Virus record (IMG/VR): IMGVR_UViG_3300037155_000096
Direction: 5' to 3' (one strand)
DNA: 64,000 nt
Origin: a virus
Of the stretch, positions 1-64,000 are shown piece after piece. The notes beneath the pieces were generated by a model. It did not search any database, was not told where the DNA came from, and saw only the letters and a list, made by a program, of their open reading frames with translations. The translations under genes were made by a program, and so were the position numbers. Positions within the stretch are counted from its first letter, which is position 1. Each line of letters starts with the position of its first letter.

Positions 1-536
1 TTCTTTGCCGAAGTGAACGTATCCGTATTCGGAAGGTGCATCTGACTCCAGATCTCTGCGACCAGACTTGTATTCGTAGTGTGCGGTACCGACCATTGAA
101 TAGCTCCGCTTACTACACTTGCTATTTGCAGGTGAAACACCGTGGACGTATCTGCTGGCATCGTAGCATTTCTTGAAAGGACTCCTGAACAAGTCTTTCC
201 ACTCACAGTAAACGTTGCAAAAATCTTATCTCCGTTTACCGCCGTACCAGATAGTGTCTGCGTAACGACATCAAGGTACATGTTCTTATACAGGATTCTT
301 CCCGCCTGCGTAACCGTCACGGCTCCGGGGATTGCCAGATCTACACCGACGGACATTCCTCCCAATGCTTTATGGAATATCTCCTTAAACAGACTTTGAC
401 CAGCGTTAATGGCGTACTCGGCATTGTCTGCCGCATCTTTCGCTAGCAAATTGATGAAGGCATCATTTAACGGATCTCCATCAGCCAGTTTGGATAACGG
501 ATTATGGTACGTATTATTCGGTGTGTAGGTATTCAT
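1..536 (-). CDS. Partial (runs off window) tail/baseplate-distal structural protein, possibly tail fibre-related
   Basis: Not in ORF track. Manual translation from ATG at 536 (MNTYTPNNTYHNPLSKLADGDPLND...) is open to the window edge, with an SD-like AAGGA upstream. It follows the baseplate genes. Confidence 0.6.
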   Translation of the reverse strand, partial: MNTYTPNNTYHNPLSKLADGDPLNDAFINLLAKDAADNAEYAINAGQSLFKEIFHKALGGMSVGVDLAIPGAVTVTQAGRILYKNMYLDVVTQTLSGTAVNGDKIFATFTVSGKTCSGVLSRNATMPADTSTVFHLQIASVVSGAIQWSVPHTTNTSLVAEIWSQMHLPNTDTFTSAK

Positions 537-570
537 CTCTCAATATTCCTTAGCATTAAATTTCGTTAAA

Positions 571-1254
571 TTATAAGAGCCGTGGACGTGTCGTCCTTAG
601 CGTCTCAAAGGGCACGCTATCAATCAGTATATGTATCGGCGTGATTCTTTTTACTGCTTCTTCAAGCGATTTATTAAATATCGTATCGGTGGAATCATAT
701 CCCTCCACCTTTATTCTAAGAAGACTTTTAATCTCAGATAACGGACTCAGAAGATGGCTTTCCGCCAATAGATTCGAGCCGGCCTTCATGGGTACTCCCT
801 CTGACTCCCCATCCATTCCACAAGTAAGTTGAATCAGTGTCGTTCCGAGTATATAATGATCGCCGCACTTGGGCCAGTATTCGTAAATTTCCGTAATGTC
901 CGAATTTTTATCGTAACTGCTTATCAGGGTTTGAAAGGCGAGTCGCGTGCCTTTTCTATCAATCCATTTCGAAGCCAACTGAACAAATGCCTTTTGCTTG
1001 TCCATGAAATTTCTATCAACCTGGATATTAAAGTTCTCCGCCATATCCGCTAATTCGCTATCTCTTACCGTGGATCCTCTTTTGGACGCCAGAAGGTCAT
1101 CTGCCGCTAGCTTGAACATCGCCTGTGCTTCCGCCATGACATAAATAAACTTCTTCATGTTATCATCAGCCGCATGATGAGCTGGTATCTGAGACATCAT
1201 GGACTGTGCGATTTCTTCCGTACCCTTGCTATAAACAATATCCATCTGTTCCAT
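571..1254 (-). CDS. Baseplate wedge / tail protein I-like (P2 gpI-type)
   Basis: KWIDRKGTRLAFQTLI resembles the gpI-type 'y..KGT...i...l' motif; lies downstream of the baseplate J-like genes. Confidence 0.55.
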   Translation of the reverse strand: MEQMDIVYSKGTEEIAQSMMSQIPAHHAADDNMKKFIYVMAEAQAMFKLAADDLLASKRGSTVRDSELADMAENFNIQVDRNFMDKQKAFVQLASKWIDRKGTRLAFQTLISSYDKNSDITEIYEYWPKCGDHYILGTTLIQLTCGMDGESEGVPMKAGSNLLAESHLLSPLSEIKSLLRIKVEGYDSTDTIFNKSLEEAVKRITPIHILIDSVPFETLRTTRPRLL

Positions 1255-1898
1255 TACATCCTCCCCGTAAAATGTATTCCGGTTTCATCCTGACACGATT
1301 CTTCAATGGTGACCGTCAGACTTGCTTTCTTAGGCGTTCCGTCCATGAAGAACTTCTGATATTCAATCTGGGCATCTTTTACTATGCCCGTAATGACGTT
1401 GTTCACTTTTCCTACTCTCGATAAGAACTTCATGAGATTCATGGTCTCCGGAAATATTACTCTCACCTGCGGAGGCGGCTCTACGGAGGTATCGGAATAC
1501 TTTGGATAAGTCAATGCCCTCAGCCAGCCCAATGCTCGATCAATGTCTATATTGTAGTTATCAACCTTTTTTATCGTGTCTGCCCCACTGTCCTTGTAAT
1601 CGAATGCGTTTGTGTCAGACGGCTGGGGAAGCAATGCATTATTCACCGAGCCAAGAGACTCCCTGAAAAGCGTTATTGCAAAACTTATTGTCCTGCCGCC
1701 ACCTGACTGCCACATCTGTAAAGGATGCGAACCACCAGGTGTCTGCTTGCTGTCCCAATTCGTAGAGTTTCCATCAGAGATCGTCTCCGGAAAGAACTGA
1801 AGGATCATACGATTGACGCCCTCGATGTTTCCCTTGACCATCTTAATCTTGATATTCGCCTTCTGACTTCTGTCCATGAATTCGATTTTGGTCGACAT
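1254..1898 (-). CDS. Tube-like baseplate initiator (contractile-injection-system tube protein family)
   Basis: QFFPETISD...W...GGSHPLQMWQSGGGRTISFAITLF and PPPQVRVIF motifs typical of CIS tube/initiator proteins. Confidence 0.6.
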   Translation of the reverse strand: MSTKIEFMDRSQKANIKIKMVKGNIEGVNRMILQFFPETISDGNSTNWDSKQTPGGSHPLQMWQSGGGRTISFAITLFRESLGSVNNALLPQPSDTNAFDYKDSGADTIKKVDNYNIDIDRALGWLRALTYPKYSDTSVEPPPQVRVIFPETMNLMKFLSRVGKVNNVITGIVKDAQIEYQKFFMDGTPKKASLTVTIEESCQDETGIHFTGRM

Positions 1899-2650
1899 TA
1901 CAATACCTCAACCGTAAATACTTCATCCAACGAACCAACCCCCTTACTGATTATATGCTCACTCCTGGCTAACAAAAGATTGCCGTACTCATCGATTCCA
2001 CTTTGAGAGTTCTCCACGTAACTGTCGCCACTTGGAAGGTTAATACTTACATTGGCGCTTGAGAGTCCATCTACCAGCTGTATAGCCTCATATATCTCCG
2101 AAAGATATAACGACTGATTGAAATCCCTTCCCCTGACCAGATCAATCATAACCTGCTGAACGTTCCGCCTGACCTCATCCGCCACATAACCTTTTTTTAC
2201 CCTGATGATCGCATCTAAACAGCACTCCACAATCATACCCATTCCCGATGTACTCTCATGCGTTACATTTATAAGCCTTCTTTCATCCAGGTATCCCGAT
2301 AACTCTTCAAGCAAATCATTTCCAGGGGCTACATAAAAACCGTCCTTATCGTATGTCAATGCATAGACGACAACATGGTTAGCATTGCCAGTCGCGGAAA
2401 TTATTCCGCTTACATATGATTTTATCTTTCCCACATCAAAACTTGCGGTCTGCAGGAATGTCTTGATCTCATTTAAGTCAGATTGCATCACCGTTAATTT
2501 CGCTGCATACATATCCCTGAAATTCTTTAAGGTCGATATGGCTGTATTCATCGCACTTACTGAAGTTGCGGCTCTAAGTTTCAGAGCGGAGATCATCGCT
2601 TGCGCATTATTCATCCTCACCGTGAGTTCTATATTTGTCATAATATTCAT
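1898..2650 (-). CDS. Baseplate wedge (J/gp6-like), C-terminal half, preceded by ~85 aa helical segment
   Basis: NHVVVYAL...LLEELSGYLDERRLI...VRRNVQQVMIDL...LYLSEIYEAIQLVDGL is the C-terminal part of baseplate J/gp6. TAATG overlap with upstream ORF and GAGG 10 nt before the ATG. Confidence 0.65.
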   Translation of the reverse strand: MNIMTNIELTVRMNNAQAMISALKLRAATSVSAMNTAISTLKNFRDMYAAKLTVMQSDLNEIKTFLQTASFDVGKIKSYVSGIISATGNANHVVVYALTYDKDGFYVAPGNDLLEELSGYLDERRLINVTHESTSGMGMIVECCLDAIIRVKKGYVADEVRRNVQQVMIDLVRGRDFNQSLYLSEIYEAIQLVDGLSSANVSINLPSGDSYVENSQSGIDEYGNLLLARSEHIISKGVGSLDEVFTVEVL

Positions 2651-4389
2651 TATAATATTGCCTCTGATTGCTGTATGTTCGTAGATACAAGTTTGAGCGC
2701 ATTTTCAATGGCTGTCAGCTGATCCCTTGTCGCCTGAACCTCACCCAACGCTGCTGTCATCACATCTATTAACTCTCCATACTGGTTTTCAAAATCATTA
2801 TCCAGAATAATTTCATTTGCCCTGCCATCAATGACAGTCGAGATTGTCGCCACATCATTTATAAAACTTCCGATTATCGTCGCCAATGGTGAACCGTCAT
2901 CGAGTCCTCTGATAACCTTAGCCTTGGCTTTGGCTATCCTCCCATAAGCTCCCGAGAATGTCGTAGCCAGCGTATCCCAGTCTTCCTGTGTAACCGCCCT
3001 ATCAGAGGTACTGAAAAACTTCGGAGCATTAGCCTTGATCGATTCAAGTGATTCTGCATCTCCGCCACCGACTGCTTCCACTATGTTTGTTACCGTGAAT
3101 TTCACCGTTCCTATTCCCCCTGGACCTGCAACTGTATCAACTGCTTTCGTAATTACGTTAGAAGCCACATTACCAGTCTTGCCCACTCCGATCCTCTTAT
3201 ATACTGTAATGACACTTCCTGCTTCAGGCACCATACCGGTGAGTCCGCTTCCGAAGATAACTGCCGGACTTTCACCGAGATAGTCTACCTCGAATTGTGC
3301 GAGACTTCCGAACTCCAGAGTATCGACCTCCGGCCATTCAGTTTCGCCCACAAACACCTTCACTCCCTTTAACATCCCCTTGCCCTTCGGAATTCCGCCA
3401 AGAATCATTATCTGATTCGATTGTCCCGAGCCTACAAAGGTTTCTACGATGGTCTCTCCCTGAATAACCGCAACATCAGCATAAATATCTTTGAGTAGCG
3501 AGGTCATAACGACATCTGCTGCGGTCTCGAATATAATGCCATTGTCCGTTTTGCATTTCAAACCTTTTGGGAAGGTCACCGTGCCGTGTCCATCACCGAT
3601 CTGCTCAGAGAGCGTCACTCTTATTTTAGAACCTGACGCCACCATCGGGGAGGGCTTATAATTCAAATAGCGTGACAAATCTGAAGCGCTTGAAACAAGT
3701 TTTGCGTCCTTCATTCTCAGTTCGTTTGCAATGAAATTCAGATACCAGGTCATTCCCTCCGACTGATATGACAACACCTCTACCAATAACATTCCTAAAT
3801 CACTTGTAACGAAATTGTTGAAATCATCACCGAAATTTTTCTTTATCAGACTCATTGCCTCATCAGTATAAGTCCACATATCCTTGGCTAAGAAATTCTT
3901 TCTTAGAAACGAATCTCCTGTCATTCTGGAGGAGTCGCTGATTATGCTTCGGTCTTCATACACCTGCCAGTTTGCTATCTGATAATCAAGGACGCCCGCC
4001 TCTGCATGTGTGCCGTCAAAATCATCTGAGGTCGGAGCAATCGTAAATGTACCTCTGCCCATACCTTCATTTGAAGCACCGCCCACTATGACATACACTC
4101 CCTTATTAAGTCCGCTGAGCACATGTAATATCTGCCCGATATATTGATCCGCCTCCGAAACTCCATACGTGGCGACTATAAACGAACCGCTCGATATATC
4201 CGTGAAGGTTAGTCCCGTGTAACCGTGTCCGCTGGCTACTCCACCACCGAGTCCGAGACATATGTAAGCCTTGTCGCCCTGGAAGCCTTGGTTCTTCAGG
4301 TTACTATGTAAGTTCATGGTAAGTCCGCATAATGCATACACAACCGGAGCCTGAACAAACGTGGTGTCTTCTACTATTGTTAAAATCAT
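2650..4389 (-). CDS. Baseplate wedge (J/gp6-like), N-terminal part with ~160 aa N-terminal extension
   Basis: DFNNFVTSDLGMLLVEVLSY, YLNYKPSPMVAS, GGGDAESLESIKANAPKFF and RAVTQEDW motifs of T4 gp6/baseplate J. Confidence 0.85.
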   Translation of the reverse strand: MILTIVEDTTFVQAPVVYALCGLTMNLHSNLKNQGFQGDKAYICLGLGGGVASGHGYTGLTFTDISSGSFIVATYGVSEADQYIGQILHVLSGLNKGVYVIVGGASNEGMGRGTFTIAPTSDDFDGTHAEAGVLDYQIANWQVYEDRSIISDSSRMTGDSFLRKNFLAKDMWTYTDEAMSLIKKNFGDDFNNFVTSDLGMLLVEVLSYQSEGMTWYLNFIANELRMKDAKLVSSASDLSRYLNYKPSPMVASGSKIRVTLSEQIGDGHGTVTFPKGLKCKTDNGIIFETAADVVMTSLLKDIYADVAVIQGETIVETFVGSGQSNQIMILGGIPKGKGMLKGVKVFVGETEWPEVDTLEFGSLAQFEVDYLGESPAVIFGSGLTGMVPEAGSVITVYKRIGVGKTGNVASNVITKAVDTVAGPGGIGTVKFTVTNIVEAVGGGDAESLESIKANAPKFFSTSDRAVTQEDWDTLATTFSGAYGRIAKAKAKVIRGLDDGSPLATIIGSFINDVATISTVIDGRANEIILDNDFENQYGELIDVMTAALGEVQATRDQLTAIENALKLVSTNIQQSEAIL

Positions 4390-4766
4390 TATTTCCTCGG
4401 TAGTGTAAATGTTTCTTCAGTCTGTCCTTTTTCGCCCAGGTACTCGTAGTTAATCGTAACCACGACCTCTCCATCCTCACTTTCGATTACTATATCATCT
4501 GGCATTACTTTCGCTCTTGGCTCATATTTCTGAATTGCACCAAGAATTTCTGACTTCAATTCGGATTGCAGAAATTCCCCATCATTTTCAAAAATCAGTT
4601 CAAGTATATTCGTTCCAAAATCGGGGCGCATTATTCTCTCCCCTTTCTGGGTAAGCAGAATCTCCCTGATGGACTCACCGATCAAATCAGTATCGACATA
4701 AAACGGTGGTATCCCGCTTACGCCTGCATCGAACGTACTTCCAAAACCTTTTATTATACAGTCCAT
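4389..4766 (-). CDS. Baseplate wedge subunit gp25/GPW family
   Basis: SIREILLTQKGERIMRPDFGT...AIQKYEPRA is the gp25 signature. Confidence 0.9.
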   Translation of the reverse strand: MDCIIKGFGSTFDAGVSGIPPFYVDTDLIGESIREILLTQKGERIMRPDFGTNILELIFENDGEFLQSELKSEILGAIQKYEPRAKVMPDDIVIESEDGEVVVTINYEYLGEKGQTEETFTLPRK

Positions 4767-4794
4767 GCCCTTACAAAACAGTTTATTTACTTAA

Positions 4795-4807
4795 TGCAAT
4801 CAATTTC
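4795..4807. repeat. 13-bp intergenic motif TGCAATCAATTTC, copy 1 of 3
   Basis: Exact copies at 4795-4807 (+), 20099-20111 (reverse complement) and 38328-38340 (+), all at gene boundaries. Confidence 0.6.
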
Positions 4808-4809
4808 AC

Positions 4810-5133
4810 TTAACTAATTCTTCCCGCCGAACCCTTTATCGTACCTGTCGCTTTTCCTGGCGCTGACGTACTCCCGGCTTGTGCCGCAGCTGAACCAGTT
4901 GTCGTAACCGCTATGCCCGCTGGGACCGATATGTCCGCTGGATTTACTTCGATCTCCATTGCCGCCGTAACATGTTCAATGACCGCTTTTGCTATCGCAT
5001 TGCTATCCGCTTTCAATCTTGCCTTGACAGCTGCTTTAGTCCCTGCATCTTCTACAGCATCTATTTCACTCTGCATAGCTGCAAGTCTGTTGTCCAAAAT
5101 CATCGTCGTTAGCTTAGAAACATCGAGAGCCAT
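4810..5133 (-). CDS. Small baseplate/spike-tip-associated protein
   Basis: Helical N-terminus plus Gly/Thr/Ala-rich tapered C-terminus (AVTTTGSAAAQAGSTSAPGKATGTI); lies between spike and gp25 genes. Confidence 0.45.
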   Translation of the reverse strand: MALDVSKLTTMILDNRLAAMQSEIDAVEDAGTKAAVKARLKADSNAIAKAVIEHVTAAMEIEVNPADISVPAGIAVTTTGSAAAQAGSTSAPGKATGTIKGSAGRIS

Positions 5134-5137
5134 TTCA

Positions 5138-5935
5138 TTAACCTTCTTTATTCGATAAAAACTTATCTTTCATAGACTTGAACTTCTGAACAAATACTGT
5201 AAGAGCTGCTGGGAACATTGGAACTGGCGCTGCCATATTGCCTACTCCGATGTTCGCCTTGTTCTCATCTACCCATTGTAGATACTCTTCCCTGACGATA
5301 TACTGACCATTCAGCTTCACTCCGTCCTTAGCCATAATAAACGTATTTCCATTGTTATCTGCAATCTTAATTCCATCTTTATCCGACATATACGCATTAC
5401 CAAATTTGTCTGTGAGCGAAACGCATTCTGCGTCCTTTTTATCATCCAATTTTAACTCATGTCCCTTCGGCGATTTGATGTGCATGAAGTTCAGTTCATT
5501 ATCATCATTCTTCTCCGAAAACAAGATCTCGTAGCCGGTTGTCGTTTTAATTCCCCTTACCGAGGGCTTCTTCGTCTGAACATCCTTAAAGGGGACATCA
5601 GCATCACCGTTCCAGAATCCTCCATCATAAAACGGTCTGCCATAATCACCATCGATGAAGGTGACAAATACGTATGCGCCCACTTCCGGAGGGAAAAACT
5701 GCCCCGAGCTATTGCCCACGAAATTACTTTTCGGCGGTATCCATAAATCATAGGGATTGCTGGAATCGTTTGTACTTCCAGGGAAAATCATTCCACAGAG
5801 CTTTACACAACCGGTCTTCATCGGATCTTCATTGTCGGTCACTATACACATATAATGACCATAGTACCTGCCCGTAACATGTCCTAAGCCATATTTTCCT
5901 ATCTCACCTACAAACTGTCTAATTAGTTCTAACAT
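5138..5935 (-). CDS. Baseplate central spike (gp5/gpV/VgrG OB-fold)
   Basis: VTDNEDPMKTGCVK, FFPPEVGAYVFVTFIDGDYGRPFYDGGFW, KTTTGYEI and KSPKGHEL(K)LDD repeats. Confidence 0.85.
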   Translation of the reverse strand: MLELIRQFVGEIGKYGLGHVTGRYYGHYMCIVTDNEDPMKTGCVKLCGMIFPGSTNDSSNPYDLWIPPKSNFVGNSSGQFFPPEVGAYVFVTFIDGDYGRPFYDGGFWNGDADVPFKDVQTKKPSVRGIKTTTGYEILFSEKNDDNELNFMHIKSPKGHELKLDDKKDAECVSLTDKFGNAYMSDKDGIKIADNNGNTFIMAKDGVKLNGQYIVREEYLQWVDENKANIGVGNMAAPVPMFPAALTVFVQKFKSMKDKFLSNKEG

Positions 5936-7188
5936 GTTTCAAATCCATTTATCGTCAGCTCCATATCGTAACTACCTACTAATGAGTATTTGACTCCTCT
6001 AACAAGATGCGGTCTGTTAGTCAGATCTTCCGAGGGAGACAGGAATCTTGCATTCCATCCATAGGGGAAAATTCCCGGATACATAAGCGTAGTGATCTTT
6101 ACTTCGAATGCTCCGACTTTGGTGTCCAGCGGAATCGTTTTCTTTTCATCTACAGCCACATAGGACTGCCCGCTGACTGTGGGCGCCACCCTGGGCACTC
6201 TGTTCAAGCGTTCATCATAACTTTTTTTCGCTCCACCACCGCCGAGCATATCGTTCTGAATTTCAGGCATCCTCGTGACTTCGTCAATCTTTACTTGCGC
6301 ATCTATTTTCTTTCTGTCTGCCGCTAACTGACTGATGGCTATGGCATCATATGAATAATTCAGGATCGGCAGAATAATCGCATCTGACTTGCCGAACTTC
6401 AGGTTGGCGGGCATAAGTTCTCTATCCACCAACGTCAGCTCCTTATTCGCTTTGTAATTTCCAGACAGACTAAGGTCCATCAGTGTCACTTCCAGTTTTC
6501 CCTTCGGTTTTACCGTGACGTTATATCCGATATTAGCTTTTTTCAGGATGTCTTTGAACCACGCAGACAATGTAGTCGCGACAGGCGTACTCGCTGCAAG
6601 CGGCTTTATCTGGGCTAAGTCCTGACTCATGGGCGAGAACGTAAGGTCATAACCCCTTCCTCCGAACTGCCATCTGAATAATTGCTCTATCGTCGTACTT
6701 TTAGGGAATACAAATTCGTTTACAAACGGAACCTGCACCCGCGTTGTTACATTTTTCTCTAAATCGCCCAGAAAGCCACCAACTCCACCGAACGCCTGAA
6801 TAGCCATAGAGCCTTCGAAGCCTCCTGTAATCTTCGGGAGAGCTGTGAGCGTGAATCCTATTAACTCGGACATGATCTCAGGGTAGTAGCCAAACTGGAC
6901 ATATACATACTGGCAAAATTCGGGATTATTATTAACGAACAATTTCTTCGCTCTGTGGATTGCCTTCATCGGAAGTTCCATCGTGAAGTTCAGCTCCGGT
7001 ACTTTCTCAGACTGAAAATCCATATCCATACTCGTGACGAAGGGAGCGACCTGAAACGTCTGGGGATTAAGTTTCTGCCCCATGTAATCGAAGCCATCCA
7101 TGTCCCTGAGAACCTCATACAACAGTTTCGGAACTTCTGTCGCGGTCTTAGCCACATAGAGATATACCATCGGCATCGACATTATCAT
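5929..7188 (-). CDS. Probable baseplate hub (gp27/gpD-like)
   Basis: Position between LysM gene and spike; VYVQFGY and RGVKYSLVGSYDMELTI-type beta motifs; similarity weak. Confidence 0.5.
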   Translation of the reverse strand: MIMSMPMVYLYVAKTATEVPKLLYEVLRDMDGFDYMGQKLNPQTFQVAPFVTSMDMDFQSEKVPELNFTMELPMKAIHRAKKLFVNNNPEFCQYVYVQFGYYPEIMSELIGFTLTALPKITGGFEGSMAIQAFGGVGGFLGDLEKNVTTRVQVPFVNEFVFPKSTTIEQLFRWQFGGRGYDLTFSPMSQDLAQIKPLAASTPVATTLSAWFKDILKKANIGYNVTVKPKGKLEVTLMDLSLSGNYKANKELTLVDRELMPANLKFGKSDAIILPILNYSYDAIAISQLAADRKKIDAQVKIDEVTRMPEIQNDMLGGGGAKKSYDERLNRVPRVAPTVSGQSYVAVDEKKTIPLDTKVGAFEVKITTLMYPGIFPYGWNARFLSPSEDLTNRPHLVRGVKYSLVGSYDMELTINGFETC

Positions 7189-7484
7189 TGTTTCAACTCC
7201 ATTAAATAACTGACCAGGGTTTCAAAAGCCGGTATCCGGATCTTCAAGCCAGCATATAATTCTGTATTTTCTAATTTGATATCATTAGCAAGCGCAATGA
7301 ACCAGTTAAAGTCAGGCGTGTTATAAAACTTCTGCGATATCTTTCCCAGATTATCATGTGGGCCTACGCCATAATAAGTATCAGCATCGTTTATCTTGAC
7401 ATCCGGATAAACTCTAAATGGTCTGAACTGATAGCCTTCCAGTTGCACTCCATCGTTATATGCTAACTGCGATGTATAATTCAT
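7185..7484 (-). CDS. LysM-like baseplate protein (gpX/gp53-like)
   Basis: YYGVGPHDNLGKISQKFYNTPDFNWFIALANDI...LKIRIP LysM pattern, directly after tape measure. Confidence 0.85.
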   Translation of the reverse strand: MNYTSQLAYNDGVQLEGYQFRPFRVYPDVKINDADTYYGVGPHDNLGKISQKFYNTPDFNWFIALANDIKLENTELYAGLKIRIPAFETLVSYLMELKQ

Positions 7485-10400
7485 TATTTTACTCCATTCA
7501 TGATAGCATCTTGTTTCTGATTCTTGGCATCAGTTCTGATTGCCTTTAGTAATCCTTTTTCATCTATCGTAATCGAGAGGGACATTCCATTCTGAAGTCC
7601 TTTCAACGTGTTCGTTAAATCCAACATCATCTGCTTGGTCTGTGGATCGGTCTCTTGCTGATGGAACGCATTACCTTGCACTCCAACAATCGCTGGGGAA
7701 CCATCCGGGGGCGGAGCGGTACTCGTAGTCGTTACAGTTCCAGAACCGGTGGTCATTGTGCCCGAGGTTTTCGTTGCATCTGCCGAAGCCGTATTGATTG
7801 TCGGATCTGGCGGTGTACTGAAATTGTAATCGCTCAGATTCTTGTATACAGCGTCCCGCCTTTTAGTCGTAGAACCGTCTTTATAATCGTCTCTAAGGTG
7901 TACAAGGTCATTCATTTTCTGAATCGTCAGCTGAGAGGCTCCACCTGGCGTAGCGTCACTCATACTTTTGATAATGTCCGTTGCTCTGCCATCGCCATAC
8001 TGATTAGCTAAGTCCGCAAAGTACATTATCGCTTTCTCATCATTTAGTCCAAGACTTTTACCCAGCTTGACATATCTGTCTACATACTGAGTTTGCAGAT
8101 TGTCTTGTACTTTCGAATACTTACTCGCCATGTTCTTATCATCGAACAGAGACTTATAATTGGCCGTCTCACTTTCAGAGAATGTTTTCTTACTCCAATC
8201 ACCGTCCAGAAATCCCTTACCCATCTTATTATCAAAATACGTCGGATCTTGATCGCGCATTTGCCCCATAAGATATCTAGCATTATTGCCGTGCCATTGC
8301 AATTTTCCAAGTGATACGGACTGCTTGCCTTCCTTGCCATCGTTGGGATTAACGGAATCTATGCCACCTTCCATCTTGGAAATCAATGCTGAAGTGTCGG
8401 TTATATTCACATTAGTTGTTCCGCTTGGGCCAGTCGAGATTCCTAGCATCTTCTTTACCCACTCTGGCATAACATCAACAACCCATTGGAATGCTTTTAC
8501 AAACATTCCCTTTATGTTCGACCAGCTGAATATTCCACTGATCGTATCCCATGCTGTCTGGAAGGGGGATGCTATTGCATTCGCTATCACTGAGCCTATC
8601 GACTTTATGCCCTCCCAAATGCCATTGAAAAACGTAGATATCTTAGTCCAGGTGAACATGCCTTTGTCACCGAACAAGAAATTGAAAATGTCTACCCACG
8701 GCTGTATGTAGAAATCATAAAATATGCCGCAACCAACCTTAATCCAGTTCCACAGAGTATCGAGACCTATCTTAATTCCATCCCATATATCGGAGAAGAA
8801 CTTCGAGACTACGTCCCAATGTTTTATTAGTTCGTATGCTCCTACTCCAAGAGCCACAACCGCGGCTATTACTGCAGCTATCGCTATTGCTACCCATCCC
8901 ATCGGACTTGCTAAGAATGCTGTGGTCTGCGCCCACAATGCTGTTACAGACGCCCACACGCCCCCTACGAAGGTCGTGATACCTTCCCATGCAGTCGTTG
9001 CCATCGAAATTCCCCAGGCAATTATTTTCTTTGCATTGTCTAATATCATTCCACCGAACTTTCCTACTGCAGACCATGCATCTCCAATCGCACCCGAGAA
9101 TCTATTCAACGCTCCCATACCCCTGAGAACTGCTCCGCCTAAATTATCCACGATACTTCCGGCTAACTGAACCACCGCACCTGAAGCTTTCTCAGCGAAT
9201 GCCACTGTGCTTGCGATTCCTGCCGATATAACTGACGCCGTGTAAGCAATAATCGCCGGCGTTAGCACCAACGTGATGAATCCAGCCAACACTTTTGCCG
9301 CTGTCCACCATCCACCAAACATTTCCGATAATTTCTTGTCGATCTCAGTGAACATGCCGGCTATCGTCTGGAATCCAGCATTAACTGCTGCTATCAGTAG
9401 ATTCCAAATAGCTGTAGCTGCCGCTCCCCAATTAACCTTTTCAAACCATTTAATTACTATTTCTGTTAGTAAGCCAGCTCCGATGACAATCAACTTGAGC
9501 GCAAGGAATAGACCATCCACCAGAAGTTTACCTACATTACTCCAGTCCACACCGGAGATCCATGTGGCAATCGCTCCTGCGAACCCTATGGCTGCATTTG
9601 CCGCTCCCGCTAGCCCATCAGAGATCATCTCAACAAGAGTGTTCCCTACTTTCTTCCAATCTATCGACTTGAACCAGCCTATTGCTGCGTCAACTGTGGG
9701 AGAGAACATCTTCCATATATCTGTAAATACACCATTATTCCCGCCAAGCGAGGCGAATGCTTTCGTAAAGAATGTTTTCCAGTCTACCTTTGCAAGATCC
9801 GCCAATGCCTTGTCTGGCTTCAAGAAATTCCAGAAATCCGATAACTTGGTGCTAACCCAGACAGCCACTCCCGTCATAGCTGCAAGTACCTGCTGACCGA
9901 TGCCATCCCAATCAACACTTTTTCTCCAATCGCCGAATGCATCCCATAATCCGGATAGGGACTTGTCTACATCCTTGCTCTTAAAGGCATCTGCGAGCAT
10001 CTGGGGGATTCCAAAGAACATATCATTGAACGTATCCCAGACGACCTTACCGACTCGTTCCATCGAAGCAGTTACTTTCTGTTCCAGACTCTTGGAAGAA
10101 TCGTTCCATATCTTCGTAAGGTCTCCTACCGAGCCGATTATATTCCTAATTCCGTAATAGACCAATGACACCCAAAAGAATATCTTACCAAGACCTTTCA
10201 GAAATCCACCCGCAAAAGCATTCTTGAGGAACGGAGATAACTTATCGCCGATCTTACCCAGAATATTGATAACAGGCTTACCCGCCACTACTATTCCAGC
10301 CAATGCCATGAATGCATCGCTAAAAGTTATTCCCAGACCATCCATCATGGTGCCCAGTGGCTTTAATATCTTCGCAAGCGGTGGGAATATTTCGCCCAAT

Positions 10401-11836
10401 TTTATTAAGCCCGCTCCCATTCCACCCATCTTGAATGACGAGAAGACTTCAAGGAATCCTCTTTCGGCTTTCGATGCCCAATCTGTCTTCCCCTTCAGAG
10501 CTTCAATACTTTTGGTGAGCGATATTACTGCGGCCTCTCTGATTCCAAGAGATTTTCTATATGAGTCCGCCCCATCCGATCCCATCGCTAACATCATGTT
10601 GTTACGAGCTGATTCCAGATGTTTTTCCATTTTATCTGTGGACTGCTGAACCATATCCGAAGTCTTCTGTACCATCCCACCTGAATTTACCATCGCTTTA
10701 TTAGTCTGGACGACTATATCTGCAATTCCCTTCACTCCCTTCTCTAAAGTAAAACCGACACCCTTTGCATTATCTCCAAAGTATTCTGCCAGCACAGTGT
10801 TATACATCTTGGTCTTATTAGTATCTCCGTTCAGATTTTCCCGGATTTGAGCTAACTTCTCAATCATAGCTTCCGGACCTTTCTGAATGATCTTCTTATA
10901 GTCATCCACAGAGCCGAACATGCTTATCATCATCGCATCCCCGTTCTTCATCCCGGTCAACGAATTGTAACTGTTAGTCATCTGCGCAAAGAACTGGTTG
11001 GCATCTTTCGTAGCATTCATCATGCCCTGAACCGCCGTTAATGATTCAGCCGCGCTCATTTGTCCAGCTTGCTGGAAAACACTCTGAGCCTTTAAGGACT
11101 GATCCATCAGATCGCTTACCATTTCCTTGGAAACGTTATTCGCCCCCCACATACCAACCAGTTGATCTTCTACGAACTTAGTCTGCGCACCAAACTGGGC
11201 AACATACTCCTGACCAGCATTGTTCAGCTTACCGACCGCAGCCTGCTTGTCATATAACTGTTTGATTTCTTTTTCGGAGAACTTGTACGAAGCTGAAGAC
11301 AGGTTTCCTATGGAGTCCGCGACGTCATCAGCTGTCAGACCATACGTTTCCTTTAACTGTACGGCAAAATCAGTCATATCTTTTAACATCTTAGGATTCT
11401 TAACTGTCTGGGAGAGCTTCGTATAGATATCGGCTACATCTTCTTGGGCGATGCCATATTTTACGGATAGACCGGACATTATTCCGGATATAGAACTTGC
11501 TGAGAAGCTTGTGAATGCAACTATTTTGGTTTGCGCATTATTGACGCCCTTTACCATGTCTGCCATCCCCTCAATCTTGAAGGTATTGCCAGCGAGTCCT
11601 TCTGCTTTGTCGGTAAGTGCGGTAAGGTGAGTCGTCATTCTTTCGATCTTGACGTTCTGAAATGCATTGGCAACAAGGTTCAGCCCATGGATCAGACTGT
11701 TAGTCGGCCTCTTGGCGACTTTTTCCATAGTATTACCCATCTTATCGACAGATTTTTGAATCGTATCGACAGTAGAGGCGGTGTTAACATCCTTAGCCTT
11801 GAAGCTGAACCCAAACCCGTTGAAATTGAACGCCAT
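7484..11836 (-). CDS. Tape measure protein with C-terminal lysozyme-like domain
   Basis: 1450 aa, Ala/Gly-rich helical with W-spaced repeats (KSVDW, KVDW, SIDW, GVDW, KVNW) and hydrophobic stretches. C-terminal MEGG.DSVN.ND...SLGKLQW motif. Follows the tail chaperone. Confidence 0.9.
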   Translation of the reverse strand: MAFNFNGFGFSFKAKDVNTASTVDTIQKSVDKMGNTMEKVAKRPTNSLIHGLNLVANAFQNVKIERMTTHLTALTDKAEGLAGNTFKIEGMADMVKGVNNAQTKIVAFTSFSASSISGIMSGLSVKYGIAQEDVADIYTKLSQTVKNPKMLKDMTDFAVQLKETYGLTADDVADSIGNLSSASYKFSEKEIKQLYDKQAAVGKLNNAGQEYVAQFGAQTKFVEDQLVGMWGANNVSKEMVSDLMDQSLKAQSVFQQAGQMSAAESLTAVQGMMNATKDANQFFAQMTNSYNSLTGMKNGDAMMISMFGSVDDYKKIIQKGPEAMIEKLAQIRENLNGDTNKTKMYNTVLAEYFGDNAKGVGFTLEKGVKGIADIVVQTNKAMVNSGGMVQKTSDMVQQSTDKMEKHLESARNNMMLAMGSDGADSYRKSLGIREAAVISLTKSIEALKGKTDWASKAERGFLEVFSSFKMGGMGAGLIKLGEIFPPLAKILKPLGTMMDGLGITFSDAFMALAGIVVAGKPVINILGKIGDKLSPFLKNAFAGGFLKGLGKIFFWVSLVYYGIRNIIGSVGDLTKIWNDSSKSLEQKVTASMERVGKVVWDTFNDMFFGIPQMLADAFKSKDVDKSLSGLWDAFGDWRKSVDWDGIGQQVLAAMTGVAVWVSTKLSDFWNFLKPDKALADLAKVDWKTFFTKAFASLGGNNGVFTDIWKMFSPTVDAAIGWFKSIDWKKVGNTLVEMISDGLAGAANAAIGFAGAIATWISGVDWSNVGKLLVDGLFLALKLIVIGAGLLTEIVIKWFEKVNWGAAATAIWNLLIAAVNAGFQTIAGMFTEIDKKLSEMFGGWWTAAKVLAGFITLVLTPAIIAYTASVISAGIASTVAFAEKASGAVVQLAGSIVDNLGGAVLRGMGALNRFSGAIGDAWSAVGKFGGMILDNAKKIIAWGISMATTAWEGITTFVGGVWASVTALWAQTTAFLASPMGWVAIAIAAVIAAVVALGVGAYELIKHWDVVSKFFSDIWDGIKIGLDTLWNWIKVGCGIFYDFYIQPWVDIFNFLFGDKGMFTWTKISTFFNGIWEGIKSIGSVIANAIASPFQTAWDTISGIFSWSNIKGMFVKAFQWVVDVMPEWVKKMLGISTGPSGTTNVNITDTSALISKMEGGIDSVNPNDGKEGKQSVSLGKLQWHGNNARYLMGQMRDQDPTYFDNKMGKGFLDGDWSKKTFSESETANYKSLFDDKNMASKYSKVQDNLQTQYVDRYVKLGKSLGLNDEKAIMYFADLANQYGDGRATDIIKSMSDATPGGASQLTIQKMNDLVHLRDDYKDGSTTKRRDAVYKNLSDYNFSTPPDPTINTASADATKTSGTMTTGSGTVTTTSTAPPPDGSPAIVGVQGNAFHQQETDPQTKQMMLDLTNTLKGLQNGMSLSITIDEKGLLKAIRTDAKNQKQDAIMNGVK

Positions 11837-11846
11837 TGACGAATCC

Positions 11847-11999
11847 TTATTTTTTGTATTTCTTTGCTATCAGGTCGAACAGCCGTTTTCTTCTACTGCT
11901 CGGCATTTTCATCACGGATTCGTACTCTATCCCAACATCACCTATTATATTTAATACTTCTGATTCTAGTCTACCAATATCTCCGAGGGGAAGAAAAAA
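11847..11999 (-). CDS. -1 frameshift extension of tail assembly chaperone (G/GT-like)
   Basis: -1 frame opens at slippery T TTT TTC (11999-11993), giving FFLPLGDIGRLESEVL...VMKMPSSRRKRLF; fused product about 295 aa. Confidence 0.7.
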   Translation of the reverse strand, partial: FFLPLGDIGRLESEVLNIIGDVGIEYESVMKMPSSRRKRLFDLIAKKYKK

Positions 12000-12733
12000 C
12001 TTGCCTGCATCAGCTGCAGATCTGTATCGAAATCTTTTCCATCTAACGGATCTGTTGCTGTAATCGTGGTATCCACACCTACGTCCCATTTCTGAGTGGC
12101 AGTTCGGATTGTGTTCCTATTTCTCAATGATAATTTCTGAACATCTTCAATCGAGGCTGGCTTTCCGTTCAGAGATTCAATTCTGATCATCATACCGGAA
12201 GTAAGCCTTGTCTTGCTATTCTTAATAGTCGAAAGGAGTCCTTCATCATGACCAGTCGCCAATTTCAATACCACTTCACCGCCATCTGTTAATGGAACGG
12301 TCATGGTTCTTATATTCTTATCTTCCAATTTCTTGAGTTCAAGAGTATTCAGATCCACCGTTGCTTTGAATGGTACTTTTTCATCGCTTGGACATTGCAG
12401 GTCCATTACGAAATTCTGATCGAGTGAAAGAACTCTCAACCGGATGAACAGAAATATTCTATCGCCCATCGCAAGGTTCTTGACAATCGCTTTCAAATGG
12501 TTATTATCTGTAATCGGCTTTGTATCAGGTACTGAACTTTCCAGAGATATGATACAATTTGCCAATACTCTTGTTATTTTGTCTGAAGCCGAGGCATTCT
12601 CTTCTGCCAGGATATCTTCTTCTTTTCCACTGATTTCTGTGAGCTGCACTTTATCGTAAAGGATTTTGTCAACCATTACTCCTGCTAATAATTCTTCCAT
12701 AGCCGTTGGGCTTTTTATGTTATCTACTGACAT
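11966..12733 (-). CDS. Tail/baseplate assembly chaperone (T4 gp26-like)
   Basis: GDRIFLFIRLRVLS...DLQCP motif; lies between tail tube and tape measure genes. Confidence 0.7.
   Translation of the reverse strand: MSVDNIKSPTAMEELLAGVMVDKILYDKVQLTEISGKEEDILAEENASASDKITRVLANCIISLESSVPDTKPITDNNHLKAIVKNLAMGDRIFLFIRLRVLSLDQNFVMDLQCPSDEKVPFKATVDLNTLELKKLEDKNIRTMTVPLTDGGEVVLKLATGHDEGLLSTIKNSKTRLTSGMMIRIESLNGKPASIEDVQKLSLRNRNTIRTATQKWDVGVDTTITATDPLDGKDFDTDLQLMQASFFFPSEILVD
11993..11999 (-). promoter_or_regulatory. Putative -1 programmed ribosomal frameshift heptamer TTTTTTC
   Basis: In-frame X XXY YYZ heptamer 9 codons before the chaperone stop; the -1 frame is open to 11847. Confidence 0.7.
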
Positions 12734-12759
12734 ACGTACTCCTAAGTTTTATAATCAAT

Positions 12760-13362
12760 TTATAATGCTACATTTACACCGATGAGAGCCCCTAAATCCA
12801 GGAGTCCCAATTCATCTATATCTCTTGGTGCCAACTCAAGCTCCTGAATGGAAATCGCCGATGAGTTTGCGTCAAAGTCTGCACCCGGCTTGTATCTTAC
12901 CGGGATCGTGTCTTTCAAGTACCACGCCTTAAATGGTACTCTCGGATTATCGACCATGCCAATGCCCGTGTGAGCGCCCGTGCTAACGCCTATCGCGTTG
13001 TGAAACCAAACCAGAACCAAATCTCTGCGGAACACTTCTGAATTAGCTTTTCCGCTTGCCGTCATTCGGATCCAATTAAAGAACTCTTTGTCCACCACAT
13101 AAACTGCTCTAGTGAGCGTTATGTTATTAACTGCTGCGCCAATGACCACCCTGATCGCCGTATCCAGCGTTCCTTCGTTTATCTCATCTAACGTCAACGT
13201 ATATTCGGGCATGGTTATCGACTGCGCACCGAGCACCGCCGAATAAGGAAGCCTCAGAGGCAGTAACGCCTCTGAAGCATCATAACCATTTCCAAATGAC
13301 GGGACATCGAAGATCATAAACTTGCTCGACTGAGCAGGATCTGTCAGGTTAGCCCTTGCCAT
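12760..13362 (-). CDS. Tail tube protein paralog 2 (T4 gp19-like)
   Basis: DPAQSSKFMI, ITMPE, ITLTRAV, FFNW, RRDLVLV, DFDANSSAISIQELELA. Confidence 0.85.
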   Translation of the reverse strand: MARANLTDPAQSSKFMIFDVPSFGNGYDASEALLPLRLPYSAVLGAQSITMPEYTLTLDEINEGTLDTAIRVVIGAAVNNITLTRAVYVVDKEFFNWIRMTASGKANSEVFRRDLVLVWFHNAIGVSTGAHTGIGMVDNPRVPFKAWYLKDTIPVRYKPGADFDANSSAISIQELELAPRDIDELGLLDLGALIGVNVAL

Positions 13363-13364
13363 TG

Positions 13365-13853
13365 TTATCCTGTTGCTCTAATGAAGGTTGCGCCACCATC
13401 ATTGCTGAAGCTAAAATCTTCATACTGAATATCCATTTCTTCAACTGAGACGTCATTACCATTCGCATCGAGATCTGCGCCCATCTTAGCGCGGAGTCCA
13501 AACGCTTCATGCAGTATGTACGGCATTTTCGTTCCATCTCTGTGAGTCAACGTGATTGTTACATCAGTCCTGTAAGCTTGTCCAAGGATTGACTTCTGGA
13601 CCAAATCAAATAAAGCTGAATCTTTCTTCATCAGCCCTCTTGTCAGGGTACAGTCGTTAACGCCCGGATTACCAGGATATTTCTGTTTAATTTTCATTAA
13701 ACCGGTTTTGTACTCCGCAGCTTCTACCGTAAGCTCGGGGAGCGCGCAGGTCATGAAACCCGCGCTTATCATTTCTCCACTTCCGTCAGGGTTCGGTATG
13801 CTTACCGAAAACTTGAAGGTCTGGTAGGGATCTGTTGCCAATGCTCTAGCCAC
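13365..13853 (-). CDS. Tail tube protein (T4 gp19-like)
   Basis: DPYQTFKFSV, GFMTCALPE, YKTG, KYPG, TLTRGL, DLDANGNDVSVEEMDIQYE. Confidence 0.9.
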   Translation of the reverse strand: MARALATDPYQTFKFSVSIPNPDGSGEMISAGFMTCALPELTVEAAEYKTGLMKIKQKYPGNPGVNDCTLTRGLMKKDSALFDLVQKSILGQAYRTDVTITLTHRDGTKMPYILHEAFGLRAKMGADLDANGNDVSVEEMDIQYEDFSFSNDGGATFIRATG

Positions 13854-13882
13854 TATTTTATCTCCTTCTACTAATTAAAAAA

Positions 13883-15343
13883 TTATTTCAATGTTTTCTG
13901 TCTTAACCTGTGTCTGATGAATTCAGCGGGTTTCGATGGAGCGATACCATAGTCGATGATAAGCTCGCCGTCGCCTTCCGAATCTTCAGTGTTATTGCTA
14001 CCGTCGCATACTATGAAGAAAGACTCTGCTGGTGTTTTGCCTGCAAAATATTTCTCATTATGCCATCCAAGGAACAATGAGTACATCTGAGTGAACACTT
14101 GCAACTGAAGGTCAGCTGTGTTGTTCTCAAAGTTTACCCACATAGAACCGTTTCCGACCTTTTTCTCAACGAATTGGAAAAGTCTTTCGTGGTTCACGTA
14201 GATCCACTGAGGATCAAGCGATGTAGTTCTGCAACCCCATACGCATGTGCCGTGAGCACTATCAGAAACAAGTGGATTAACTCTGTTGACGTACAATGTA
14301 CCAACGTCTCCTGGAGTCGTATTGGTTGCCATGGTCGGTGTGAAGCTGAGACCAGTTATACCTCTTATAGCACCATCGATGATTCCTGCAGGGTTCTTGC
14401 CAACGTTCTTGTTAGCATCAGTCCTTGCATAAATACCGGCTATATGTCCGATTGGACTCATGGTCTTTGTTCTTCCCTGGAGTAAATCGTAAACCTTTAC
14501 GAACGGCCAGTAACAAGCTGATTTCTGAGAATTGGTTACTGTTTTCCTGAAAGCCACAGCTGCTGCAACTGTAGAAGTGACCAATGTCGGAGAATAAGGA
14601 ACAAATACATCCCGTCTTCCTTCTGCGTATGTAATCAATGCACTTGTAGTAGCTGCATCGGTTGCGTCAGGAGCGATCAGTAAATAATTCGAATCTACAC
14701 AAGCATCAAATCTGCTTGCGCCGACTACCAAAGCAGCCTGGATTTCGGTTAAGCCGATTGCTGCACCATCGTTTCCGTTCGCCAAGGTATATACTGCCGC
14801 TACTGCTGAGCCTGTACCGGTTATATTTACTATCTGGCAAGCTGGATTCAGGAGATTCGCTACATAATTTGCCGCAGTGGTTTCACCGGACTCAAATGTT
14901 ACGTTCTCATACTTGTCTGCGACATTTCCGGAAGCATCCTTGATAGTGACATCAAAATGTGCGGATGTGTCGGCATTGGCAACAAGCGTAACGGTGTAGC
15001 CATTATACTTAGTACCTTTATTAACGGCTTTAATTGTCCAGCCTGTCATGGCTGTTGAATCAGCCTGTCTGGCGCCAACAGATGTTATTCTGAGGGGCAG
15101 AACTGTCTGACCGCCGTTATCAAAAAATCCTTTAATGGCATAGCCATTTTCAGATGTAGTGTTCAGACCGCCGTAATTTCTGTCGAATTCAGCCCAACTG
15201 TTTACTGCTACGGGGACACCACTGTCCGGACCGTCAGTAAAATAGCCGGGAACCATTAAGGTTGCAGTCGCTACTCCCTGGACAGGTGTTGAGCCACCAG
15301 GAAGCCTTTCGAAATATTGACCTGCGCCAAGATACTTACTCAT
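13883..15343 (-). CDS. Tail sheath protein
   Basis: N-terminal YLGAGQYFERL; ACYWPFVKV, GHIAGIYARTD, RVNPL, VWGCRT, YVNHERLF, IDYGIAPSKPAEFI. Confidence 0.95.
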   Translation of the reverse strand: MSKYLGAGQYFERLPGGSTPVQGVATATLMVPGYFTDGPDSGVPVAVNSWAEFDRNYGGLNTTSENGYAIKGFFDNGGQTVLPLRITSVGARQADSTAMTGWTIKAVNKGTKYNGYTVTLVANADTSAHFDVTIKDASGNVADKYENVTFESGETTAANYVANLLNPACQIVNITGTGSAVAAVYTLANGNDGAAIGLTEIQAALVVGASRFDACVDSNYLLIAPDATDAATTSALITYAEGRRDVFVPYSPTLVTSTVAAAVAFRKTVTNSQKSACYWPFVKVYDLLQGRTKTMSPIGHIAGIYARTDANKNVGKNPAGIIDGAIRGITGLSFTPTMATNTTPGDVGTLYVNRVNPLVSDSAHGTCVWGCRTTSLDPQWIYVNHERLFQFVEKKVGNGSMWVNFENNTADLQLQVFTQMYSLFLGWHNEKYFAGKTPAESFFIVCDGSNNTEDSEGDGELIIDYGIAPSKPAEFIRHRLRQKTLK

Positions 15344-15879
15344 GTTGTTTCTCCATTATTTATTAGATTATTCTCTTTTAGCCATTTCGTCAGGACCTCT
15401 ACCATCCCCGCCTTATTGGCGCCGGGCTGAAAAGTAATTCCCTTCAATTCTGCAAATTCTTTCAGAGTATTTTTTGTCTCTCTCACGAAGAACTGTTCCC
15501 ACTCTTCCTGAGTCTTTGCCAGAAACACTTCTGGCTCTTTAATTTCTTTTTCTTCTGCATTCACAACTTCATTCAGTGCTTCTGCTGCTTCGAATGTCTC
15601 ATCAATCAGGATCTCTTCAGCTTTAGGGACGATTATCAACCTTGGCGGATTGTCCTTGATTTCAACTGGCTGCGGCACGGGTTCGATTGTTATCGCATTC
15701 GCGTCAAACTCACCCGAGATTACTACGTAATGTTTTCCGTTGCTGTAGTCCGGATTCAATTCCTCGAATGACACCTGATTCGTTTTAACATGGATCACTC
15801 CATTCAGTCCAACCGGAATCCCCTTCTTGTCCATAGTATTTACGAACAGCGCGGAATCACTTATATTCATTATCTTCAT
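15340..15879 (-). CDS. Hypothetical protein with C-terminal HeH/Rho-N-like domain
   Basis: TKNTLKEFAELKGI...ANKAGMVEVL helix-extension-helix pattern. Confidence 0.45.
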   Translation of the reverse strand: MKIMNISDSALFVNTMDKKGIPVGLNGVIHVKTNQVSFEELNPDYSNGKHYVVISGEFDANAITIEPVPQPVEIKDNPPRLIIVPKAEEILIDETFEAAEALNEVVNAEEKEIKEPEVFLAKTQEEWEQFFVRETKNTLKEFAELKGITFQPGANKAGMVEVLTKWLKENNLINNGETT

Positions 15880-15888
15880 TGCATATCC

Positions 15889-16851
15889 TTATATAATCAC
15901 GAAGTCTATTTCTGTACCCGCCGGAATGTCCATGTGGAACGAAACATGCGAGGTATCTTCTTCTTTATAATCGCCGAGCTTGCCAGCACTATCTGGTCTC
16001 AGGTATTCATTGTCCACAAATACAAGCAGTGACGTTTTCAGACCAGCCGATAGCTGGTAGTCCATTGGGACAGTAACTAAGGTATCTTGTCTGATCGGTT
16101 CCAGAACTTCTATCCTGGCTCTGCTTCCCGAACCTCCTATTACTCCCCGATTAGCTTTGACTACATAGGGTAAACGTGGCGGGGTTACTCCTGGCTGAGC
16201 TGGATCCATCAGACCGCCTCTTAAAGCAACCTGTCTGATAATCTTACCCTCGACTTCTTCGTCCCATATATCAACTTCTGCCTGCACCATAACTGTAATG
16301 CCCCATCCGATGACTCTGTTCGTAAGGCTTGCTACTTCATCCAGTTTACTGCTTCCAGTATAGAACGCTGAATAAGTTCTGCCTATTCCCAAACTGTCAA
16401 CAACCGATATGCTAACGTCCCTCAGTATCGGTTTCATTACTGAACTATAAAACTTCTGCGCCAGATCCCTATAACGGTCGTACACATTGATCGTATACGT
16501 AATGTCGCAGGCTGATGCTGCCTTCTTCGATAGATAAGACGTATATCCTATCTGACCGCCTATAGCTATTGCCTCAGCTCCTGGAGACGGAACCCTGTAT
16601 TCAAGTTTCCCGCGATTAGATCTCGCAGGACTGAAATCAGGATCATCTCTGGATATGGTCATGCATGGAATTATTCCAGCCTTCAACATCTGCTCTGGAT
16701 TCTCAAACGAAACGGGTATATTCGGCGTGAGACCGTCAATGTTCAGCACGAAGGATTTCCCGAGGACCGTTGCCCCCAGAGATTTCACCAAACCGACATC
16801 GAAGGTCTCAAGTCCCACATAACCGATTCTATTTCCAAATACAGTGCTCAT
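15889..16851 (-). CDS. Tail terminator / sheath stabiliser (T4 gp15-like)
   Basis: DITYTINVYDRYRDLAQKFYSSVMKP pattern and position upstream of sheath. Confidence 0.55.
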   Translation of the reverse strand: MSTVFGNRIGYVGLETFDVGLVKSLGATVLGKSFVLNIDGLTPNIPVSFENPEQMLKAGIIPCMTISRDDPDFSPARSNRGKLEYRVPSPGAEAIAIGGQIGYTSYLSKKAASACDITYTINVYDRYRDLAQKFYSSVMKPILRDVSISVVDSLGIGRTYSAFYTGSSKLDEVASLTNRVIGWGITVMVQAEVDIWDEEVEGKIIRQVALRGGLMDPAQPGVTPPRLPYVVKANRGVIGGSGSRARIEVLEPIRQDTLVTVPMDYQLSAGLKTSLLVFVDNEYLRPDSAGKLGDYKEEDTSHVSFHMDIPAGTEIDFVII

Positions 16852-17615
16852 TATCCGTTCAGTTTCTCAATTATTTTTCCAAAATTTTCCAGTACATTTT
16901 CAAAATTTGAAGCTGCTGCTGTAACTGTCTTAGCAAACTTTCCCTTTACTCTCTGCTGTGCCCTATTCGGTGAGCCCCATTTCTTATGGTTCGCATTGAT
17001 GCTCTTCAAATAAAGCTTGCCGGTCTTAGGATGCTTCTTTATCCATCTACGTTTTCCATACAATGACCATACTGTCGCATTAGGCTTGCCTAGAACGGGG
17101 AATCTTCCATTAGCTCCGTGCCATGGATTATCTTCACCCAGCTTATTTTTTGCTAATTTTTCTTTGACTTTTTTTTTATCAATTTTGCATTCAGCCACGC
17201 CTTCAGGAACGATGTTATATTCGTTGCCGTCTTCATCTGTAGCGATACAGAAGGTTGCTTTGCATGAGCTGACAGTCAGCATAGTGTCATCATCCAGTTC
17301 AATTTCATCGCCGACCTGAAGTGTCAGATAGTCTTCCTGGCTGATCTGCAGTGTTTCTTCATCGACCTCATCATCGTTAGGATCTACGTCTGAAACAATC
17401 TGGACTTCATCCCCGTCCTCATCTTCCGCCGTAATAGTGTCATCCTCGACTTTCTTTACGGTAAGAATCGTTCCGTCGTCCAATTCAACTCCGTCGCCTA
17501 CTCCTAACTGTTCAAAATCTTCTGCCGGGATCGACATGGTTAATTCGTCCAACGCTTTTCTGTTTTTGAGTTCTGCAAAGTTCATCTCATTTCTCCTAAA
17601 TAATTTTCTTTTCAA
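16851..17615 (-). CDS. Hypothetical virion protein with duplicated acidic beta domain and NPxHxxxGRF motif
   Basis: Internal repeat EDFEQLGVGDGVELDDGTILTV / EDYLTLQVGDEIELDDDTMLTV; NPWHGANGRF near the C-terminus. Confidence 0.5.
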   Translation of the reverse strand: MKRKLFRRNEMNFAELKNRKALDELTMSIPAEDFEQLGVGDGVELDDGTILTVKKVEDDTITAEDEDGDEVQIVSDVDPNDDEVDEETLQISQEDYLTLQVGDEIELDDDTMLTVSSCKATFCIATDEDGNEYNIVPEGVAECKIDKKKVKEKLAKNKLGEDNPWHGANGRFPVLGKPNATVWSLYGKRRWIKKHPKTGKLYLKSINANHKKWGSPNRAQQRVKGKFAKTVTAAASNFENVLENFGKIIEKLNG

Positions 17616-18336
17616 AGTCTTTTAATTCTTCCACCTTCTTCTCGTCGATGGTGTTGAGCATCTTGGCTCTATTTAACTTACCTTCACCAAATAATTCGTT
17701 GTTCGTGACCGCCTTATCCGCAAACCGCTTAATCTCTTTTGCCACCTTCGCCCAATGAGGTCTGTGAGGATACCCAGGCAAGCCGTATTCGAGCCTTAGC
17801 AGAGAGAACAGTACATCTACATGCACTTCCTTGATTCTATTCAGCTGACCGTCATGCTTAACTCTTAATTCGTTCAGCGTCTCCCTGGTTGTCAGGTTAT
17901 CTTCGAGCACCTCTTCTCTTTCGAACTTGGTAGCTCTTCTCATAACCGGCTCAATGCCTTCTGGAATCTCCGTTACAAATCCAATTACAAAGGGACTGTT
18001 GACTATCAGGAAATCACCGTATGGTGAAACTTTGTTCGGATCTTTCTGAACGAATACGAGAACATCTATCTCTTTATTCAAGTTTCCGGAACTCATTATC
18101 AGCTCATTCGAGATCAGAGCTGAGTCATTCGTTCCTTCCACACTTACCACTTCCAATGTTTCCAAGTAATGCTTGAACTCTGGATCTAACACTGATCTGA
18201 ATACCTCTTCCATCGCCATTTCGGCAACGTCTTGTGTCACTAATTGTAAGAACTGATCCATCCTTTTATCGAACTTCTTAGCGAAGTCCTTAAACCGCCT
18301 GACCTCTTTCTGGTCAAGTTTCATTTCAAATTTCAA
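17596..18336 (-). CDS. Hypothetical neck/tail-completion region protein
   Basis: Long coupled ORF; C-terminal GLPGYPHRPHW resembles the tail-completion 'RP.W' ending. Confidence 0.4.
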   Translation of the reverse strand: MKFEMKLDQKEVRRFKDFAKKFDKRMDQFLQLVTQDVAEMAMEEVFRSVLDPEFKHYLETLEVVSVEGTNDSALISNELIMSSGNLNKEIDVLVFVQKDPNKVSPYGDFLIVNSPFVIGFVTEIPEGIEPVMRRATKFEREEVLEDNLTTRETLNELRVKHDGQLNRIKEVHVDVLFSLLRLEYGLPGYPHRPHWAKVAKEIKRFADKAVTNNELFGEGKLNRAKMLNTIDEKKVEELKDFEKKII

Positions 18337-18338
18337 TG

Positions 18339-18845
18339 CTATTTCGCCAGATATTTTGCGTAAACTTTATCTCTGATCGCTTTAATGAACTCCGCTCCCT
18401 GCAACTGCATCAACGGGGCCAGAGCTTTATTAAGTCCGCTTATCTTTGATAGCTGACCAGCTGCCGAGGAACTACCGCTTTTCATCCCCATGGACATTTC
18501 TTTCTTGGCATCCTTAACAACATCGCCAGCTTTGGCATCTTTACCGTTGGCTGCTTTAATGTCATCGACACTGTAGCCGGTGGCTCTTTTCAAATACGCT
18601 TTGAATACCTGAGTAACTCCGCCGTATGCTTTGCCGTCGCCCTTGATTGTATCGGGATCTTTATCACCGACATATCTTGCAACTGCTGCCCACCATATAG
18701 CTTCATAGCCCTTTACCCATGATGGAGGCTTTATTTCACTTTTAATTTCTTCCGCTAAGGACTTGCGTAGTTTGATACCTGCTATGGTATCTTCAAGTAT
18801 TACGTTTAGCCCAGCCGTCGCACTCAATGCTTCGAATTCCTTCAT
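18339..18845 (-). CDS. Hypothetical protein (head/neck region)
   Basis: 168-aa ORF in operon; no recognisable motif. Confidence 0.5.
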   Translation of the reverse strand: MKEFEALSATAGLNVILEDTIAGIKLRKSLAEEIKSEIKPPSWVKGYEAIWWAAVARYVGDKDPDTIKGDGKAYGGVTQVFKAYLKRATGYSVDDIKAANGKDAKAGDVVKDAKKEMSMGMKSGSSSAAGQLSKISGLNKALAPLMQLQGAEFIKAIRDKVYAKYLAK

Positions 18846-19399
18846 CTCAATTTCTCCGATATGTTTTCAATGACCTCGGTAAGCGCAATATTCAATTTCA
18901 GTATCGAACGGTCCTCATCAATTTTTCTTAATCTCATCAGGGAATTCTGTAAGTACGTTAACAGTCTTTCTGAGCTCTCCATTCTGGAGATTCTCTTGAG
19001 GGCTTTATTCTTTGTGAAGTTATCTACCTTGCTCTCCTGTAAAACATTCATAGACGCCGAAACAATCGCTTGTGGGGCAGCTCCTTCCTTAGCCAACTGA
19101 GAACTGATCTTCCAAAGGCTCTCAAAAGCATTCAAATGGGTTTGCAGACTTTCTACTTCGACTTTAGCAATGAAGCTATTCGCATCCATTTTAATAAACT
19201 GATCTATTCCGACCGCCTTGAACGTGTCGAGAATATGCTTGCTTTCGAATTCTTCTTTTTCTACTGGCCTGATTTCAAACTCTGAGAAACCGCCTACTTC
19301 CTTGCCGGATTCAAACTTTGCAGCCAATCGGTTGAACTTGTCTGACCTGCAGACGACTCCATACCCATATTTACCGTGATGAACTACCGTTCCTATCAT
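18842..19399 (-). CDS. Hypothetical protein with N-terminal SH3/KOW-like strand pattern
   Basis: GTVVHHGKYGYGVV pattern; coupled by ATGA overlap. Confidence 0.45.
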   Translation of the reverse strand: MIGTVVHHGKYGYGVVCRSDKFNRLAAKFESGKEVGGFSEFEIRPVEKEEFESKHILDTFKAVGIDQFIKMDANSFIAKVEVESLQTHLNAFESLWKISSQLAKEGAAPQAIVSASMNVLQESKVDNFTKNKALKRISRMESSERLLTYLQNSLMRLRKIDEDRSILKLNIALTEVIENISEKLR

Positions 19400-19415
19400 A
19401 CCATTACTCTCCTTG

Positions 19416-19925
19416 TTACCAAGAAATATTATCTATTTTGGTTTTTCCGTATGCCGAGACGGCTTTTGTAATTACTTTTGTTATTTGCTTTTTCGCTTTC
19501 AGAAGTGCTTTCTTCAAGTCTCCCTCAAAATCCAGATCTATTCTCTCAAGAATATTTATGCTTCTGCCGCCATAGGACGGGGAACTCATCTTGGGATTGC
19601 TTGGACCGGATATTCCATCTACTGCTCTTAGATCCGCATATTGAAACGCTTGGTTAGCTTGCGTACTGTAAGGTGTGTCGGCAGCTCCCTTGATATACAA
19701 CTGTCCGCCTATTTTGATTGGCTTAACGAAGCCCGTGCCGGTGAAATCATAGCCGTCTTTTTTCATGCTGTAACAGAAATCCGCATACATGCTTCTGACT
19801 ATGAATGCCTCAAAGTCCCGGTAGGATTCGACCCCCGAAGAGTCCATACTTGAAACGGCTTTAGCCATATCGCATTCAACTAATGCTATGGCATCTCCGA
19901 GCTTCTTGTTCAATTCTTCTAACAT
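19416..19925 (-). CDS. Hypothetical protein
   Basis: 169-aa ORF on the coding strand. Confidence 0.5.
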   Translation of the reverse strand: MLEELNKKLGDAIALVECDMAKAVSSMDSSGVESYRDFEAFIVRSMYADFCYSMKKDGYDFTGTGFVKPIKIGGQLYIKGAADTPYSTQANQAFQYADLRAVDGISGPSNPKMSSPSYGGRSINILERIDLDFEGDLKKALLKAKKQITKVITKAVSAYGKTKIDNISW

Positions 19926-20098
19926 CGCGCTGTCCCTGTAAATCGTTAACTTATCGTTCGCATATATTCGTTCTTCGCTATAACAAAATTGATTAAATGC
20001 TATTGCTTACGCAACGAAACCATGACTGATGTTGCCACTATGTCTCTTAACATTGACCATAATCGGTCATCCATGACAAAAAGGAAAATGTTCAGTCC

Positions 20099-20111
20099 GA
20101 AATTGATTGCA
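20099..20111. repeat. 13-bp intergenic motif, copy 2 of 3 (GAAATTGATTGCA on + strand, inverted)
   Basis: Immediately after the stop of 20112..20600. Confidence 0.6.
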
Positions 20112-20600
20112 CTATGGATTTACTCTAAGTGCAGGTACAAACTTGCCGTTGAATACTAAACTGATGTCATAAAACGTGAAACAATCATCATCATCAGCGT
20201 AAAATCCACTTCTTGACACATCATCTATATCCCAATAACCGAAAGTTGCATTGGAAATTATATCCCCTCGTTTCGGCGCTGGTATTATATTCTCGGGATC
20301 AGCCAGCAGGAACTTTCTTGCTATTTGTACTGATAAACTCTTGGAAAACTGAGCACCATTCTCATCGGGCATCTGATCGCTTGACGGATTCTGAAACAGT
20401 GCCGGGATGCCTTCATACGGTGTCGTCTTCCAGTCCGCGCTCCTCGATGACTCTCCATACAAAATGGAAACCTCGTCTACGCCGATACTCTCCTGAATAT
20501 TAACCGAGTGAAGAGTGCAGAAATCTCCGGACAGTCTGATTATCTCATCTGCCAGGTCATTTCTATACGCTCTTTCGAAGTCAGTTACTAGCCTGCCCAT
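20112..20600 (-). CDS. Neck / head-closure protein (T4 gp14-like)
   Basis: DEVSILYGES, IPALF and PKRGDII pattern; adjacent to the gp13-like gene. Confidence 0.55.
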   Translation of the reverse strand: MGRLVTDFERAYRNDLADEIIRLSGDFCTLHSVNIQESIGVDEVSILYGESSRSADWKTTPYEGIPALFQNPSSDQMPDENGAQFSKSLSVQIARKFLLADPENIIPAPKRGDIISNATFGYWDIDDVSRSGFYADDDDCFTFYDISLVFNGKFVPALRVNP

Positions 20601-20733
20601 TGTTCATGCTCTGGATTATTCTCGTTAATTCTTTAGATAGCTTGCGTATCTTTTTTCTTCTCAATCCTGGTCCTTTAATCGGCATGACCACACCAGGAGC
20701 GATTGTCATGCTTATATCTTCTGTCGTTTTCAT
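20581..20733 (-). CDS. Unannotated 50-aa microprotein with IIQ helix (MKTTEDISMTIAPGVVMP...KLSKELTRIIQSMN)
   Basis: Manual translation; fills the gap between the gp13- and gp14-like genes; shares a helix motif with 29553-29642 and 32828-32902. Confidence 0.55.
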   Translation of the reverse strand: MKTTEDISMTIAPGVVMPIKGPGLRRKKIRKLSKELTRIIQSMNNGQASN

Positions 20734-20734
20734 A

Positions 20735-21478
20735 TTAACCTATCATTATTGGCATTGGATCTTGCGTATTGAAGACATCTTGCTCTAACTGTTCAAGTGA
20801 AGCGCGTGCTTCATCCAGTAATGCCTGTCCGTCCATACTCGTTCCGCCACCGGGAAGAGCCATGTCCCCGAACTTGCTTCTTTTCCTTCCCACAATTTGT
20901 TTTCCAAATGCTTCCACCACATCAAGCAGGATCTCCTGATCTCTTGCCTGAAGCACATCCCAGTTATCATTGGCAGTGAAGCTGTTGGAGACGTATTTCA
21001 ATTCAGCTAAACCCTGTACTGTCGGAACCGGATGCAGTATCATCTCTCCTGGGGAGTTTTCACTTCTTCTTGTCAGGTCAATCTTAATTTCCGGATCGCA
21101 GCCGTAAGCGATTTGTCTGATCCTCGATGCCTGACTGAATAAAATCATATCAGATGCATTTCCTGGTAGCATATCATAGTCACTCATAAGAGCAAAAGGC
21201 ATGGTAATCGGGTTTAGGTCGAGTCCGAGTTTCGGGGGGATCCAGTCTTCCATAGTTTTGAAGTCTGCTGGCAACTTATAATTAGTCACTCCCACCATGA
21301 CTAATACATGGGCGGTCTTGGTGACTCCCTTTCTGGCAATCCACCAACGATACGTATCATCGAGGATCTCAGTCCAGTCATCATCATCTATCTCCACCTT
21401 AACTAACTGATTTCCCAGTCTCCTTAAAACCTTGGTTTTAATCCACGCTTCTGTGGTAGGAACTTCTTCATCTGCCAT
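20735..21478 (-). CDS. Neck protein (T4 gp13-like head-tail adaptor)
   Basis: LRRLG..LV.VEIDDD at the N-terminus; GRKRSKFGDMALPGGGTSMDGQALLDEA at the C-terminus. Confidence 0.75.
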   Translation of the reverse strand: MADEEVPTTEAWIKTKVLRRLGNQLVKVEIDDDDWTEILDDTYRWWIARKGVTKTAHVLVMVGVTNYKLPADFKTMEDWIPPKLGLDLNPITMPFALMSDYDMLPGNASDMILFSQASRIRQIAYGCDPEIKIDLTRRSENSPGEMILHPVPTVQGLAELKYVSNSFTANDNWDVLQARDQEILLDVVEAFGKQIVGRKRSKFGDMALPGGGTSMDGQALLDEARASLEQLEQDVFNTQDPMPIMIG

Positions 21479-21489
21479 GATTTCTCCGT

Positions 21490-21517
21490 AAAATGAAATG
21501 GCTCGTCCAGCGAGCCA
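21490..21517 (-). terminator. Putative intrinsic terminator
   Basis: TGGCTCG-5 nt-CGAGCCA hairpin followed by TTTCATTTT on the minus strand. Confidence 0.55.
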
Positions 21518-21523
21518 CTTTAA

Positions 21524-21976
21524 TTATCTGTTTCTTTTGGCTTTGGTAATCTTTGTCTTGATTACTTCAGTTACTGCCGGATCGGCAATCACTTCAGGGG
21601 AATCCAGAACTTCTTTCAGAATTCTTTCATCTTCTTCTTCAAGTATACTCTGAACGCTTGTTTCAGGTACTTCATCAGCTGGGACAATCACGTCGGCTGA
21701 AACGACTACAGGAACTTCCACTGGAATTTCAATAGGCGATTCGACTACTTCAACCACTACGGGTTCTTCAGTAATGACAATCCCTGTACCTGTTTCAGGA
21801 AGATCTTCTGTGAGCAACTTGCTCTGATCCTCATCTTTCACTTCCTCAAGGAACTCCGGGCAATATCTTGCAAACCTTGCACCGGTTAAAACTCTATTCG
21901 GATCGGTTAGTGTTGAGCCATCAGGCAGATACACTATTCCAGCTAGATCTCTTCTTTTTCTATATTGATTGCTCAT
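21524..21976 (-). CDS. Acidic, Val/Glu/Pro-rich hypothetical head-associated protein
   Basis: Directly after the MCP terminator; multiple L/I-x-E sites. Confidence 0.5.
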   Translation of the reverse strand: MSNQYRKRRDLAGIVYLPDGSTLTDPNRVLTGARFARYCPEFLEEVKDEDQSKLLTEDLPETGTGIVITEEPVVVEVVESPIEIPVEVPVVVSADVIVPADEVPETSVQSILEEEDERILKEVLDSPEVIADPAVTEVIKTKITKAKRNR

Positions 21977-22015
21977 TATTCTTTTCCTTCAATTTATTAT
22001 CATATTATTTCCGAT

Positions 22016-22048
22016 AAAAAAAATGGACGGAGGTTTAGCTCCGCCCAT
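22016..22048 (-). terminator. Rho-independent terminator after major capsid gene
   Basis: ATGGGCGGAG-CTAAAC-CTCCGTCCAT 10-bp stem (one G-U) followed by a 7-T run, 20 nt after the MCP stop. Confidence 0.85.
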
Positions 22049-22068
22049 CTGCACGAACGAAGTAACGA

Positions 22069-23466
22069 TTAGAACGGCATATTCGTAACGGTTACTTTTC
22101 CGAAATAGTTGTTGCTAAGAATCTTAGCAGCATACCTTGTTCTTATACCCTTGCTCATTTGGAACGAAGAAGGATTGAAGAATGTCGGTGTCAACTGGAT
22201 TGGAATGTATGGCGCATAGCAGATACCAGAATCAGCAAATCCAGGACCTTTGTAACCAACGAGGATTACGTTAGAGGTCAAGAACGGATCTGAGTACACT
22301 AACCATTTACCATTCAAAGTTCCAGCTTTCTGGATGCCTAACTGAAATTCAAGATTTCCAAGGGTGGAAACGAATTCAGGAAGCTGATCCAAGAATGCTA
22401 TGATTTCAGGACTGGTGATTATCCAGTTCGCCTGCTGTTTCAGAGTAGCTTTGTAGACTTTCTGAGACATAGAGCTAATACGGGCAATCAGAGTTCTGAT
22501 GTGATCTTGCAATGTGATCTGACTTGTGGTCGGATCGTAGACGTAATCCCAAGTGGTCGAATGAGCTGCTTTAACGTTGGCATAGATCATACCAACAAGT
22601 TCTCTATCGACTTCAAGAGCAACCTGTGAACCGGAAGCAGAAACTAAATCAGCTTCAGCATCAGTTCCCCAGAGAGCTTTCATGTCTTCAGCTGTCTCAA
22701 CCGAGTATAAACTGACAAGTTTCCTTGAACCAGCTCTTACAGGTATGATGTCAAGATCGCCTTCAACAGAGGAAATACCTTGGTCGGTATTCTCAACTGG
22801 GTAGGAATAACTTGCGGTGACAGGAGTTCCAACTGAAGGACCAGTCACGAACACTACTGTCATAACGCCAGTTTCATAGTTCACAACACCGGCAACAACA
22901 CCCTCTCCAACAAGTCCGCCATTTCCATCATCAATAGCAGTAACTGAGCCAGCTGTAACTGACAGAGTTCCTGGATTGATTTTACCACGGCTTAACTGTT
23001 TGAAGAATGTGGTGACTCTTGCACTGGTGTCTCCGGTTCCGAGTAATTCGTTTTCTACAAATGTTTCGGCTTTGGAGTAGGTCGGATCAAAATGATCGAC
23101 TTTAGGGAACACGTCGCCTTTTGTGATGGTGCCTTTTGTGGTACCATAAATATTCTTATAAAAAGCGATTGCGCCGATTGGTCCGTCCATTGGTTGAACA
23201 GAGGCAACGTTATTTGCTATCAAATTCGGCCATACGTTGCGGATGAGAGGGAAAATGAACTTGGTATACTCAGCTACTGCTGTAGTAGACATTGCTTCGT
23301 TCATCATACCTTTCATGTGAACCATTTGGTTCTCAAGAATCATGGCAGTGTTCTCGGCATTTCTTTTGCCGTTAACATCTTTTACCATACCTTTCCATTT
23401 GTCTAAAAGCTGTGCTCTTAAACCGGGCGCAAGGTTGCCCTCAAGGAACATTTCGCGAGCTTCCAT
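22069..23466 (-). CDS. Major capsid protein (T4 gp23-like) with ~85-aa beta-rich insertion
   Basis: AMILENQ, FPLIRNVWPNLIANNVASVQPMDGP, EVDRE, YAPYIP and IRTRYA motifs. Confidence 0.95.
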   Translation of the reverse strand: MEAREMFLEGNLAPGLRAQLLDKWKGMVKDVNGKRNAENTAMILENQMVHMKGMMNEAMSTTAVAEYTKFIFPLIRNVWPNLIANNVASVQPMDGPIGAIAFYKNIYGTTKGTITKGDVFPKVDHFDPTYSKAETFVENELLGTGDTSARVTTFFKQLSRGKINPGTLSVTAGSVTAIDDGNGGLVGEGVVAGVVNYETGVMTVVFVTGPSVGTPVTASYSYPVENTDQGISSVEGDLDIIPVRAGSRKLVSLYSVETAEDMKALWGTDAEADLVSASGSQVALEVDRELVGMIYANVKAAHSTTWDYVYDPTTSQITLQDHIRTLIARISSMSQKVYKATLKQQANWIITSPEIIAFLDQLPEFVSTLGNLEFQLGIQKAGTLNGKWLVYSDPFLTSNVILVGYKGPGFADSGICYAPYIPIQLTPTFFNPSSFQMSKGIRTRYAAKILSNNYFGKVTVTNMPF

Positions 23467-23500
23467 TTGGATGCATCTCCTACTTAGTTAATGAATTCTG

Positions 23501-24961
23501 TTATTTTTTTCGGCTTTCGTCGCTGATTCTAATCAGTTCTTCCATCGATACTCCGCACACATCTGTGCCTTTCTTGCTTGGAACTCTGTTATTCTCACCT
23601 ACATTGCCGACGACTTCTTCTGTCAAAGACAAATTCTTATTCGCCTTCAACCTCCTCTGAACATCTTCAAACAGCCCATTCTTGTGGGATACATCCTTTT
23701 TAATTTGCGCTTGACGCCCTCTATCCTTGAGGAAATTGTCTAACGTACCATAGACTTCCTCTTCGCTATCGACCAGCTCTTCAATCATGGCTACTTCGAG
23801 AAGCTCAAGCTCCCCAGCAGTTATGCCTGATTTCATCGCCAGACTACCAGCGTAGTTTTGTAAAGCACTGTTCTCCCCATAAGGTAGCGGATCTTCATTC
23901 TCTACCGTGAGGGCAGGTACTGGTGCTCTTTCAGTTCTGCCAGATTTCCTCTCAGCTATTTTGCTAGCCAGAAGATCTCTCTTAGTTGATACAATATTTT
24001 CAACGACCTTCGGTTTTACCGCAGGTACAGGAGCCATTACTATTTTGGCTTTAATTTTTTCAATTACTTCTTTTAGTTTCGTGGATAACGATGCGAGATC
24101 CTCGAACAGAGATACATCCCCAATGAGTCCGAGAACTTCTTCCCTTACTTCCGAAGTTACGCCCCTTAATGTTTTTTCAGTAAACAACTCGTAGCCAGCT
24201 CTTTTAGCTGCACCAGCGAAAGTCAACATCTTCAGCGTTAATGCTGTATCTTCCTCAACATGCTGTCCGATTTCTAAATTCAATCTTGTTATCTCGGACT
24301 CTAAGAACTCGTTTCTTGTAATGAGGACCTGCTGAGCTTCTTTCATACCGTTGAGTTCCAAATCAGGATCTTCAGCGGTCTCTACATCAGGCAATATGAT
24401 CGGATTGCCCGTTTCGTCAACACCTTCCTTGGTGTATACTGGTTCTGCAAATTCTCCGGCAGCGCCTTCATCTACGCAGTCCCATGTTTTCAAACTGTAA
24501 TCGCTCTGCACTATCTGGAGAGGACGACCATCAGGTAATTTCTCTTCCGATAACTTTACTGAGCCAAATCCTCGGCTTGAGACATCCACCGGTACTCTTG
24601 CGCCGATTAAAGCCGACAAATCCTGACCATTATGGGTAGGTAATACTTCCAGCCCGCCAGTGATTATGCCATCTTCCCCGATACTTAGCTCCGTGATGAT
24701 ATGCGATACTCTTGTCAATTTTGTTTTGCCGTCGCCAGGATGGTCTAATTCGCCCTTTAATTTTCTTGCTTTAATGGCGGGTTGAAGCTTGGCAACTTCC
24801 CTTTCCATTATCGGTCTGGGATAAACTCTGCCGTTCGCAGTAGGTCTATCGCATTTACCGAACGGACCTCTTCCCTTTATAACGCCAGGAAAATCTTTAT
24901 CTTCATATAGTTCGAAAATAACAGTCTGGCTATCGGTCAATAATTCTCTTAAATAACTCAT
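23501..24961 (-). CDS. Prohead protease (T4 gp21-like) fused to coiled-coil scaffold-like domain
   Basis: NGRVYP, GELDHP, SHIITEL and VSSRGFGS protease motifs in the first ~180 aa; ~300 aa helical acidic C-terminus. Confidence 0.9.
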   Translation of the reverse strand: MSYLRELLTDSQTVIFELYEDKDFPGVIKGRGPFGKCDRPTANGRVYPRPIMEREVAKLQPAIKARKLKGELDHPGDGKTKLTRVSHIITELSIGEDGIITGGLEVLPTHNGQDLSALIGARVPVDVSSRGFGSVKLSEEKLPDGRPLQIVQSDYSLKTWDCVDEGAAGEFAEPVYTKEGVDETGNPIILPDVETAEDPDLELNGMKEAQQVLITRNEFLESEITRLNLEIGQHVEEDTALTLKMLTFAGAAKRAGYELFTEKTLRGVTSEVREEVLGLIGDVSLFEDLASLSTKLKEVIEKIKAKIVMAPVPAVKPKVVENIVSTKRDLLASKIAERKSGRTERAPVPALTVENEDPLPYGENSALQNYAGSLAMKSGITAGELELLEVAMIEELVDSEEEVYGTLDNFLKDRGRQAQIKKDVSHKNGLFEDVQRRLKANKNLSLTEEVVGNVGENNRVPSKKGTDVCGVSMEELIRISDESRKK

Positions 24962-24983
24962 TTCAAATCCTTCTCATCGTTAC

Positions 24984-25256
24984 TTATGCTCTGATACCCT
25001 TGTCCGTGAGCTTGAACGCTCTTTTCTGCTTGTGCTTTTTCTTCAACGGACTGTGCTTAGATCTCAGTGCCTTAACTTTGTTTCTTAAAATATCTTTGCC
25101 TGTTTTAATCCTTATAGAGAGCCCCTTCTTACCTCTTCGTGCAATTAGAACTTTGGATTTCCCCTTCAGAGTAAGAGTGTGCCGTACTTTTACAGCTCTC
25201 AAACTCTGAAGGGTTCTCCCTTCCAATATCAACCCCTTTAGTTCTCCTGACAGCAT
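24984..25256 (-). CDS. Small basic prohead core protein (gp68-like position)
   Basis: Very Lys/Arg-rich; between portal and protease as in T4 gp67/gp68. Confidence 0.5.
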   Translation of the reverse strand: MLSGELKGLILEGRTLQSLRAVKVRHTLTLKGKSKVLIARRGKKGLSIRIKTGKDILRNKVKALRSKHSPLKKKHKQKRAFKLTDKGIRA

Positions 25257-25262
25257 GGCGTA

Positions 25263-26060
25263 TTAAACGACTGCTGCTGGTTCTACAGCGGGAACAACCG
25301 CGGGAACTACTGCAGGAACGACCGCAGGAACTACTGCTGGGACAACCGCAGGAACAACTTCAGGATCTGCATCCTCGTTGATTGCGATTAAGTCGGCATA
25401 GGTATCGAGCATTTCGTATACTTCCTCTGCGAGTTCGTATAATACTTCTTCAACTGCTTCTTCGTCGAGTTCCTCGGTAGCTTCCTCGATTTCAGTTTCG
25501 AGATCTTCGATGACTTCAGATATTTCTTCTGAGCCGTCAGCTATGAACTCAATATATTCCTGAACCAATGCATCTTCACTTTCAAACAATGGTGTCACAT
25601 TTTCCTCAACAAGAGCGAGTATCTGGGACATTTTTTGTAAAACTTCTAATGCTTCATCCTGGACGGAAGCTGCAAGAGAGATTCTTTTTCCGGATTTGTG
25701 AATTGCGGTGATTTTAGCAATGCCTAATCTTTTGATTGCTTTCGCTCTTTTGAATAGACTTTTTTTACCGGCAGAAGAGTGTCTGAATTTCTTTGCTTTA
25801 GATTTCAGTTTGCTTCTGTTCTGTTTGTAGTATCTCTTAGCTTTTTTCTTAGCTAAACGAGCTGCCGAGCCGGTCTTCAATTTGAGTATCTTGATTTCAT
25901 CAAGATTTGAAGCTGGTTCAACTGCTGGAACTACTGCGGGGACTACTGCGGGAATAACTGCGGGGACTACTGCGGGAACAACTGCTTCCACGATTGGAGT
26001 AACCAGACCTAATGCTATTAAGTCTTCGTCCAATGAGGTTAGAACATGTGTTTTTTTCAT
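25263..26060 (-). CDS. Prohead core-like protein with basic and acidic blocks and terminal PAVV repeats
   Basis: K/R-rich middle, E/D-rich third quarter, (PAVV)n at both ends. Confidence 0.55.
   Translation of the reverse strand: MKKTHVLTSLDEDLIALGLVTPIVEAVVPAVVPAVIPAVVPAVVPAVEPASNLDEIKILKLKTGSAARLAKKKAKRYYKQNRSKLKSKAKKFRHSSAGKKSLFKRAKAIKRLGIAKITAIHKSGKRISLAASVQDEALEVLQKMSQILALVEENVTPLFESEDALVQEYIEFIADGSEEISEVIEDLETEIEEATEELDEEAVEEVLYELAEEVYEMLDTYADLIAINEDADPEVVPAVVPAVVPAVVPAVVPAVVPAVEPAAVV
25266..25350 (-). repeat. 12-bp/tetrapeptide PAVV tandem repeat (C-terminal block)
   Basis: 5 x PAVV plus PEVV/PAVE variants with variable third codon positions. Confidence 0.85.
25911..25990 (-). repeat. 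12-bp/tetrapeptide PAVV tandem repeat (N-terminal block)
   Basis: EAVV PAVV PAVI PAVV PAVV PAVE. Confidence 0.85.
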
Positions 26061-26186
26061 TCTGATCTTCTCCTAACTTTTGATTTATAGTAATTTTCTT
26101 TCTCACTTAACACGAACCACTTACTTAAATCATCAGTTAGAGCACTTACAGAATTAAAGGCATAAGCCTTGCACAATCTTAAAACA

Positions 26187-26216
26187 AGTTTACGAACATC
26201 GAATCCCTATTGTCAA
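26187..26216 (-). promoter_or_regulatory. Putative sigma70-type promoter TTGACA-N18-TAAACT upstream of head core/protease/MCP genes
   Basis: Perfect -35 at 26216-26211 and -10-like TAAACT at 26192-26187, in a 187-nt intergenic gap. Confidence 0.5.
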
Positions 26217-26247
26217 TGGAACGGACGTCCTTATGGCATCTGTGTCC

Positions 26248-26487
26248 CTAAATGCAGGGGATTGCCGTAGCTTCAGTTAATCGCTTGTTAGCATATTCGA
26301 CAAACGAACTTTCGCTTATCCGTGTATTACGGGGAGTCTTTCTTATAGCTTTCAGTTCTCCCGTTTCGATTAGACGGTACACAGTCCTTGTACTGCATCC
26401 GAGCTTGGATGCTACCGAGTGAACATGTAGTCTATAGTCTTGCAAATTAGTCATGATATCATTCATCTGGTTTATCAATTCTTTCAT
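26248..26487 (-). CDS. Excisionase-like (HTH_17/MerR-type) DNA-binding protein
   Basis: VHSVASKLGCSTRTVYRLIETGELKAIR...TRIS winged-HTH pattern. Confidence 0.75.
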   Translation of the reverse strand: MKELINQMNDIMTNLQDYRLHVHSVASKLGCSTRTVYRLIETGELKAIRKTPRNTRISESSFVEYANKRLTEATAIPCI

Positions 26488-26548
26488 ACATTTCTTACAA
26501 ATAGATTTATAATCGTTGCGAAATTGTGTGCACTTAGCTTAATCATCA

Positions 26549-28309
26549 TCATTCGAAATACTTCGATGCATCTACTCTACCTTCTGAATCATCTTCCACG
26601 CCACCACCGAAACTTGACCTCTTTCCTGAAATCTTGATACCTTTCTGCATCTCAAGGATCTGAGACATGAGCTTTTTCATATCCTTAAATTTTTCACCAT
26701 TGACATAGTTACTGTCCATGATTTCATTTAATCTCTTGTCGAGATTTTTCTCCCTTACCGCCCATTCGCGGGAATTACGTAATTTATCCTCTCTACCAAC
26801 CAACATCGCTTCCCTTAACATGTTGCCACGAGTGTATGTGGATTCTTCTGCTGGTGGGCTTGCCTGTAATGCAGCGTTTTGAGCCTTCAGATCCGCACTT
26901 ACCTCACTGGTCTTCTGTCTGAGCACTACCTTAGCATCTGCTTCCGCCATACCCAGTATCCTTGTTAAAATCCATTCCTTAGAGACGAACGGATCTAATT
27001 GAGCGGCAAGAGCCACCTTGGTATTTTCTACTTCCAGATTGGCTATCTCAAATGCCGTCGATGGGACAGCCATTTTAAGAGTATAGTCCAATTTTCTGTA
27101 GTCGACGCCCCTTATCGAGTAATCTACACCGATAATCTTATTATAACCGACCAGCAGCTCCCTCTGAAGCCTTAATACCGTTCTTGCGAAACGGATATCT
27201 TCGTTGGAACCGGCTGTTCTGGAATCTGCCGTTTCATCGTAGGTCAGGAATCTCTTGGGAATCTTTAATCCCGCGAATTCTTTATTCCTGTAATACGACA
27301 ATTCATCAAGGCTCTGGTAATCCAGTGCTGGAAGATTCTCTATTCTGGTCGGATCTTTCGAGTCGCGTACACCAACCCAGATATCTTCCTGCTGAGCGAG
27401 CGGATTCGTTGAGAACTCCAACTTGCCCGTTCTTGGATTGATATAACTCTTCTTTCGATACTCTCTCTGAAGTTCTTTCATGAAGGCTTTGGATTCCTTC
27501 GGTGACTTGTTGCCAGTATTTACATAATAAACCAGTCTGTTGGGAGATCTCGTAATCTTATACAGTATCGTGGCGTCCTCTAACAACTGTAACCGTTTCC
27601 ATGCCCATCTTGCGTTCTCGGCTAATCCGAATCCATATCTGCTTCCGCGATTCTTGGTCCTGAGTCTGAAATGAATCATCTCCCAGTTATCGAAGAAGGT
27701 CGAGGACTCCTGATGTCTGACATTCCCGGCTACCGCATCAATAACTTCCTGATCTTTGTAATTGAACTTGCCCTGGTAATCGACACCAAATGCTGTCTTC
27801 CCACCGACTTCATATCTCCTGGCAATAGCTGGACTAATAAAGTCAAGACCATTAACGCCCTTATCATCATACAGGATGGCTTCAAAATCATTACCGTATT
27901 TTGCAATCGTTCTGGCTTGTTCCCAAATATTCTCTTCTACCTTCAGGGTATTATCAAGGAAGTTATTCAGGTACGTCCTCGTAGTATCATCAAGCGAGTC
28001 CACCCACATGGTTTTCTTCAGCTTATAATCCATCTGGGTTGCATCATCAGCGTAAATATCGTATGCGCTTCCTATGATGGGATCGCTATCATCCATATTT
28101 TCGTAATCGATATATCGGGTGATCAGATCCTGACTTACCTTCAAATGTTCATACAAGTCTTCATAGCCGTGTCTGACATACAACGATGACGCTGCTCCGC
28201 CTGCTGCTACTCGTACTGGAGCTTGACCTGTTTTTGGATCTATTGCCGGCGTGTCAGTCTGATCGCTGAACAGTAACTTTATAAAGCCTAAATTCTTAAT
28301 TCCTGCCAT
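26549..28309 (-). CDS. Portal protein (T4 gp20-like)
   Basis: YENMDDSDPII, AWKRLQLLEDATILYKITRSPNRLVYYVNTG, EDIWV..RD, GLKIPK and EDIRF motifs. Confidence 0.93.
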   Translation of the reverse strand: MAGIKNLGFIKLLFSDQTDTPAIDPKTGQAPVRVAAGGAASSLYVRHGYEDLYEHLKVSQDLITRYIDYENMDDSDPIIGSAYDIYADDATQMDYKLKKTMWVDSLDDTTRTYLNNFLDNTLKVEENIWEQARTIAKYGNDFEAILYDDKGVNGLDFISPAIARRYEVGGKTAFGVDYQGKFNYKDQEVIDAVAGNVRHQESSTFFDNWEMIHFRLRTKNRGSRYGFGLAENARWAWKRLQLLEDATILYKITRSPNRLVYYVNTGNKSPKESKAFMKELQREYRKKSYINPRTGKLEFSTNPLAQQEDIWVGVRDSKDPTRIENLPALDYQSLDELSYYRNKEFAGLKIPKRFLTYDETADSRTAGSNEDIRFARTVLRLQRELLVGYNKIIGVDYSIRGVDYRKLDYTLKMAVPSTAFEIANLEVENTKVALAAQLDPFVSKEWILTRILGMAEADAKVVLRQKTSEVSADLKAQNAALQASPPAEESTYTRGNMLREAMLVGREDKLRNSREWAVREKNLDKRLNEIMDSNYVNGEKFKDMKKLMSQILEMQKGIKISGKRSSFGGGVEDDSEGRVDASKYFE

Positions 28310-28310
28310 A

Positions 28311-29426
28311 TTAGCTTAACCTCTTTTTCAGGTCTTCGAAGACCGCTATCAAATGTTTACAAACTTTCTTTTTCATTCCTGGGTTGGTCTTTAACGGTGG
28401 CTCCATGATCGAATTTACTATATGGCTTGCGTTGGTCTTCCATAAACTGTATTCATTTTCAAATGTGAAATTTTCGCAGTTGCAATGCAGTATTACATTC
28501 TGGCTGATCGTAGTTAATCCCTTAACATTCGGCAGAGGCTTTATATACTGTCTGTGAACGTGATGGTTACTTTCTGTAACCGTCTTATAAATTAACTTGC
28601 CAGCTTGGGTGATGTTCAGAAGTGTCGGTTTAATATCTTCCGCCCGCAGCTTAAAACGCCTGGGCGTTGTTTTCATTAACTGAGCTATACTTCTTTCTTC
28701 CATCATAGCTTGAATCAAGGACTCTACCAGTCCCCATTTACCGTCAGCATATTTCTGAAGATTCTTGAGCTTAATATCTTTCTGTTTCTTCAGACGTTCG
28801 CTCTGAATGGTCGTGATAAGCCCAGCAATCTTATATTTCAGATTCTTGACAGCTTCCTTATCGGAAGATGCTGTAGTCTCGATATAACCGTCTTTGTTGG
28901 GAGTCTCATCAGTGCGGACTGCATTAGTGAACGCTTTATACATGACTACTTCTTCCTCCACGGCATTCTTCTTCAGAATGTAAGTCATATACTCTATCCC
29001 CTTACTGGTATGCATTTCAGTTTTGTCCAGCTTGAAGCCTTCGTTCTCTGCGAACTTATCGATTAACGCTTTATAAAGCTTGGCTCTGGAGTTCTTGCCG
29101 CCCTCTTCATACTTCGCGATAATCCAGATCTCCTCAATGGTCTTCACCTTCTTCACATAATCTTTTGCGATCTGGATTACCGTGGATAGTATTCGGAATG
29201 CATCACCCTTTCCTGTAACTTCAGCCGAGCCCGCATCATCATCAAAATGAATTGCGAACGACTTACCGTTATCCCTGATTTTCGTTAAGACTTTGAATGG
29301 CTCTCTACCGTCCGGCTGGAAGGCGAGAGTACGAGTACCGTCTCCGGGCAGTAAATTCCCCAGATACTTGTAGGGCTTCGCAAGAACCTCTATCAACAGA
29401 TCTAATTCTGAACTCATCGTTAACAT
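28311..29426 (-). CDS. Composite hypothetical protein with C-terminal SWIM-like Zn finger
   Basis: LHCNCENF...NPGMKKKVCKHL (CxC...CxH); N-terminal TGKGDAFRILSTV...SRAKLY domain. Confidence 0.55.
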   Translation of the reverse strand: MLTMSSELDLLIEVLAKPYKYLGNLLPGDGTRTLAFQPDGREPFKVLTKIRDNGKSFAIHFDDDAGSAEVTGKGDAFRILSTVIQIAKDYVKKVKTIEEIWIIAKYEEGGKNSRAKLYKALIDKFAENEGFKLDKTEMHTSKGIEYMTYILKKNAVEEEVVMYKAFTNAVRTDETPNKDGYIETTASSDKEAVKNLKYKIAGLITTIQSERLKKQKDIKLKNLQKYADGKWGLVESLIQAMMEERSIAQLMKTTPRRFKLRAEDIKPTLLNITQAGKLIYKTVTESNHHVHRQYIKPLPNVKGLTTISQNVILHCNCENFTFENEYSLWKTNASHIVNSIMEPPLKTNPGMKKKVCKHLIAVFEDLKKRLS

Positions 29427-29520
29427 ATTTTATTTCACATAAAGTCATATCGTTGACATCCGTTCTTGCTTGCCTTATCCCATTCAAATCTTTACTTATA
29501 ATCACTGCATAATACGTGTC

Positions 29521-29534
29521 GTGTTATATAACAC
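29521..29534. promoter_or_regulatory. Perfect 14-bp palindrome GTGTTATATAACAC (candidate operator)
   Basis: Self-complementary; intergenic, downstream of the terminase locus. Confidence 0.45.
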
Positions 29535-29552
29535 CAATAACCGTTCCAAGAT

Positions 29553-29642
29553 TTACTTCGCTGGTACCGGCTCTGGTTTCTTTTCTAACTGCTGGATGAT
29601 TTCGTCCAGCTCTACAGTTAGGTCTTTCAGTTCAGTTGCCAT
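29553..29642 (-). CDS. Unannotated 29-aa microprotein MATELKDLTVELDEIIQQLEKKPEPVPAK
   Basis: Manual translation; strong SD AGGAG upstream; 10/15 identity to the 32828-32902 peptide. Confidence 0.65.
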   Translation of the reverse strand: MATELKDLTVELDEIIQQLEKKPEPVPAK

Positions 29643-29658
29643 AACATTTCTCCTTATT

Positions 29659-30822
29659 TTAATCTACTTGAACAAACCCATCAAAACCTGAATCGCCCTC
29701 ATCGTCAGCCTCCGCCGAAGCACTTATTCTTTCGCCCGGCTTACTTCTCGATGACTCCGAATAAAATGAAGTCCCTTCACCTGGGTATTTCGTCGCCAGC
29801 GTGAATACTACCGCAGCGATTGCGTCGCTTACATCCTTTGAATAATCATCGGGATGGTCGACTTTTCCCTTATATGCATTAAATTCTAATCTTCTTAATT
29901 CTTCCTGAGCCGGCTGATACGGGTACATTTTTAATCTGTCTTCATATAATGTTTGCTTCAATGTATCATAAGCCTTCATCGGACGGTCTACCGACACTAC
30001 TTCCGACTCGTATCCGCGGGCTTTGAACGCCTGGATGCTGTCCGCAGACTGGTACGAATCCATCGATATGTATCTTATGGGCATTCCCATTTCATGCAAA
30101 GCGTATATCAACTTCCTGATATCCTGGAAAATTATATCTTCTCCCATCCTTGGATGAATCCTTAACATCAGGTCGATTTGAATCAGCGGGCGTGTTTCCA
30201 CCGTTACTATCGGACCGACCTTTTTCCGGATCTCTTTGTATCCGTAAATGTGCCCTATTGCTAAACCCGTGGCATCTCCCCTCAATGAAGCGTCAATATG
30301 GACATGACGGGATGCCTCTGGGTGAAATCTTGGTACTCTTTCACCAAACTCGTTAATCTTAAATAATGCTTCTGTCAGGAACTTACCTCTGTCAGTCATA
30401 TCCCAGACTTCCTGAGTAAACGGATGCTGATAACTGTCATCGACTGCATCCATGATCTTCTTGCGGTTCCTTATGAACGGCGTAATAGCCACCGTACTTA
30501 CTCCGGCAAGATCTCTCAATGCTGTATCGGTATCTCTCATAAAATCATCATAGAAGTCCATGGGTACATCGATAATCTGAACTTCTTCCATACCCTCGTA
30601 TTCAGTGACATCTTCTCCATCTTCCAATACCTTAGAAGATAATACTGAATTACCGACCAGCACCTTAAACCTCTCAGGCATGAATATCTTAGCATCCTTA
30701 GCTCCCCACTGACTGTTATGGACTACTAATCCATTCGCCAGCGTGAAATTATGGCAACTGTCTTCCTCGATATCATAGACATCTTCATTACCATCAAATT
30801 CTATCTTTGCGATACGCTTCAT
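29659..30822 (-). CDS. terL: Terminase large subunit, C-terminal precursor (IntC + nuclease domain)
   Basis: First 36 aa are intein blocks F/G (VYDIE..CHNF...VVHN/S). RNase H-like HIDASLRGD, MDSYQS and DHPDDYSKDVSDA motifs follow. Confidence 0.9.
   Translation of the reverse strand: MKRIAKIEFDGNEDVYDIEEDSCHNFTLANGLVVHNSQWGAKDAKIFMPERFKVLVGNSVLSSKVLEDGEDVTEYEGMEEVQIIDVPMDFYDDFMRDTDTALRDLAGVSTVAITPFIRNRKKIMDAVDDSYQHPFTQEVWDMTDRGKFLTEALFKINEFGERVPRFHPEASRHVHIDASLRGDATGLAIGHIYGYKEIRKKVGPIVTVETRPLIQIDLMLRIHPRMGEDIIFQDIRKLIYALHEMGMPIRYISMDSYQSADSIQAFKARGYESEVVSVDRPMKAYDTLKQTLYEDRLKMYPYQPAQEELRRLEFNAYKGKVDHPDDYSKDVSDAIAAVVFTLATKYPGEGTSFYSESSRSKPGERISASAEADDEGDSGFDGFVQVD
30715..30822 (-). mobile_element. 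Split intein C-fragment (IntC, 36 aa, ends His-Asn; +1 Ser)
   Basis: MKRIAKIEFDGNEDVYDIEEDSCHNFTLANGLVVHN|SQW. Confidence 0.92.
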
Positions 30823-30823
30823 G

Positions 30824-31153
30824 TTATTTCAAGAATCCCGCTATTGCCTTGAGTTCTTTCGCAGAGAATATCCATTGCGATTGCTTGCCATTGAATTCCC
30901 CAATGAACCTGATACTGCCATCCTTTAATTTCTCCATGGTAGCATTGTCCAATACCAATACTTCTATAGTGCCGGCGTTCAACACTGGTTTCCCATCATC
31001 ACCAACGATAGTATCGCCCAGTTTCAATTTCGAATAAACTCCTTTCTCCGCCAATCTCTTTTCCTCCATAATCGAAGGGATCAAATCTTCCGGAACTTTC
31101 CCACCCAGTATTTCAAAATCTTCTGCCAGCGAACTTATTTTAACCTCTTTCAT
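30824..31153 (-). CDS. Hypothetical ORF nested between split-intein halves
   Basis: 109 aa; own SD (AGGAG); stop 1 nt before the IntC start. Confidence 0.65.
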   Translation of the reverse strand: MKEVKISSLAEDFEILGGKVPEDLIPSIMEEKRLAEKGVYSKLKLGDTIVGDDGKPVLNAGTIEVLVLDNATMEKLKDGSIRFIGEFNGKQSQWIFSAKELKAIAGFLK

Positions 31154-31162
31154 AACTTCTCC

Positions 31163-31654
31163 TTATGCTGCTTCTTTTTTAATAAATAACTTGTAATACG
31201 CCTTCAGATAGCCACCATACGTGCCTGTCGCTACCGCCAACTTGTTCATTTCGCTGTGGCTATACGTTATAACCTTGAAATAAACGTCCTTCTCAACTTC
31301 TCTTTTCAATACCAGCTCGCCCGTCACATCGAAATACTGACCTTTGTAGACGTTGAAAGCATGGTCAATCGGTATTCCGACTATATCTGCGAAGCCCTCG
31401 ACATATTCGACTCCCGATATGTGCGAAGCCACCTGATAAGCATTCTGGTAACACTGCTTCGCCTGGAACATTTTGATCAGCCTATAAACGTCATTGGCTA
31501 TTTCAGGGATCTTCTCTACCGAGACAACCTTCACCGCCTTCACTAATTTCGCCTGCCATGCATACAGATCTGAATCGCCAGTATAAAGTTTCGATATCAT
31601 TTCCAGATGGCTCTTGGGCGACTCTTCCGCTATATTAAAAGCTGAACAATTCAT
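31163..31654 (-). CDS. Transglutaminase/papain-like Cys-His-Asp protein nested between split-intein halves
   Basis: QCYQNA (C68), YVEG, HAFNV (H98), YFDVT (D109); start overlaps the IntN 3' end by 20 nt. Confidence 0.55.
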   Translation of the reverse strand: MNCSAFNIAEESPKSHLEMISKLYTGDSDLYAWQAKLVKAVKVVSVEKIPEIANDVYRLIKMFQAKQCYQNAYQVASHISGVEYVEGFADIVGIPIDHAFNVYKGQYFDVTGELVLKREVEKDVYFKVITYSHSEMNKLAVATGTYGGYLKAYYKLFIKKEAA

Positions 31655-32822
31655 CGCCCACCTTTAAGTTCTGAAGTTCCACATAAGTTAAATCGTTCAT
31701 AAGGAACGGATGCTCCTTCGTAGCTCTCACTACAGAGCCATCTTCCATCGTGATTTTATAAACAGGGACATTAACTCCTGTCCGCTGAGCTGAATGCCCT
31801 TTACCCAGAACGCCCTGACCCGTGGCTGGATCTACCGATACGGTCCTAAAATTCTCAACGCCGACTAAATCTTTAATAGCAATTATGCCCTTCAGCGGGA
31901 TCTTAATCGGAGTGTCGCCAGTTAAGCAATATTCTCTTACGAATACGTTGGGATCTTCTCTTGCCTCAGCAATTCTTCTTTCAGTAAAATCGGTCGTGGT
32001 TCTTTTGGATGAAACCAGAAACAATTTCCCTGGCATTTTTCCAAACTTGTTAAACCGGGACTTGATTCTACGACTTACCTGAGCATATAGTAACTCTGCA
32101 TTATCTACATGACCATGACGGGCATGTGAAGCCTTCATTTCCTTGCTCATAGCTCCCAAGAAGTTCGACTCATCCATGATTGCACCGATTGCGTTACTTC
32201 CTATACCTGCATTTGCCGTACTGGAAGCTGGAGTCGCCCATACGTTATTCGGGAATCTTATTTCCTTCTGAGTCAGTTTCGGTTTGAACTTCTCATTGAA
32301 ATACGGACTCATCGTGAGCATACCCTGAAGATCTTCGAAGATTACTTTACGAGCAGTCTGCTCTGACAATGAAATCGCCAGGAATGCTATCAGGGAATCA
32401 GGAGCCAATCCAAAAGACTTCTGCGGATTGCGTAAACAGCTCATCTCATAGAACACTCTGCAGGCAGCTATTTTAGCCATGTAGGTCTTGCCCCAGCCGA
32501 GTGAACCAGTTAAAATAACTTCATAATACTCTCCATTGAAGAGTTCTATCATGTCGTCAATTAGCTTCGGCCATAGATTATGCACCTTCCCGAAGTGGTA
32601 CGGATCTGTCAACCATGTTTCGATATCCACCATAGGTTCTTGGAACTCTAATTCGTTCATTAGTTCAAGTAACCCAGTTTTACCGCCGGTCATTTCAGCC
32701 ATAATAAGTTGCATCACTTCCATCTCTTCAGGTGAAAGTGACCTTACATCCCTCTTTAGAAGTTTCTGTACCTCCTCCGGAGTCTGTTTACTTATATTAC
32801 GACCATCAATGAGTTCTATCAT
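31635..32822 (-). CDS. terL: Terminase large subunit, N-terminal precursor (ATPase + IntN)
   Basis: Walker A TGSLGWGKT, Walker B IMDE, coupling motif LVSS; last 97 aa are intein blocks A/B. Confidence 0.9.
   Translation of the reverse strand: MIELIDGRNISKQTPEEVQKLLKRDVRSLSPEEMEVMQLIMAEMTGGKTGLLELMNELEFQEPMVDIETWLTDPYHFGKVHNLWPKLIDDMIELFNGEYYEVILTGSLGWGKTYMAKIAACRVFYEMSCLRNPQKSFGLAPDSLIAFLAISLSEQTARKVIFEDLQGMLTMSPYFNEKFKPKLTQKEIRFPNNVWATPASSTANAGIGSNAIGAIMDESNFLGAMSKEMKASHARHGHVDNAELLYAQVSRRIKSRFNKFGKMPGKLFLVSSKRTTTDFTERRIAEAREDPNVFVREYCLTGDTPIKIPLKGIIAIKDLVGVENFRTVSVDPATGQGVLGKGHSAQRTGVNVPVYKITMEDGSVVRATKEHPFLMNDLTYVELQNLKVGDELFSF
31638..31928 (-). mobile_element. Split intein N-fragment (IntN, 97 aa)
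   Basis: Y|CLTGDT block A; RATKEHPFL block B (TxxH); LKVGDEL end, then TAA. Confidence 0.92.
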
Positions 32823-32827
32823 TGGGA

Positions 32828-32902
32828 CTATTTCTTTTTATTAGTCGCGATTCTTTCAAGACTTTGAATAATCTCAGTCATTTCTTTTATTAGGTCTTTC
32901 AT
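32828..32902 (-). CDS. Unannotated 24-aa microprotein MKDLIKEMTEIIQSLERIATNKKK
   Basis: Manual translation; SD-like AAGGAAG upstream; homologous to 29553-29642. Confidence 0.65.
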   Translation of the reverse strand: MKDLIKEMTEIIQSLERIATNKKK

Positions 32903-32911
32903 AGTACTTCC

Positions 32912-33040
32912 TTATTTTATTAGTTCATTTAATGTCGAATAATGCGTTGCAATAGCTATCAGAATTAGAACCATCGAAAACAAACCGACAGCCCCAATCG
33001 TTGTTAGCCCAAACCCTATAACCCGTAAAGACTTGTTCAT
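32912..33040 (-). CDS. Small single-pass membrane protein (42 aa, MNKSLRVIGFG...)
   Basis: ATGA overlap with the upstream gene at 33037-33040; hydrophobic 25-aa stretch. Confidence 0.55.
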   Translation of the reverse strand: MNKSLRVIGFGLTTIGAVGLFSMVLILIAIATHYSTLNELIK

Positions 33041-33804
33041 TTCAGTAACACCATTTTGATTGCTGCCGTATGCTGATTTCCGTTTGCCCGCTTGGTCGTC
33101 ATTGCGAGGATATACACGCCGGCGTACCGACCGCGCCATTTGACCTCGTAACTGCCCTGTGTGCGCATTTCATCTGGGAATGACTCTATCTTACTCCCGA
33201 TGACATTATAGACCGTCAGTCTTACCTTACAGTCATAGGGGAGCGAATATCTGATCGTCGTCTCTTGATTAAATGGATTCGGGTAGTTCGACACGGTAAA
33301 TTCCTTGGGTAACATTGACACCACGATAATATTCGAATGCACCGAGCCACCATCGTTGTCCACCTGATTCAGGCGATAAGCAATAACCCCTGCCATGGAG
33401 AGCTTATCTGAGAACATATACTCTTTACCCTTATTGCTATTCCCTTGGGCCGCCACGAAGCCGATCTTCTCCCAGGGACTGCCCATCCAAAGTTTTCTTT
33501 CTATCTCAAATCCATGAAAATTTACTTCCGTCGCTGTCACCCACACAAGCTCAACGTAATTGTCTCTTAAAGTTTTCCCCTTAAAAGAGATCAGTTGCAC
33601 TGGTAGCGGCTCCTGATACTGATAAGCTCCAAGATCCGGATGATTATAAGGCACTGGATTTCCCAGTATATCCGTCTTAATCCGTTGTCCATTTACCTTT
33701 ACGGTATCGCCAGCACCTCTACATGGGCTATTCCACTGAAGCTGCTGCGAAAACATCTGGCACGACAAAACAACTATTAGCCATATCCATATCATCCTTT
33801 TCAT
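33037..33804 (-). CDS. T9SS (Por) C-terminal sorting-domain-containing protein, passenger-less
   Basis: Signal peptide; PDLGAYQY; PLPVQLISF; TATEVNFHGFEIER; YRLNQVDNDG; NYPNPFN.ETTIRYSLP; LTVYNVIG; GVY; KMVLLK end. Confidence 0.85.
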   Translation of the reverse strand: MKRMIWIWLIVVLSCQMFSQQLQWNSPCRGAGDTVKVNGQRIKTDILGNPVPYNHPDLGAYQYQEPLPVQLISFKGKTLRDNYVELVWVTATEVNFHGFEIERKLWMGSPWEKIGFVAAQGNSNKGKEYMFSDKLSMAGVIAYRLNQVDNDGGSVHSNIIVVSMLPKEFTVSNYPNPFNQETTIRYSLPYDCKVRLTVYNVIGSKIESFPDEMRTQGSYEVKWRGRYAGVYILAMTTKRANGNQHTAAIKMVLLK

Positions 33805-34583
33805 ACGCCTACGTTCTCCAATACTTCTTCATTCTTTTCTGTTACTTGCAATTCTATCATCGCCGGCTTTTCTTCTGCCTGGACTTCCGCAAGAAGACCT
33901 GCCACATCCCCAGCCCTTATGGACTTGAATAAACTCTCAGCCACTCCTAATACCTTGGAAACTGCTCTTGGATCGTTAAGCACTTTGGCTACCGAGTCTT
34001 TCCCATACTTCAAACCGAAATCGGTTATTAACTTTTTTCTTACTGCCGCTTCTTCACCCGGATTACCCTTGTTCACTCCCAGATCTCCCATTATCGCAGC
34101 AAGATCTCTTAACAGAGCTGCGGCTATCGCAATTTCATTTCCTGTTGTCTTAAACAACTTGTTTAATTTCTTTTCTGTACCGACATCAATATTGATACGC
34201 CCCTTCTGGATCGCATAAAGCTCCTGCATCTCAGCCATGATATCCAGACCTGCATCAATCTTCTCTTTTGCCTTGATTACTTCAGCCGGCATACGAATAG
34301 CCACCGTCTCCAGTGGCGTCAATGCTTTTCTGAACGAATTCAGGTGATCGATTAACTCTCCCTTAGCCATGCCCAGACCTGCATATTCCGCCGGGTAAGT
34401 AGTCTCGATGTAGTCAGCCACTCTTGTTGACGGCCAGCCCGCCTGTATTCTGGCTTTCAGCTCGGGGAAACACGTCAAAGTTTCCAGGGACGCCTGATGG
34501 CTCTCCGGTTTCTTCGCAGACGGTCTCCTGAACACTCCGTTAAAACTTGGCAATCCACTGCCTTCTGGGTTAATCTTTACCAT
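33801..34583 (-). CDS. Hypothetical helical protein, candidate terminase small subunit
   Basis: N-terminal HTH-like segment and helical middle, upstream of terL; positional inference only. Confidence 0.35.
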   Translation of the reverse strand: MVKINPEGSGLPSFNGVFRRPSAKKPESHQASLETLTCFPELKARIQAGWPSTRVADYIETTYPAEYAGLGMAKGELIDHLNSFRKALTPLETVAIRMPAEVIKAKEKIDAGLDIMAEMQELYAIQKGRINIDVGTEKKLNKLFKTTGNEIAIAAALLRDLAAIMGDLGVNKGNPGEEAAVRKKLITDFGLKYGKDSVAKVLNDPRAVSKVLGVAESLFKSIRAGDVAGLLAEVQAEEKPAMIELQVTEKNEEVLENVGV

Positions 34584-34591
34584 TGACTTAT

Positions 34592-34942
34592 TTATTCATC
34601 CCCGGTGGGTTCATCTTCGTCAAAGACTCCGCTTTTTTCCAAGTCATCTGCTAATTTCTGTTCATCAGCATCATGCCCCTGTCTTCTTTTGAAGTCGGCG
34701 AGGGAAGTACCTAATACATCCTGTGCTTTTTCGGGATCTACTACGTTGAATATGAGCATAGCCTGGCTCCTCGTATCATAGTAAGCAGCCAAATCCTCAA
34801 AACTTGTATATTCGGTATTCATCGGCTTAACCCCTTCATCGGTGTCGATGTAGTTCACGACGACGCCGTCCTGCAGTCTGAAATATTCACTGCACACCAC
34901 TTCGTTATCGCTATTAAAATACAAGAACGCTATTTTTTCCAT
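34592..34942 (-). CDS. Hypothetical protein
   Basis: 116-aa ORF with an acidic tail. Confidence 0.5.
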   Translation of the reverse strand: MEKIAFLYFNSDNEVVCSEYFRLQDGVVVNYIDTDEGVKPMNTEYTSFEDLAAYYDTRSQAMLIFNVVDPEKAQDVLGTSLADFKRRQGHDADEQKLADDLEKSGVFDEDEPTGDE

Positions 34943-34951
34943 AAACCAACC

Positions 34952-37537
34952 TTATTTTTTCAATACGTTATTCATTATCTCGGATTTGTATTTCATAATC
35001 GCACCCTCAAAACCCACGTCCATCATGTTCCTCAAATTCAGCCTGATGGCTTCTTTGATATTCGGTCTTGTGCCGGTCGGACAGAAGGAATCCAGCATCC
35101 CATCTTCGTTGTCGCTGAACTCTGTCAACATTCCAATTATCTCGGGTTCGTAGTTGACGCCGACTTCACCATAAGTTCTGTAATCGAACGCAGGCATGAA
35201 TACTCTTTCAACCCAGCTATAACAGCGTTCATCTTTTGCATACTTCTTGGGGGGATCAAGCGCCAGTTCCCTTATCATAAATGACAGGATCGGTTTGCGG
35301 TCCATGAATCCGAAAGCCAAGTCGTTATCGAGGGCAATCAGTTTACCACTGTCTTTAATTATTCCTACGTTGTCAGTGAACCTGTCCTGCTGATAGGACA
35401 TGAAGTCCGCTACTACCAGCCTTTTTATGTCATCGCCGGAGATCTTCTGGATTATCGCCATTGCTGCGTCCTGCCCCTTAGCCTTTGGCTTGGCCAAATC
35501 CTGACATACGATGAAGCTCGGTAAGAATTCAGCCATCTCAGCATCGAATATCTGGTTCTGTTTCTTTTCGTTTCTAACTTCCACGCCCTTGACATTTAAC
35601 TCCCCTCCGCTAAGCTTGATCTGCTTGACCATCGGAGTGCCTACGCCGACTCTATTAAAGAAATCAGCTGTGCTTTGACTTATCGGACCGGTTTCAGTCT
35701 GACTGTGATGTCTTATCTTAAAAAAGAAATCTGTTCCGCCTAATTCAGCTTTGAACGTTGTATTCGCCCCACCGTTGACAATCTTGATTTTCTCAAAGCT
35801 GCCGGCTCCATCGGTACAAACCAGTTCGGCTGCTTTTGCAAATTTTAATTGTTCATCCAGAGGAATATCCATCTTGACGCCCGCCTTCATAACATCCAGA
35901 GTCGCCGCTGTAACTATTTTATCAGCATCCACCGAACCATCTTTTACGGAGGAAATCAACCCGAGGAAATTCACCTTGAATTCTTTACCGTTGATATCTC
36001 CCTTAGCGTCCGCTTCTTCCTCCTTCTGCATCTGGTCTGTTAGGAACTGTGTGAACAAGTCCTCTGTTTTGAACGGAGAGACCTTGATGGCTTCATTTAA
36101 TATGCGCTGCACACTGTTTTCAGCCAGAGTGGGATTCATCTCCTTCAATTTGGCTGAATAAAGTATCTTCATAAATTTGATTTTCTGGATCGGCATTACT
36201 GTCGGCGTGACTCTCAAAGGCAGATTGTAATTCTTCAGGAAATCCGTAAGCTGTTTTACCGGATAAAGCAGTTCGACTGTCTTCGTAACCCACGTATTAT
36301 AGAGAGCAGGATTATCTGCGAGTAACTCAGTGAAGTATCTGGTCGCTGAACCTAACGGGATCTCAAGGAACGCCAGCCACCCATATCTGGACTGGTTGAA
36401 GGATGTTTCCTTCAGGTAGTTAATCATCTTGTCCTGGATAACTCTTGGGAACATCTTTCCCCAGTACAGAGCTATTGCATAAAACAAAACACCCCTATTT
36501 TTATCTCCCTTCAGACCTGAGAAATCGAATTTTTCAAACTTCTCCTGATGCGCTGCTATTACCTTCTCGGCATGAGCATTGTCGCTGACCAGATCCAAAG
36601 CTGTCATCTCTTTGTTTTTCTTGGACAATGCGAAATAAGTATTCTTATCCCCCTTGAAATACAGTGGTACGTCCTCTGCGCTCCATAACGAGTTAATCTG
36701 GTCTGCCAGTGTTTTGTCAGATATTCCCCGTGACATTACATTTTTACCTGGTGTCACCGGAACTTCATCTTTCGGATCCACTATGTCCAGAGCCGTATCG
36801 ATAACATCGCCGAAATATGGCTTGTAAACGTCCTTCCTTAGTTGCTCCCACTTGTCTTTGAACCCAGTATACCGGCTCGTACCCTGTGTGGATTCATCTG
36901 AGGCATTGTTAATCGCGAGGTAAGCTGACGAATTGGCAATATCGTAGAACGTGAACGTATTCGGATCTCCTATAAACCCCTTTTTCTTAGCTTTCAGTAC
37001 GAATAATCTGTGTTCGAAGCCAAATCTCCCCATTCTTCTATCCAAGCCGCCCACTGTCCGGAGCATTTGCTTGGTGGTCGTTATCCACGTGCCGTAACTC
37101 TTGCCTGAAACCCTCAACTGGACTCCATTCATCTCGATAACTTTGCCCCTGACATTGACGTTCTGGGTAAAACAATGAATTCCCGTTGCCAGGAATGCGT
37201 CCATGTACTTCTTGAAGACAGGACTCTTAATCTTTATATAATCATCATTTAGCAGGAATCCGAAGTCATACAACTTTAATACATTCAGGACTCGATTTGA
37301 ATTGGCTGATACGCCACCGTTTTTCTCCGCGAATTGCACTACGGCATTCGGGAATCTTTTCTTGAACTCCTCAAGGAGAGCATATTTCTCTTTGTTACCG
37401 GAAGCATCTTCCACCACTATGATTTTGTCGCAACTGTTGACATCCGCGCATGCCGCCAGCGTGTCCATGAATTCCTTAAATACTGCCGGTCTGCTCCACG
37501 TAATAATGCCTATAGCCCACTTCAACCCTCTATACAT
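34952..37537 (-). CDS. GT2 (GT-A) glycosyltransferase fused to PI3/4-kinase/HipA-like kinase domain
   Basis: N-terminal IGIITWSRP, IIVVEDAS, GGVSANSN, LLNDD. C-terminal GGANTT..FFFK, DRFTDN and ALDNDLAFG. Confidence 0.75.
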   Translation of the reverse strand: MYRGLKWAIGIITWSRPAVFKEFMDTLAACADVNSCDKIIVVEDASGNKEKYALLEEFKKRFPNAVVQFAEKNGGVSANSNRVLNVLKLYDFGFLLNDDYIKIKSPVFKKYMDAFLATGIHCFTQNVNVRGKVIEMNGVQLRVSGKSYGTWITTTKQMLRTVGGLDRRMGRFGFEHRLFVLKAKKKGFIGDPNTFTFYDIANSSAYLAINNASDESTQGTSRYTGFKDKWEQLRKDVYKPYFGDVIDTALDIVDPKDEVPVTPGKNVMSRGISDKTLADQINSLWSAEDVPLYFKGDKNTYFALSKKNKEMTALDLVSDNAHAEKVIAAHQEKFEKFDFSGLKGDKNRGVLFYAIALYWGKMFPRVIQDKMINYLKETSFNQSRYGWLAFLEIPLGSATRYFTELLADNPALYNTWVTKTVELLYPVKQLTDFLKNYNLPLRVTPTVMPIQKIKFMKILYSAKLKEMNPTLAENSVQRILNEAIKVSPFKTEDLFTQFLTDQMQKEEEADAKGDINGKEFKVNFLGLISSVKDGSVDADKIVTAATLDVMKAGVKMDIPLDEQLKFAKAAELVCTDGAGSFEKIKIVNGGANTTFKAELGGTDFFFKIRHHSQTETGPISQSTADFFNRVGVGTPMVKQIKLSGGELNVKGVEVRNEKKQNQIFDAEMAEFLPSFIVCQDLAKPKAKGQDAAMAIIQKISGDDIKRLVVADFMSYQQDRFTDNVGIIKDSGKLIALDNDLAFGFMDRKPILSFMIRELALDPPKKYAKDERCYSWVERVFMPAFDYRTYGEVGVNYEPEIIGMLTEFSDNEDGMLDSFCPTGTRPNIKEAIRLNLRNMMDVGFEGAIMKYKSEIMNNVLKK

Positions 37538-37582
37538 AGCCCAATCCCATCGTTAGTTCAAAAATCTGCCCATCGTTTCGGC

Positions 37583-38332
37583 CTAGCTATTGCCGGCTGC
37601 CTTCTGCAATACTTCTAATAATTTTCCGTTCAACTGCGCTGGATCTTCGTTGATCTGCATCTCATCAAAAAACTTGAATACTTTCTTGTCCACATCCATG
37701 AAAAACATCTTGCTCCCCTCGAAATCGAATATCATGTAGCCACGGCTATTCAGGGTTTCCCCGTTCTCTGAAAATATCCCATTCAGGATGCGACTTAAAT
37801 TCTCTATGGACTTATCTTCGCCAGCTTCTTCCCATGCCTTGTCAATTTGCTCTTCCGTGAAGCCGTTATCTTTTAATTCTCTCTTAATAGCCTTGGTTAC
37901 CGCCTCCCATTCAGTCTCATCAGTGAATCCGAAGAGGTCCTGTAACGATTCTTCTCCGTACTTCTCAGCCATTTCCTCATATAAGATTCGGAATTTGTCA
38001 GGATCTAATTCTCCCGACAGCATGTTAAGTTTCACTGTCAAGAATTTTTGTACGTCCTCTGACTTGAACTGAGCATCTGCCAGCACCACGCAGGGAAGTT
38101 CATGAAAACCCAGTTTCAGGGCGGCTTTATATCGGTGTGCTCCGCCTATAATCCTGAATTTCCCATTATCCAACGGTACGACCTGTATGGCTGCAATAAA
38201 TCCGGATGTCTGTATTTCTTTAAGTAATCTCTCGAATGCCTTGCCATCCATGGAATTCGGATTAAATTCGTTCTCCTCTATCTGTGTTATCGCTACAAAT
38301 CGTATATCGTGGTCAATCATATTATCCTGCAA
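37583..38332 (-). CDS. ParB/Srx-like N-terminal domain protein, paralog 2
   Basis: IEENEFNPNSM, AIQVVPL.NG.FRIIGGAHRYKA; likely true start ATG at 38320. Confidence 0.8.
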   Translation of the reverse strand: MQDNMIDHDIRFVAITQIEENEFNPNSMDGKAFERLLKEIQTSGFIAAIQVVPLDNGKFRIIGGAHRYKAALKLGFHELPCVVLADAQFKSEDVQKFLTVKLNMLSGELDPDKFRILYEEMAEKYGEESLQDLFGFTDETEWEAVTKAIKRELKDNGFTEEQIDKAWEEAGEDKSIENLSRILNGIFSENGETLNSRGYMIFDFEGSKMFFMDVDKKVFKFFDEMQINEDPAQLNGKLLEVLQKAAGNS

Positions 38333-38340
38333 TCAATTTC
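38328..38340. repeat. 13-bp intergenic motif, copy 3 of 3
   Basis: Reads GAAATTGATTGCA on the coding strand, 7 nt before the ATG at 38320. Confidence 0.6.
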
Positions 38341-38475
38341 GTCGTGTGAATAAATCTATTTGTCAGTATTATCATTGAGGCTTGCAGGTATCAGACCGGT
38401 AAGAACACCGGGAAGGGCTGGCTAAATCAAGAAGACGCAATCCACGGGAATATGCGTCTTTCGAATCTAAGTGCA

Positions 38476-39219
38476 TTACATAGCTTTATCAAGAATTTCA
38501 TCCATCTTGATGTCGGTAGTGTCAGCTATAGACTTTAACTTCTGTAAAGCTCCCCATATTTCATCATCTATGGAGAAGTATACGACCTTACCGCCACCAG
38601 TTCCGAATGCGAGGATCTTATTGAACTTCTCCCCTTTCTCTTTTTTATGGAATATGCTTTCCAATAATTTTGTCATATCATCAAGGGTTCTAAGTTCCTT
38701 CACTGTGTCCTCGAAGTTATCAAGTAACGGTGAACCTGGCGGTAGAAGCTCCTTCATGTTAATCAGTAATTCTTTCTTCATCTGATCCCATTCGTTTTTA
38801 TCGATAAGAGCCATCGAGTCCCGGATAACTTCGTCGGAATGCCGTTTGGCTAGGTCTTCATATAACGCACTGAATTTATCCCGAGTCATTTTACCATGGA
38901 TCAAATTTAATCGGGTTGTCAAAAGTTTCTGGTAGTCAAGATCCTGGAATTTTGGATCATCCAGTATAATCGCTGGTATTTTCTCAAAGCCTAATATTAA
39001 ACAGGCGTTGAACCTATGCGCTCCACCGAGTATTCGGTACCTGCCATTTTCCAAAGGAACTACCTGAATCGGATCCATCATTCCCATGGTTTCAATTTCT
39101 TCTGTTAACTTGTTAAACTTGGCATCACTCATCAAATTTGGATTCCATTCGTTCTCATCTATTAGATCTACGTCCAGCTGAATTATTTTAGTCATGCCGT
39201 CAATTATGTTCTCGCTCAT
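38476..39219 (-). CDS. ParB/Srx-like N-terminal domain protein, paralog 1
   Basis: IDENEWNPNLM, PIQVVPL.NG.YRILGGAHRFNA. Confidence 0.8.
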   Translation of the reverse strand: MSENIIDGMTKIIQLDVDLIDENEWNPNLMSDAKFNKLTEEIETMGMMDPIQVVPLENGRYRILGGAHRFNACLILGFEKIPAIILDDPKFQDLDYQKLLTTRLNLIHGKMTRDKFSALYEDLAKRHSDEVIRDSMALIDKNEWDQMKKELLINMKELLPPGSPLLDNFEDTVKELRTLDDMTKLLESIFHKKEKGEKFNKILAFGTGGGKVVYFSIDDEIWGALQKLKSIADTTDIKMDEILDKAM

Positions 39220-39650
39220 ATTCTTGTCCTATATTTTATAAAAATAAACTGTTTTGTTCTTACTTGGTGCTCGGGCAGATCATTATCTACGAATAGCGGC
39301 GTCGTTATAACCGGCTCTGATAACTTGATATCCAATATTCTTATCGATTGCCCTTCGAAGATTTCATTTAATTCTTCCAGTAATGCCTCGCATACTTCCC
39401 TTATGCAATGAAGGAAGCCGTCCTCACGATGCAAATCGAGCATAGACAGCATTCTGTCTGTTTCCAGCTTGACTCCCATTATTTTAGAGCGGTCTTCAGC
39501 GTGGCATAATCTGCCGAACTTAAACTCCTGGGTAAATTCCCATTCACATAGCCATTGCCATTTAACTTCCTTGCCATGTTCTTTCAGATAATGGAAGAAC
39601 GCATCTCTCAGGGCTATACTTTGCAGCATTTCAATCGGTTCTAATGACAT
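39216..39650 (-). CDS. Hypothetical protein in modification operon
   Basis: 144 aa, translationally coupled on both sides. Confidence 0.55.
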   Translation of the reverse strand: MSLEPIEMLQSIALRDAFFHYLKEHGKEVKWQWLCEWEFTQEFKFGRLCHAEDRSKIMGVKLETDRMLSMLDLHREDGFLHCIREVCEALLEELNEIFEGQSIRILDIKLSEPVITTPLFVDNDLPEHQVRTKQFIFIKYRTRI

Positions 39651-41029
39651 TGGACCTCCAATAATGGTACTTGCGTTACTATTTCTTCTATGTTCTCACC
39701 GCCGATTGTCAGATTAACAGCATCATCTAATTTATAGTCTCCCTTCAGTTTGAATTCTTCTGCCAGCACCGGCTCTATGAATTTTATATCATCCTTGGCA
39801 TCGAACGCCTCGTGTAACTTATCTGTTTCCACTACCGATATTTTGCCGCCCTTCGCTACCATAGTCATCTTTGGTAATTCTCCGTCCTCCGGACTTCCCT
39901 TGAAGAAATTTGTCCTTGCAAAAGTCGGTACCTTGGGGAACTTCATATTCTTTAACGCTTTGTCGATTCTCTCGTAAATCTCAACAAGCTGGGGACTAGT
40001 CGGAGTCGTTCTGGTAATCAGTTCATACTCCACAATGTCCCTGGCTGTTTCGATTACGTTCTTGTTAACTATCCACTCTTTCTCTTCCGGCGTCCCGAGT
40101 ATATCGACCAGATCTGCCGACTCTTCATGCGTGAACTTTGATTTCAGCTTAGCTGTATTTAACGTCTCGATAAAATCTTCCTCCTCGACATATGGCTGAA
40201 CTGGGGGGACTTCTTCAACGTGCGGATTGAACTTGAAGGTTTCCTTCTCCGTTAGGATCAACTTCGCCCGCATTTTTCTAAGGTCGAGCTGTTTATCCTC
40301 TCTTTCGTCCACCTTTTCTGAAACATCGATAACTGGTTCATCTAACACCGGATCTCCCAGTTTATAGTCTTTCAAAGCTTTCGACTTCACAAAGGTTTCA
40401 TCCGGTCTGTAATCTTTTTGGGCTGTGCAAGTGTGACATCTTCTGCATGCCAGCCATTTCTGAGTTCCTTCATCAAACTCCGGACTTTCGCACCAGACCG
40501 TTAGAGACTTGATATTCTCCGGCAGTCCTCTTAGACCTTCGTCCTTCTTACACTTCGACAGCGGGAATACTAATTTGGCATCTCTTTCTTCCTCACATTT
40601 CGAAAATGGTCTGCCAGCCTTGTACCACGCCTCTATCTCGTTCAAGTACGATATAGCATCATCATTCATAACATATCCGATTGCCAGCTCATCGTAGTCT
40701 CCCCTCATAAACTGAAGGGTGAATAACCACGTCGGTAACTGCCAGAATACCACTCCGGAACTCGGATGATGCTCCAAGGATGTCTTTGCCGCCGGACCGA
40801 CATAACGAAAATCCGGGAAAGCATTGAAAAATGGAAGCATCAGTTCGATTGCTGCAAGTTCCATTTTGGTTTTATCGGTATTGTTCATAATCTCCGCATA
40901 GCCCGCCGTTACCTCATAGCCATCCTGAAGGCTCTTATAAATCAGATACGTCGAATCCGCTCCGCCACTCCATAGTACAAATCTTTTACACTTCATCGTT
41001 TCCTCTCTTGAATAATTTGGTTTCCACAT
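39641..41029 (-). CDS. QueC-like PP-loop ATPase with Zn site and long acidic C-terminal extension
   Basis: LWSGGADST PP-loop; FPL...K.E; TVWC...CRRCHTC; likely start ATG 40996 (SD GAGG). Confidence 0.75.
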   Translation of the reverse strand: MWKPNYSREETMKCKRFVLWSGGADSTYLIYKSLQDGYEVTAGYAEIMNNTDKTKMELAAIELMLPFFNAFPDFRYVGPAAKTSLEHHPSSGVVFWQLPTWLFTLQFMRGDYDELAIGYVMNDDAISYLNEIEAWYKAGRPFSKCEEERDAKLVFPLSKCKKDEGLRGLPENIKSLTVWCESPEFDEGTQKWLACRRCHTCTAQKDYRPDETFVKSKALKDYKLGDPVLDEPVIDVSEKVDEREDKQLDLRKMRAKLILTEKETFKFNPHVEEVPPVQPYVEEEDFIETLNTAKLKSKFTHEESADLVDILGTPEEKEWIVNKNVIETARDIVEYELITRTTPTSPQLVEIYERIDKALKNMKFPKVPTFARTNFFKGSPEDGELPKMTMVAKGGKISVVETDKLHEAFDAKDDIKFIEPVLAEEFKLKGDYKLDDAVNLTIGGENIEEIVTQVPLLEVQCH

Positions 41030-42104
41030 CTTTCACAACTTCTAACAATCTGTTCCCCCAGGCATCCGGGTTGTACTGATCTTTTATGTATTTCTTAAAC
41101 GGTTCCATTTTCGCTTTAGCTTCATCGAAATTGTCGATGATCCATTTAATCATTGCGACTGCTTCATTCTCTGTCTTTACTATGAACGGATATCCGGGCA
41201 GTTTCTCATGAACATACTCAGCTTCCCAGAATACTCCCACCATGCCCGCATAAATCATTTCAAGGAACGTAACTCCGCCCGTATGGTAAGCGTAGAAGCA
41301 CAGGAAGATATGCCGGCTTTTTATCTCGCTATAATATTTTTCCCTCTCCGGCTTGTTGTTATACAGCAGGTACGGAAGGTTCTTGAAATCATCAGCTCCG
41401 TATTCGTCTACGATATTCAATACGCCCTTGAAGTTCACGCCCGATTCATACAACTTCTGCATAACGGGCAGCAGCCTATCAGGTCTTACTATAACCGGAT
41501 ACATATGAATCGTTGCCAACTGTATCGTGGGAAATTCTTCTGGGACTGCTTCAGCTTTGTCAATTTCGTCCAGATATATCGGCGCTGGGTGATGAACATA
41601 CCAGTCCTTGCCAAACTTAGCTGGCACTATACCTGCCTTGAGCAAATATTTCTTCTGATTAGCAACTGCCGCCTTACTTCCCATCAGAGTCGGAAATAAC
41701 ATCGAGGGTAACAGAGCCGAATACAATGCCGCCATGCCCGCTACTTCACCCGGACCACCATGTAATCTCAGCATGATCTTCGGAAATACGAAACCCTTCA
41801 CAAACGTATGGTTGTAAAACTCCAGACATGGGAACGGCGAATGGAAATAAAACAGTCTATCATTGTTGACATATTTTGCTAACTGGTTCCATCTCTCCGA
41901 CCATCCGCCTAATGCATAATCTTTCGTGGTGAACACCGTGTTGGTATATTCGACTCCTTCTACCTGCCAGTCCTCATAAGTGCCCGCTATTATCAGCTTA
42001 TACTTAGTCTTCAGGATGTTGGCTTCCAGCTGAGCAAATTTCGATATGCTTGTTACGAGCTGATCTTTCTGTTTGATCGGTACAAATATTATTTCCTTTA
42101 ACAT
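40986..42104 (-). CDS. GT-B (GT4-like) glycosyltransferase 3
   Basis: TGGVTFLEMIYAGMVGV resembles the GT4 ExxG..xLEAMxxG donor motif; paralogous C-terminus with 42814 and 44279 ORFs. Confidence 0.65.
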   Translation of the reverse strand: MLKEIIFVPIKQKDQLVTSISKFAQLEANILKTKYKLIIAGTYEDWQVEGVEYTNTVFTTKDYALGGWSERWNQLAKYVNNDRLFYFHSPFPCLEFYNHTFVKGFVFPKIMLRLHGGPGEVAGMAALYSALLPSMLFPTLMGSKAAVANQKKYLLKAGIVPAKFGKDWYVHHPAPIYLDEIDKAEAVPEEFPTIQLATIHMYPVIVRPDRLLPVMQKLYESGVNFKGVLNIVDEYGADDFKNLPYLLYNNKPEREKYYSEIKSRHIFLCFYAYHTGGVTFLEMIYAGMVGVFWEAEYVHEKLPGYPFIVKTENEAVAMIKWIIDNFDEAKAKMEPFKKYIKDQYNPDAWGNRLLEVVKDVETKLFKRGNDEV

Positions 42105-42829
42105 TTCTCCACCCTTGGTTTTATTATCTGATCTATTAAATCTTTTCTACTTGTTGCGCATCTTCTAACTTCCTTCAGCAAATAAAATGCTTCAGCATAT
42201 TCACATCCAGCTTCATAGCCTCTGTATCGAGCCTGAGTTTCTATACCGGTTTCATTTCTAACGATAAATCTTAGCTGTGAGGCATACGCATCCTTGAACA
42301 GACGCTTCTTCTCCTCGATAGTATCATGTATGTCCACATAATAGTTTGGAGTGAACGCTGTCTCAGCATTATGCCATCTTGAATTTGGTACTTCATAAAG
42401 CAGTATCTGACTTGGTTGCCAGATTCCCATTGGTCTTAATGCCGCAATACCGGCTCTATGCACGACCTGATGGTCCTGATGAAACGATGGCTCGGGGATA
42501 AGCACTATGTCGGGATGGAAGAACTCAATTACACCTTCCAGATCTTTAATGATGCCACTGATGGGAACTGTATCCAACTTCGAGTCGATGTAGTTCAACA
42601 GGACGGGTTTCTCGGTACAAAGCACTTTGCAGGAATTTATAAACTCAGTTCCTCTCGTCCCCCTTGTAACCAGACCGACACCGTTCATTTGAATATCAGA
42701 TAAAGCCACCAGGACACATAATACTTCGTGACCTTCATTCTTCATCCGAAGCAACATCCCGCCAGCTCCCAGCAATTCATCATCTGCATGAGGCGCTAAC
42801 AATAATATTTTCATTACGCCTCCGACCAT
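42098..42829 (-). CDS. PIG-L/LmbE family N-acetylhexosamine deacetylase
   Basis: LAPHADDELLGAGG and FHQDH metal motifs, LYEV, NYYVDI, AEAF; likely start ATG 42814. Confidence 0.9.
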   Translation of the reverse strand: MVGGVMKILLLAPHADDELLGAGGMLLRMKNEGHEVLCVLVALSDIQMNGVGLVTRGTRGTEFINSCKVLCTEKPVLLNYIDSKLDTVPISGIIKDLEGVIEFFHPDIVLIPEPSFHQDHQVVHRAGIAALRPMGIWQPSQILLYEVPNSRWHNAETAFTPNYYVDIHDTIEEKKRLFKDAYASQLRFIVRNETGIETQARYRGYEAGCEYAEAFYLLKEVRRCATSRKDLIDQIIKPRVEKC

Positions 42830-44331
42830 GATTCATAAAACGGATATGGGCTTTTCAGATCATCCCACAGATTGAATTTCCTAGTCAGAATTGCCGGCAC
42901 ATCATATTTTGTGAGCACTACTGGCTTCCCTAAGCGGTTGCGAGGCATATATAACTTCGTATTTACTTCGTCCCAGGAAACTCCTTCATGTCCCTCTACA
43001 AATTTCAGTGAGTCTACCAGCTTGGATTCATCGCAGAAGTGTTCGAACTGATCGTCCGACATTCTCAGGATTGTGTTCTCCCCTTCCGAGATGCCTCTTA
43101 TTAAAGACATGAACTCCGCGCCCTTGACATTAGCATTGTAATACTGGATTACAAATTCCCTGGCGTACTTGGCGTACTCTTCGTAATGCTGGAAAATATC
43201 CTCAATCATCTTGGCAGCTTCATCCATCGAATTGTAAATGAACTTCCATCCATGAGCGCCGAAGGTATCATTAACCCAAGTACAATTAGCCAATAACGGG
43301 ATGCATCCTACAGCCGCCGCTTCTATCGGAGCGGTCGGGGCTGATTCAACGCGGGAATTAAAAATAGCCACTGCAGTCTGGCTCATCTTCTTCAGATAAA
43401 CATCTCTCCTGCATTCGGCTGTGAAATCAAGGATATGAGGAACGCCACTCGGGAATACATCTTTCACTTCATATTCCGACTGGGTTGTTACGATAATCTT
43501 GTCCACCTTACGAAGCATATATAACTTTTCGTAAAGCTCGAAGACCGGTGCTGACTTTTTGAGTTCTCCTATTCGGTAGAAATGTCCGACGCTTCTGCCA
43601 CGGTCGGTGCTTAAAGGACCAACGATGCTATCGATATCTGAAATGCTTAGTCCGTTCTGCCTTACATAACATCTTTCGATCCATTTCCGGTATGTCGCTG
43701 GACTAAGGAACGGTCTTACCAACGTAGTGACATAATCCTTCATCTGCCCATTGGACAGGAAGACATGCCACGTACCCAGATTGACGGCTACAATGGATTC
43801 GGTTTTGATCAGATTCTTTCCCGCCCTGCCCCACTCTTCGACAACACCGGTATCATGTCTGGATATTCCGGGCATTGTTCTGATTGTACTGGAAAAAATC
43901 ATTGAAAGGTCTTGTGCGTACTGCGGACTCACCCCTATAACGGCATCTATCGGAAGCGATAGCTTGCCCTTTCCCTGAACGTCCCCGAACATGGCAACAT
44001 TCTGCTTGTTCCATACGGAGGTCACCAGATTATAGTCGAACGAACCGCCTTCGTCAGGGATAAGAATCCATGACCATCGTGAGCGCTTGTTATCGACATA
44101 TAATCCGGGTTTAATGTCATGGTCTTTCGGTTTGTACCCAAGTATCACGTAGAAATACGAGTCCTGATCAGCCTGATTCAAGCCTACAAGAACCGTCAGT
44201 AGTGACTGAGTTCCCCTTAACCATGCAACCTCTATTATTCCGGGCTTTGTCCCCGCTTCTTTGATAACCTTAATATCGTCATTGGCTTTCGCCAGCAGAA
44301 AGTTCACCAGATACCGCTGTGGTATTTTCAT
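42814..44331 (-). CDS. GT-B (GT4-like) glycosyltransferase 2
   Basis: FNSRVESAPTAPIEAAAVGCIPLL donor-binding motif. Confidence 0.7.
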   Translation of the reverse strand: MKIPQRYLVNFLLAKANDDIKVIKEAGTKPGIIEVAWLRGTQSLLTVLVGLNQADQDSYFYVILGYKPKDHDIKPGLYVDNKRSRWSWILIPDEGGSFDYNLVTSVWNKQNVAMFGDVQGKGKLSLPIDAVIGVSPQYAQDLSMIFSSTIRTMPGISRHDTGVVEEWGRAGKNLIKTESIVAVNLGTWHVFLSNGQMKDYVTTLVRPFLSPATYRKWIERCYVRQNGLSISDIDSIVGPLSTDRGRSVGHFYRIGELKKSAPVFELYEKLYMLRKVDKIIVTTQSEYEVKDVFPSGVPHILDFTAECRRDVYLKKMSQTAVAIFNSRVESAPTAPIEAAAVGCIPLLANCTWVNDTFGAHGWKFIYNSMDEAAKMIEDIFQHYEEYAKYAREFVIQYYNANVKGAEFMSLIRGISEGENTILRMSDDQFEHFCDESKLVDSLKFVEGHEGVSWDEVNTKLYMPRNRLGKPVVLTKYDVPAILTRKFNLWDDLKSPYPFYESWSEA

Positions 44332-45760
44332 TCGTAGCTCTTTTTTTATACATCGGTTGTCTATCCGTCAAGACATCATAATATCCATTCTGTTCTAACG
44401 CATTCGCTATCTCACTTATTCCAACGCTTCTGTGTACTCTGGACGGATTATATCCAGCCAGAATACTCTTACCCATTTCTGAATTTTCTTCAATCACTTT
44501 CATTGCATCAATCAATGTCATTTCATCTTTACCATGCTTAATCATCATTTCAGGTAGCCAACCTCTTGGTTTCCTAGTCGGGACATTGTCCCTGATTATT
44601 TTAGCTGCTGTCCTCGTGGTATTCTCGTAATGGTATCTTTCTTTCACCCATCCCGGCACCCACGCCAATTCTTCCTTAACCTTATCGTAGTTCTCGTAAA
44701 TGTGGCTGAGCATCTGATATGCTTCCAAGAACGTATCGAACTGATAGGGATAATCGTCAGGTAATAAGCCCTTATGCCAATCTTCCCTCTTAAAGACTCC
44801 AATAAGCCCTGCTGCCAGCATTTCCCATACGGAGACGGCAAAGAGTTCATGTGAACTCCAGAAAAGGAAGGCGTGAGCCTTTTCCATTACTCTCAACGCT
44901 TCTTCTCTCGACTCCAGCCGCAGAACCTGGATTGCATCATTCTTAATTAACTCTTCGGTGACGATGCTTCTCATCATAACATCACCCGTCGTAATCTGGA
45001 TATCGATTTTGCGTCCAGCCGCATAAAACTTATTATACAAATCAAGGATCTGATCGACATGCTTACTGCCGGTGAGCCTTCCTCTTAGCATTAACGTGAA
45101 CCTTTCATTTTTCACGATTGTCGCTGGATCGAAGGTTTCATTATATCCGGAGAAAACGAGTGCTGAGTTCTTTATGATTCCTTTTATCAGCGAGGGAGCC
45201 ACGAATGACTTCGCTGTTGTAATGGCCATCCTTCTACACATCGGGCTTTCCAATAAATTATATCCCATCGTTTCTCCCGCACTCTGAAGCATAAGCTCAT
45301 CATCGGATACTTTCGAGACTTCATTCGAATAATTGCTTCGCATGAGCAGTTCGAAATTAAAGAACGCAGGTGGGTATGTTTCGCCGCCGCCTACTAAAAG
45401 GATTCTTTTTACGAATATGGTCTTGATTGCTGATGTGGTTATCACCGCGTCCACCGGGAATTCTCCCAGCACCGGATGAAATCTCTTGAAGGTATCAATC
45501 GGGCAGTTTACTTCTTCCATGTCATATCGACTATACATGGGTACAAAAATGTCATGCACTCTTGGATGCACTGGTTCATATCTGTAAATGAACTTCTTGA
45601 ATTTGTCTTCAAGATTATTAGGCTCAGGAAGCAGTCTGTATATCGAAATATTTTCATCTGCCTCGCATAACGCCCTGCACCAATCACCGCTGATCAGATA
45701 TATACTGTCGGCATTCAGATTATTCGGATAATTGAACACCGGTACGAACAGAATTCTCAT
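44279..45760 (-). CDS. GT-B (GT4-like) glycosyltransferase 1
   Basis: MLRGRLTGSKH and WSSHELFAVSVWEMLAAGLIGVF motifs. Confidence 0.75.
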   Translation of the reverse strand: MRILFVPVFNYPNNLNADSIYLISGDWCRALCEADENISIYRLLPEPNNLEDKFKKFIYRYEPVHPRVHDIFVPMYSRYDMEEVNCPIDTFKRFHPVLGEFPVDAVITTSAIKTIFVKRILLVGGGETYPPAFFNFELLMRSNYSNEVSKVSDDELMLQSAGETMGYNLLESPMCRRMAITTAKSFVAPSLIKGIIKNSALVFSGYNETFDPATIVKNERFTLMLRGRLTGSKHVDQILDLYNKFYAAGRKIDIQITTGDVMMRSIVTEELIKNDAIQVLRLESREEALRVMEKAHAFLFWSSHELFAVSVWEMLAAGLIGVFKREDWHKGLLPDDYPYQFDTFLEAYQMLSHIYENYDKVKEELAWVPGWVKERYHYENTTRTAAKIIRDNVPTRKPRGWLPEMMIKHGKDEMTLIDAMKVIEENSEMGKSILAGYNPSRVHRSVGISEIANALEQNGYYDVLTDRQPMYKKRATNENTTAVSGELSAGESQ

Positions 45761-46911
45761 TCAAAGTCCTTCATTTTTCCTATCGTTTCCCAAATATTGT
45801 CAACTACCTTACCATAAAACTTATTAAACACCCATGTTCTCAGACCTTTCAACGGGACCAGCATCCTTTCATGGAATGCTATTTCAAATTCCTCGAACGG
45901 AATCTCTGGTTTCAATCCTCTGGCGTAAGCTATGAAGCGCATGATAGGATCTCTAAATCCGCCAAAATTAAAATCCTGACTGCATTTCGCTCCTTCCATA
46001 AAGAATAGCAATATCGGCAGGTTCTCCTCATCGATTCCGAAGTAGTTCTTAAACTCGGGCTCTCTTTCTTTTACTTTTTTCTTCCAGATATCCATCGTCT
46101 TTTTTCCATGTGCAGCATGGGTATCGAGCACGGTATAAGGCACTATGTCCTTGAACCATTCTCCGTGAGACGGGGATGTCAGATTATTTTCTATTTCAAC
46201 CGTGAATCCAGCCGCTTCCCTCCTCTGTCTGTCGAGACAATTATAAGGAACGCTTAAAGCCTGACCTTCACCCGCTAATGAATCCTGCTGATATTCGCAG
46301 TATGTCAGAATCCTCTTCAAGTTTTCATCTGTCTGAAATTCAGGGAACTCAGGACGTGAATAATTCGAGAATACCGGCTTATTGAACATCTGAATATGCG
46401 GATGCCGTTCTTTCATAGCTTTTATGTATGGATCTCTTTCAGCATATCTTGTAAATGCCTTCCATGCGTTGTTCGTGAGATCTCCGTCCCTGCATTTCTT
46501 GGACCTGGCTAATTCGCCAATCATCCAAGCCATGTCAGACCAGTTCTTATACGACCTTCCATTCTTACGGAAATCAGCGAACTCCAGAATCAATTCCGGA
46601 TTTGCTCCGCCAATATCCTCTACTAAAATCGTGTGGAGGCGTCTATACATGAACCACGGGTTTTTTATCCATGCTACGAATGCCAATCTTGTGGATCTCT
46701 CAACGTCGCATTGCCTGACCGCCTTCTGCATACCACAATAAGACATCCAGAATGCTGAATCGTTAACTGAGTCCGCTAAATCTTTCATTCTTTTTTTCTC
46801 GTTCTCATGGATGAGCTTTTCAGCTTCCTTTATTTCAAGTTCTTTCAGTTTATCGCTCTTAATCTCTGCCTTTGTTTTCAAAGCTTCATCATTGAATAAA
46901 TTCATCACCAT
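45757..46911 (-). CDS. MgsA/RarA C-terminal-lid-like helical protein (no Walker A)
   Basis: MQKAVRQCD...MYRRLHTILVEDIGGANP and LDTHAAHG motifs. Confidence 0.5.
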   Translation of the reverse strand: MVMNLFNDEALKTKAEIKSDKLKELEIKEAEKLIHENEKKRMKDLADSVNDSAFWMSYCGMQKAVRQCDVERSTRLAFVAWIKNPWFMYRRLHTILVEDIGGANPELILEFADFRKNGRSYKNWSDMAWMIGELARSKKCRDGDLTNNAWKAFTRYAERDPYIKAMKERHPHIQMFNKPVFSNYSRPEFPEFQTDENLKRILTYCEYQQDSLAGEGQALSVPYNCLDRQRREAAGFTVEIENNLTSPSHGEWFKDIVPYTVLDTHAAHGKKTMDIWKKKVKEREPEFKNYFGIDEENLPILLFFMEGAKCSQDFNFGGFRDPIMRFIAYARGLKPEIPFEEFEIAFHERMLVPLKGLRTWVFNKFYGKVVDNIWETIGKMKDFE

Positions 46912-46990
46912 ATTATCAGTTGTCCAACTTTATGTTAAATAGAGTGTTATGGTTAGGACATGCAAAATGCATGCCCGTCCCATATTTTAA

Positions 46991-47809
46991 TTATGCAGTA
47001 ACATACTCCTGACCGAACACTACCTGATCTGTTGACTTATCTATTGCAATCAGTTTCATGCCGAGACTGAGTTCAAGCGCCTTCAGTGAGTTCTTGACCA
47101 TACCTGCTTTTATTACAGGATCTGTCGCTACCAGTCCTGCATTATGCGAGAGATAATCGAGAGCCACTAACGAAAGGTTGTTACTCCTTACATCAGAGCC
47201 AGAAACTTCGCCAGCTAGTTTGATTGCGTCTTCAACGTTGTCAGCCTGAGCCTCATATAACTTAAACGAAACCATTCTTGCTGCCTTTTCAGCCGCTTCA
47301 GCTGGAAGCCCTTTCTTTTCAGCAAAGAATTCAGCAGCCTTTTGAGAAACCTCAGTAACAGTCAAGTTAATGCACTGTTTAACCCAGTCATCAACGTTCT
47401 TCGGATCCACTACGCCGACCAGTTCCTTACATTTACTCCAACCAAGTGGTGATATCTTCCTGATTGTTTCTTCATCAGCTACTTCGACTGCGAAATAGTG
47501 ATAAATCTGCATGAGGTACTGGGTTTTCCTTATTCCGTACCCGAGCTTTTCCTCAACGAAACTTCTCCAGTCCGTGAAACCGAATTCCAGATAAATCTTG
47601 TTGTCAAGAATCTTTCTGAACAGGCCACCCATCTCGAAATATGTTTCATCAATCGAGTTTCTCAAATCGAGCAATCTTTCCAGCATTTGCTCGCTGGAAG
47701 CGCTACAACTATCTTCAACTCTTTTTATCAGACCGAAGGAAATACTTTCTCCGGCTACTCTAACCGCTTCTGTGGCGGCACCTTTTTTAGCCATGACTTT
47801 CTCCATCAT
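46991..47809 (-). CDS. Hypothetical DNA-binding protein (DUF3102-like)
   Basis: YFEMG..F..I...YLEFGFTDWRSFVEEKLGY..RKTQYLM..Y, LGWSK pattern. Confidence 0.4.
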   Translation of the reverse strand: MMEKVMAKKGAATEAVRVAGESISFGLIKRVEDSCSASSEQMLERLLDLRNSIDETYFEMGGLFRKILDNKIYLEFGFTDWRSFVEEKLGYGIRKTQYLMQIYHYFAVEVADEETIRKISPLGWSKCKELVGVVDPKNVDDWVKQCINLTVTEVSQKAAEFFAEKKGLPAEAAEKAARMVSFKLYEAQADNVEDAIKLAGEVSGSDVRSNNLSLVALDYLSHNAGLVATDPVIKAGMVKNSLKALELSLGMKLIAIDKSTDQVVFGQEYVTA

Positions 47810-48181
47810 TTATTTTGTTTCTAAAATTTCTTCTTCAACCTCTACCGCTTTGGTATCAGCTGCAAACGCCAGCAATTCCTTGCCCATCAATGTTGAACCG
47901 AATATCACTTCCTTAGCTCTTACTTCAAGGAATACTGAATCATCATTTGATTTTTTCCTGTCCATGAGTTCACCGGTGACTACGACATAATCGCTTTTGG
48001 CGACCTTGTCAGCACATTTTTTCGCAAGTGAACCATAAACGTTTACTCTAACCCAGATAGTCTCGTTATTACGCTGATCGATAGCCAACATCATCGAGAA
48101 AGCAGAAACACCTACTCCCGTTTTTCCGATATTGACAGAACCAACATTTCCTGACATCATCACAAAGTTCAAACTAACCAT
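47810..48181 (-). CDS. ssb: Bacterial-type single-stranded DNA-binding protein (no DDDIPF tail)
   Basis: LNFVMMSGNVG, WVRVNVYG.LA, VVVTGEL OB-fold motifs. Confidence 0.85.
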   Translation of the reverse strand: MVSLNFVMMSGNVGSVNIGKTGVGVSAFSMMLAIDQRNNETIWVRVNVYGSLAKKCADKVAKSDYVVVTGELMDRKKSNDDSVFLEVRAKEVIFGSTLMGKELLAFAADTKAVEVEEEILETK

Positions 48182-48200
48182 ACCTCATCTACTCCTTTTA

Positions 48201-49205
48201 TTATATTACCGTAGTCTTATCTACGAAGCCTTCCTGCTCTTGCAATTTGAAGCAGAGGCCACACATTGAACAATCTTTAGCTCTTTTTTCCGATTTATCC
48301 GGACAAGTTCTCTGGGGGAGAAACACCTGAGTCGTCGATTTTACTGACGATTCCACCGCATATATCGTATCGAGGCATCTTACCTTGATCTGATCGATGA
48401 TTGTTTCATCCCGCCTAATAATCTTTTCCTTCCAAGCCGGTTCATTCTTATTCATGTAAATCATTCTGAGGACGCTCAGCCCTGTCATATACATATAGGC
48501 ATTCGCCTGCCATACATAACCGGCACTTATTCCCCATCTTTCGACACCGTCGTAGCCTTCCATCCTTGCCGTTTTGAAATCGATTAACTGCATCTCGCCA
48601 GCATCGAATACAAACCCGTCCGGATGCCCGCCAAAATGAAGCTGATCTTCATAGTAGTAAAGCTCTTCGTATGTCAATCTTGTACTGCCGCAGCCCTTGC
48701 ATGTCCCTGGATGATGTATCAAACTTAGCTTATCCCCATGGACACGCCCACAATCATCGCATTTCCAGCAACCCTGCAGTATCTTCTGGAATATTTTATT
48801 CTGCATCCAATGATGCGCCAAATGTCCGTATCCGAAGACCGCACCAGTTGTCCAACTGACCGTTTCCGTCCTGATCTTGCCCTGCATGTGAACCATCAGT
48901 TCTTCTCTCGGGCAGAGTTTATACAAGTGACTTGCCCTCATATAAATCGAACCTGCCTTCATCGGAATCGAAATCTTCTCTTCACCGAAATATTCTTTCA
49001 GATGCTTCTTCATATCGAACCGAGTAGTGCTTGCTGTGGGCGCCACACCGCTTATCCGCGTAGGAACCACGAGACTCTTGGCATAAACCCTTCCTGGGAA
49101 CGGATCTATTATCACCGGAGCCGCTTTCGGAGTCGGAGCCAGATATACAATTTCACGCGGTGGCGGCGGACCAGTCGGTCTCATCACCGATAAGAAATTT
49201 TTCAT
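48201..49205 (-). CDS. Cas4-like PD-(D/E)XK exonuclease
   Basis: GHPDG...LIDFKT, QANAY, C-terminal CP..C..C..C cluster; extra CxxC pairs. Confidence 0.8.
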   Translation of the reverse strand: MKNFLSVMRPTGPPPPREIVYLAPTPKAAPVIIDPFPGRVYAKSLVVPTRISGVAPTASTTRFDMKKHLKEYFGEEKISIPMKAGSIYMRASHLYKLCPREELMVHMQGKIRTETVSWTTGAVFGYGHLAHHWMQNKIFQKILQGCWKCDDCGRVHGDKLSLIHHPGTCKGCGSTRLTYEELYYYEDQLHFGGHPDGFVFDAGEMQLIDFKTARMEGYDGVERWGISAGYVWQANAYMYMTGLSVLRMIYMNKNEPAWKEKIIRRDETIIDQIKVRCLDTIYAVESSVKSTTQVFLPQRTCPDKSEKRAKDCSMCGLCFKLQEQEGFVDKTTVI

Positions 49206-49552
49206 TTAGTATCCTTCTCTTTCTCTCTCCATGCTTCAAACAGAAGGTCGAACACATACATCGGTATTGCTATCCATTCGTTAGGCACTCTTGGCGGTGC
49301 GTTCAAAAACAGAATATCAAGAAGCGGATACTTATTAACAGCGTCCGCCTCTTTATCTATTTTCGTCAACCAAGCCAGCTTCATACTGATGCTGCTATTC
49401 TGCGTCTGCTTAGCCTCGCAGTGAAATCTTTTCGAGGTCGCATCACTCTTGAATTTATCATTAGCTCCGGACATCGGTTGTCTGTTACCCTCAATAATCT
49501 TCGCAAGTTTGCTTTCCTGTTTTTTTACCGTTCTATGATTGGATTCAATCAT
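49202..49552 (-). CDS. Small PD-(D/E)XK nuclease (Holliday-junction-resolvase-like)
   Basis: PMSGA...KSDA...CEAKQT. Confidence 0.75.
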   Translation of the reverse strand: MIESNHRTVKKQESKLAKIIEGNRQPMSGANDKFKSDATSKRFHCEAKQTQNSSISMKLAWLTKIDKEADAVNKYPLLDILFLNAPPRVPNEWIAIPMYVFDLLFEAWREKEKDTK

Positions 49553-50022
49553 TGAACCTCCTCTGACAGAACTTCATCCACGATTTCGGATAACGCTTCT
49601 TCGTTACGTTCATGCGCTATCCTGAGAGCTTCCTGAAGCACCTTGATCTCGGCTTCCAGTTCATTCTCTGTCATTTCCGTTATGTCCACCTTGATGGTCG
49701 CCCCAAGGGATCTGATTCTATTTCTGCCTATACGATAGCCCCAGAAATCATCCTCATCGCCCCTGAAGGTCAAATCGGTTTCTTCACCCGGAGATATCAC
49801 CTGAGAAATGAACTCCGCCATCATCTTATCGTGGTAATGCTTGTCACTCCATTCACCACTTGCCGGCTCTAAACTGCAAACGTTTCCATACATGTCGTGA
49901 GGAGTGACTACCACTACGTAATCGCCGGCAATATCCTTGTGTTCCGTGAAAATCATCTGGATCTCCGCTTCGGATAAATTCGAAGTGAACTCCGATGACG
50001 TCATCATGCTGCAATATCCCAT
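49549..50022 (-). CDS. Hypothetical protein
   Basis: 157-aa coupled ORF. Confidence 0.5.
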   Translation of the reverse strand: MGYCSMMTSSEFTSNLSEAEIQMIFTEHKDIAGDYVVVVTPHDMYGNVCSLEPASGEWSDKHYHDKMMAEFISQVISPGEETDLTFRGDEDDFWGYRIGRNRIRSLGATIKVDITEMTENELEAEIKVLQEALRIAHERNEEALSEIVDEVLSEEVQ

Positions 50023-50044
50023 ATCATTCTCCCTACTATATCAT

Positions 50045-50335
50045 TTATTGAACTGGCGCAACTTCCACCACTGGTAGTACACCAACTATATTATGTCTTG
50101 GAACGAAATACAGTGTTTCTCCATTTACCAGAAAAATTTCAAGACTGTTCGGGCGATAGACGATTGTATCGCCGACCTTCACAAAGTCCTTTACATCCCC
50201 ATCAGCACCAACTGCGACAACTTTCGCCTTGATCTCTTCCTGCTGGGTAACGTGGATGATAATTCCAGACTTCTGTTCTTCAGCTGCAATTTTCTCAATC
50301 TGAACACGATTATTCATAGGTGTCAGTAATAACAT
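50045..50335 (-). CDS. groES: GroES/Cpn10 co-chaperonin
   Basis: PMNNRV...KSGIII...VVAVG...VKVGDTIVY...IVGV. Confidence 0.9.
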   Translation of the reverse strand: MLLLTPMNNRVQIEKIAAEEQKSGIIIHVTQQEEIKAKVVAVGADGDVKDFVKVGDTIVYRPNSLEIFLVNGETLYFVPRHNIVGVLPVVEVAPVQ

Positions 50336-50536
50336 TTACATATCCTCCGTGAGATAACTCTCTTTTATTTTGTTTTTGATTTGCTCTTTGATCTGAGCCG
50401 TTAAAAATCTTTCGTAACCCGCGCCTGGCTCAAGTTCATCTCTGAACTCAATCCGTCCATCATCATACTGCTTATATAACCAGCGGTCTCCCAACCCCTG
50501 TATCTCGCAATACTTGAAGCCTTCTTTCGTTTCCAT
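50336..50536 (-). CDS. Hypothetical protein
   Basis: 66-aa ORF with SD AAGGA. Confidence 0.5.
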   Translation of the reverse strand: METKEGFKYCEIQGLGDRWLYKQYDDGRIEFRDELEPGAGYERFLTAQIKEQIKNKIKESYLTEDM

Positions 50537-50550
50537 ACGTATCCTTTCGT

Positions 50551-50865
50551 TTAACTTACATGATCCAAATTCGTACTCTCAACTCCCTGCTCTACTCTTT
50601 TCCTTGTTCGCATCTTCAGCAACTCAGAAGCCGTTCTCAGATTACCGAGCGCAAGCTCCGTTTCCTGATTCGGCAGTTTCGCATACATTATTTCCATTCT
50701 GTCAATCAGAACATCGAGGACTTCCTCGTTTGTTGTCCCATCATTCAAGGTGACAAAACTCTTCCCATCTGAACCGAGAACCTTCTCGATAAACTGAAGC
50801 CTTTGTGGGAAACTTCCATCCATCGAATCCAACTCGTAAAAATGACCTTCCGTTAGAACTTTCAT
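50551..50865 (-). CDS. Tad1-like (Acb2/Tad1 hairpin) anti-defence nucleotide sponge
   Basis: HFY...LQF...DGTTNEEVLDVLIDRM...ETELALGNLRTA..LL..R...R...V.STN matches the Tad1 pattern; start refined to ATG 50865 (SD AAGGAAGG). Confidence 0.65.
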   Translation of the reverse strand: MKVLTEGHFYELDSMDGSFPQRLQFIEKVLGSDGKSFVTLNDGTTNEEVLDVLIDRMEIMYAKLPNQETELALGNLRTASELLKMRTRKRVEQGVESTNLDHVS

Positions 50866-50932
50866 CGTATCCTTCCTTTTTATCTTATGATTTCGCAAAC
50901 GGTCCTTAATAACCGCCCGCACTTAATTGACT

Positions 50933-52252
50933 TTATAATGCTATTAGAAATTCCATCATTTCCGTTTTGTATAGTTCAAACACATCAGGATTCTTCAGGA
51001 ATATCGTGTCGATATCTTCCTGTTTGCTGCAATGCAAGAACGTATCCTCTTTCCCTGGAACTTCTTTGAGGATCTCATAATTCTTCCCGGTCTTAGCAAT
51101 GAAATTGTACTTGATACATAATTTTCTTAATGCTTCGACTTCATTGACATCGCCTGATCTTAAATATTCATTGTCCCTAATCATCATGGCGTAAGTGCCG
51201 GACATATTCGATGGACATACCTTGGACTTCACCACTCTAAAGTTCATATCAATGGATATCGGTTTATCGGTTTCCTTTTCCATGAGTGTTTTACCATGCC
51301 ACATCTTGACAGATAATGACTTAGCGAAACGCTGAGCCATTCCTCCGGGAACAATATTTGGATCTCCCATTACAAAGCCCACTTTTTGCCTATACTGCTG
51401 TATATACAAAATCGTTACAGGATTGTTGAACGTTCTCAGAGCGTATGTCTGACTGGATACCCACTTCCTCATAGCCAAGTTGACTAATTTGGCAAGCACT
51501 CCCATCGTCGCTTCATCAAATCCCTTTTTAATTTCTGTCATCGGTGTCATGGCTGCAATGGAATCAACGATGATTAAATCGACACTACCGGATCTTATCA
51601 GGGCGTCTACAATCTCCATAGCTTCCTCTCCGCTGACAGGCTGCGAGAGCAGCAAGCTATCTACGTCGCAGAAGTTAGCTGCCCACTTCTTGTCTATGGT
51701 ACCTTCCACGTCGACATACGCGCATAATAGTCCCTGTTTCTGAGCCTGTCCTATTACTCTTAAAGCCATCGATGTTTTCGAACTTGATTCATCTCCCACG
51801 AATTCGGTCAACCTTCCTTTTGGTATTCCGCCAAACGTAGCTATGTCAAATGCCATTACTCCCGAAGGAATCCTTTCCACCTGATACCATGTATCGGATG
51901 AAGCCACCGCCACTATTTTTCTTTCTGATTTGTCGCCTTCCGCAACGAATTTTTTATCAAGAGCCTTCATTACATCTTTCAGACCTAAAATCTTTTTGGC
52001 TATCTCAGCCTTGGTCTTTTTATCAATGATCGGCTCTCTTCCCAATATTTCACCCGTCTCGGTGATTACTCCCTTCTTAATCATTTCTTCAGCTACCACG
52101 CCCTCCGGTTCAATGGATCTTGTTTCCGTCAGTTCAGTAAGAACCTCCTCGATAGCCTTTCCAGCCACTTCCACCGCTACTTCCATAGCCTTAGTCTTCT
52201 CCGACTTAATCACCACTTTCGTTGGTTCTTTAATCTTTTCTACCTTTGCCAT
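50933..52252 (-). CDS. recA: RecA recombinase with ~100-aa charged N-terminal extension
   Basis: GGIPKGRLTEFVGDESSSKT, AYVDVEG, LLLSQP.SGEEA, IIVDSIAAM, PGG.A.RF, KSKVCP. Confidence 0.92.
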   Translation of the reverse strand: MAKVEKIKEPTKVVIKSEKTKAMEVAVEVAGKAIEEVLTELTETRSIEPEGVVAEEMIKKGVITETGEILGREPIIDKKTKAEIAKKILGLKDVMKALDKKFVAEGDKSERKIVAVASSDTWYQVERIPSGVMAFDIATFGGIPKGRLTEFVGDESSSKTSMALRVIGQAQKQGLLCAYVDVEGTIDKKWAANFCDVDSLLLSQPVSGEEAMEIVDALIRSGSVDLIIVDSIAAMTPMTEIKKGFDEATMGVLAKLVNLAMRKWVSSQTYALRTFNNPVTILYIQQYRQKVGFVMGDPNIVPGGMAQRFAKSLSVKMWHGKTLMEKETDKPISIDMNFRVVKSKVCPSNMSGTYAMMIRDNEYLRSGDVNEVEALRKLCIKYNFIAKTGKNYEILKEVPGKEDTFLHCSKQEDIDTIFLKNPDVFELYKTEMMEFLIAL

Positions 52253-52316
52253 ACTTCTCCCAATGTCTTACAAAATGATTTCTGAGCGCAACGCACTCGG
52301 TTGCGCCCTCTCTCAA

Positions 52317-53015
52317 TTACCAAGGCTTTTCTTCTTCTTCGACCTTTTTCTTACCACCGCTTGCCGTATCTTTTATTTCAGCTACATGCTCGGTGATTAG
52401 CGATTCAGTGTAATCCGCAATGACCTTGTAGAGTTCATCGACATCTTCTTTATAGCATGGCATTTCTACCATGATATCAACTCTTACCGATTCGAAATTT
52501 CCCATGTTCAGAGTAGCTCCGTATTTCACGGCAACCTTTGCTGGCTGAGTCAGGAACCTCATGATCGGAGTATCTAGCGTCTTGGTAGAAAACTTAGTTG
52601 GTTCTTCCTGTTTCGCGATGTGGTAACTACGTTCAATAGTTATCTGCCCTTTCATCTGTACCGGCACTATCTCGGGTTCAGGTACTTTACCCACTGTCTC
52701 GATTATTTTGCCAGCCGCAGTAACTACTTCCTTTCCCACTGGAGGCGTAATATGTTTTTCCGCCTCTACGACAGGAACTATTGCAGGTTTTGGATCTTCT
52801 TTCACAGCCGTCATAGCCTCCTTCAGCTTTTCTCCTGGACTTCCAAACGTCTTGCCCCAAGGTTTCTCACTATCCGGATTTTCCGGATCAAATTCTTTCG
52901 GATCAGCAGGTTCTTCTACATGACCAGCTTTCGGCTCGAATATTCCCACGTCCTCAAGTATGTCCGCTGCGGAACGTTTTTTTTCAGCACCTTCTTTCGG
53001 TGTTACTTTTGCCAT
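52317..53015 (-). CDS. Hypothetical protein
   Basis: Low-complexity N-half; GATLNMGNFESVRVD phage-type motif. Confidence 0.55.
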   Translation of the reverse strand: MAKVTPKEGAEKKRSAADILEDVGIFEPKAGHVEEPADPKEFDPENPDSEKPWGKTFGSPGEKLKEAMTAVKEDPKPAIVPVVEAEKHITPPVGKEVVTAAGKIIETVGKVPEPEIVPVQMKGQITIERSYHIAKQEEPTKFSTKTLDTPIMRFLTQPAKVAVKYGATLNMGNFESVRVDIMVEMPCYKEDVDELYKVIADYTESLITEHVAEIKDTASGGKKKVEEEEKPW

Positions 53016-53016
53016 C

Positions 53017-54423
53017 TTATTTCCATCCTTTTGATTGATACAATTTCATTCTCTTTTTATACATTTTTACGCACAGACCTATGCTCTTATCGATGAAGTC
53101 AACCACTATCGGTTTCTTCTTCTCATCGCAGGCTCTTAAAATTCTTCCTATTGATTGCAGTACGCTACTCATGGGCGTTGCCAAGAATATCGTATCGAGG
53201 TCAGGGATATCTAAACCTTCGGACGCCATCGTATACGTCGAAAGTATAATGTCTTTTGTGGCTGAATTATCGAGGGCTGTCTGAGTCATTCCGCCGACAT
53301 ATTTGCCCATCGTAATTCTCAAATCCATTCCCCGAGACTTCAATATCGCAGTGATATAATCTTTCAAGATGTCAAGCTGTTCTAATCTGTGCGACATCGT
53401 GATGGACTTTCTGCCCGCCACCGCCGCGTCTACTATCTGATTCGCAATCACTTGATTTCTTCTCTGATGTTTCCCAAGCATCGTCATTAAACGTCCCATA
53501 GGGATTACGTCGGGATTGAAACCCTCTCTGAACTTCACTTCATCGAGGAAAACTCTTTTTATTATCGGCGCCAGATTCTCAACGTTATATTGAGCCAGCA
53601 TCGGACCGATATGGTACATGAATACATTCTTAGTGCCATCTTTTCTATCAGGAGTAGCCGTCAGGGCTAGTCTGTACTTTGCGCTGAACTTTGGACCTGC
53701 CAAAGAAAATGTTGCAGCGGACATACGATGGCTCTCGTCAGTTATGACAAGACCAAATTCATCGTAAATCGAAACAGGATAACTATCTTTCATGGCCAGC
53801 GAATGCACCATTCCTAATACAACATGCTTATCTTTCACATCGCAAATGCTCTGCTGAATCCTCCCAACCCTTGCGCCCGGAAGAAATGCTGGTATCCCTT
53901 TAGCAGGATTTCCGAGGATCTTCTCTGTCCACTGATCCATCAAAAATTCCTTATGTACTATTACCAGAGTCTTGAGCCCGAGCATACTTGCCAGATACAA
54001 CGCGAATATTGTTTTGCCCCCTCCGACCGCAAAGTTTACCAGTCCGCCGAGGTTCATCTCGTTTTTCATAGCCGAGAGGACATCGGGTGCAAACTGTGCC
54101 TGTACCGCTCGTAACGTACCAGCAAACGAAGGAAAATCAACTCTTGTGCCCTCTGAAACCCTATATTCAAATTCGATATCTGTTCTTCCAGAAAACACCT
54201 TCATTGCATAGTAGCGCGGTATAACCACGTTCCCGTACATGTCCTCGTGCCATAGCTCTACCTTGAAGTTTCCATATCCCATGTCGATGCTGACAACCGT
54301 AAGTAGCTTACGAAGTTTGTCCATATTGACAAGGTGCTTGGGAACTATTGCTTCCGCACCGATTATTATCTTTGTTTTCTCAGCAACCGGTATGTCGATT
54401 GCCAGCTGACTTTCAAACATCAT
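53017..54423 (-). CDS. SF2 DNA helicase (UvsW-like)
   Basis: AVGGGKT, DESH, LTATP, EGLDIP, QSIGRILR. Confidence 0.92.
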   Translation of the reverse strand: MMFESQLAIDIPVAEKTKIIIGAEAIVPKHLVNMDKLRKLLTVVSIDMGYGNFKVELWHEDMYGNVVIPRYYAMKVFSGRTDIEFEYRVSEGTRVDFPSFAGTLRAVQAQFAPDVLSAMKNEMNLGGLVNFAVGGGKTIFALYLASMLGLKTLVIVHKEFLMDQWTEKILGNPAKGIPAFLPGARVGRIQQSICDVKDKHVVLGMVHSLAMKDSYPVSIYDEFGLVITDESHRMSAATFSLAGPKFSAKYRLALTATPDRKDGTKNVFMYHIGPMLAQYNVENLAPIIKRVFLDEVKFREGFNPDVIPMGRLMTMLGKHQRRNQVIANQIVDAAVAGRKSITMSHRLEQLDILKDYITAILKSRGMDLRITMGKYVGGMTQTALDNSATKDIILSTYTMASEGLDIPDLDTIFLATPMSSVLQSIGRILRACDEKKKPIVVDFIDKSIGLCVKMYKKRMKLYQSKGWK

Positions 54424-54450
54424 CTTATCCGCAACACCATTAGTTTGTAG

Positions 54451-54476
54451 AATACAAAGACTCCCCTGCGGGAGCC
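54451..54476 (-). terminator. Putative intrinsic terminator after phage SSB
   Basis: GGCTCCC-GCAG-GGGAGTC hairpin followed by TTTGTATT. Confidence 0.6.
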
Positions 54477-54495
54477 TTCTTGAAAAGGACTCTAA

Positions 54496-55137
54496 CTAAA
54501 ACGGAACATTATCCGAGTCATCAGCTACTGCAGCTACGACAGGAACTTCCTTTCCCGCATTTGCATACGGATCGGGTTCAGCCATGCTCGCAATGGTTGC
54601 AAGGGCTTCATGTTCCAATGGCTTGCATTCTTTTTCGTAATCGAATACAGTAGCCTTCGGATTGTATTCCAGCGGATTGACCTTCTGTTCAAATTCAAAC
54701 ATGTCTCCTGACGTGCCTGCTTTATCGTCCGTGCGGACAACATTGAACAATCCGTGGAGGATTCTTCCTTTATCGTCATGACGTTTTAGAAGTTTCAGAG
54801 CCTTCTGTTTTATCGCCATGAGCTTAACCGGGTTTTTGACTTCCTTGCCGTCTTTGGCTATGTAAGAGGATACATCGATTATCGAGAACAGCCCGACGAA
54901 GTATCTTTTTACCTTTGCATCGCAAAGAGGACAGGGTTTGTTCAGGTTTTTCAGACAGGTGAAGTAATATCTCCATTCTCCGTTTAGGCGCACCTGATGC
55001 TCCCAAAACGTAAAAGGATCTTTGTCAAGAAAAACTATCTGTCTTTCTTCACCGACCTTCAACCAGAATCGGTTTTGTTTCGATACGTCCGGCAATTTGT
55101 CGACTGCATCGAAGCCTTGTTGATACCAACCGCTCAT
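54496..55137 (-). CDS. Phage ssDNA-binding protein (gp32-like, Zn-binding) with acidic VPF tail
   Basis: FWLK, HQV, C...CPLC, ends DDSDNVPF; strong SD; own terminator. Confidence 0.7.
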   Translation of the reverse strand: MSGWYQQGFDAVDKLPDVSKQNRFWLKVGEERQIVFLDKDPFTFWEHQVRLNGEWRYYFTCLKNLNKPCPLCDAKVKRYFVGLFSIIDVSSYIAKDGKEVKNPVKLMAIKQKALKLLKRHDDKGRILHGLFNVVRTDDKAGTSGDMFEFEQKVNPLEYNPKATVFDYEKECKPLEHEALATIASMAEPDPYANAGKEVPVVAAVADDSDNVPF

Positions 55138-55164
55138 AACGTTTTCTCCTTTATCAGTTTATGG

Positions 55165-55218
55165 TTGTTATAAAATGTATTGAGTTTAGAACATTCAAAT
55201 ACCGTGCTAAGATTTTTT
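55165..55218 (-). promoter_or_regulatory. Putative promoter: AAAAAATCTTAGCA ... TTTATAAC upstream of SSB
   Basis: 14-bp exact repeat with 63583-63596 and a shared TTTATAAC 29 nt before the ATG. Confidence 0.5.
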
Positions 55219-55305
55219 TAATCCGCCCGATAATTTCTTTGGACATAATTCTGCGATGCCACTTCTAATAGCTTGAATAGGGCTTAAAATGAGGATCGCA
55301 TAAAC

Positions 55306-55560
55306 CTAAGTTTTCTTTTCTGTCCCAATATCATCTGCCGGTGCTATGAACAAATCGAGTCCATAACTTTCGTATGCACCAGCTATCGTATACGTACTTA
55401 CATTCAAAATTTTGCTCATCTCTTTGAAATTCAAAGAGACGTTCTGATCAAAAAAATCTTCCAGATTCTTGTACCCGTTTTCTTTTGCTCTGTCATCAAG
55501 CTCTACAAACTTCTTCATTACAGATCCACGAAATCCTGGACAGCTTTCGGTTCCAGCCAT
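55306..55560 (-). CDS. Small HTH-like protein
   Basis: NFKEMSKILNVSTYTI; likely start at internal MKKF. Confidence 0.45.
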   Translation of the reverse strand: MAGTESCPGFRGSVMKKFVELDDRAKENGYKNLEDFFDQNVSLNFKEMSKILNVSTYTIAGAYESYGLDLFIAPADDIGTEKKT

Positions 55561-56240
55561 TCCATCATATCCGCAAAAAGCAATAGCGCATATCCGCTTA
55601 ATAATCTTGTCGAGCCTTCTTCAAAATTGTTCATGCTGAACTGTATCAGTTTCTTATCTATCGGGAACGAACCACAACTCTTTTCCAGCCTAATAAAGTC
55701 ACTTGTTCTTATCATAACGTAATTCGAATCATGGTTTCTCGTGAATATCACCATAGGTATCACCTTATTGAACAATACCTTCGTGGCCGATTCGAACAAA
55801 CTTGCTGACTCTCTTCCCAGCTTGAAATAAGACTCCATCAACTCTTCCCAATATGCTGCGAGCCTATGCTTATCAGTCAATAATACCTTCTCCACGCCCT
55901 TCCATGCCTCTTCATTCTTGCATGAAATCAGAAATGGGCATTTCTGCGGAGGCACTATGTCCTGGGGAAATTTCCATGCACCGCTTCTCGGAGTCTTTGT
56001 GAACATTTCTTTCGATTCACCTTTGGACCACCAGATCGAGAGCGCTACTGCGACCTTTCTCTCAAATGTGCCACCTTTATTTTTCGACTTCCTTCCCACC
56101 GAGGGACGGTCAGCATGGATTGCTCTTTCATCGATGAACAGCCTTTCGTTAATTACATTCAGTCCAATCTTCTTCAGAATCCCTACTTCTATCGCTGTCA
56201 AGGGAGTGCCTAACTCCACATATTTTAGCGCCATTGTCAT
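55518..56240 (-). CDS. Holliday junction resolvase-like (Hjc-type) nuclease
   Basis: SKNKGGTFERKVA, TPRSGA, DI, ISCKN (Ser at the usual catalytic Glu). Confidence 0.65.
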   Translation of the reverse strand: MTMALKYVELGTPLTAIEVGILKKIGLNVINERLFIDERAIHADRPSVGRKSKNKGGTFERKVAVALSIWWSKGESKEMFTKTPRSGAWKFPQDIVPPQKCPFLISCKNEEAWKGVEKVLLTDKHRLAAYWEELMESYFKLGRESASLFESATKVLFNKVIPMVIFTRNHDSNYVMIRTSDFIRLEKSCGSFPIDKKLIQFSMNNFEEGSTRLLSGYALLLFADMMEWLEPKAVQDFVDL

Positions 56241-56255
56241 ACCTTCTATTTATTC

Positions 56256-56843
56256 TCATGCGAACATCTTCCTAATAGACTCCATATCTTCATCCTTCAT
56301 TTCCATTCTTCCTGTGAACATTACATCCGGATTTGCCGAAAACTTATTCATCATGTTTGCTTTCAGCGCTTCCAGATCAGCGTACCGTCTATCTATTAAA
56401 ACTTCTCTAACATTTTCTATGTAAACTTCACTGTACCAACGTCTCCCATCTGTCCCGGCATAAGCCGGTATCGGGAGAATTTCCATCGAGTGCCATCCGC
56501 CTATCGTAGCTCCGGATATTCCGAGCGCCTTTGCGCATCCACCCAAGCTGTAAAATCTGATCCGTTTGTCGCCCATGAAAACCAAGCGCATATAATTCCG
56601 ACTATACGGGATCTCGTCCAGAGTCAGCATCTTGGCAGCTGGATCTTTTTTGATTTTCTCCAGCCATCGAGCCTGAGATCTCTCTAATACCGACTTTTTA
56701 TAATCGGGATCATTCTCATACCTTAATTTCTTAGCTTTATTCAGAGCTTCCTTGTTTGCTTTATAATATCGCTGATTAGCAGTTTCCTTTTTGGGTTCTG
56801 CCACGACTTCCACAACCTCGGTCCTAACTTTTAACGTTATCAT
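56256..56843 (-). CDS. HTH (MerR-like) DNA-binding protein
   Basis: YSLGGCAKALGISGATIGGW...LP.P...RRWYS. Confidence 0.65.
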   Translation of the reverse strand: MITLKVRTEVVEVVAEPKKETANQRYYKANKEALNKAKKLRYENDPDYKKSVLERSQARWLEKIKKDPAAKMLTLDEIPYSRNYMRLVFMGDKRIRFYSLGGCAKALGISGATIGGWHSMEILPIPAYAGTDGRRWYSEVYIENVREVLIDRRYADLEALKANMMNKFSANPDVMFTGRMEMKDEDMESIRKMFA

Positions 56844-57868
56844 TTATATTCATTTGTCATTATCAGATCTTTAATCTGCCGTGTATTCAAATCGCCTGGA
56901 TCTTCTTTATCTTTAAGCTTCCGGTTAATCAGCGGAGCCTTGTCCTTCAGCTTATCCATGATACTATCGGTTACTTTCCTTCCAGCCTTATCGCCATCCA
57001 TCATTACAATTATTCTTTTGTCCGGAGGCAGTAATTCAATCGTTTTTCTTGCCTGCACATCAGATATTTCGGATCCTCTTATAGCCAGCACATTGCAACC
57101 AGCCTGATAGACCTTCAATGCATCGAACTGTCCTTCAACAAGAACTATATCTCCTCTTTCCAGAGTTATCAGGTTCTCTCCATAAAGGAAATTCATCTTC
57201 ATGAATCCCGTATTAAACAAATACTTCGGATAGTCTCCAGTCGGCTCACCTATGGATCTCTGTGCGTAACCCACCAGACGATTCCTTCTATCTATCTCGG
57301 GCATCATCACCCGCTGAAAAATCTTGTTGTATCCTAAACGCCACGCCTTTGCCGTTTCTATCGTGATACCCCGATTCAGCACATACTGAGGTACACTATT
57401 CATGTACTTCTCGATTACCTTCCATTCTAAGGCAATAACCTTGTCCTCATCAAATTCTATTACAGCAGGAACAACGGTTTTTTTCCTTTCCTTCTCGGTA
57501 TCACCGAACAACCATTTTGCTCTGTCCCAATTCAATCTTCTTCCGAATGAACCATTCTTCGGTGCCCAATCATCATCGTAATTTTCATTCTTCTTTAGAA
57601 AATCTATGACATTCTCTCCGTAGCAATGACTTGCATATTCTTTAGCAAGCTGCATAAGGGTTCCTGAAGCTGAGCATGCGAAACAATGACCTACGGATTT
57701 TCCGGTATTATCCACCTTGACCGAGAACGACGGTTTCTTGTCCGTGCCTTTATCATGTGTCCATGGAGCCATCGGACATGTTGCGATAACATGGGAATGC
57801 GAAGCATTCGGTCGGAACCTGTTCACACCCATCATCTGCAGCATGCTTATTATATTGTTCTCTGTCAT
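56840..57868 (-). CDS. dnaG: DNA primase (Zn-finger + TOPRIM)
   Basis: CP..H...D.KPSF...CFAC, PKYL, LVEGQFDA, MDGDKAG, DPGD. Confidence 0.9.
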   Translation of the reverse strand: MTENNIISMLQMMGVNRFRPNASHSHVIATCPMAPWTHDKGTDKKPSFSVKVDNTGKSVGHCFACSASGTLMQLAKEYASHCYGENVIDFLKKNENYDDDWAPKNGSFGRRLNWDRAKWLFGDTEKERKKTVVPAVIEFDEDKVIALEWKVIEKYMNSVPQYVLNRGITIETAKAWRLGYNKIFQRVMMPEIDRRNRLVGYAQRSIGEPTGDYPKYLFNTGFMKMNFLYGENLITLERGDIVLVEGQFDALKVYQAGCNVLAIRGSEISDVQARKTIELLPPDKRIIVMMDGDKAGRKVTDSIMDKLKDKAPLINRKLKDKEDPGDLNTRQIKDLIMTNEYK

Positions 57869-57877
57869 TATCTCGTC

Positions 57878-58069
57878 TTATTTTTTATCAATGGGGATCA
57901 GATCTCCCACGCGTACCACTCTAAAATCATTTTTCTTTTTCTTCTTGACATTCACAGCCGGACTTCCAAACAAGAACGTAAATCCCTTCACTATGAAAGT
58001 TCCATCATGATTTTTCACATGATAACTACCACCAACCGTGACCTCAACCTGTTTTTCCATATTATTCAC
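57878..58069 (-). CDS. Small hypothetical protein
   Basis: 63 aa between helicase and primase. Confidence 0.45.
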   Translation of the reverse strand: MNNMEKQVEVTVGGSYHVKNHDGTFIVKGFTFLFGSPAVNVKKKKKNDFRVVRVGDLIPIDKK

Positions 58070-58074
58070 CTTAG

Positions 58075-59448
58075 TTAAAACGGAACCGTGTCATCATCTT
58101 CAACCTTGACCGATGGTGCATACGAGTACGAACTGGTACCCGAGCCAGCGCCCGAACTACCGCCTGAACCTAATGCCGAATATGAGGGCACTGTTAACGA
58201 AGATATTTTCCCTGGCGTTGACAGCACTCCAATTTCGCTGAAATCCATTGTGTCAAAGTTCCATCGTATGAGAACATCGCTTCCAAACGCCGATTCTCTT
58301 GTCTTGATCGGGCGTATGATCATTTTCTTATCAATCTTCATGTCATCGTCCTGAAGCAATGCAAATCCCCAATCGATATTCCAACCTATCTGGTCTGAAA
58401 GAGCTATGCCCTCCAGACCTGCTTCGCCTCCGACCTTCTTTCCGCTTACGGAACGATTGAACTGAGCCGTGGTCACGAACGGTAACTGTGAATCGATGGC
58501 GAGCTTCTTCAGATCATCTGCTACCGCAGCCATTCTTTCAAATCTGTCTCTGGGCTTGAAAGACATCGGATTCAATAGATAAATAGCATCCACGAATACG
58601 ATATCGGGTTTGACTTCGTGTACCGCGGCTCTTATGCCGCCTACATCGGATTTCATACCCTTTCCCATAATCATAAAACTTTCAGCAGAGCTGGCTTTAA
58701 TATCTTCCATGTCCTGCCAGAACTTCTTTTCGATAAAACTATTGAGCCGTCCCTTTCTTAAATCATCATAGGGAACTTGTAAGTGGACGGCCGCAAATCT
58801 CATCAGCAATCGTGTCTGGGTTATTTCAGGCGTGATGAACAAAACCTTTTTGCCCAGATTAAATGCATGATCTGCCTGAGTCAGAAGGTTGAAGGTTTTT
58901 CCTACACCGCTGCGTGCCGCGAATAAAACAAAATCTCCTGGACCGTAACCTATGACTGCATTGTTAATGGACGGCCACGGAGTTGGAATTCCCGCTCCTG
59001 TTCCCGACTTGATGCCTTCATATACTTTTTCAAGATCATCCAGATACTCAAATATGCTGACGACTCTATCATCAACAATAAAACTTTTTCTCAGGTTGAA
59101 CGAGTAGTCTTCCATCTTCTTCAGGACTGCTTCTGCGTCTCCCGTCTTGAGCATGGTCGTCATAGCTGCCAGTTCATTACCTGTTCGCTTAATGGCTCTG
59201 CGTGTTCTTAGGATCTCCGCATAGAAATCTCCTGGCTCCGTAGCCGGTTCATCATATTTATGAGCCGTAAAGGCTTCGAGTACCGACAAATCAGGTATGA
59301 CCGAATACTTCTCCACATGTTCACATAGGTAGTCGAACGCCACTTTCTCTTCTTCAAAGTCGCTTGACTTCACCTTCGTGAACATCCTGTAGAATTCGCT
59401 TACGTCATTGTCCGCCAAATAGCGGATTGTCAGTTTCTCAAAATTCAT
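58075..59448 (-). CDS. dnaB: Replicative helicase (DnaB family) with SSB-like acidic tail
   Basis: ARSGVGKT, FITPE, VFVDAIYL, QFNR, KTRE; ends GS-linker-EDDDTVPF. Confidence 0.9.
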   Translation of the reverse strand: MNFEKLTIRYLADNDVSEFYRMFTKVKSSDFEEEKVAFDYLCEHVEKYSVIPDLSVLEAFTAHKYDEPATEPGDFYAEILRTRRAIKRTGNELAAMTTMLKTGDAEAVLKKMEDYSFNLRKSFIVDDRVVSIFEYLDDLEKVYEGIKSGTGAGIPTPWPSINNAVIGYGPGDFVLFAARSGVGKTFNLLTQADHAFNLGKKVLFITPEITQTRLLMRFAAVHLQVPYDDLRKGRLNSFIEKKFWQDMEDIKASSAESFMIMGKGMKSDVGGIRAAVHEVKPDIVFVDAIYLLNPMSFKPRDRFERMAAVADDLKKLAIDSQLPFVTTAQFNRSVSGKKVGGEAGLEGIALSDQIGWNIDWGFALLQDDDMKIDKKMIIRPIKTRESAFGSDVLIRWNFDTMDFSEIGVLSTPGKISSLTVPSYSALGSGGSSGAGSGTSSYSYAPSVKVEDDDTVPF

Positions 59449-60068
59449 ATAGACATATTCTTTTCGTATTCGTTCAATTCTTTATCGCGATAGTTCTCGC
59501 CGTTAATGAAAATGGGCAGGATATTGCCCTGCACCAATGGAGATAACTCTCCATAAAATCTTTCAAAGTATTCAGGGAAGCTGTACTTCTTCTTTCCCTT
59601 CGTAGTTACGACGGGTAAATCTTTTGTCTTAATTCTCATGGAAATGATCGTGGAGAGCATATTGTCGCTTCTATATTTCAGGATAGCATACACTACGTTT
59701 TTATCCGTAGCATGGTTCAGGTCATCGATGATTAAAAGGTCTACCGCCAGCGCCCTGTCCATTATGGAGTTATCGTCAAAGGCTTTCCGGATACCCTGCC
59801 CGCTTATATCAGAAGCCGACAGATAATAAATCTGAAATTCCTTTTCTCTCAAAATTTTTGCTATTACCGCGGATATATAGGTCTTGCCCCTTCCTTCTTC
59901 CCCGTATAACAATAAGCCCTTGCCAGCCTTGGATGCGAAAGCCTCACTGACATATTTTTTTACCATTTCCTGCAATGAAACATTCAAGTTGTTCCATGTG
60001 GCTGTCCAGAACCGTCTGGGCAGATTCATTCGCTGATATTCAATATCCGTCATAAACCCTTTATTCAA
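59445..60068 (-). CDS. DnaC/IstB-like helicase loader ATPase
   Basis: LLLYGEEGRGKT Walker A; LLIIDDL Walker B; G.NYR; likely start ATG 60053. Confidence 0.8.
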   Translation of the reverse strand: MNKGFMTDIEYQRMNLPRRFWTATWNNLNVSLQEMVKKYVSEAFASKAGKGLLLYGEEGRGKTYISAVIAKILREKEFQIYYLSASDISGQGIRKAFDDNSIMDRALAVDLLIIDDLNHATDKNVVYAILKYRSDNMLSTIISMRIKTKDLPVVTTKGKKKYSFPEYFERFYGELSPLVQGNILPIFINGENYRDKELNEYEKNMSI

Positions 60069-60145
60069 TTATTCCGCGTTATAAACCAAACTAACCGCCA
60101 GAAACCTTTTCGTCAAAGTTTCTCTTCGCTTCTGTCCCTTAAATT

Positions 60146-60421
60146 CTAAGATGCTTCTTCATCCTCTGGATCAATATCCACTCCCTCATACTCAGGCTCC
60201 ATCTTCGACTTGAAATGGAAATCTTTGAACGCCTCATTTTGCTCCGATGAAATAGGTATGAATTGGGGGAGGTTGGGACTGGGATAATCTTTTAGGTGCT
60301 TCTTAAAGCCGCCATAGACTGCCATGATTCCCATAAAGAGGATAGATAATGGTGATATCACCGTGTAAATCACTAAAGTTCCCCACCAACGTATCTTTTC
60401 ATAATTCATTTCAAATCTCAT
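60146..60421 (-). CDS. Small membrane protein
   Basis: Hydrophobic WWGTLVIYTVISPLSILFMGIMAVYG segment. Confidence 0.5.
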   Translation of the reverse strand: MRFEMNYEKIRWWGTLVIYTVISPLSILFMGIMAVYGGFKKHLKDYPSPNLPQFIPISSEQNEAFKDFHFKSKMEPEYEGVDIDPEDEEAS

Positions 60422-60482
60422 TCATTATAATCGTTAATCAAGACAATGCCGGCATTACACCGGCATCATCACCAAGGATCTT

Positions 60483-61364
60483 CTAAAGTTCTTTCTCGAA
60501 GATTGCAAGCACTACTTTCGGACCTTTATCCTGACCGAGTAAATAGAAGCTGCTCTGTTCTATGAGTTCAGCTACCGGGAGTTCCATGTTGTCAAATGAA
60601 GCCACGGTCTTTACCTTGTCTTTCATTTTATTCAGAACCGTAGCATCGAAAACTTTAACCATGACCTTATCAGTTCCAAAGTTCTTGGTCTCATCGTCGT
60701 TCTTGTATCCTCGCAATTTCAATACAAGTTTGCCAGAGGCATCTTTCTTGTAATTACTGGGCAAGAATGCTTTCGGAAGAACTGAGTTCGTGATTGCTCC
60801 GGTTTTGTCATTGTAGACGACATCTTTATCCAGAGCATGTATTTTTACAGCTTCCGCCAATTTGGTAGAATCGATTTTCTCACAGCCCCATGTTTCATCA
60901 AACGAGAAGTTAATCAACGTTTTGACAATGGTATCAGGTGCTGCGTATCCAAATTTCTCCCCGTAAGAGGCTTCAGCAGTAACTTCCTTCTCACCGGCAA
61001 CTACCTCTTTGAGCGGAGTAGTCGGGTTCGGTATTTCTACCGCAGCAGTCCCAAGCGCAATTACAGGTGAAGCGCATGAAGCTCTGTAGTCTATAATCAG
61101 ATCTCCAATCGATTTTCTACCGATGGACTCCGCATATACTATTGACCTCACGGCTAGTTCAACTGCCACGTTGATAACCATTCCGCTAAATCCCGCAGTA
61201 CCTCCGGCATCACTACCCTGCACAATCAATTTCTTGCTGACATTCAACGCCTGCTCTACCTGCAATAATCCCCGATAGGGATTCGAAACATCTTCCTGCG
61301 AAAATAATCCGCATTCGAATGCTGTTTCCATAAGTTTTTTCATTTCCATATTTTCCTTTTGCAT
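60483..61364 (-). CDS. Hypothetical protein
   Basis: 293-aa ORF; no motif recognised. Confidence 0.55.
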   Translation of the reverse strand: MQKENMEMKKLMETAFECGLFSQEDVSNPYRGLLQVEQALNVSKKLIVQGSDAGGTAGFSGMVINVAVELAVRSIVYAESIGRKSIGDLIIDYRASCASPVIALGTAAVEIPNPTTPLKEVVAGEKEVTAEASYGEKFGYAAPDTIVKTLINFSFDETWGCEKIDSTKLAEAVKIHALDKDVVYNDKTGAITNSVLPKAFLPSNYKKDASGKLVLKLRGYKNDDETKNFGTDKVMVKVFDATVLNKMKDKVKTVASFDNMELPVAELIEQSSFYLLGQDKGPKVVLAIFEKEL

Positions 61365-61406
61365 ATTGTTCGTTATGCTTTGTTATTCCAATTTCAGTGC
61401 CACAGA

Positions 61407-61889
61407 TTATCCGCCGGAAACCCACGATATGAGTTCTACTCCGGGAACTTGTTCTTTTAATTCTCTTCCATTTTCAGTCCAGCCGTATGCATCATCAGCG
61501 CACCAGATATAATCGTCTTTTTCGATTTCTTCATATATCTCGATTTCATCCGAAGGGAGATACTGCATACCTAACATTACGCCGGTGATTGCCGCGAAGT
61601 CCTCGCTGAGCCTATTAAATAGCCCATATAGCTTCTCATCCAATGTTTCCACGGTTTCTCCCGCATCCTCCAATACCTTGAGCTTAGTGGCATCAAAATA
61701 CACCGCATCATCCAGTGTCGATTCCTGGCTGATCATTTTCGCCAATCTATCTTTCTCGATACCGAATTTCAGAAGCAGATCTTCCAACGCCTTGAGCGAT
61801 TCAGGACATAATTTTCTGATACCCTCTTCCGGGACTCTTACCGACCAGTTACTACTATTTTGCCAGCTCATCGAACGCCTCCTACGCAA
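61407..61889 (-). CDS. Hypothetical protein
   Basis: 160-aa acidic ORF. Confidence 0.5.
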   Translation of the reverse strand: MRRRRSMSWQNSSNWSVRVPEEGIRKLCPESLKALEDLLLKFGIEKDRLAKMISQESTLDDAVYFDATKLKVLEDAGETVETLDEKLYGLFNRLSEDFAAITGVMLGMQYLPSDEIEIYEEIEKDDYIWCADDAYGWTENGRELKEQVPGVELISWVSGG

Positions 61890-62167
61890 CTGGTTGCGCC
61901 GACCTCATTTTCCTTTTTGTCAGACTCTTCGACTTCATTTTCTTTCTCAATTTCCAGAGCCTCAATTTCTTCGGTGAAATGCAGATCTCCCCTTGCCTCC
62001 ATTGAACTAAAATCAATGTCCTCGTGATGGCAGAAGTGCATTAGGTCCGCAATAAGATCAGACAATGCCGTATCCTTATCTTCATTCTCTCCGGGATATT
62101 CGACTGACAATATCCTCGACACCCGTTCGATAGCCCTTTCGTGAATCCCTTTGTACGTGTTATCCAT
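61868..62167 (-). CDS. Hypothetical protein
   Basis: DLIADLMHFC motif; SD AAGGA. Confidence 0.5.
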   Translation of the reverse strand: MDNTYKGIHERAIERVSRILSVEYPGENEDKDTALSDLIADLMHFCHHEDIDFSSMEARGDLHFTEEIEALEIEKENEVEESDKKENEVGATSCVGGVR

Positions 62168-62176
62168 ATAAATCCT

Positions 62177-62584
62177 TTATTGTTTTACTAAATCAGACAT
62201 TTTCATTTTACCATCCTGCATCGCCTGCAATTTCAACATGAGTCTGTCCAGACTCTCTTCCGTATAAGTATAACCAAAGTGGTCAAACGATTTCTTAATT
62301 TCTTCTTTCGTGGGAACATGGAAATCAACATGTGCTTGTGCCTCCAGATCAGCGATACAAACAAAACACATGGTAAGGACTTCCTTCGTTTTACGCATGG
62401 CTTTAACCTCCGCGAGTTGCTCAACATCGATTAGGACATCTTCTTCGCAGACATAACATTTCACTTTAGCTATTTTGGTCGGATCAGTTCTCCCCTGCAA
62501 GAATGCATCACTTTCTACACTCGTCCTCACACATCCGTAAATATCCTTGTCTTCAAAAAACTGCCTGTCAAATGTTTTCTTCAC
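62177..62584 (-). CDS. Hypothetical protein with two CxxC motifs
   Basis: CYVC and CFVC. Confidence 0.5.
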   Translation of the reverse strand: MKKTFDRQFFEDKDIYGCVRTSVESDAFLQGRTDPTKIAKVKCYVCEEDVLIDVEQLAEVKAMRKTKEVLTMCFVCIADLEAQAHVDFHVPTKEEIKKSFDHFGYTYTEESLDRLMLKLQAMQDGKMKMSDLVKQ

Positions 62585-63528
62585 GCTAATACTCCTTTCT
62601 CAAAATCAAATAAACAATCTTTTGCTGCTTTGTCAGCGGGATCTCTCCAGTCCAACCATACGGGATGCTGTAAACATCCTGTCGGAAATAAATCATACGC
62701 TTTCATAAGAGCCACTTTACCAATATGCTTTTCCATTTTTTCTTTGGGGCCGGTAACTCCGAGCGAACCTAGCGTCACCAACTTGCCAGTTTTTATATCA
62801 TACATGCCATAGCGGAGGTTAACCCATTTCTTTTCCCATGATTCCGCGTGCTTCCCCTTCGGATAAAATACTCCGTCCTTCCCCGTTTCACCCGGTCTTA
62901 CCGTCCATTCGGTCGGCTTACCGAGGGCATCAACTATGACCACGTCATAATCATCAAAAAACTTCAACTTCACCATATTGGCTCTTCCGCCTGGTTCATA
63001 AGGACGAAGCGTATTCTTAAATATCGCTCCTTCAGCTCCCTGTTCTTTCAGCATTTCGACTAAGCCGGGGAAATCCTCATGGAACACTTCATTCAGTTTG
63101 AACTTATCGTGCTGTATTAAGAACTTATGATACAGAAGCTCCAGTACCTGTCTCCTTGCCCCGAATGACAGAGCCATCGTAGCTTTCTGATCAAGCCCTG
63201 GAGTCTGCAAAACATCGAAGGCGTAGAAATACAGTCCTTCATAATTTCGTTCACTTAAAGCGTGGGAGACATCTCCGGGACGCTTTGAAAAATCTTCAAA
63301 TGCTATCTCGCCATCAATCGCATATCCTTCAGGGATGCACTTCTGGACAAACGTATTCATAGCCTTGCCGGTAGCCGAGTAGCTCTTTTCACTCGTAATG
63401 GCGAATCTCCATCCGTTGCGTTTCACTTCCGCCACAGTATTCTTCGGAGTCACCGCCGATAGCAAATAACCATCTCTTTTTTTATCAAATGTGCGTGCTT
63501 TAGCCGGTCTGACATGCTTGAATGTCAT
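62581..63528 (-). CDS. ATP-dependent DNA ligase
   Basis: Motif I EVKRNGWR, IDGEI, YAFDVL, EGAIFK, KLK; OB-fold C-terminus. Confidence 0.85.
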   Translation of the reverse strand: MTFKHVRPAKARTFDKKRDGYLLSAVTPKNTVAEVKRNGWRFAITSEKSYSATGKAMNTFVQKCIPEGYAIDGEIAFEDFSKRPGDVSHALSERNYEGLYFYAFDVLQTPGLDQKATMALSFGARRQVLELLYHKFLIQHDKFKLNEVFHEDFPGLVEMLKEQGAEGAIFKNTLRPYEPGGRANMVKLKFFDDYDVVIVDALGKPTEWTVRPGETGKDGVFYPKGKHAESWEKKWVNLRYGMYDIKTGKLVTLGSLGVTGPKEKMEKHIGKVALMKAYDLFPTGCLQHPVWLDWRDPADKAAKDCLFDFEKGVLA

Positions 63529-63553
63529 CTACTACCTGTTATTGTGAAAAGTG

Positions 63554-63596
63554 GTGTTATAAATATTAACTTACAAGAAGCATGCTAAGATTTTTT
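63554..63596 (-). promoter_or_regulatory. Putative promoter: AAAAAATCTTAGCA ... TTTATAAC upstream of ligase
   Basis: Exact 14-bp repeat of 55205-55218; TTTATAAC 24 nt before the ATG. Confidence 0.5.
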
Positions 63597-63606
63597 GACT
63601 TCAGCC

Positions 63607-63780
63607 TTACTCGATTTCATCGTCTTCCCAATTATCGGATATGTTTTCGAGCATCGTTTTGACGCCTTCCAGCATGCCCCATAACGCTCCCGCAATAAGG
63701 ACGAGCGGTATTGCTGAAATGCAGACGCCAGCCCAGAAAACCTTATGTTTTCTCGCGAATCTTCTCATCGGTAATGTCAT
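63607..63780 (-). CDS. Unannotated 57-aa membrane protein (MTLPMRRFARKHKVFWAGVC...)
   Basis: Manual translation; ATGA overlap with the 63777 ORF; one TM segment. Confidence 0.55.
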   Translation of the reverse strand: MTLPMRRFARKHKVFWAGVCISAIPLVLIAGALWGMLEGVKTMLENISDNWEDDEIE

Positions 63781-63992
63781 GATATATGCTTCCTTATAAC
63801 ATTGAAGCGGTCTCTCAAGGTCTGATCTGAAGGCAAGAAGTAAAACTCGACTATCTCTTTAGTCTTCGTTGTAGCGAGCCGTTCTTCCAGCCCGCCATCA
63901 ACAAAGAATCGAACATGTATATATCCCAGCTCTTCCTTCCCGGTCTTGATCTGTTCCCGCAGATTTTCTTCAGAATAAACGTAATTATCCAT
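63777..63992 (-). CDS. Hypothetical protein
   Basis: 71-aa ORF. Confidence 0.45.
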   Translation of the reverse strand: MDNYVYSEENLREQIKTGKEELGYIHVRFFVDGGLEERLATTKTKEIVEFYFLPSDQTLRDRFNVIRKHIS

Positions 63993-64000
63993 TAAAATAA

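Follow-up and report, generated by a model that had tools for sequence, protein, structure and literature searches.

A terminase large subunit gene broken by a putative naturally split intein that encloses two cargo genes in an uncultured phage

Results

The gene for the large subunit of the terminase (TerL) in this 64-kb window, which is the whole stretch of phage DNA analysed, is broken into two open reading frames, and each of them carries one half of an intein (Table 1). We put the probability at roughly 85% that both halves form a class 1 intein that is naturally split and functional and that full-length TerL would need protein trans-splicing. An earlier note on this DNA had already proposed a TerL fractured in this way, and the proposal holds in the computational tests: among other things, the intein thresholds are passed, the exteins abut on TerL, and the same junction is found in a homologue that lacks the intein.

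Table 1. Coordinates of the two open reading frames, the intein and TerL parts and the enclosed genes
Feature	Position	Strand	Description
N-ORF	31635-32822	(-)	395 aa: 298 aa of TerL and the 97-aa intein N-half
TerL N-extein	31929..32822	(-)	aa 1-298 of N-ORF; RecA-like ATPase core, ends ...VFVREY
IntN	31638..31928	(-)	97 aa, CLTGDT... to ...VGDELFSF; TAA at 31637-31635
ORF163 (cargo gene 1)	31163..31654	(-)	Cys-His-Asp protein with predicted transglutaminase/papain-like fold
ORF109 (cargo gene 2)	30824..31153	(-)	orphan protein; GGAG ribosome-binding site in front
C-ORF	29659-30822	(-)	387 aa: 36-aa intein C-half and the remaining 351 aa of TerL
IntC	30715..30822	(-)	36 aa; block F Asp in VYDIE (aa 15), CHNF (aa 23), block G VVHN ending in Asn36
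TerL C-extein	29659..30714	(-)	aa 37-387 of C-ORF and stop; ATPase lid subdomain and RNase H-like nuclease

Organization of the locus

The array consists of four co-oriented and tightly packed genes in the order TerL-N with IntN, ORF163, ORF109 and IntC with TerL-C. The fragment lengths, the gap of 812 nt between the stop of the N-ORF and the ATG of the C-ORF (31634..30823) and the change of frame agree with the earlier description; as the offset of 2000 nt equals 2 mod 3, the two reading frames are out of frame. Since IntN ends with a TAA and IntC has an ATG of its own, the halves belong to separate translation units and each is fused to a single extein; the border between ORF109 and the C-ORF reads TAA-C-ATG, with the stop of ORF109 1 nt before the start of the C-ORF. 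Further intein pieces besides this one IntN and this one IntC are not present in the window. A Portal_T4 gene is located two genes downstream of the array, and a position beside the portal is the standard place of TerL. A scan for promoters and terminators yielded counts that were not above those of shuffles. The longest contig with the N-ORF comprises about 180 kb, and the phage is a large, uncultured one with a T4-type portal.

Both intein halves match curated profiles

Both halves score above the curated NCBIfam cut-offs, which settles the profile check suggested earlier in favor of an intein: TIGR01445 matched residues 299-374 of the N-ORF with 33.7 bits (cut-off 24.5 bits), covering model positions 1-82 with position 1 on Cys299, and TIGR01443 matched residues 14-37 of the C-ORF with 21.2 bits (cut-off 15.6 bits). 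The Pfam model Intein_splicing (PF14890, 155 positions) aligns to the N-ORF over positions 11-92 and to the C-ORF over positions 122-155. The class 1 residues that had been listed as intact are indeed all present and also unchanged across variants, namely Cys1 (Cys299 of the N-ORF, codon 31928-31926, directly after VFVREY), the TxxH motif of block B (TKEH, T368-H371, at 31721-31710), the block F Asp, the terminal His-Asn and Ser+1 (Ser37 of the C-ORF, codon 30714-30712, which opens SQWGAK). The best match among solved structures is the same DnaE intein (7qil) for both halves, and IntC aligns gap-free to the 36-aa IntC of Npu DnaE (chain 4lx3_B). Furthermore, the joined halves (133 aa) can be aligned globally from end to end with the contiguous 137-aa mini-intein of the related protein P0013 at 47% identity, and in this alignment the break of the split intein appears as a 4-residue gap in the loop. 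Judged from these alignments, the split is a canonical one, as the intein is broken in the loop that separates the N-terminal blocks from block F and into which endonucleases insert. This fits the gp41-1-like fragment layout noted before (97/36 for IntN/IntC, with a loop break, as in DnaE and gp41-1).

The exteins form a terminase that is broken inside the ATPase domain

The N-extein contains Walker A (GWGKT, aa 109), Walker B with the catalytic Glu (MDES, aa 216) and the C-motif (VSSK, aa 270), and the C-extein the nuclease motifs HVHIDAS (aa 173), DSYQS (aa 255) and KVDHP (aa 320); acidic residues of the nuclease domain are invariant in two alignments. An HMM of the TerL clade tiles both frames, with 1-299 in the N-ORF (E 6e-124) and 295-620 in the C-ORF (E 7e-131), and in tblastn searches about 350 phage records matched each extein. 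Both exteins hit the same uninterrupted, annotated TerL genes with coordinates that abut; Agrobacterium phage JP1 and Vibrio phage SIO-2 are examples. The closest intein-less relative, P0002 (62% identity), reads VFVREY directly followed by SQWGAK, and the junction expected after splicing is identical to this sequence.

This TerL has no match to Terminase_6N or Terminase_6C. No link between the TerL clade and solved TerL structures was found at the sequence level; the link came from a predicted fold. An AF2 model of P0002 (pLDDT 84) matched the TerL proteins of HK97, Sf6, D6E and T4 with E values of 1e-15 to 5e-13; the ATPase domain of the model (64-374) aligns to that of P74-26 TerL with a Z of 19.0 (rmsd 2.6, 219 aligned residues) and the nuclease domain (373-605) to that of G20c TerL with a Z of 17.8 (rmsd 2.5, 180 aligned residues). 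The break site 298/299 is located at the end of strand 293-298 and within the ATPase domain of this model. Hence, the break lies at the junction of RecA-like core and lid inside the ATPase domain and not at the border between ATPase and nuclease. The earlier assignment of ATPase and nuclease to one gene each has to be corrected in this respect, as the N gene encodes the RecA-like core only and the C gene the ATPase lid together with the nuclease. By sequence searches, the fractured gene is the only recognisable gene for a terminase large subunit in the window.

The array recurs and is under purifying selection

At least 13 metagenome contigs of independent origin carry the four-gene array with 94-98% nucleotide identity; they come from eight metagenome sample accessions (ENA and JGI) and one IMG/VR record. 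Sets with the array include ENA ERZ272627xx and JGI 33000394xx. Between these variants, substitutions are mostly synonymous in every part. The counts are small for the intein halves, with 3-5 synonymous versus 1 non-synonymous change in IntN (pN/pS 0.06-0.10) and 3-6 versus 0 in IntC (pN/pS 0); pN/pS is 0.02-0.18 for the exteins and 0.11 for ORF109 (24.5 synonymous versus 10.5 non-synonymous changes). All six segments of the array are under purifying selection.

Two ordinary genes and no recognisable homing endonuclease in the spacer

The note had pointed out that fractured phage genes often enclose a free-standing homing endonuclease, but none is recognisable in the spacer by family searches for both genes and by the modelled fold of ORF163; the spacer instead holds the transglutaminase/papain-like ORF163 and the orphan ORF109. 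ORF163 starts with an ATG that lies within the final 6 codons of IntN; Met19 at 31600 is an alternative start. At 50% identity, 391 clusters match this family at E <= 1e-3, and the triad C68, H98 and D109 is invariant in 51 sequences. The family profile found no match among PDB sequences, and with the AF2 model (pLDDT 93) Foldseek returned nothing at E <= 0.001; only VIA-align gave consistent neighbours, with LapG, PeiW/PeiP, TglA and protein glutaminase on top at modest Z values of 5.8-4.6. There was no match to a nuclease family in Pfam, PHROG or NCBIfam, and from its modelled fold we regard ORF163 as not being a nuclease. ORF109 had no match in Pfam, PHROG, NCBIfam or Atlas, and its only relatives among 5.8 billion proteins share at least 91% identity.

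Three further ideas about the spacer were rejected. An endonuclease remnant was sought by tblastn with the NUMOD3/TnsA-like proteins of the relatives L001 and L010 as queries; in 30700-31750, as in the window as a whole, no match was better than E 0.2. A tie of the ORF163 family to terminases or inteins was not found either, as neither an intein piece nor a TerL of the clade lies beside its relatives at 20 other IMG/VR loci (+/-5 kb) and on two short contigs. The lone match at these loci was a weak ATPase-like one in L098. Finally, the low diversity of ORF163 (pS 0.011 versus 0.1-0.36 in neighbouring segments) might suggest a recently swept mobile piece, but in a 100-nt identity track, tracts without any difference alternate with tracts of 10-25% divergence throughout the 5.5-kb region, and the low diversity is therefore not specific to ORF163.

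Alleles of the insertion site in related terminases

Within the TerL clade, P0002, P0003 and P0023 are empty at this site, and no intein pieces were detected in the truncated relatives P0015, P0019, P0030, P0050, P0053 and P0059. The related contig L001 (logan SRR19193838_23867; proteins P0007 and P0013) encodes a TerL of the same clade with about 61% identity and carries the homologous intein mentioned above at the same site after VFVREY; in contrast to the array described here, the intein is contiguous at this site, and the TerL is fractured at Walker B (DE/T) by a second split intein that encloses a NUMOD3 and TnsA-like endonuclease gene. This Walker B arrangement is the classical layout of a fractured gene.

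Discussion

We assume that a single late mRNA most likely serves for the translation of all four genes and that IntN and IntC dock to form one HINT fold. Cys299 would then form the thioester, which would be attacked by Ser37 of the second protein, and cyclisation of Asn36 would release a 649-aa TerL of about 74 kDa with the junction ...VFVREY-SQWGAK.... Because the break parts the RecA-like core from lid and nuclease, neither half should work alone as a packaging motor. Nothing supports a timing control on packaging, which had been considered in the earlier note; all four genes point in one direction and are closely spaced.

An alternative would be that splicing has been lost and that the intein halves only bind each other tightly but non-covalently, keeping the TerL pieces together as a dimerisation module. 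Split genes that work without ligation exist, such as the HEG-split NrdA of phage Aeh1, which is devoid of inteins (PMC2677866). Moreover, charge complementarity has been described for other split-intein pairs (PMC2677866) and is not obvious in the net charges of IntN (-1) and IntC (-5). However, all residues of the splicing chemistry are kept, with no non-synonymous change in IntC and a single one in IntN among the variants, and a 133-aa HINT domain between RecA core and lid would probably disturb the ATPase, so that we consider a mere dimerisation module unlikely. We give even less credit to the possibility that the phage is defective, or encodes another terminase elsewhere in the genome, and that its fractured TerL is decaying or can be dispensed with. 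It is true that the related G001 is only 42% complete and that 64 kb of a larger genome are covered here, but the purifying selection on all six segments, the recurrence in many samples and the standard place beside the portal argue against decay, and a second terminase was detected neither in the window by the TerL-clade search nor in a 77.8-kb related fragment by Terminase_6N/Terminase_6C.

Group I introns often interrupt phage genes, and the 812-nt spacer could in principle be removed as an RNA intron or bypassed by recoding, so that one protein chain with an unbroken intein would be made. This is highly improbable. Rfam gave no intron match in 29000-33500 at E <= 1, and two genes fill the spacer, of which ORF163 has a family with 391 protein clusters. 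In addition, the two halves lie in different frames, and translation of the C-ORF can start at an ATG of its own. The sole Rfam match over this region was a chance snoRNA-like one. The window is derived from a metagenome, and an assembly chimera had been named as a possible pitfall; the arrangement is not such an artefact, because at least 13 independent assemblies from ENA and JGI samples with sequence differences of 2-6% contain it, and this recurrence refutes a chimera.

A functional split intein in TerL would leave the general picture unchanged in one point: the first descriptions of phage terminases that are put together by trans-splicing date from 2009, with GOS-TerL and AceL-TerL as split inteins in fractured TerL genes (PMC2677866; PMC11766414), and two other TerL split inteins were shown to trans-splice (PMC11766414). 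The kind of element is thus known, and what appears to be new here is the site and the enclosure of two ordinary genes. The array resembles the fractured genes of Dassa et al. 2009 (gp41-1, NrdJ-1, IMPDH-1; PMC2677866) in that the gene of an essential phage enzyme is broken while locus and orientation are kept, in the canonical split between N-terminal blocks and block F, in the fragment lengths (88-105 aa for IntN and 33-54 aa for IntC, which bracket 97 and 36) and in an upstream stop and a downstream start at the borders of the insert. In contrast, the free-standing homing endonuclease (GIY-YIG or Vsr-like) that defines this set is not recognisable here, where the spacer holds ORF163 and ORF109 instead, and the TerL belongs to a different lineage from the single terminase locus of the set. 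The nucleophile pair Cys1/Ser+1 is the same as in the fast intein gp41-1.

GOS-TerL, AceL-TerL and the consensus Cat-TerL share the TerL host, the origin from uncultured phages and, as is predicted here, the building of the packaging enzyme by trans-splicing, which has been shown for these inteins (PMC2677866; PMC11766414). GOS-TerL and AceL-TerL are split atypically, with an IntN of 25-37 aa (block A only) and an IntC of 104-122 aa (PMC11766414; PMC2677866), whereas IntN here includes block B and IntC is correspondingly short at 36 aa. They use Ser1/Cys+1 or Cys1/Cys+1 instead of Cys1/Ser+1 and reside in gp17-like terminases, in contrast to a TerL that matches neither Terminase_6 model. Layout and nucleophiles thus set them apart from the present intein. 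The Npu and Ssp DnaE split inteins have the same fragment layout and the same IntC length of 36 aa, but they are only weakly similar to the halves (E 0.002-0.04), reside in another host protein and have a C-terminus that is Ser-Asn/Cys+1 instead of His-Asn/Ser+1. The DnaE halves are located far apart in the cyanobacterial genome, in contrast to the 812 nt within one probable operon found here.

The loop of a mini-intein is the place where homing endonucleases normally reside, and the split most likely arose as a nuclease-free cassette of two genes came to lie there. The 5' end of this cassette would supply the stop codon of IntN, and its 3' end would abut the start codon of IntC. It is a tentative idea that a mini-intein in an essential gene was made split by ordinary two-gene cargo inserted in the endonuclease loop and not by a homing endonuclease. 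In one TerL clade, one and the same site is empty, occupied by a contiguous mini-intein (L001) or by a split intein with cargo, and this natural series, together with the classical endonuclease-bearing split intein at a second site, is informative on the origin of split inteins and on the question of whether an intein can be broken without a homing endonuclease. With its canonical split and the Cys1/Ser+1 pair, IntN/IntC is also a candidate tool for protein ligation. If the idea of cargo-driven splitting is true, intein loops would be safe landing pads for accessory genes, and the cargo would be locked into the terminase operon of the phage and might even have a function connected with packaging or with the splicing step.

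Two halves of one intein in the terminase gene

The two open reading frames that the earlier note had assigned to a fractured terminase large subunit (TerL) lie where they had been placed on the minus strand, and 812 nt and a change of reading frame separate the stop of the N-ORF from the ATG of the C-ORF. Profile and structure comparisons bore out that their ends are two halves of one intein. The N-ORF matched model positions 11-92 of Pfam Intein_splicing and the C-ORF positions 122-155 of 155, and both halves cleared the curated NCBIfam thresholds (intein_Nterm: N-ORF residues 299-374, 33.7 bits, cut-off 24.5; intein_Cterm: C-ORF residues 14-37, 21.2 bits, cut-off 15.6), with model ends that coincide with the predicted splice sites. 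The top solved-structure match was the same for IntN and IntC, the DnaE intein 7qil, and the 36-residue IntC chain of Npu DnaE could be aligned to the window IntC free of gaps. Across the 64-kb window, an HMM of three related inteins detected one IntN and one IntC, and no more. The net charges (IntN -1, IntC -5) lack simple complementarity.

Features of the terminase locus, with pN/pS from a codon-wise comparison of the window with nine array contigs
Feature	Position	Strand	Description	pN/pS
Upstream gene	33037-33804	-	Por_Secre_tail (type IX secretion) C-terminal domain	
Upstream micro-ORF	32828-32902	-	24 aa	
N-ORF	31635-32822	-	395 aa	
N-extein		-	Walker A GWGKT (aa 109), MDES (aa 216), VSSK (aa 270), end ...VFVREY	0.02-0.18
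IntN		-	97 aa; Cys299-LTGDT, TKEH (aa 368-371), ...VGDELFSF, TAA	0.06-0.10 (3-5 synonymous, 1 non-synonymous)
ORF163	31163-31654	-	start 20 nt ahead of the IntN stop	
ORF109	30824-31153	-	9 nt after ORF163, gap includes GGAG	0.11; 0.03 against contig L011
C-ORF	29659-30822	-	387 aa	
IntC		-	first 36 residues with VYDIE, CHNF, VVHN	0 (3-6 synonymous, 0 non-synonymous)
C-extein		-	begins Ser37-QWGAK	0.00-0.09
Downstream micro-ORF	29553-29642	-	29 aa; AAGGAG ribosome-binding site	
Divergent tracts between phage variants (examples)	30940-31140, 32240-32640, 29740-29940			

Both ORFs were compared by tblastn with 50,697 phage records, of which each matched about 350. The two sets of records largely coincide, most of the annotations name a terminase large subunit, and the matched coordinates abut, as in Agrobacterium phage JP1 (5088-5921 and 5910-6845) and Vibrio phage SIO-2 (41927-42658 and 41042-41911). 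The closest uninterrupted relative in a search of 5.8 billion proteins (P0002, 652 aa, 62% identity) has the sequence VFVREY/SQWGAKDAK spanning the site, just as predicted for the ligated protein. A TerL profile of 29 uninterrupted relatives covered positions 1-299 in the N-ORF frame (E 6e-124) and 295-620 in the C-ORF frame (E 7e-131), and revealed no other copy of this TerL clade in the 64-kb window.

Since sequence comparison linked no solved structure to this clade, P0002 was modelled (pLDDT 84), and Foldseek matched the model to the TerL of HK97, Sf6, D6E and T4 (E 1e-15 to 5e-13). VIA-align delimited an ATPase domain at residues 64-374 (P74-26 ATPase, Z 19.0, rmsd 2.6, 219 aligned) and a nuclease at 373-605 (G20c nuclease, Z 17.8, rmsd 2.5, 180 aligned), and the alignment of the RecA-like cores of DEAD-box helicases reaches residues 298-300. 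Together, these limits place the predicted intein position where the last core strand (293-298) ends, at the junction of RecA-like core and lid subdomain. The split between ATPase and nuclease that had been implied is not in line with this model, in which the break falls within the ATPase domain; neither gene product contains a complete one.

Conservation of the four-gene array

The fractured TerL array is real and maintained. N-ORF, ORF163, ORF109 and C-ORF recur together in ENA and JGI metagenomes, on 13 or more contigs from at least eight sample accessions, and in IMG/VR record UViG_3300050020_000041, at 94-98% nucleotide identity to the window. The longest contig with the N-ORF comprises 179 kb. 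The substitution counts in the intein halves are few, yet point in the same direction throughout. A T4-type portal gene (Portal_T4, Pfam) is located two genes downstream of the array.

Divergence between variants of this phage (window against L002-L006 and L012) is patchy over positions 28311-33804, where runs of identical 100-nt segments alternate with 10-25% divergent ones, which is typical of recombination among co-circulating relatives. The micro-ORFs directly flanking the terminase have a KDL...E..EIIQ.LE-type helix in common, and in both L003 and L004 a gene of 29 aa is called at the downstream one. The Por_Secre_tail gene upstream of the terminase has a counterpart in two such genes in tandem on L002 (513-2385). 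The domain points to the Bacteroidota/Ignavibacteriota group as the source of the host.

Predicted assembly of the terminase

Since the four genes are tightly packed, we assume that they would be co-translated from one late transcript. IntN and IntC would then associate, and class 1 chemistry would proceed from the Cys299 thioester through attack by Ser37 and cyclisation of Asn36 to an acyl shift, yielding a 649-aa TerL. No second terminase was found within the 64-kb window and a 77.8-kb relative; one may be encoded elsewhere in the phage genome, outside these two stretches. For a timing control on packaging, which had also been suggested, support was not found.

Cargo genes in the spacer

The spacer is tightly packed and coding throughout, with 1 nt between the ORF109 stop and the C-ORF ATG. 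Fractured phage genes often enclose a free-standing homing endonuclease; here two other genes occupy the spacer, with no detectable homing-endonuclease family in either and no endonuclease remnant. Rfam revealed no intron at the locus. ORF109 is an orphan confined to this phage lineage. The family of ORF163 is large and mostly viral, with matches in 391 clusters (50% identity) at E <= 1e-3. Most members stand alone and have a length of about 150-170 aa; some are domains of 900-1800-aa proteins. All 51 sequences compared retain Cys68, His98 and Asp109. The best structural neighbours of the ORF163 model (pLDDT 93) are LapG, the pseudomurein endoisopeptidases PeiW and PeiP, TglA, protein glutaminase and arylamine N-acetyltransferases, at modest Z of 5.8-4.4. 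As every neighbour listed is a Cys-His-Asp transglutaminase/papain-like enzyme, we read ORF163 as a putative enzyme of this type and not as a nuclease. The same domain stands alongside NUDIX, Zeta-toxin-like kinase and DUF5661 domains in three relatives of 900-1800 aa (P0099, P0127, P0132), a combination that suggests an enzymatic module within large multidomain proteins of phages or bacteria. Elsewhere, in 20 IMG/VR loci (+/-5 kb) and two short contigs, ORF163 relatives are free-standing and associated neither with inteins nor with this TerL clade, which fits a one-off cargo insertion.

Intein sites in related terminases

The TerL of contig L001 (about 61% identical) carries at the window's split site, after VFVREY (site C), a contiguous mini-intein of 137 aa that shares 47% identity with the joined window halves, and the window break point corresponds to a 4-residue gap in a loop of it. 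This TerL (1852-5619) is also fractured at Walker B (DE/T) by another split intein (107-aa IntN, 35-aa IntC), which encloses a gene for a 327-aa NUMOD3 and TnsA-like endonuclease; L010 shares this arrangement, with site C empty. Among 68 IMG/VR relatives, in-frame stop-free inteins of 287-938 aa were found at Walker A (L014, L031, L044, L050, L051) and Walker B (L036, L046, L047, L056, L068), and no further one at site C. This TerL clade thus forms a hot spot for inteins, which occupy three sites in it.

The 938-aa in-frame, stop-free Walker B insertion of L046, L047 and L056 (about 922-3737 in each; flanks DE/C...VVHN/T) represents a single intein of very large size or else nested elements; those of L036 and L068 comprise 428-464 aa. 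At Walker A, L044, L050 and L051 share a 333-aa in-frame intein (GWGK/ALGLDT... to ...THN/S) with an Ala1 start, a feature that resembles class 3 inteins. At this site L031 carries a Cys1 intein; that of L014 lies slightly upstream.

Terminases are often targeted by inteins (PMC4760082). Fractured genes were defined by Dassa et al. (2009), with one terminase among eight host types (PMC2677866), and GOS-TerL and AceL-TerL trans-splice with an IntN of 25-37 aa and an IntC of 104-115 aa (PMC11766414). The split-intein TerL of the window belongs to a kind already known. An earlier description of an intein at the TerL core/lid junction was not found in the literature. Whereas the terminase locus of Dassa et al. 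(2009) is split atypically, with an IntC of 122 aa (PMC2677866), the window TerL has a canonical, DnaE/gp41-1-like split. Particular to it are this split, the core/lid insertion site, a contiguous homologue in a near relative, and two ordinary genes as cargo without a recognisable endonuclease. The site-C intein is known from two lineages only, contiguous in L001 and split in the window phage; a mini-intein may have become split by cargo insertion, or an endonuclease may have been lost or replaced.

Follow-up and report, generated by a model that had tools for sequence, protein, structure and literature searches.

Gene content of the operon

The 64-kb window that we analyzed belongs to a phage genome of at least ~170 kb. 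Between positions 46911 and 37583, nine minus-strand genes are packed tightly (genes of the operon are given below on that strand). The original prediction of nine consecutive same-strand genes, seven of them coupled by overlaps, agrees with the ORF coordinates: seven junctions overlap, by 4, 53, 16, 7, 44, 10 and 4 nt, and the last two are gaps of 143 and 45 nt. An intergenic leader (46912..46990, minus strand) precedes the operon. Within a short palindrome of this leader we read GGCATG-N4-TTGCA, a candidate sigma54-like -24/-12 spacing. The operon lies between SSB/UvsX/helicase/primase genes and the terminase. Its genes are among late or replication genes, and the phage appears to be lytic with a T4-like capsid.

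Three GT-B glycosyltransferases had been predicted, and all three calls hold, GT493 by its model, GT505 by profile alignment and GT372 by BLASTP homology. GT493 (493 aa, 44279..45760; phrog_30253, 4e-41) is a GT4-like retaining GT-B. Its AF2 model (pLDDT 86.6) is a two-Rossmann GT-B fold, and Foldseek matches it to retaining GT4/GT5 enzymes from E 5e-12 (glycogen synthase, SPS, MshA, BshA and PglA, 5e-12 to 1e-9). Both glutamates of its EX7E motif, E305 and E313, are invariant in 15 sequences. The model also predicts a winged-helix-like C-terminal domain (~400-475, H-b-H-H-H-b-b) that is common to GT505. The latter (505 aa, 42814..44331) is a second GT-B paralogue, aligned to GT493 by hhalign at 98.3% (E 1.2e-14). 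It has the donor-binding half, the EX7E motif (E329/E337, invariant) and the C-terminal tail domain in common with GT493, and has orthologues in relatives L007, L008, L010 and L011. The shorter GT372 (372 aa, 40986..42104) is GT-B-like; BLASTP matches it to the GT493 orthologue of L010 (6e-16) and to KellEzio gp84 (3e-8). In its EX7E motif the first Glu is replaced by His (H-X7-E). Pfam Glycos_transf_1 scored GT493 and GT505 at 22.7 and 24.0 bits, under the 26.4-bit cut-off, and GT372 had no Pfam match; PF00534 is present in some GT493 orthologues and in KellEzio gp90.

The first gene of the operon (45757..46911) encodes an all-helical 384-aa protein that had been called MgsA-lid-like, and both profile and model confirm this identity. 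A search of the PDB with its family profile gives C-terminal fragments of RarA/MgsA at E~1e-9. MgsA C-terminal fragments are also the best Foldseek and VIA matches of its AF2 model (pLDDT 94.7), with VIA Z of 6.4-7.7 over residues 50-237. RarA, the source of the MgsA_C domain, is a replication-associated AAA+ ATPase. No AAA+ ATPase module was found in the phage protein, in which the match is limited to the MgsA_C region (model residues 50-237); residues 1-50 are modeled as a single long helix. Invariant residues of the family are Q62, K63, R66, E98, D263 and G269. Giant viruses carry structural look-alikes, and two of these, from Heterosigma akashiwo virus, are labelled glycosyltransferase.

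Two genes at the far end of the operon encode ParB-CTPase-fold (NBD) proteins of 247 aa (38476..39219; ParB_N 3.6e-11, phrog_26387 1.4e-44) and 249 aa (37583..38332; ParB_N 2.4e-9, phrog_26387 4e-52). As predicted, both are ParB-like: they score 43.4 and 37.6 bits with ParB_N (PF02195), above its 26.3-bit cut-off. Their GGAHR motif matches the GxxR P-motif. The paralogues are 34% identical to each other. The second matches the Noc NBD in the PDB (3e-9) and is 36-40% identical to the ParBs of DLP_5, RHph_TM16 and KellEzio; its true start may be the ATG at 38320. A hairpin and T-run follow the 247-aa gene. Among the window proteins scanned, no Pfam HTH or ParA match was found. ParB-fold proteins act on DNA as NTP switches, and both ParBs match phrog_498, a family of ParB-DNA-methyltransferase fusions, at 5e-15. 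Such fusions are common in phages (PMC12704722). ParB also activates phage T-dioxygenases on dsDNA, and glycosyltransferases are the commonest neighbors of these 5mYOX enzymes (PMC13229309).

The predicted PIG-L/LmbE-family de-N-acetylase (243 aa, 42098..42829) is likewise borne out, with a PF02585 score of 70.2 bits (3.1e-19) against a cut-off of 28.2 bits. Its metal-binding motifs, APHADDE and FHQDHQ, are also kept in phage homologues, which occur in V-YDF132 (2e-30) and DLP_5 (1e-16). In the PDB it matches diacetylchitobiose deacetylase (4e-15) and BshB (9e-10). The gene described as a QueC-like PP-loop protein (39641..41029) fared less simply. Its N-terminal PP-loop ATPase domain stands (phrog_1550, 1.7e-21; residues 10-203, with an SGGADS motif and a Cys cluster) and is followed by an acidic C-terminal region of ~260 aa. 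A true QueC was rejected: the Pfam score of 19.2 bits is below the 22-bit cut-off, and only residues 17-42 aligned. None of the QueC pathway partners FolE, QueD, QueE and DpdA/TGT was found among the 40 window proteins scanned with Pfam. In ViI-like and jumbo phages, homologues of the PP-loop ATPase are encoded by stand-alone genes. Between it and the 247-aa ParB lies a 144-aa ORF (39216..39650), translationally coupled on both sides, with no Pfam or PHROG match.

Beyond the operon, an 861-aa protein (34952..37537, minus strand) had been described as a GT2-kinase fusion. Its GT-A (GT2-like) N-terminal domain is upheld by phrog_2456 (5.9e-15); the only phage matches of this domain are mycobacteriophage glycosyltransferases, the best of them from cluster F, at 25% identity and E~1e-6. 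A helical linker joins it to a putative PI3/4K/HipA-like kinase-like domain. This C-terminal assignment comes from the motifs DRFTDN and LDNDLAFG, read by eye, and from a language-model lead (Atlas neighbors PI3_PI4_kinase, 38%, or HipA_2, 21%, with scores of 0.94-0.95); the protein gave no Pfam or PDB sequence match.

Conservation of the module

The order of these genes recurs in a 99% identical contig, and that of the core genes also in relatives at 41-58% identity. Hence, the arrangement is not due to chance. In the metagenomic relatives the conserved core comprises the ~490-aa GT-B (GT493), the MgsA_C-like protein, GT505 and ParB, the ParB of core type being the 249-aa one here. Two flanking proteins are kept as well. 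A 272-aa protein (phrog_17202, 4.9e-29; 46991..47809, minus strand), with BLASTP matches in relatives L007-L011, is always found there immediately upstream of the GT493 orthologue. A 260-aa protein (phrog_35167; 33801..34583, minus strand) is kept between ParB and TerL; its putative assignment to the small terminase subunit comes from position alone.

Across phages, the order GT (480-530 aa)-ParB-(~200 aa)-TerL was observed in all seven groups examined: Stenotrophomonas DLP_5/DLP_3, Rhizobium RHph_TM16, Rhodobacter RcDurkin, Vibrio V-YDF132, Agrobacterium JP1, Arthrobacter KellEzio and Bacteroidota-type relatives. The GT493-family gene is orthologous throughout (29-58% identity), and MgsA_C co-occurs with GT and ParB genes in KellEzio, DLP_5, RHph_TM16 and V-YDF132. 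Accessory content, by contrast, differs strongly between relatives. The LmbE, GT372, PP-loop, second ParB and GT-A/kinase genes and the 144-aa ORF are absent from the closest relatives and are hence lineage-specific accessories, the deacetylase being a recurrent one with homologues in two of the seven groups (DLP_5 and V-YDF132). Sugar tailoring genes in the DLP_5 and RHph_TM16 clusters encode an epimerase, an ArnB/WecE-like aminotransferase, a methyltransferase and a deacetylase; the DLP_5 cluster also encodes small TM proteins. Neighborhood conservation, which had been put forward as a check, is thus found for GT493, the MgsA_C-like protein, GT505 and ParB, in relatives and six cultured phage groups. 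These gene identities, the folds of two proteins, and the conservation and position of the module are direct results of the analysis.

Possible targets of the glycosyltransferases

What might such a module glycosylate? The reading that we favor, at roughly even chances, is that the operon serves to glycosylate (hypermodify) phage DNA ahead of packaging, with assistance from ParB, and that the sugar is deacetylated to a glucosamine-type residue. We infer the DNA target, the roles of ParB and MgsA_C, the identity of the sugar and the order of steps. A DNA target is suggested by the GT-ParB-TerL order in all seven groups, by a ParB fold that acts on DNA and by an MgsA_C domain derived from replication-associated RarA. 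It is also suggested by the position of the module between replication genes and terminase, and by the modeled winged-helix-like C-terminal domain of GT493 and GT505. The restriction resistance of DLP3 DNA, described below, also counts in its favor. Two negative results point the same way: TM-like segments are absent from all cluster proteins, and the major capsid protein (22069-23466) does not end in a Ser/Thr-rich tail, its last 40 residues being 23% Ser+Thr with no low-complexity tail.

Under this proposal, GT493, GT505, the MgsA_C-like protein and ParB-NBD would be expressed beside the terminase genes, and their substrate would be phage DNA that has already been replicated. The ParB-fold proteins may load or hold the transferases on dsDNA, as the analogy with ParB-dependent 5mYOX enzymes and ParB-methyltransferase fusions suggests; the MgsA_C-like protein, and perhaps the winged-helix-like tails, could help in the same way. 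GT493 and GT505 would add a HexNAc-containing mono- or disaccharide, from which the LmbE enzyme would strip the N-acetyl group to leave a free amine. This logic of HexNAc addition followed by deacetylation was part of the original prediction and is supported by the gene calls for a retaining GT4-type GT-B and LmbE. Further extension or derivatization of the glycan in this lineage might fall to GT372, the PP-loop ATPase and the GT-A/kinase fusion.

Against the DNA reading, no enzyme making 5hm- or 5ho-pyrimidines was detected in the sequences searched. Tet_JBP (PF12851), run without a positive control and known to be escaped by divergent 5mYOXs, had no match in the window proteins tested, the 77.8-kb sister contig or six complete genomes carrying the module (KellEzio, DLP_5, RHph_TM16, RcDurkin, V-YDF132 and JP1). 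ThyA (PF00303) had none in the window proteins tested, the sister contig, KellEzio, DLP_5, RHph_TM16 or RcDurkin; DLP_5 has a weak ThyX-like gene beside TerL. The suggested co-occurrence with hydroxymethylase, TET or DpdA genes was thus not seen, for Tet_JBP in six genomes, for ThyA in four and for DpdA among 40 window proteins. Could the module work without such a precursor? We regard it as an improbable idea that the trio of GT-B, MgsA_C and ParB-NBD is a widespread machine that glycosylates DNA before packaging with no 5-hydroxymethyl or 5-hydroxy precursor. It would then use new acceptor chemistry (exocyclic amine or backbone) or a cryptic precursor enzyme, and here the adduct would be deacetylated to cationic glucosamine and derivatized by the PP-loop enzyme and the kinase.

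The main rival, which we consider doubtful, is glycosylation of virion proteins: as in mycobacteriophage Che8, capsid, tail or decoration proteins would receive an O-linked amino-sugar glycan built by the transferases, and ParB and the MgsA_C-like protein would belong to neighboring packaging and replication modules. The mycobacteriophage matches of the GT-A domain are of the kind tied to virion glycosylation, and they count against the DNA reading; however, the similarity is just 25% identity, and the GT-A gene lies outside the conserved core. Elaborate sugar tailoring in DLP_5 and RHph_TM16 is typical of protein and surface glycans, and the MgsA_C look-alikes of giant viruses, two bearing the glycosyltransferase label, also tell against DNA. 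In favor of this rival, a small 107-aa tail-region protein (4810-5133) has a Ser/Thr/Gly/Ala-rich C-terminus, the one such tail that we found; against it, the major capsid protein lacks a Ser/Thr-rich tail. Nor would a protein target explain why GT and ParB are strictly adjacent in seven groups or why MgsA_C co-occurs with them. The adjacency has another side, since ParB always abuts the terminase and so might be part of the packaging module and not a partner of the transferases. A quite improbable account assigns the ParBs and the MgsA_C-like protein to DNA packaging, partition or replication and places the transferases in a conserved but functionally unrelated insertion hotspot upstream of the terminase. 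In its support, the putative small and large terminase genes always come immediately after ParB, DLP5 reportedly persists as a phagemid, and the accessory genes vary strongly. Yet a GT493-family gene orthologous in all groups is not random cargo, and a hotspot would not keep the same GT family beside the same ParB family in three bacterial phyla.

Least probable, in our view, is that the operon modifies a host glycoconjugate (for instance LPS, capsule or the precursors of peptidoglycan, to exclude superinfecting phages) or makes a GlcN-containing small molecule resembling mycothiol or bacillithiol. The pairing of GT4 with LmbE follows MshA/MshB and BshA/BshB logic, MshA and BshA are structural neighbors of GT493, the DLP_5 cluster has its small TM proteins, and the authors of the DLP3 study proposed LPS modification (PMC7326821). 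Nevertheless, the operon has no TM segment, flippase, polymerase or lipid-carrier enzyme, and its late or replication setting in an apparently lytic phage does not favor this account. Moreover, the ParB/terminase linkage is kept although the hosts, Gram-negative, Gram-positive and Bacteroidota, have unrelated envelopes.

If DNA is the target, the module would represent a second class of ParB-assisted DNA hypermodification, not built on Tet/JBP or ThyA-type enzymes and spread through phages of Pseudomonadota, Actinomycetota and Bacteroidota. The stand-alone MgsA_C domain of phages and giant viruses would thereby gain a role, and amino-sugar (cationic) DNA adducts would join the known anti-restriction modifications. 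The module could also account for the resistance of S. maltophilia DLP3 DNA to 15 of 15 restriction enzymes tested (PMC7326821); DLP3 carries the module, and its resistance has not been assigned to this cluster. Since several phages with the module are in culture, including Stenotrophomonas DLP_5 and DLP_3 (DLP_3 was put forward by its authors as a candidate for therapy), the proposal is directly testable. If a virion protein is the target, the strict ParB/terminase linkage still needs explanation.

Comparison with known systems

The combination had been thought not to match a described system. This is no longer so for ParB with glycosyltransferases: DNA-hypermodification clusters containing both are now described (PMC13229309; bioRxiv 10.1101/2023.12.21.572611). 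Those clusters depend on a 5mYOX or ThyA homologue, neither of which was detected here. In the ParB-dependent 5mYOX clusters (O'Toole et al. 2026, PMC13229309), as in ours, a short ParB with an NBD, a C-terminal part and no obvious DNA-binding domain is encoded with DNA-modifying enzymes, often glycosyltransferases and terminase, and the model is post-replication action on dsDNA. Our module differs in that no Tet/JBP-type dioxygenase was detected, the six complete module genomes included, in its partners, a GT4-type GT-B and an MgsA_C-like protein, and in having two ParB paralogues.

Clusters that glycosylate 5hmC (Pyle et al., bioRxiv 10.1101/2023.12.21.572611) and the T4 alpha/beta-glucosyltransferases likewise use GT-B or GT-A enzymes related to LPS, teichoic-acid and small-molecule transferases. 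The 5hmC clusters also have several transferases each, HexNAc among the added sugars and ParB-like neighbors. They need, however, a C5-MT with a 5mYOX, or a ThyA-type hydroxymethylase, and the text of that preprint does not mention a deacetylase or kinase. Unlike the T4 enzymes, the transferases here have MshA, BshA and glycogen-synthase-type enzymes as nearest structural neighbors. As in MshA/MshB and BshA/BshB, a retaining GT-B of the GT4 type is followed in the operon by a zinc deacetylase of the PIG-L/LmbE family, and among solved structures BshB and diacetylchitobiose deacetylase come closest to the phage deacetylase; the phage operon lacks the ligase and cysteine-adding enzymes and is linked to ParB and terminase. 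RarA/MgsA has a homologous C-terminal lid and tetramerization region. The phage protein differs in lacking the AAA+ module, in its long N-terminal helix and ~150 extra C-terminal helical residues, and in occurring as a stand-alone protein in giant viruses and in phages, where its gene lies beside GT genes. Finally, Che8-type virion glycosylation (Freeman et al. 2023, as cited in PMC12619734) also involves phage-encoded GT-A and GT genes, with weak similarity to our GT-A domain. Here the capsid protein is without a Ser/Thr-rich acceptor tail, the core transferases belong to another family, and the Che8 system does not explain the linkage to ParB and MgsA_C.

Layout and setting of the operon

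The original prediction described nine consecutive same-strand genes at 37583-46911, seven of them coupled by overlaps. The ORF coordinates bore this out: the nine ORFs are present on the minus strand, as is the ORF for an 861-aa protein that follows them (34952-37537), and seven junctions overlap. The operon lies exactly between the SSB and terminase genes, within a single long minus-strand run of phage genes. This run includes T4-type capsid genes (major capsid protein Gp23, 1.4e-59; portal Gp20; prohead protease) and a replication/recombination block encoding a ligase, DnaB-like helicase, primase, SF2 helicase, RecA/UvsX-like recombinase, Holliday-junction resolvase, Cas4-like exonuclease and SSB. 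Between the portal and protease genes, 25263-26060 encodes a 265-aa protein that is hydrophobic in its N-terminal segment and carries a (VVPA)n repeat at the C-terminus. The large terminase (29659-32822) is encoded by two genes with two small ORFs between them; Pfam Intein_splicing matched both parts, the first gene ending and the second starting with an intein half. In the metagenomic relative L009, the TerL gene (1410 aa) instead has an intein with LAGLIDADG/HNH matches.

The host is putatively a member of the Bacteroidota, as indicated by a gene that encodes a T9SS sorting domain. Megablast found no GenBank phage that matched the 9.3-kb region, and the sole match in a scan of viral contigs was a contig 99% identical. 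The window's lineage may be that of the Moraphages, large phages from aquatic habitats that group near T4-like phages, have hosts predicted to be Bacteroidota and share four core glycosyltransferase orthogroups (PMC12619734).

Directly 5' of the first gene (46912-46990), we found GGCATG-N4-TTGCA, which has sigma54-like -24/-12 spacing, lies within a short palindrome and is akin to, not identical with, the sigma54-like motif TTAGCAYG-N4-TTG. Exact copies of the latter occur in the window only at 55196 and 63574, with none at the operon, and scans for sigma70 promoters and terminators stayed at background level. Downstream of the first ParB gene (38476-39219), the hairpin GACGCA…TGCGTC and the T-rich run after it (38333-38475) suggest that the second ParB gene (37583-38332) and the 861-aa gene are transcribed separately, as a unit of their own. 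The start codon of this second ParB is probably the ATG at 38320, not the TTG at 38332.

Enzymes encoded by the operon

All three predicted GT-B genes, named here by protein length in residues, were recovered. The model of GT493 (44279-45760) has a GT-B fold whose nearest neighbours are the retaining GT4/GT5 enzymes MshA, BshA, PglA and the glycogen and sucrose-phosphate synthases, and its EX7E motif is invariant. GT505 (42814-44331) is a GT493 paralogue (hhalign 98.3%, E 1e-14); the match covers a common C-terminal tail domain, which in the GT493 model has the winged-helix-like order H-b-H-H-H-b-b. GT372 (40986-42104) is a shorter paralogue. A single-sequence resemblance of GT505 to uracil-DNA glycosylase (E 0.11) did not survive a search with the family profile. 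Single-sequence PDB searches with the 861-aa, 462-aa, 372-aa and 505-aa proteins returned nothing significant.

The PIG-L domain of LmbE (42098-42829) and both ParB_N domains pass Pfam's own cut-offs, in agreement with the identities proposed for them. The "QueC-like PP-loop" label held in part: the protein (39641-41029) is a PP-loop ATPase of phrog_1550, but it falls below the QueC cut-off, and the window holds no deazaguanine-pathway partners for it. Its homologues in ViI-like and Vibrio phages have uninformative gene contexts. Likewise, the predicted GT2-kinase fusion has a GT-A N-domain, while its C-terminal part is kinase-like by motifs and language-model neighbours only.

The by-eye call of an "MgsA-lid-like" first gene was correct. 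A profile built from relatives of this 384-aa protein (45757-46911) matched RarA/MgsA C-terminal fragments in the PDB at about 1e-9, and its AF2 model (pLDDT 94.7) aligned to the same fragments over residues 50-237 (VIA Z 6.4-7.7). The protein has no AAA+ module. A word-index homologue search gave only 2 matches, and just 31 relatives emerged when 1.84 billion representatives were searched exhaustively with HMMER. A separate search for longer fused forms of the family returned none, which is weak evidence.

Conservation beside the terminase

Several metagenomic contigs carry relatives of GT493 with 41-58% identity. A BLAST map of these contigs gave the conserved order RecA … p272 – GT493 – MgsA_C-like – GT505 – (variable genes) – ParB – p260 – TerL, where p272 (46991-47809) and p260 (33801-34583) are proteins of 272 and 260 aa. 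LmbE, GT372, the PP-loop protein, the 144-aa ORF (39216-39650), the second ParB and the GT-A/kinase were absent from those relatives; hence, these are accessories of the window phage's lineage. Pfam scans of the accessory genes of relatives L007, L009, L010 and L011 were mostly blank.

The closest ParB homologues in cultured phages (31-40% identity) every one lie in the same gene array. In Stenotrophomonas DLP_5 it comprises a PIG-L deacetylase, epimerase, aminotransferase, methyltransferase, GT, ParB, 215-aa protein and TerL; in Rhizobium RHph_TM16, MgsA_C-like, epimerase, ArnB-like aminotransferase, GT, ParB and TerL; and in Vibrio V-YDF132, deacetylase, MgsA_C-like, GT, ParB and TerL. Rhodobacter RcDurkin and Agrobacterium JP1 have the same type of array, and in Arthrobacter KellEzio the MgsA_C protein is Pfam-positive and is accompanied by two GT-B-like genes, ParB and a SAM methyltransferase. 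LmbE is homologous to the deacetylases of V-YDF132 (2e-30) and DLP_5 (1e-16). The module's hosts span three phyla. Its conservation may be partly vertical, because block 50933-59448 (DnaB-like helicase, primase, SF2 helicase, regulator, UvsX-like recombinase, resolvase, exonuclease) is syntenic with DLP_5 38053-46574, joining the window's T4-capsid-type phage and a siphovirus.

Other genes recur nearby. Pyruvate-phosphate-dikinase-like genes lie downstream of TerL in RHph_TM16 (13079-15190) and V-YDF132 (12529-14573), the latter also with a dCTP deaminase there. Tyrosine-phosphatase-like genes are annotated beside the module in RHph_TM16 and listed for V-YDF132 and DLP3 in those phages' own papers. 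A small "DprA-like DNA processing" gene is directly 5' of the GT in RcDurkin (6645-7034) and JP1 (983-1399).

The target of glycosylation

What does the module modify? Our leading interpretation, held at about even confidence, is that the operon glycosylates DNA: HexNAc would be transferred to phage DNA prior to packaging, and LmbE would convert it into a free amino sugar. Three ParB/GT precedents support this (PMC13229309, PMC12704722, bioRxiv 10.1101/2023.12.21.572611): phage thymine dioxygenases are activated on dsDNA by ParB-fold proteins that lack a DNA-binding domain (PMC13229309), the commonest neighbours of those dioxygenases are GTs (PMC13229309), and DNA methyltransferase fusions are frequent among phage ParB folds (PMC12704722). 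The window ParBs also match the ParB-methyltransferase fusion family phrog_498. The replication-associated origin of the MgsA_C domain and the module's position just before the packaging genes both fit a DNA target, membrane segments are absent from all proteins of the cluster, and DNA of S. maltophilia phage DLP3 was refractory to 15/15 restriction enzymes tried (PMC7326821).

Perhaps virion proteins are glycosylated instead? The phage matches of the GT-A domain are mycobacteriophage GTs, the sugars are tailored much as in surface glycans, and look-alikes of the MgsA_C-like protein occur in giant viruses. However, the capsid protein has no acceptor tail, and this explanation, the main rival but an unlikely one, leaves the ParB and MgsA_C linkage unexplained. 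Less likely still, and in our view improbable, are a merely positional ParB-GT linkage and a host glycan or small molecule as the substrate.

Glycosylation of DNA raises the matter of the acceptor. Tet/JBP gave no match in the 77.8-kb sister contig, in six complete carrier genomes or among those window proteins that were tested; this search had no positive control and used a model that phage 5mYOXs can escape, and the window covers a minor part of its genome. ThyA gave none in the four carrier genomes searched. Hence, three options are left: a cryptic acceptor-making enzyme, chemistry unlike the known O-glycosylation of 5hm/5ho-pyrimidines, or a target other than DNA. Two conserved neighbours considered as hidden dioxygenases, p334 and p116, are a Cas4-like exonuclease and a Holliday-junction resolvase, neither a candidate. 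In DLP_5, TerL is followed directly, next to the GT-ParB module, by a divergent gene of Thy1/ThyX type (E 3e-6) and one for a "nucleotide kinase" (73334-74634); this pair, which did not turn up elsewhere, could supply a modified pyrimidine nucleotide.

The module is conserved and widespread, and cultured phages that carry it make it testable, but its target is one that we infer. Phage DNA glycosylation and its ParB link are already known; a module of GT4-type GT-B, MgsA_C-like and ParB genes beside the terminase had no description in the literature searched. What distinguishes it is that 5mYOX and ThyA are not detectable and that LmbE is recurrent.
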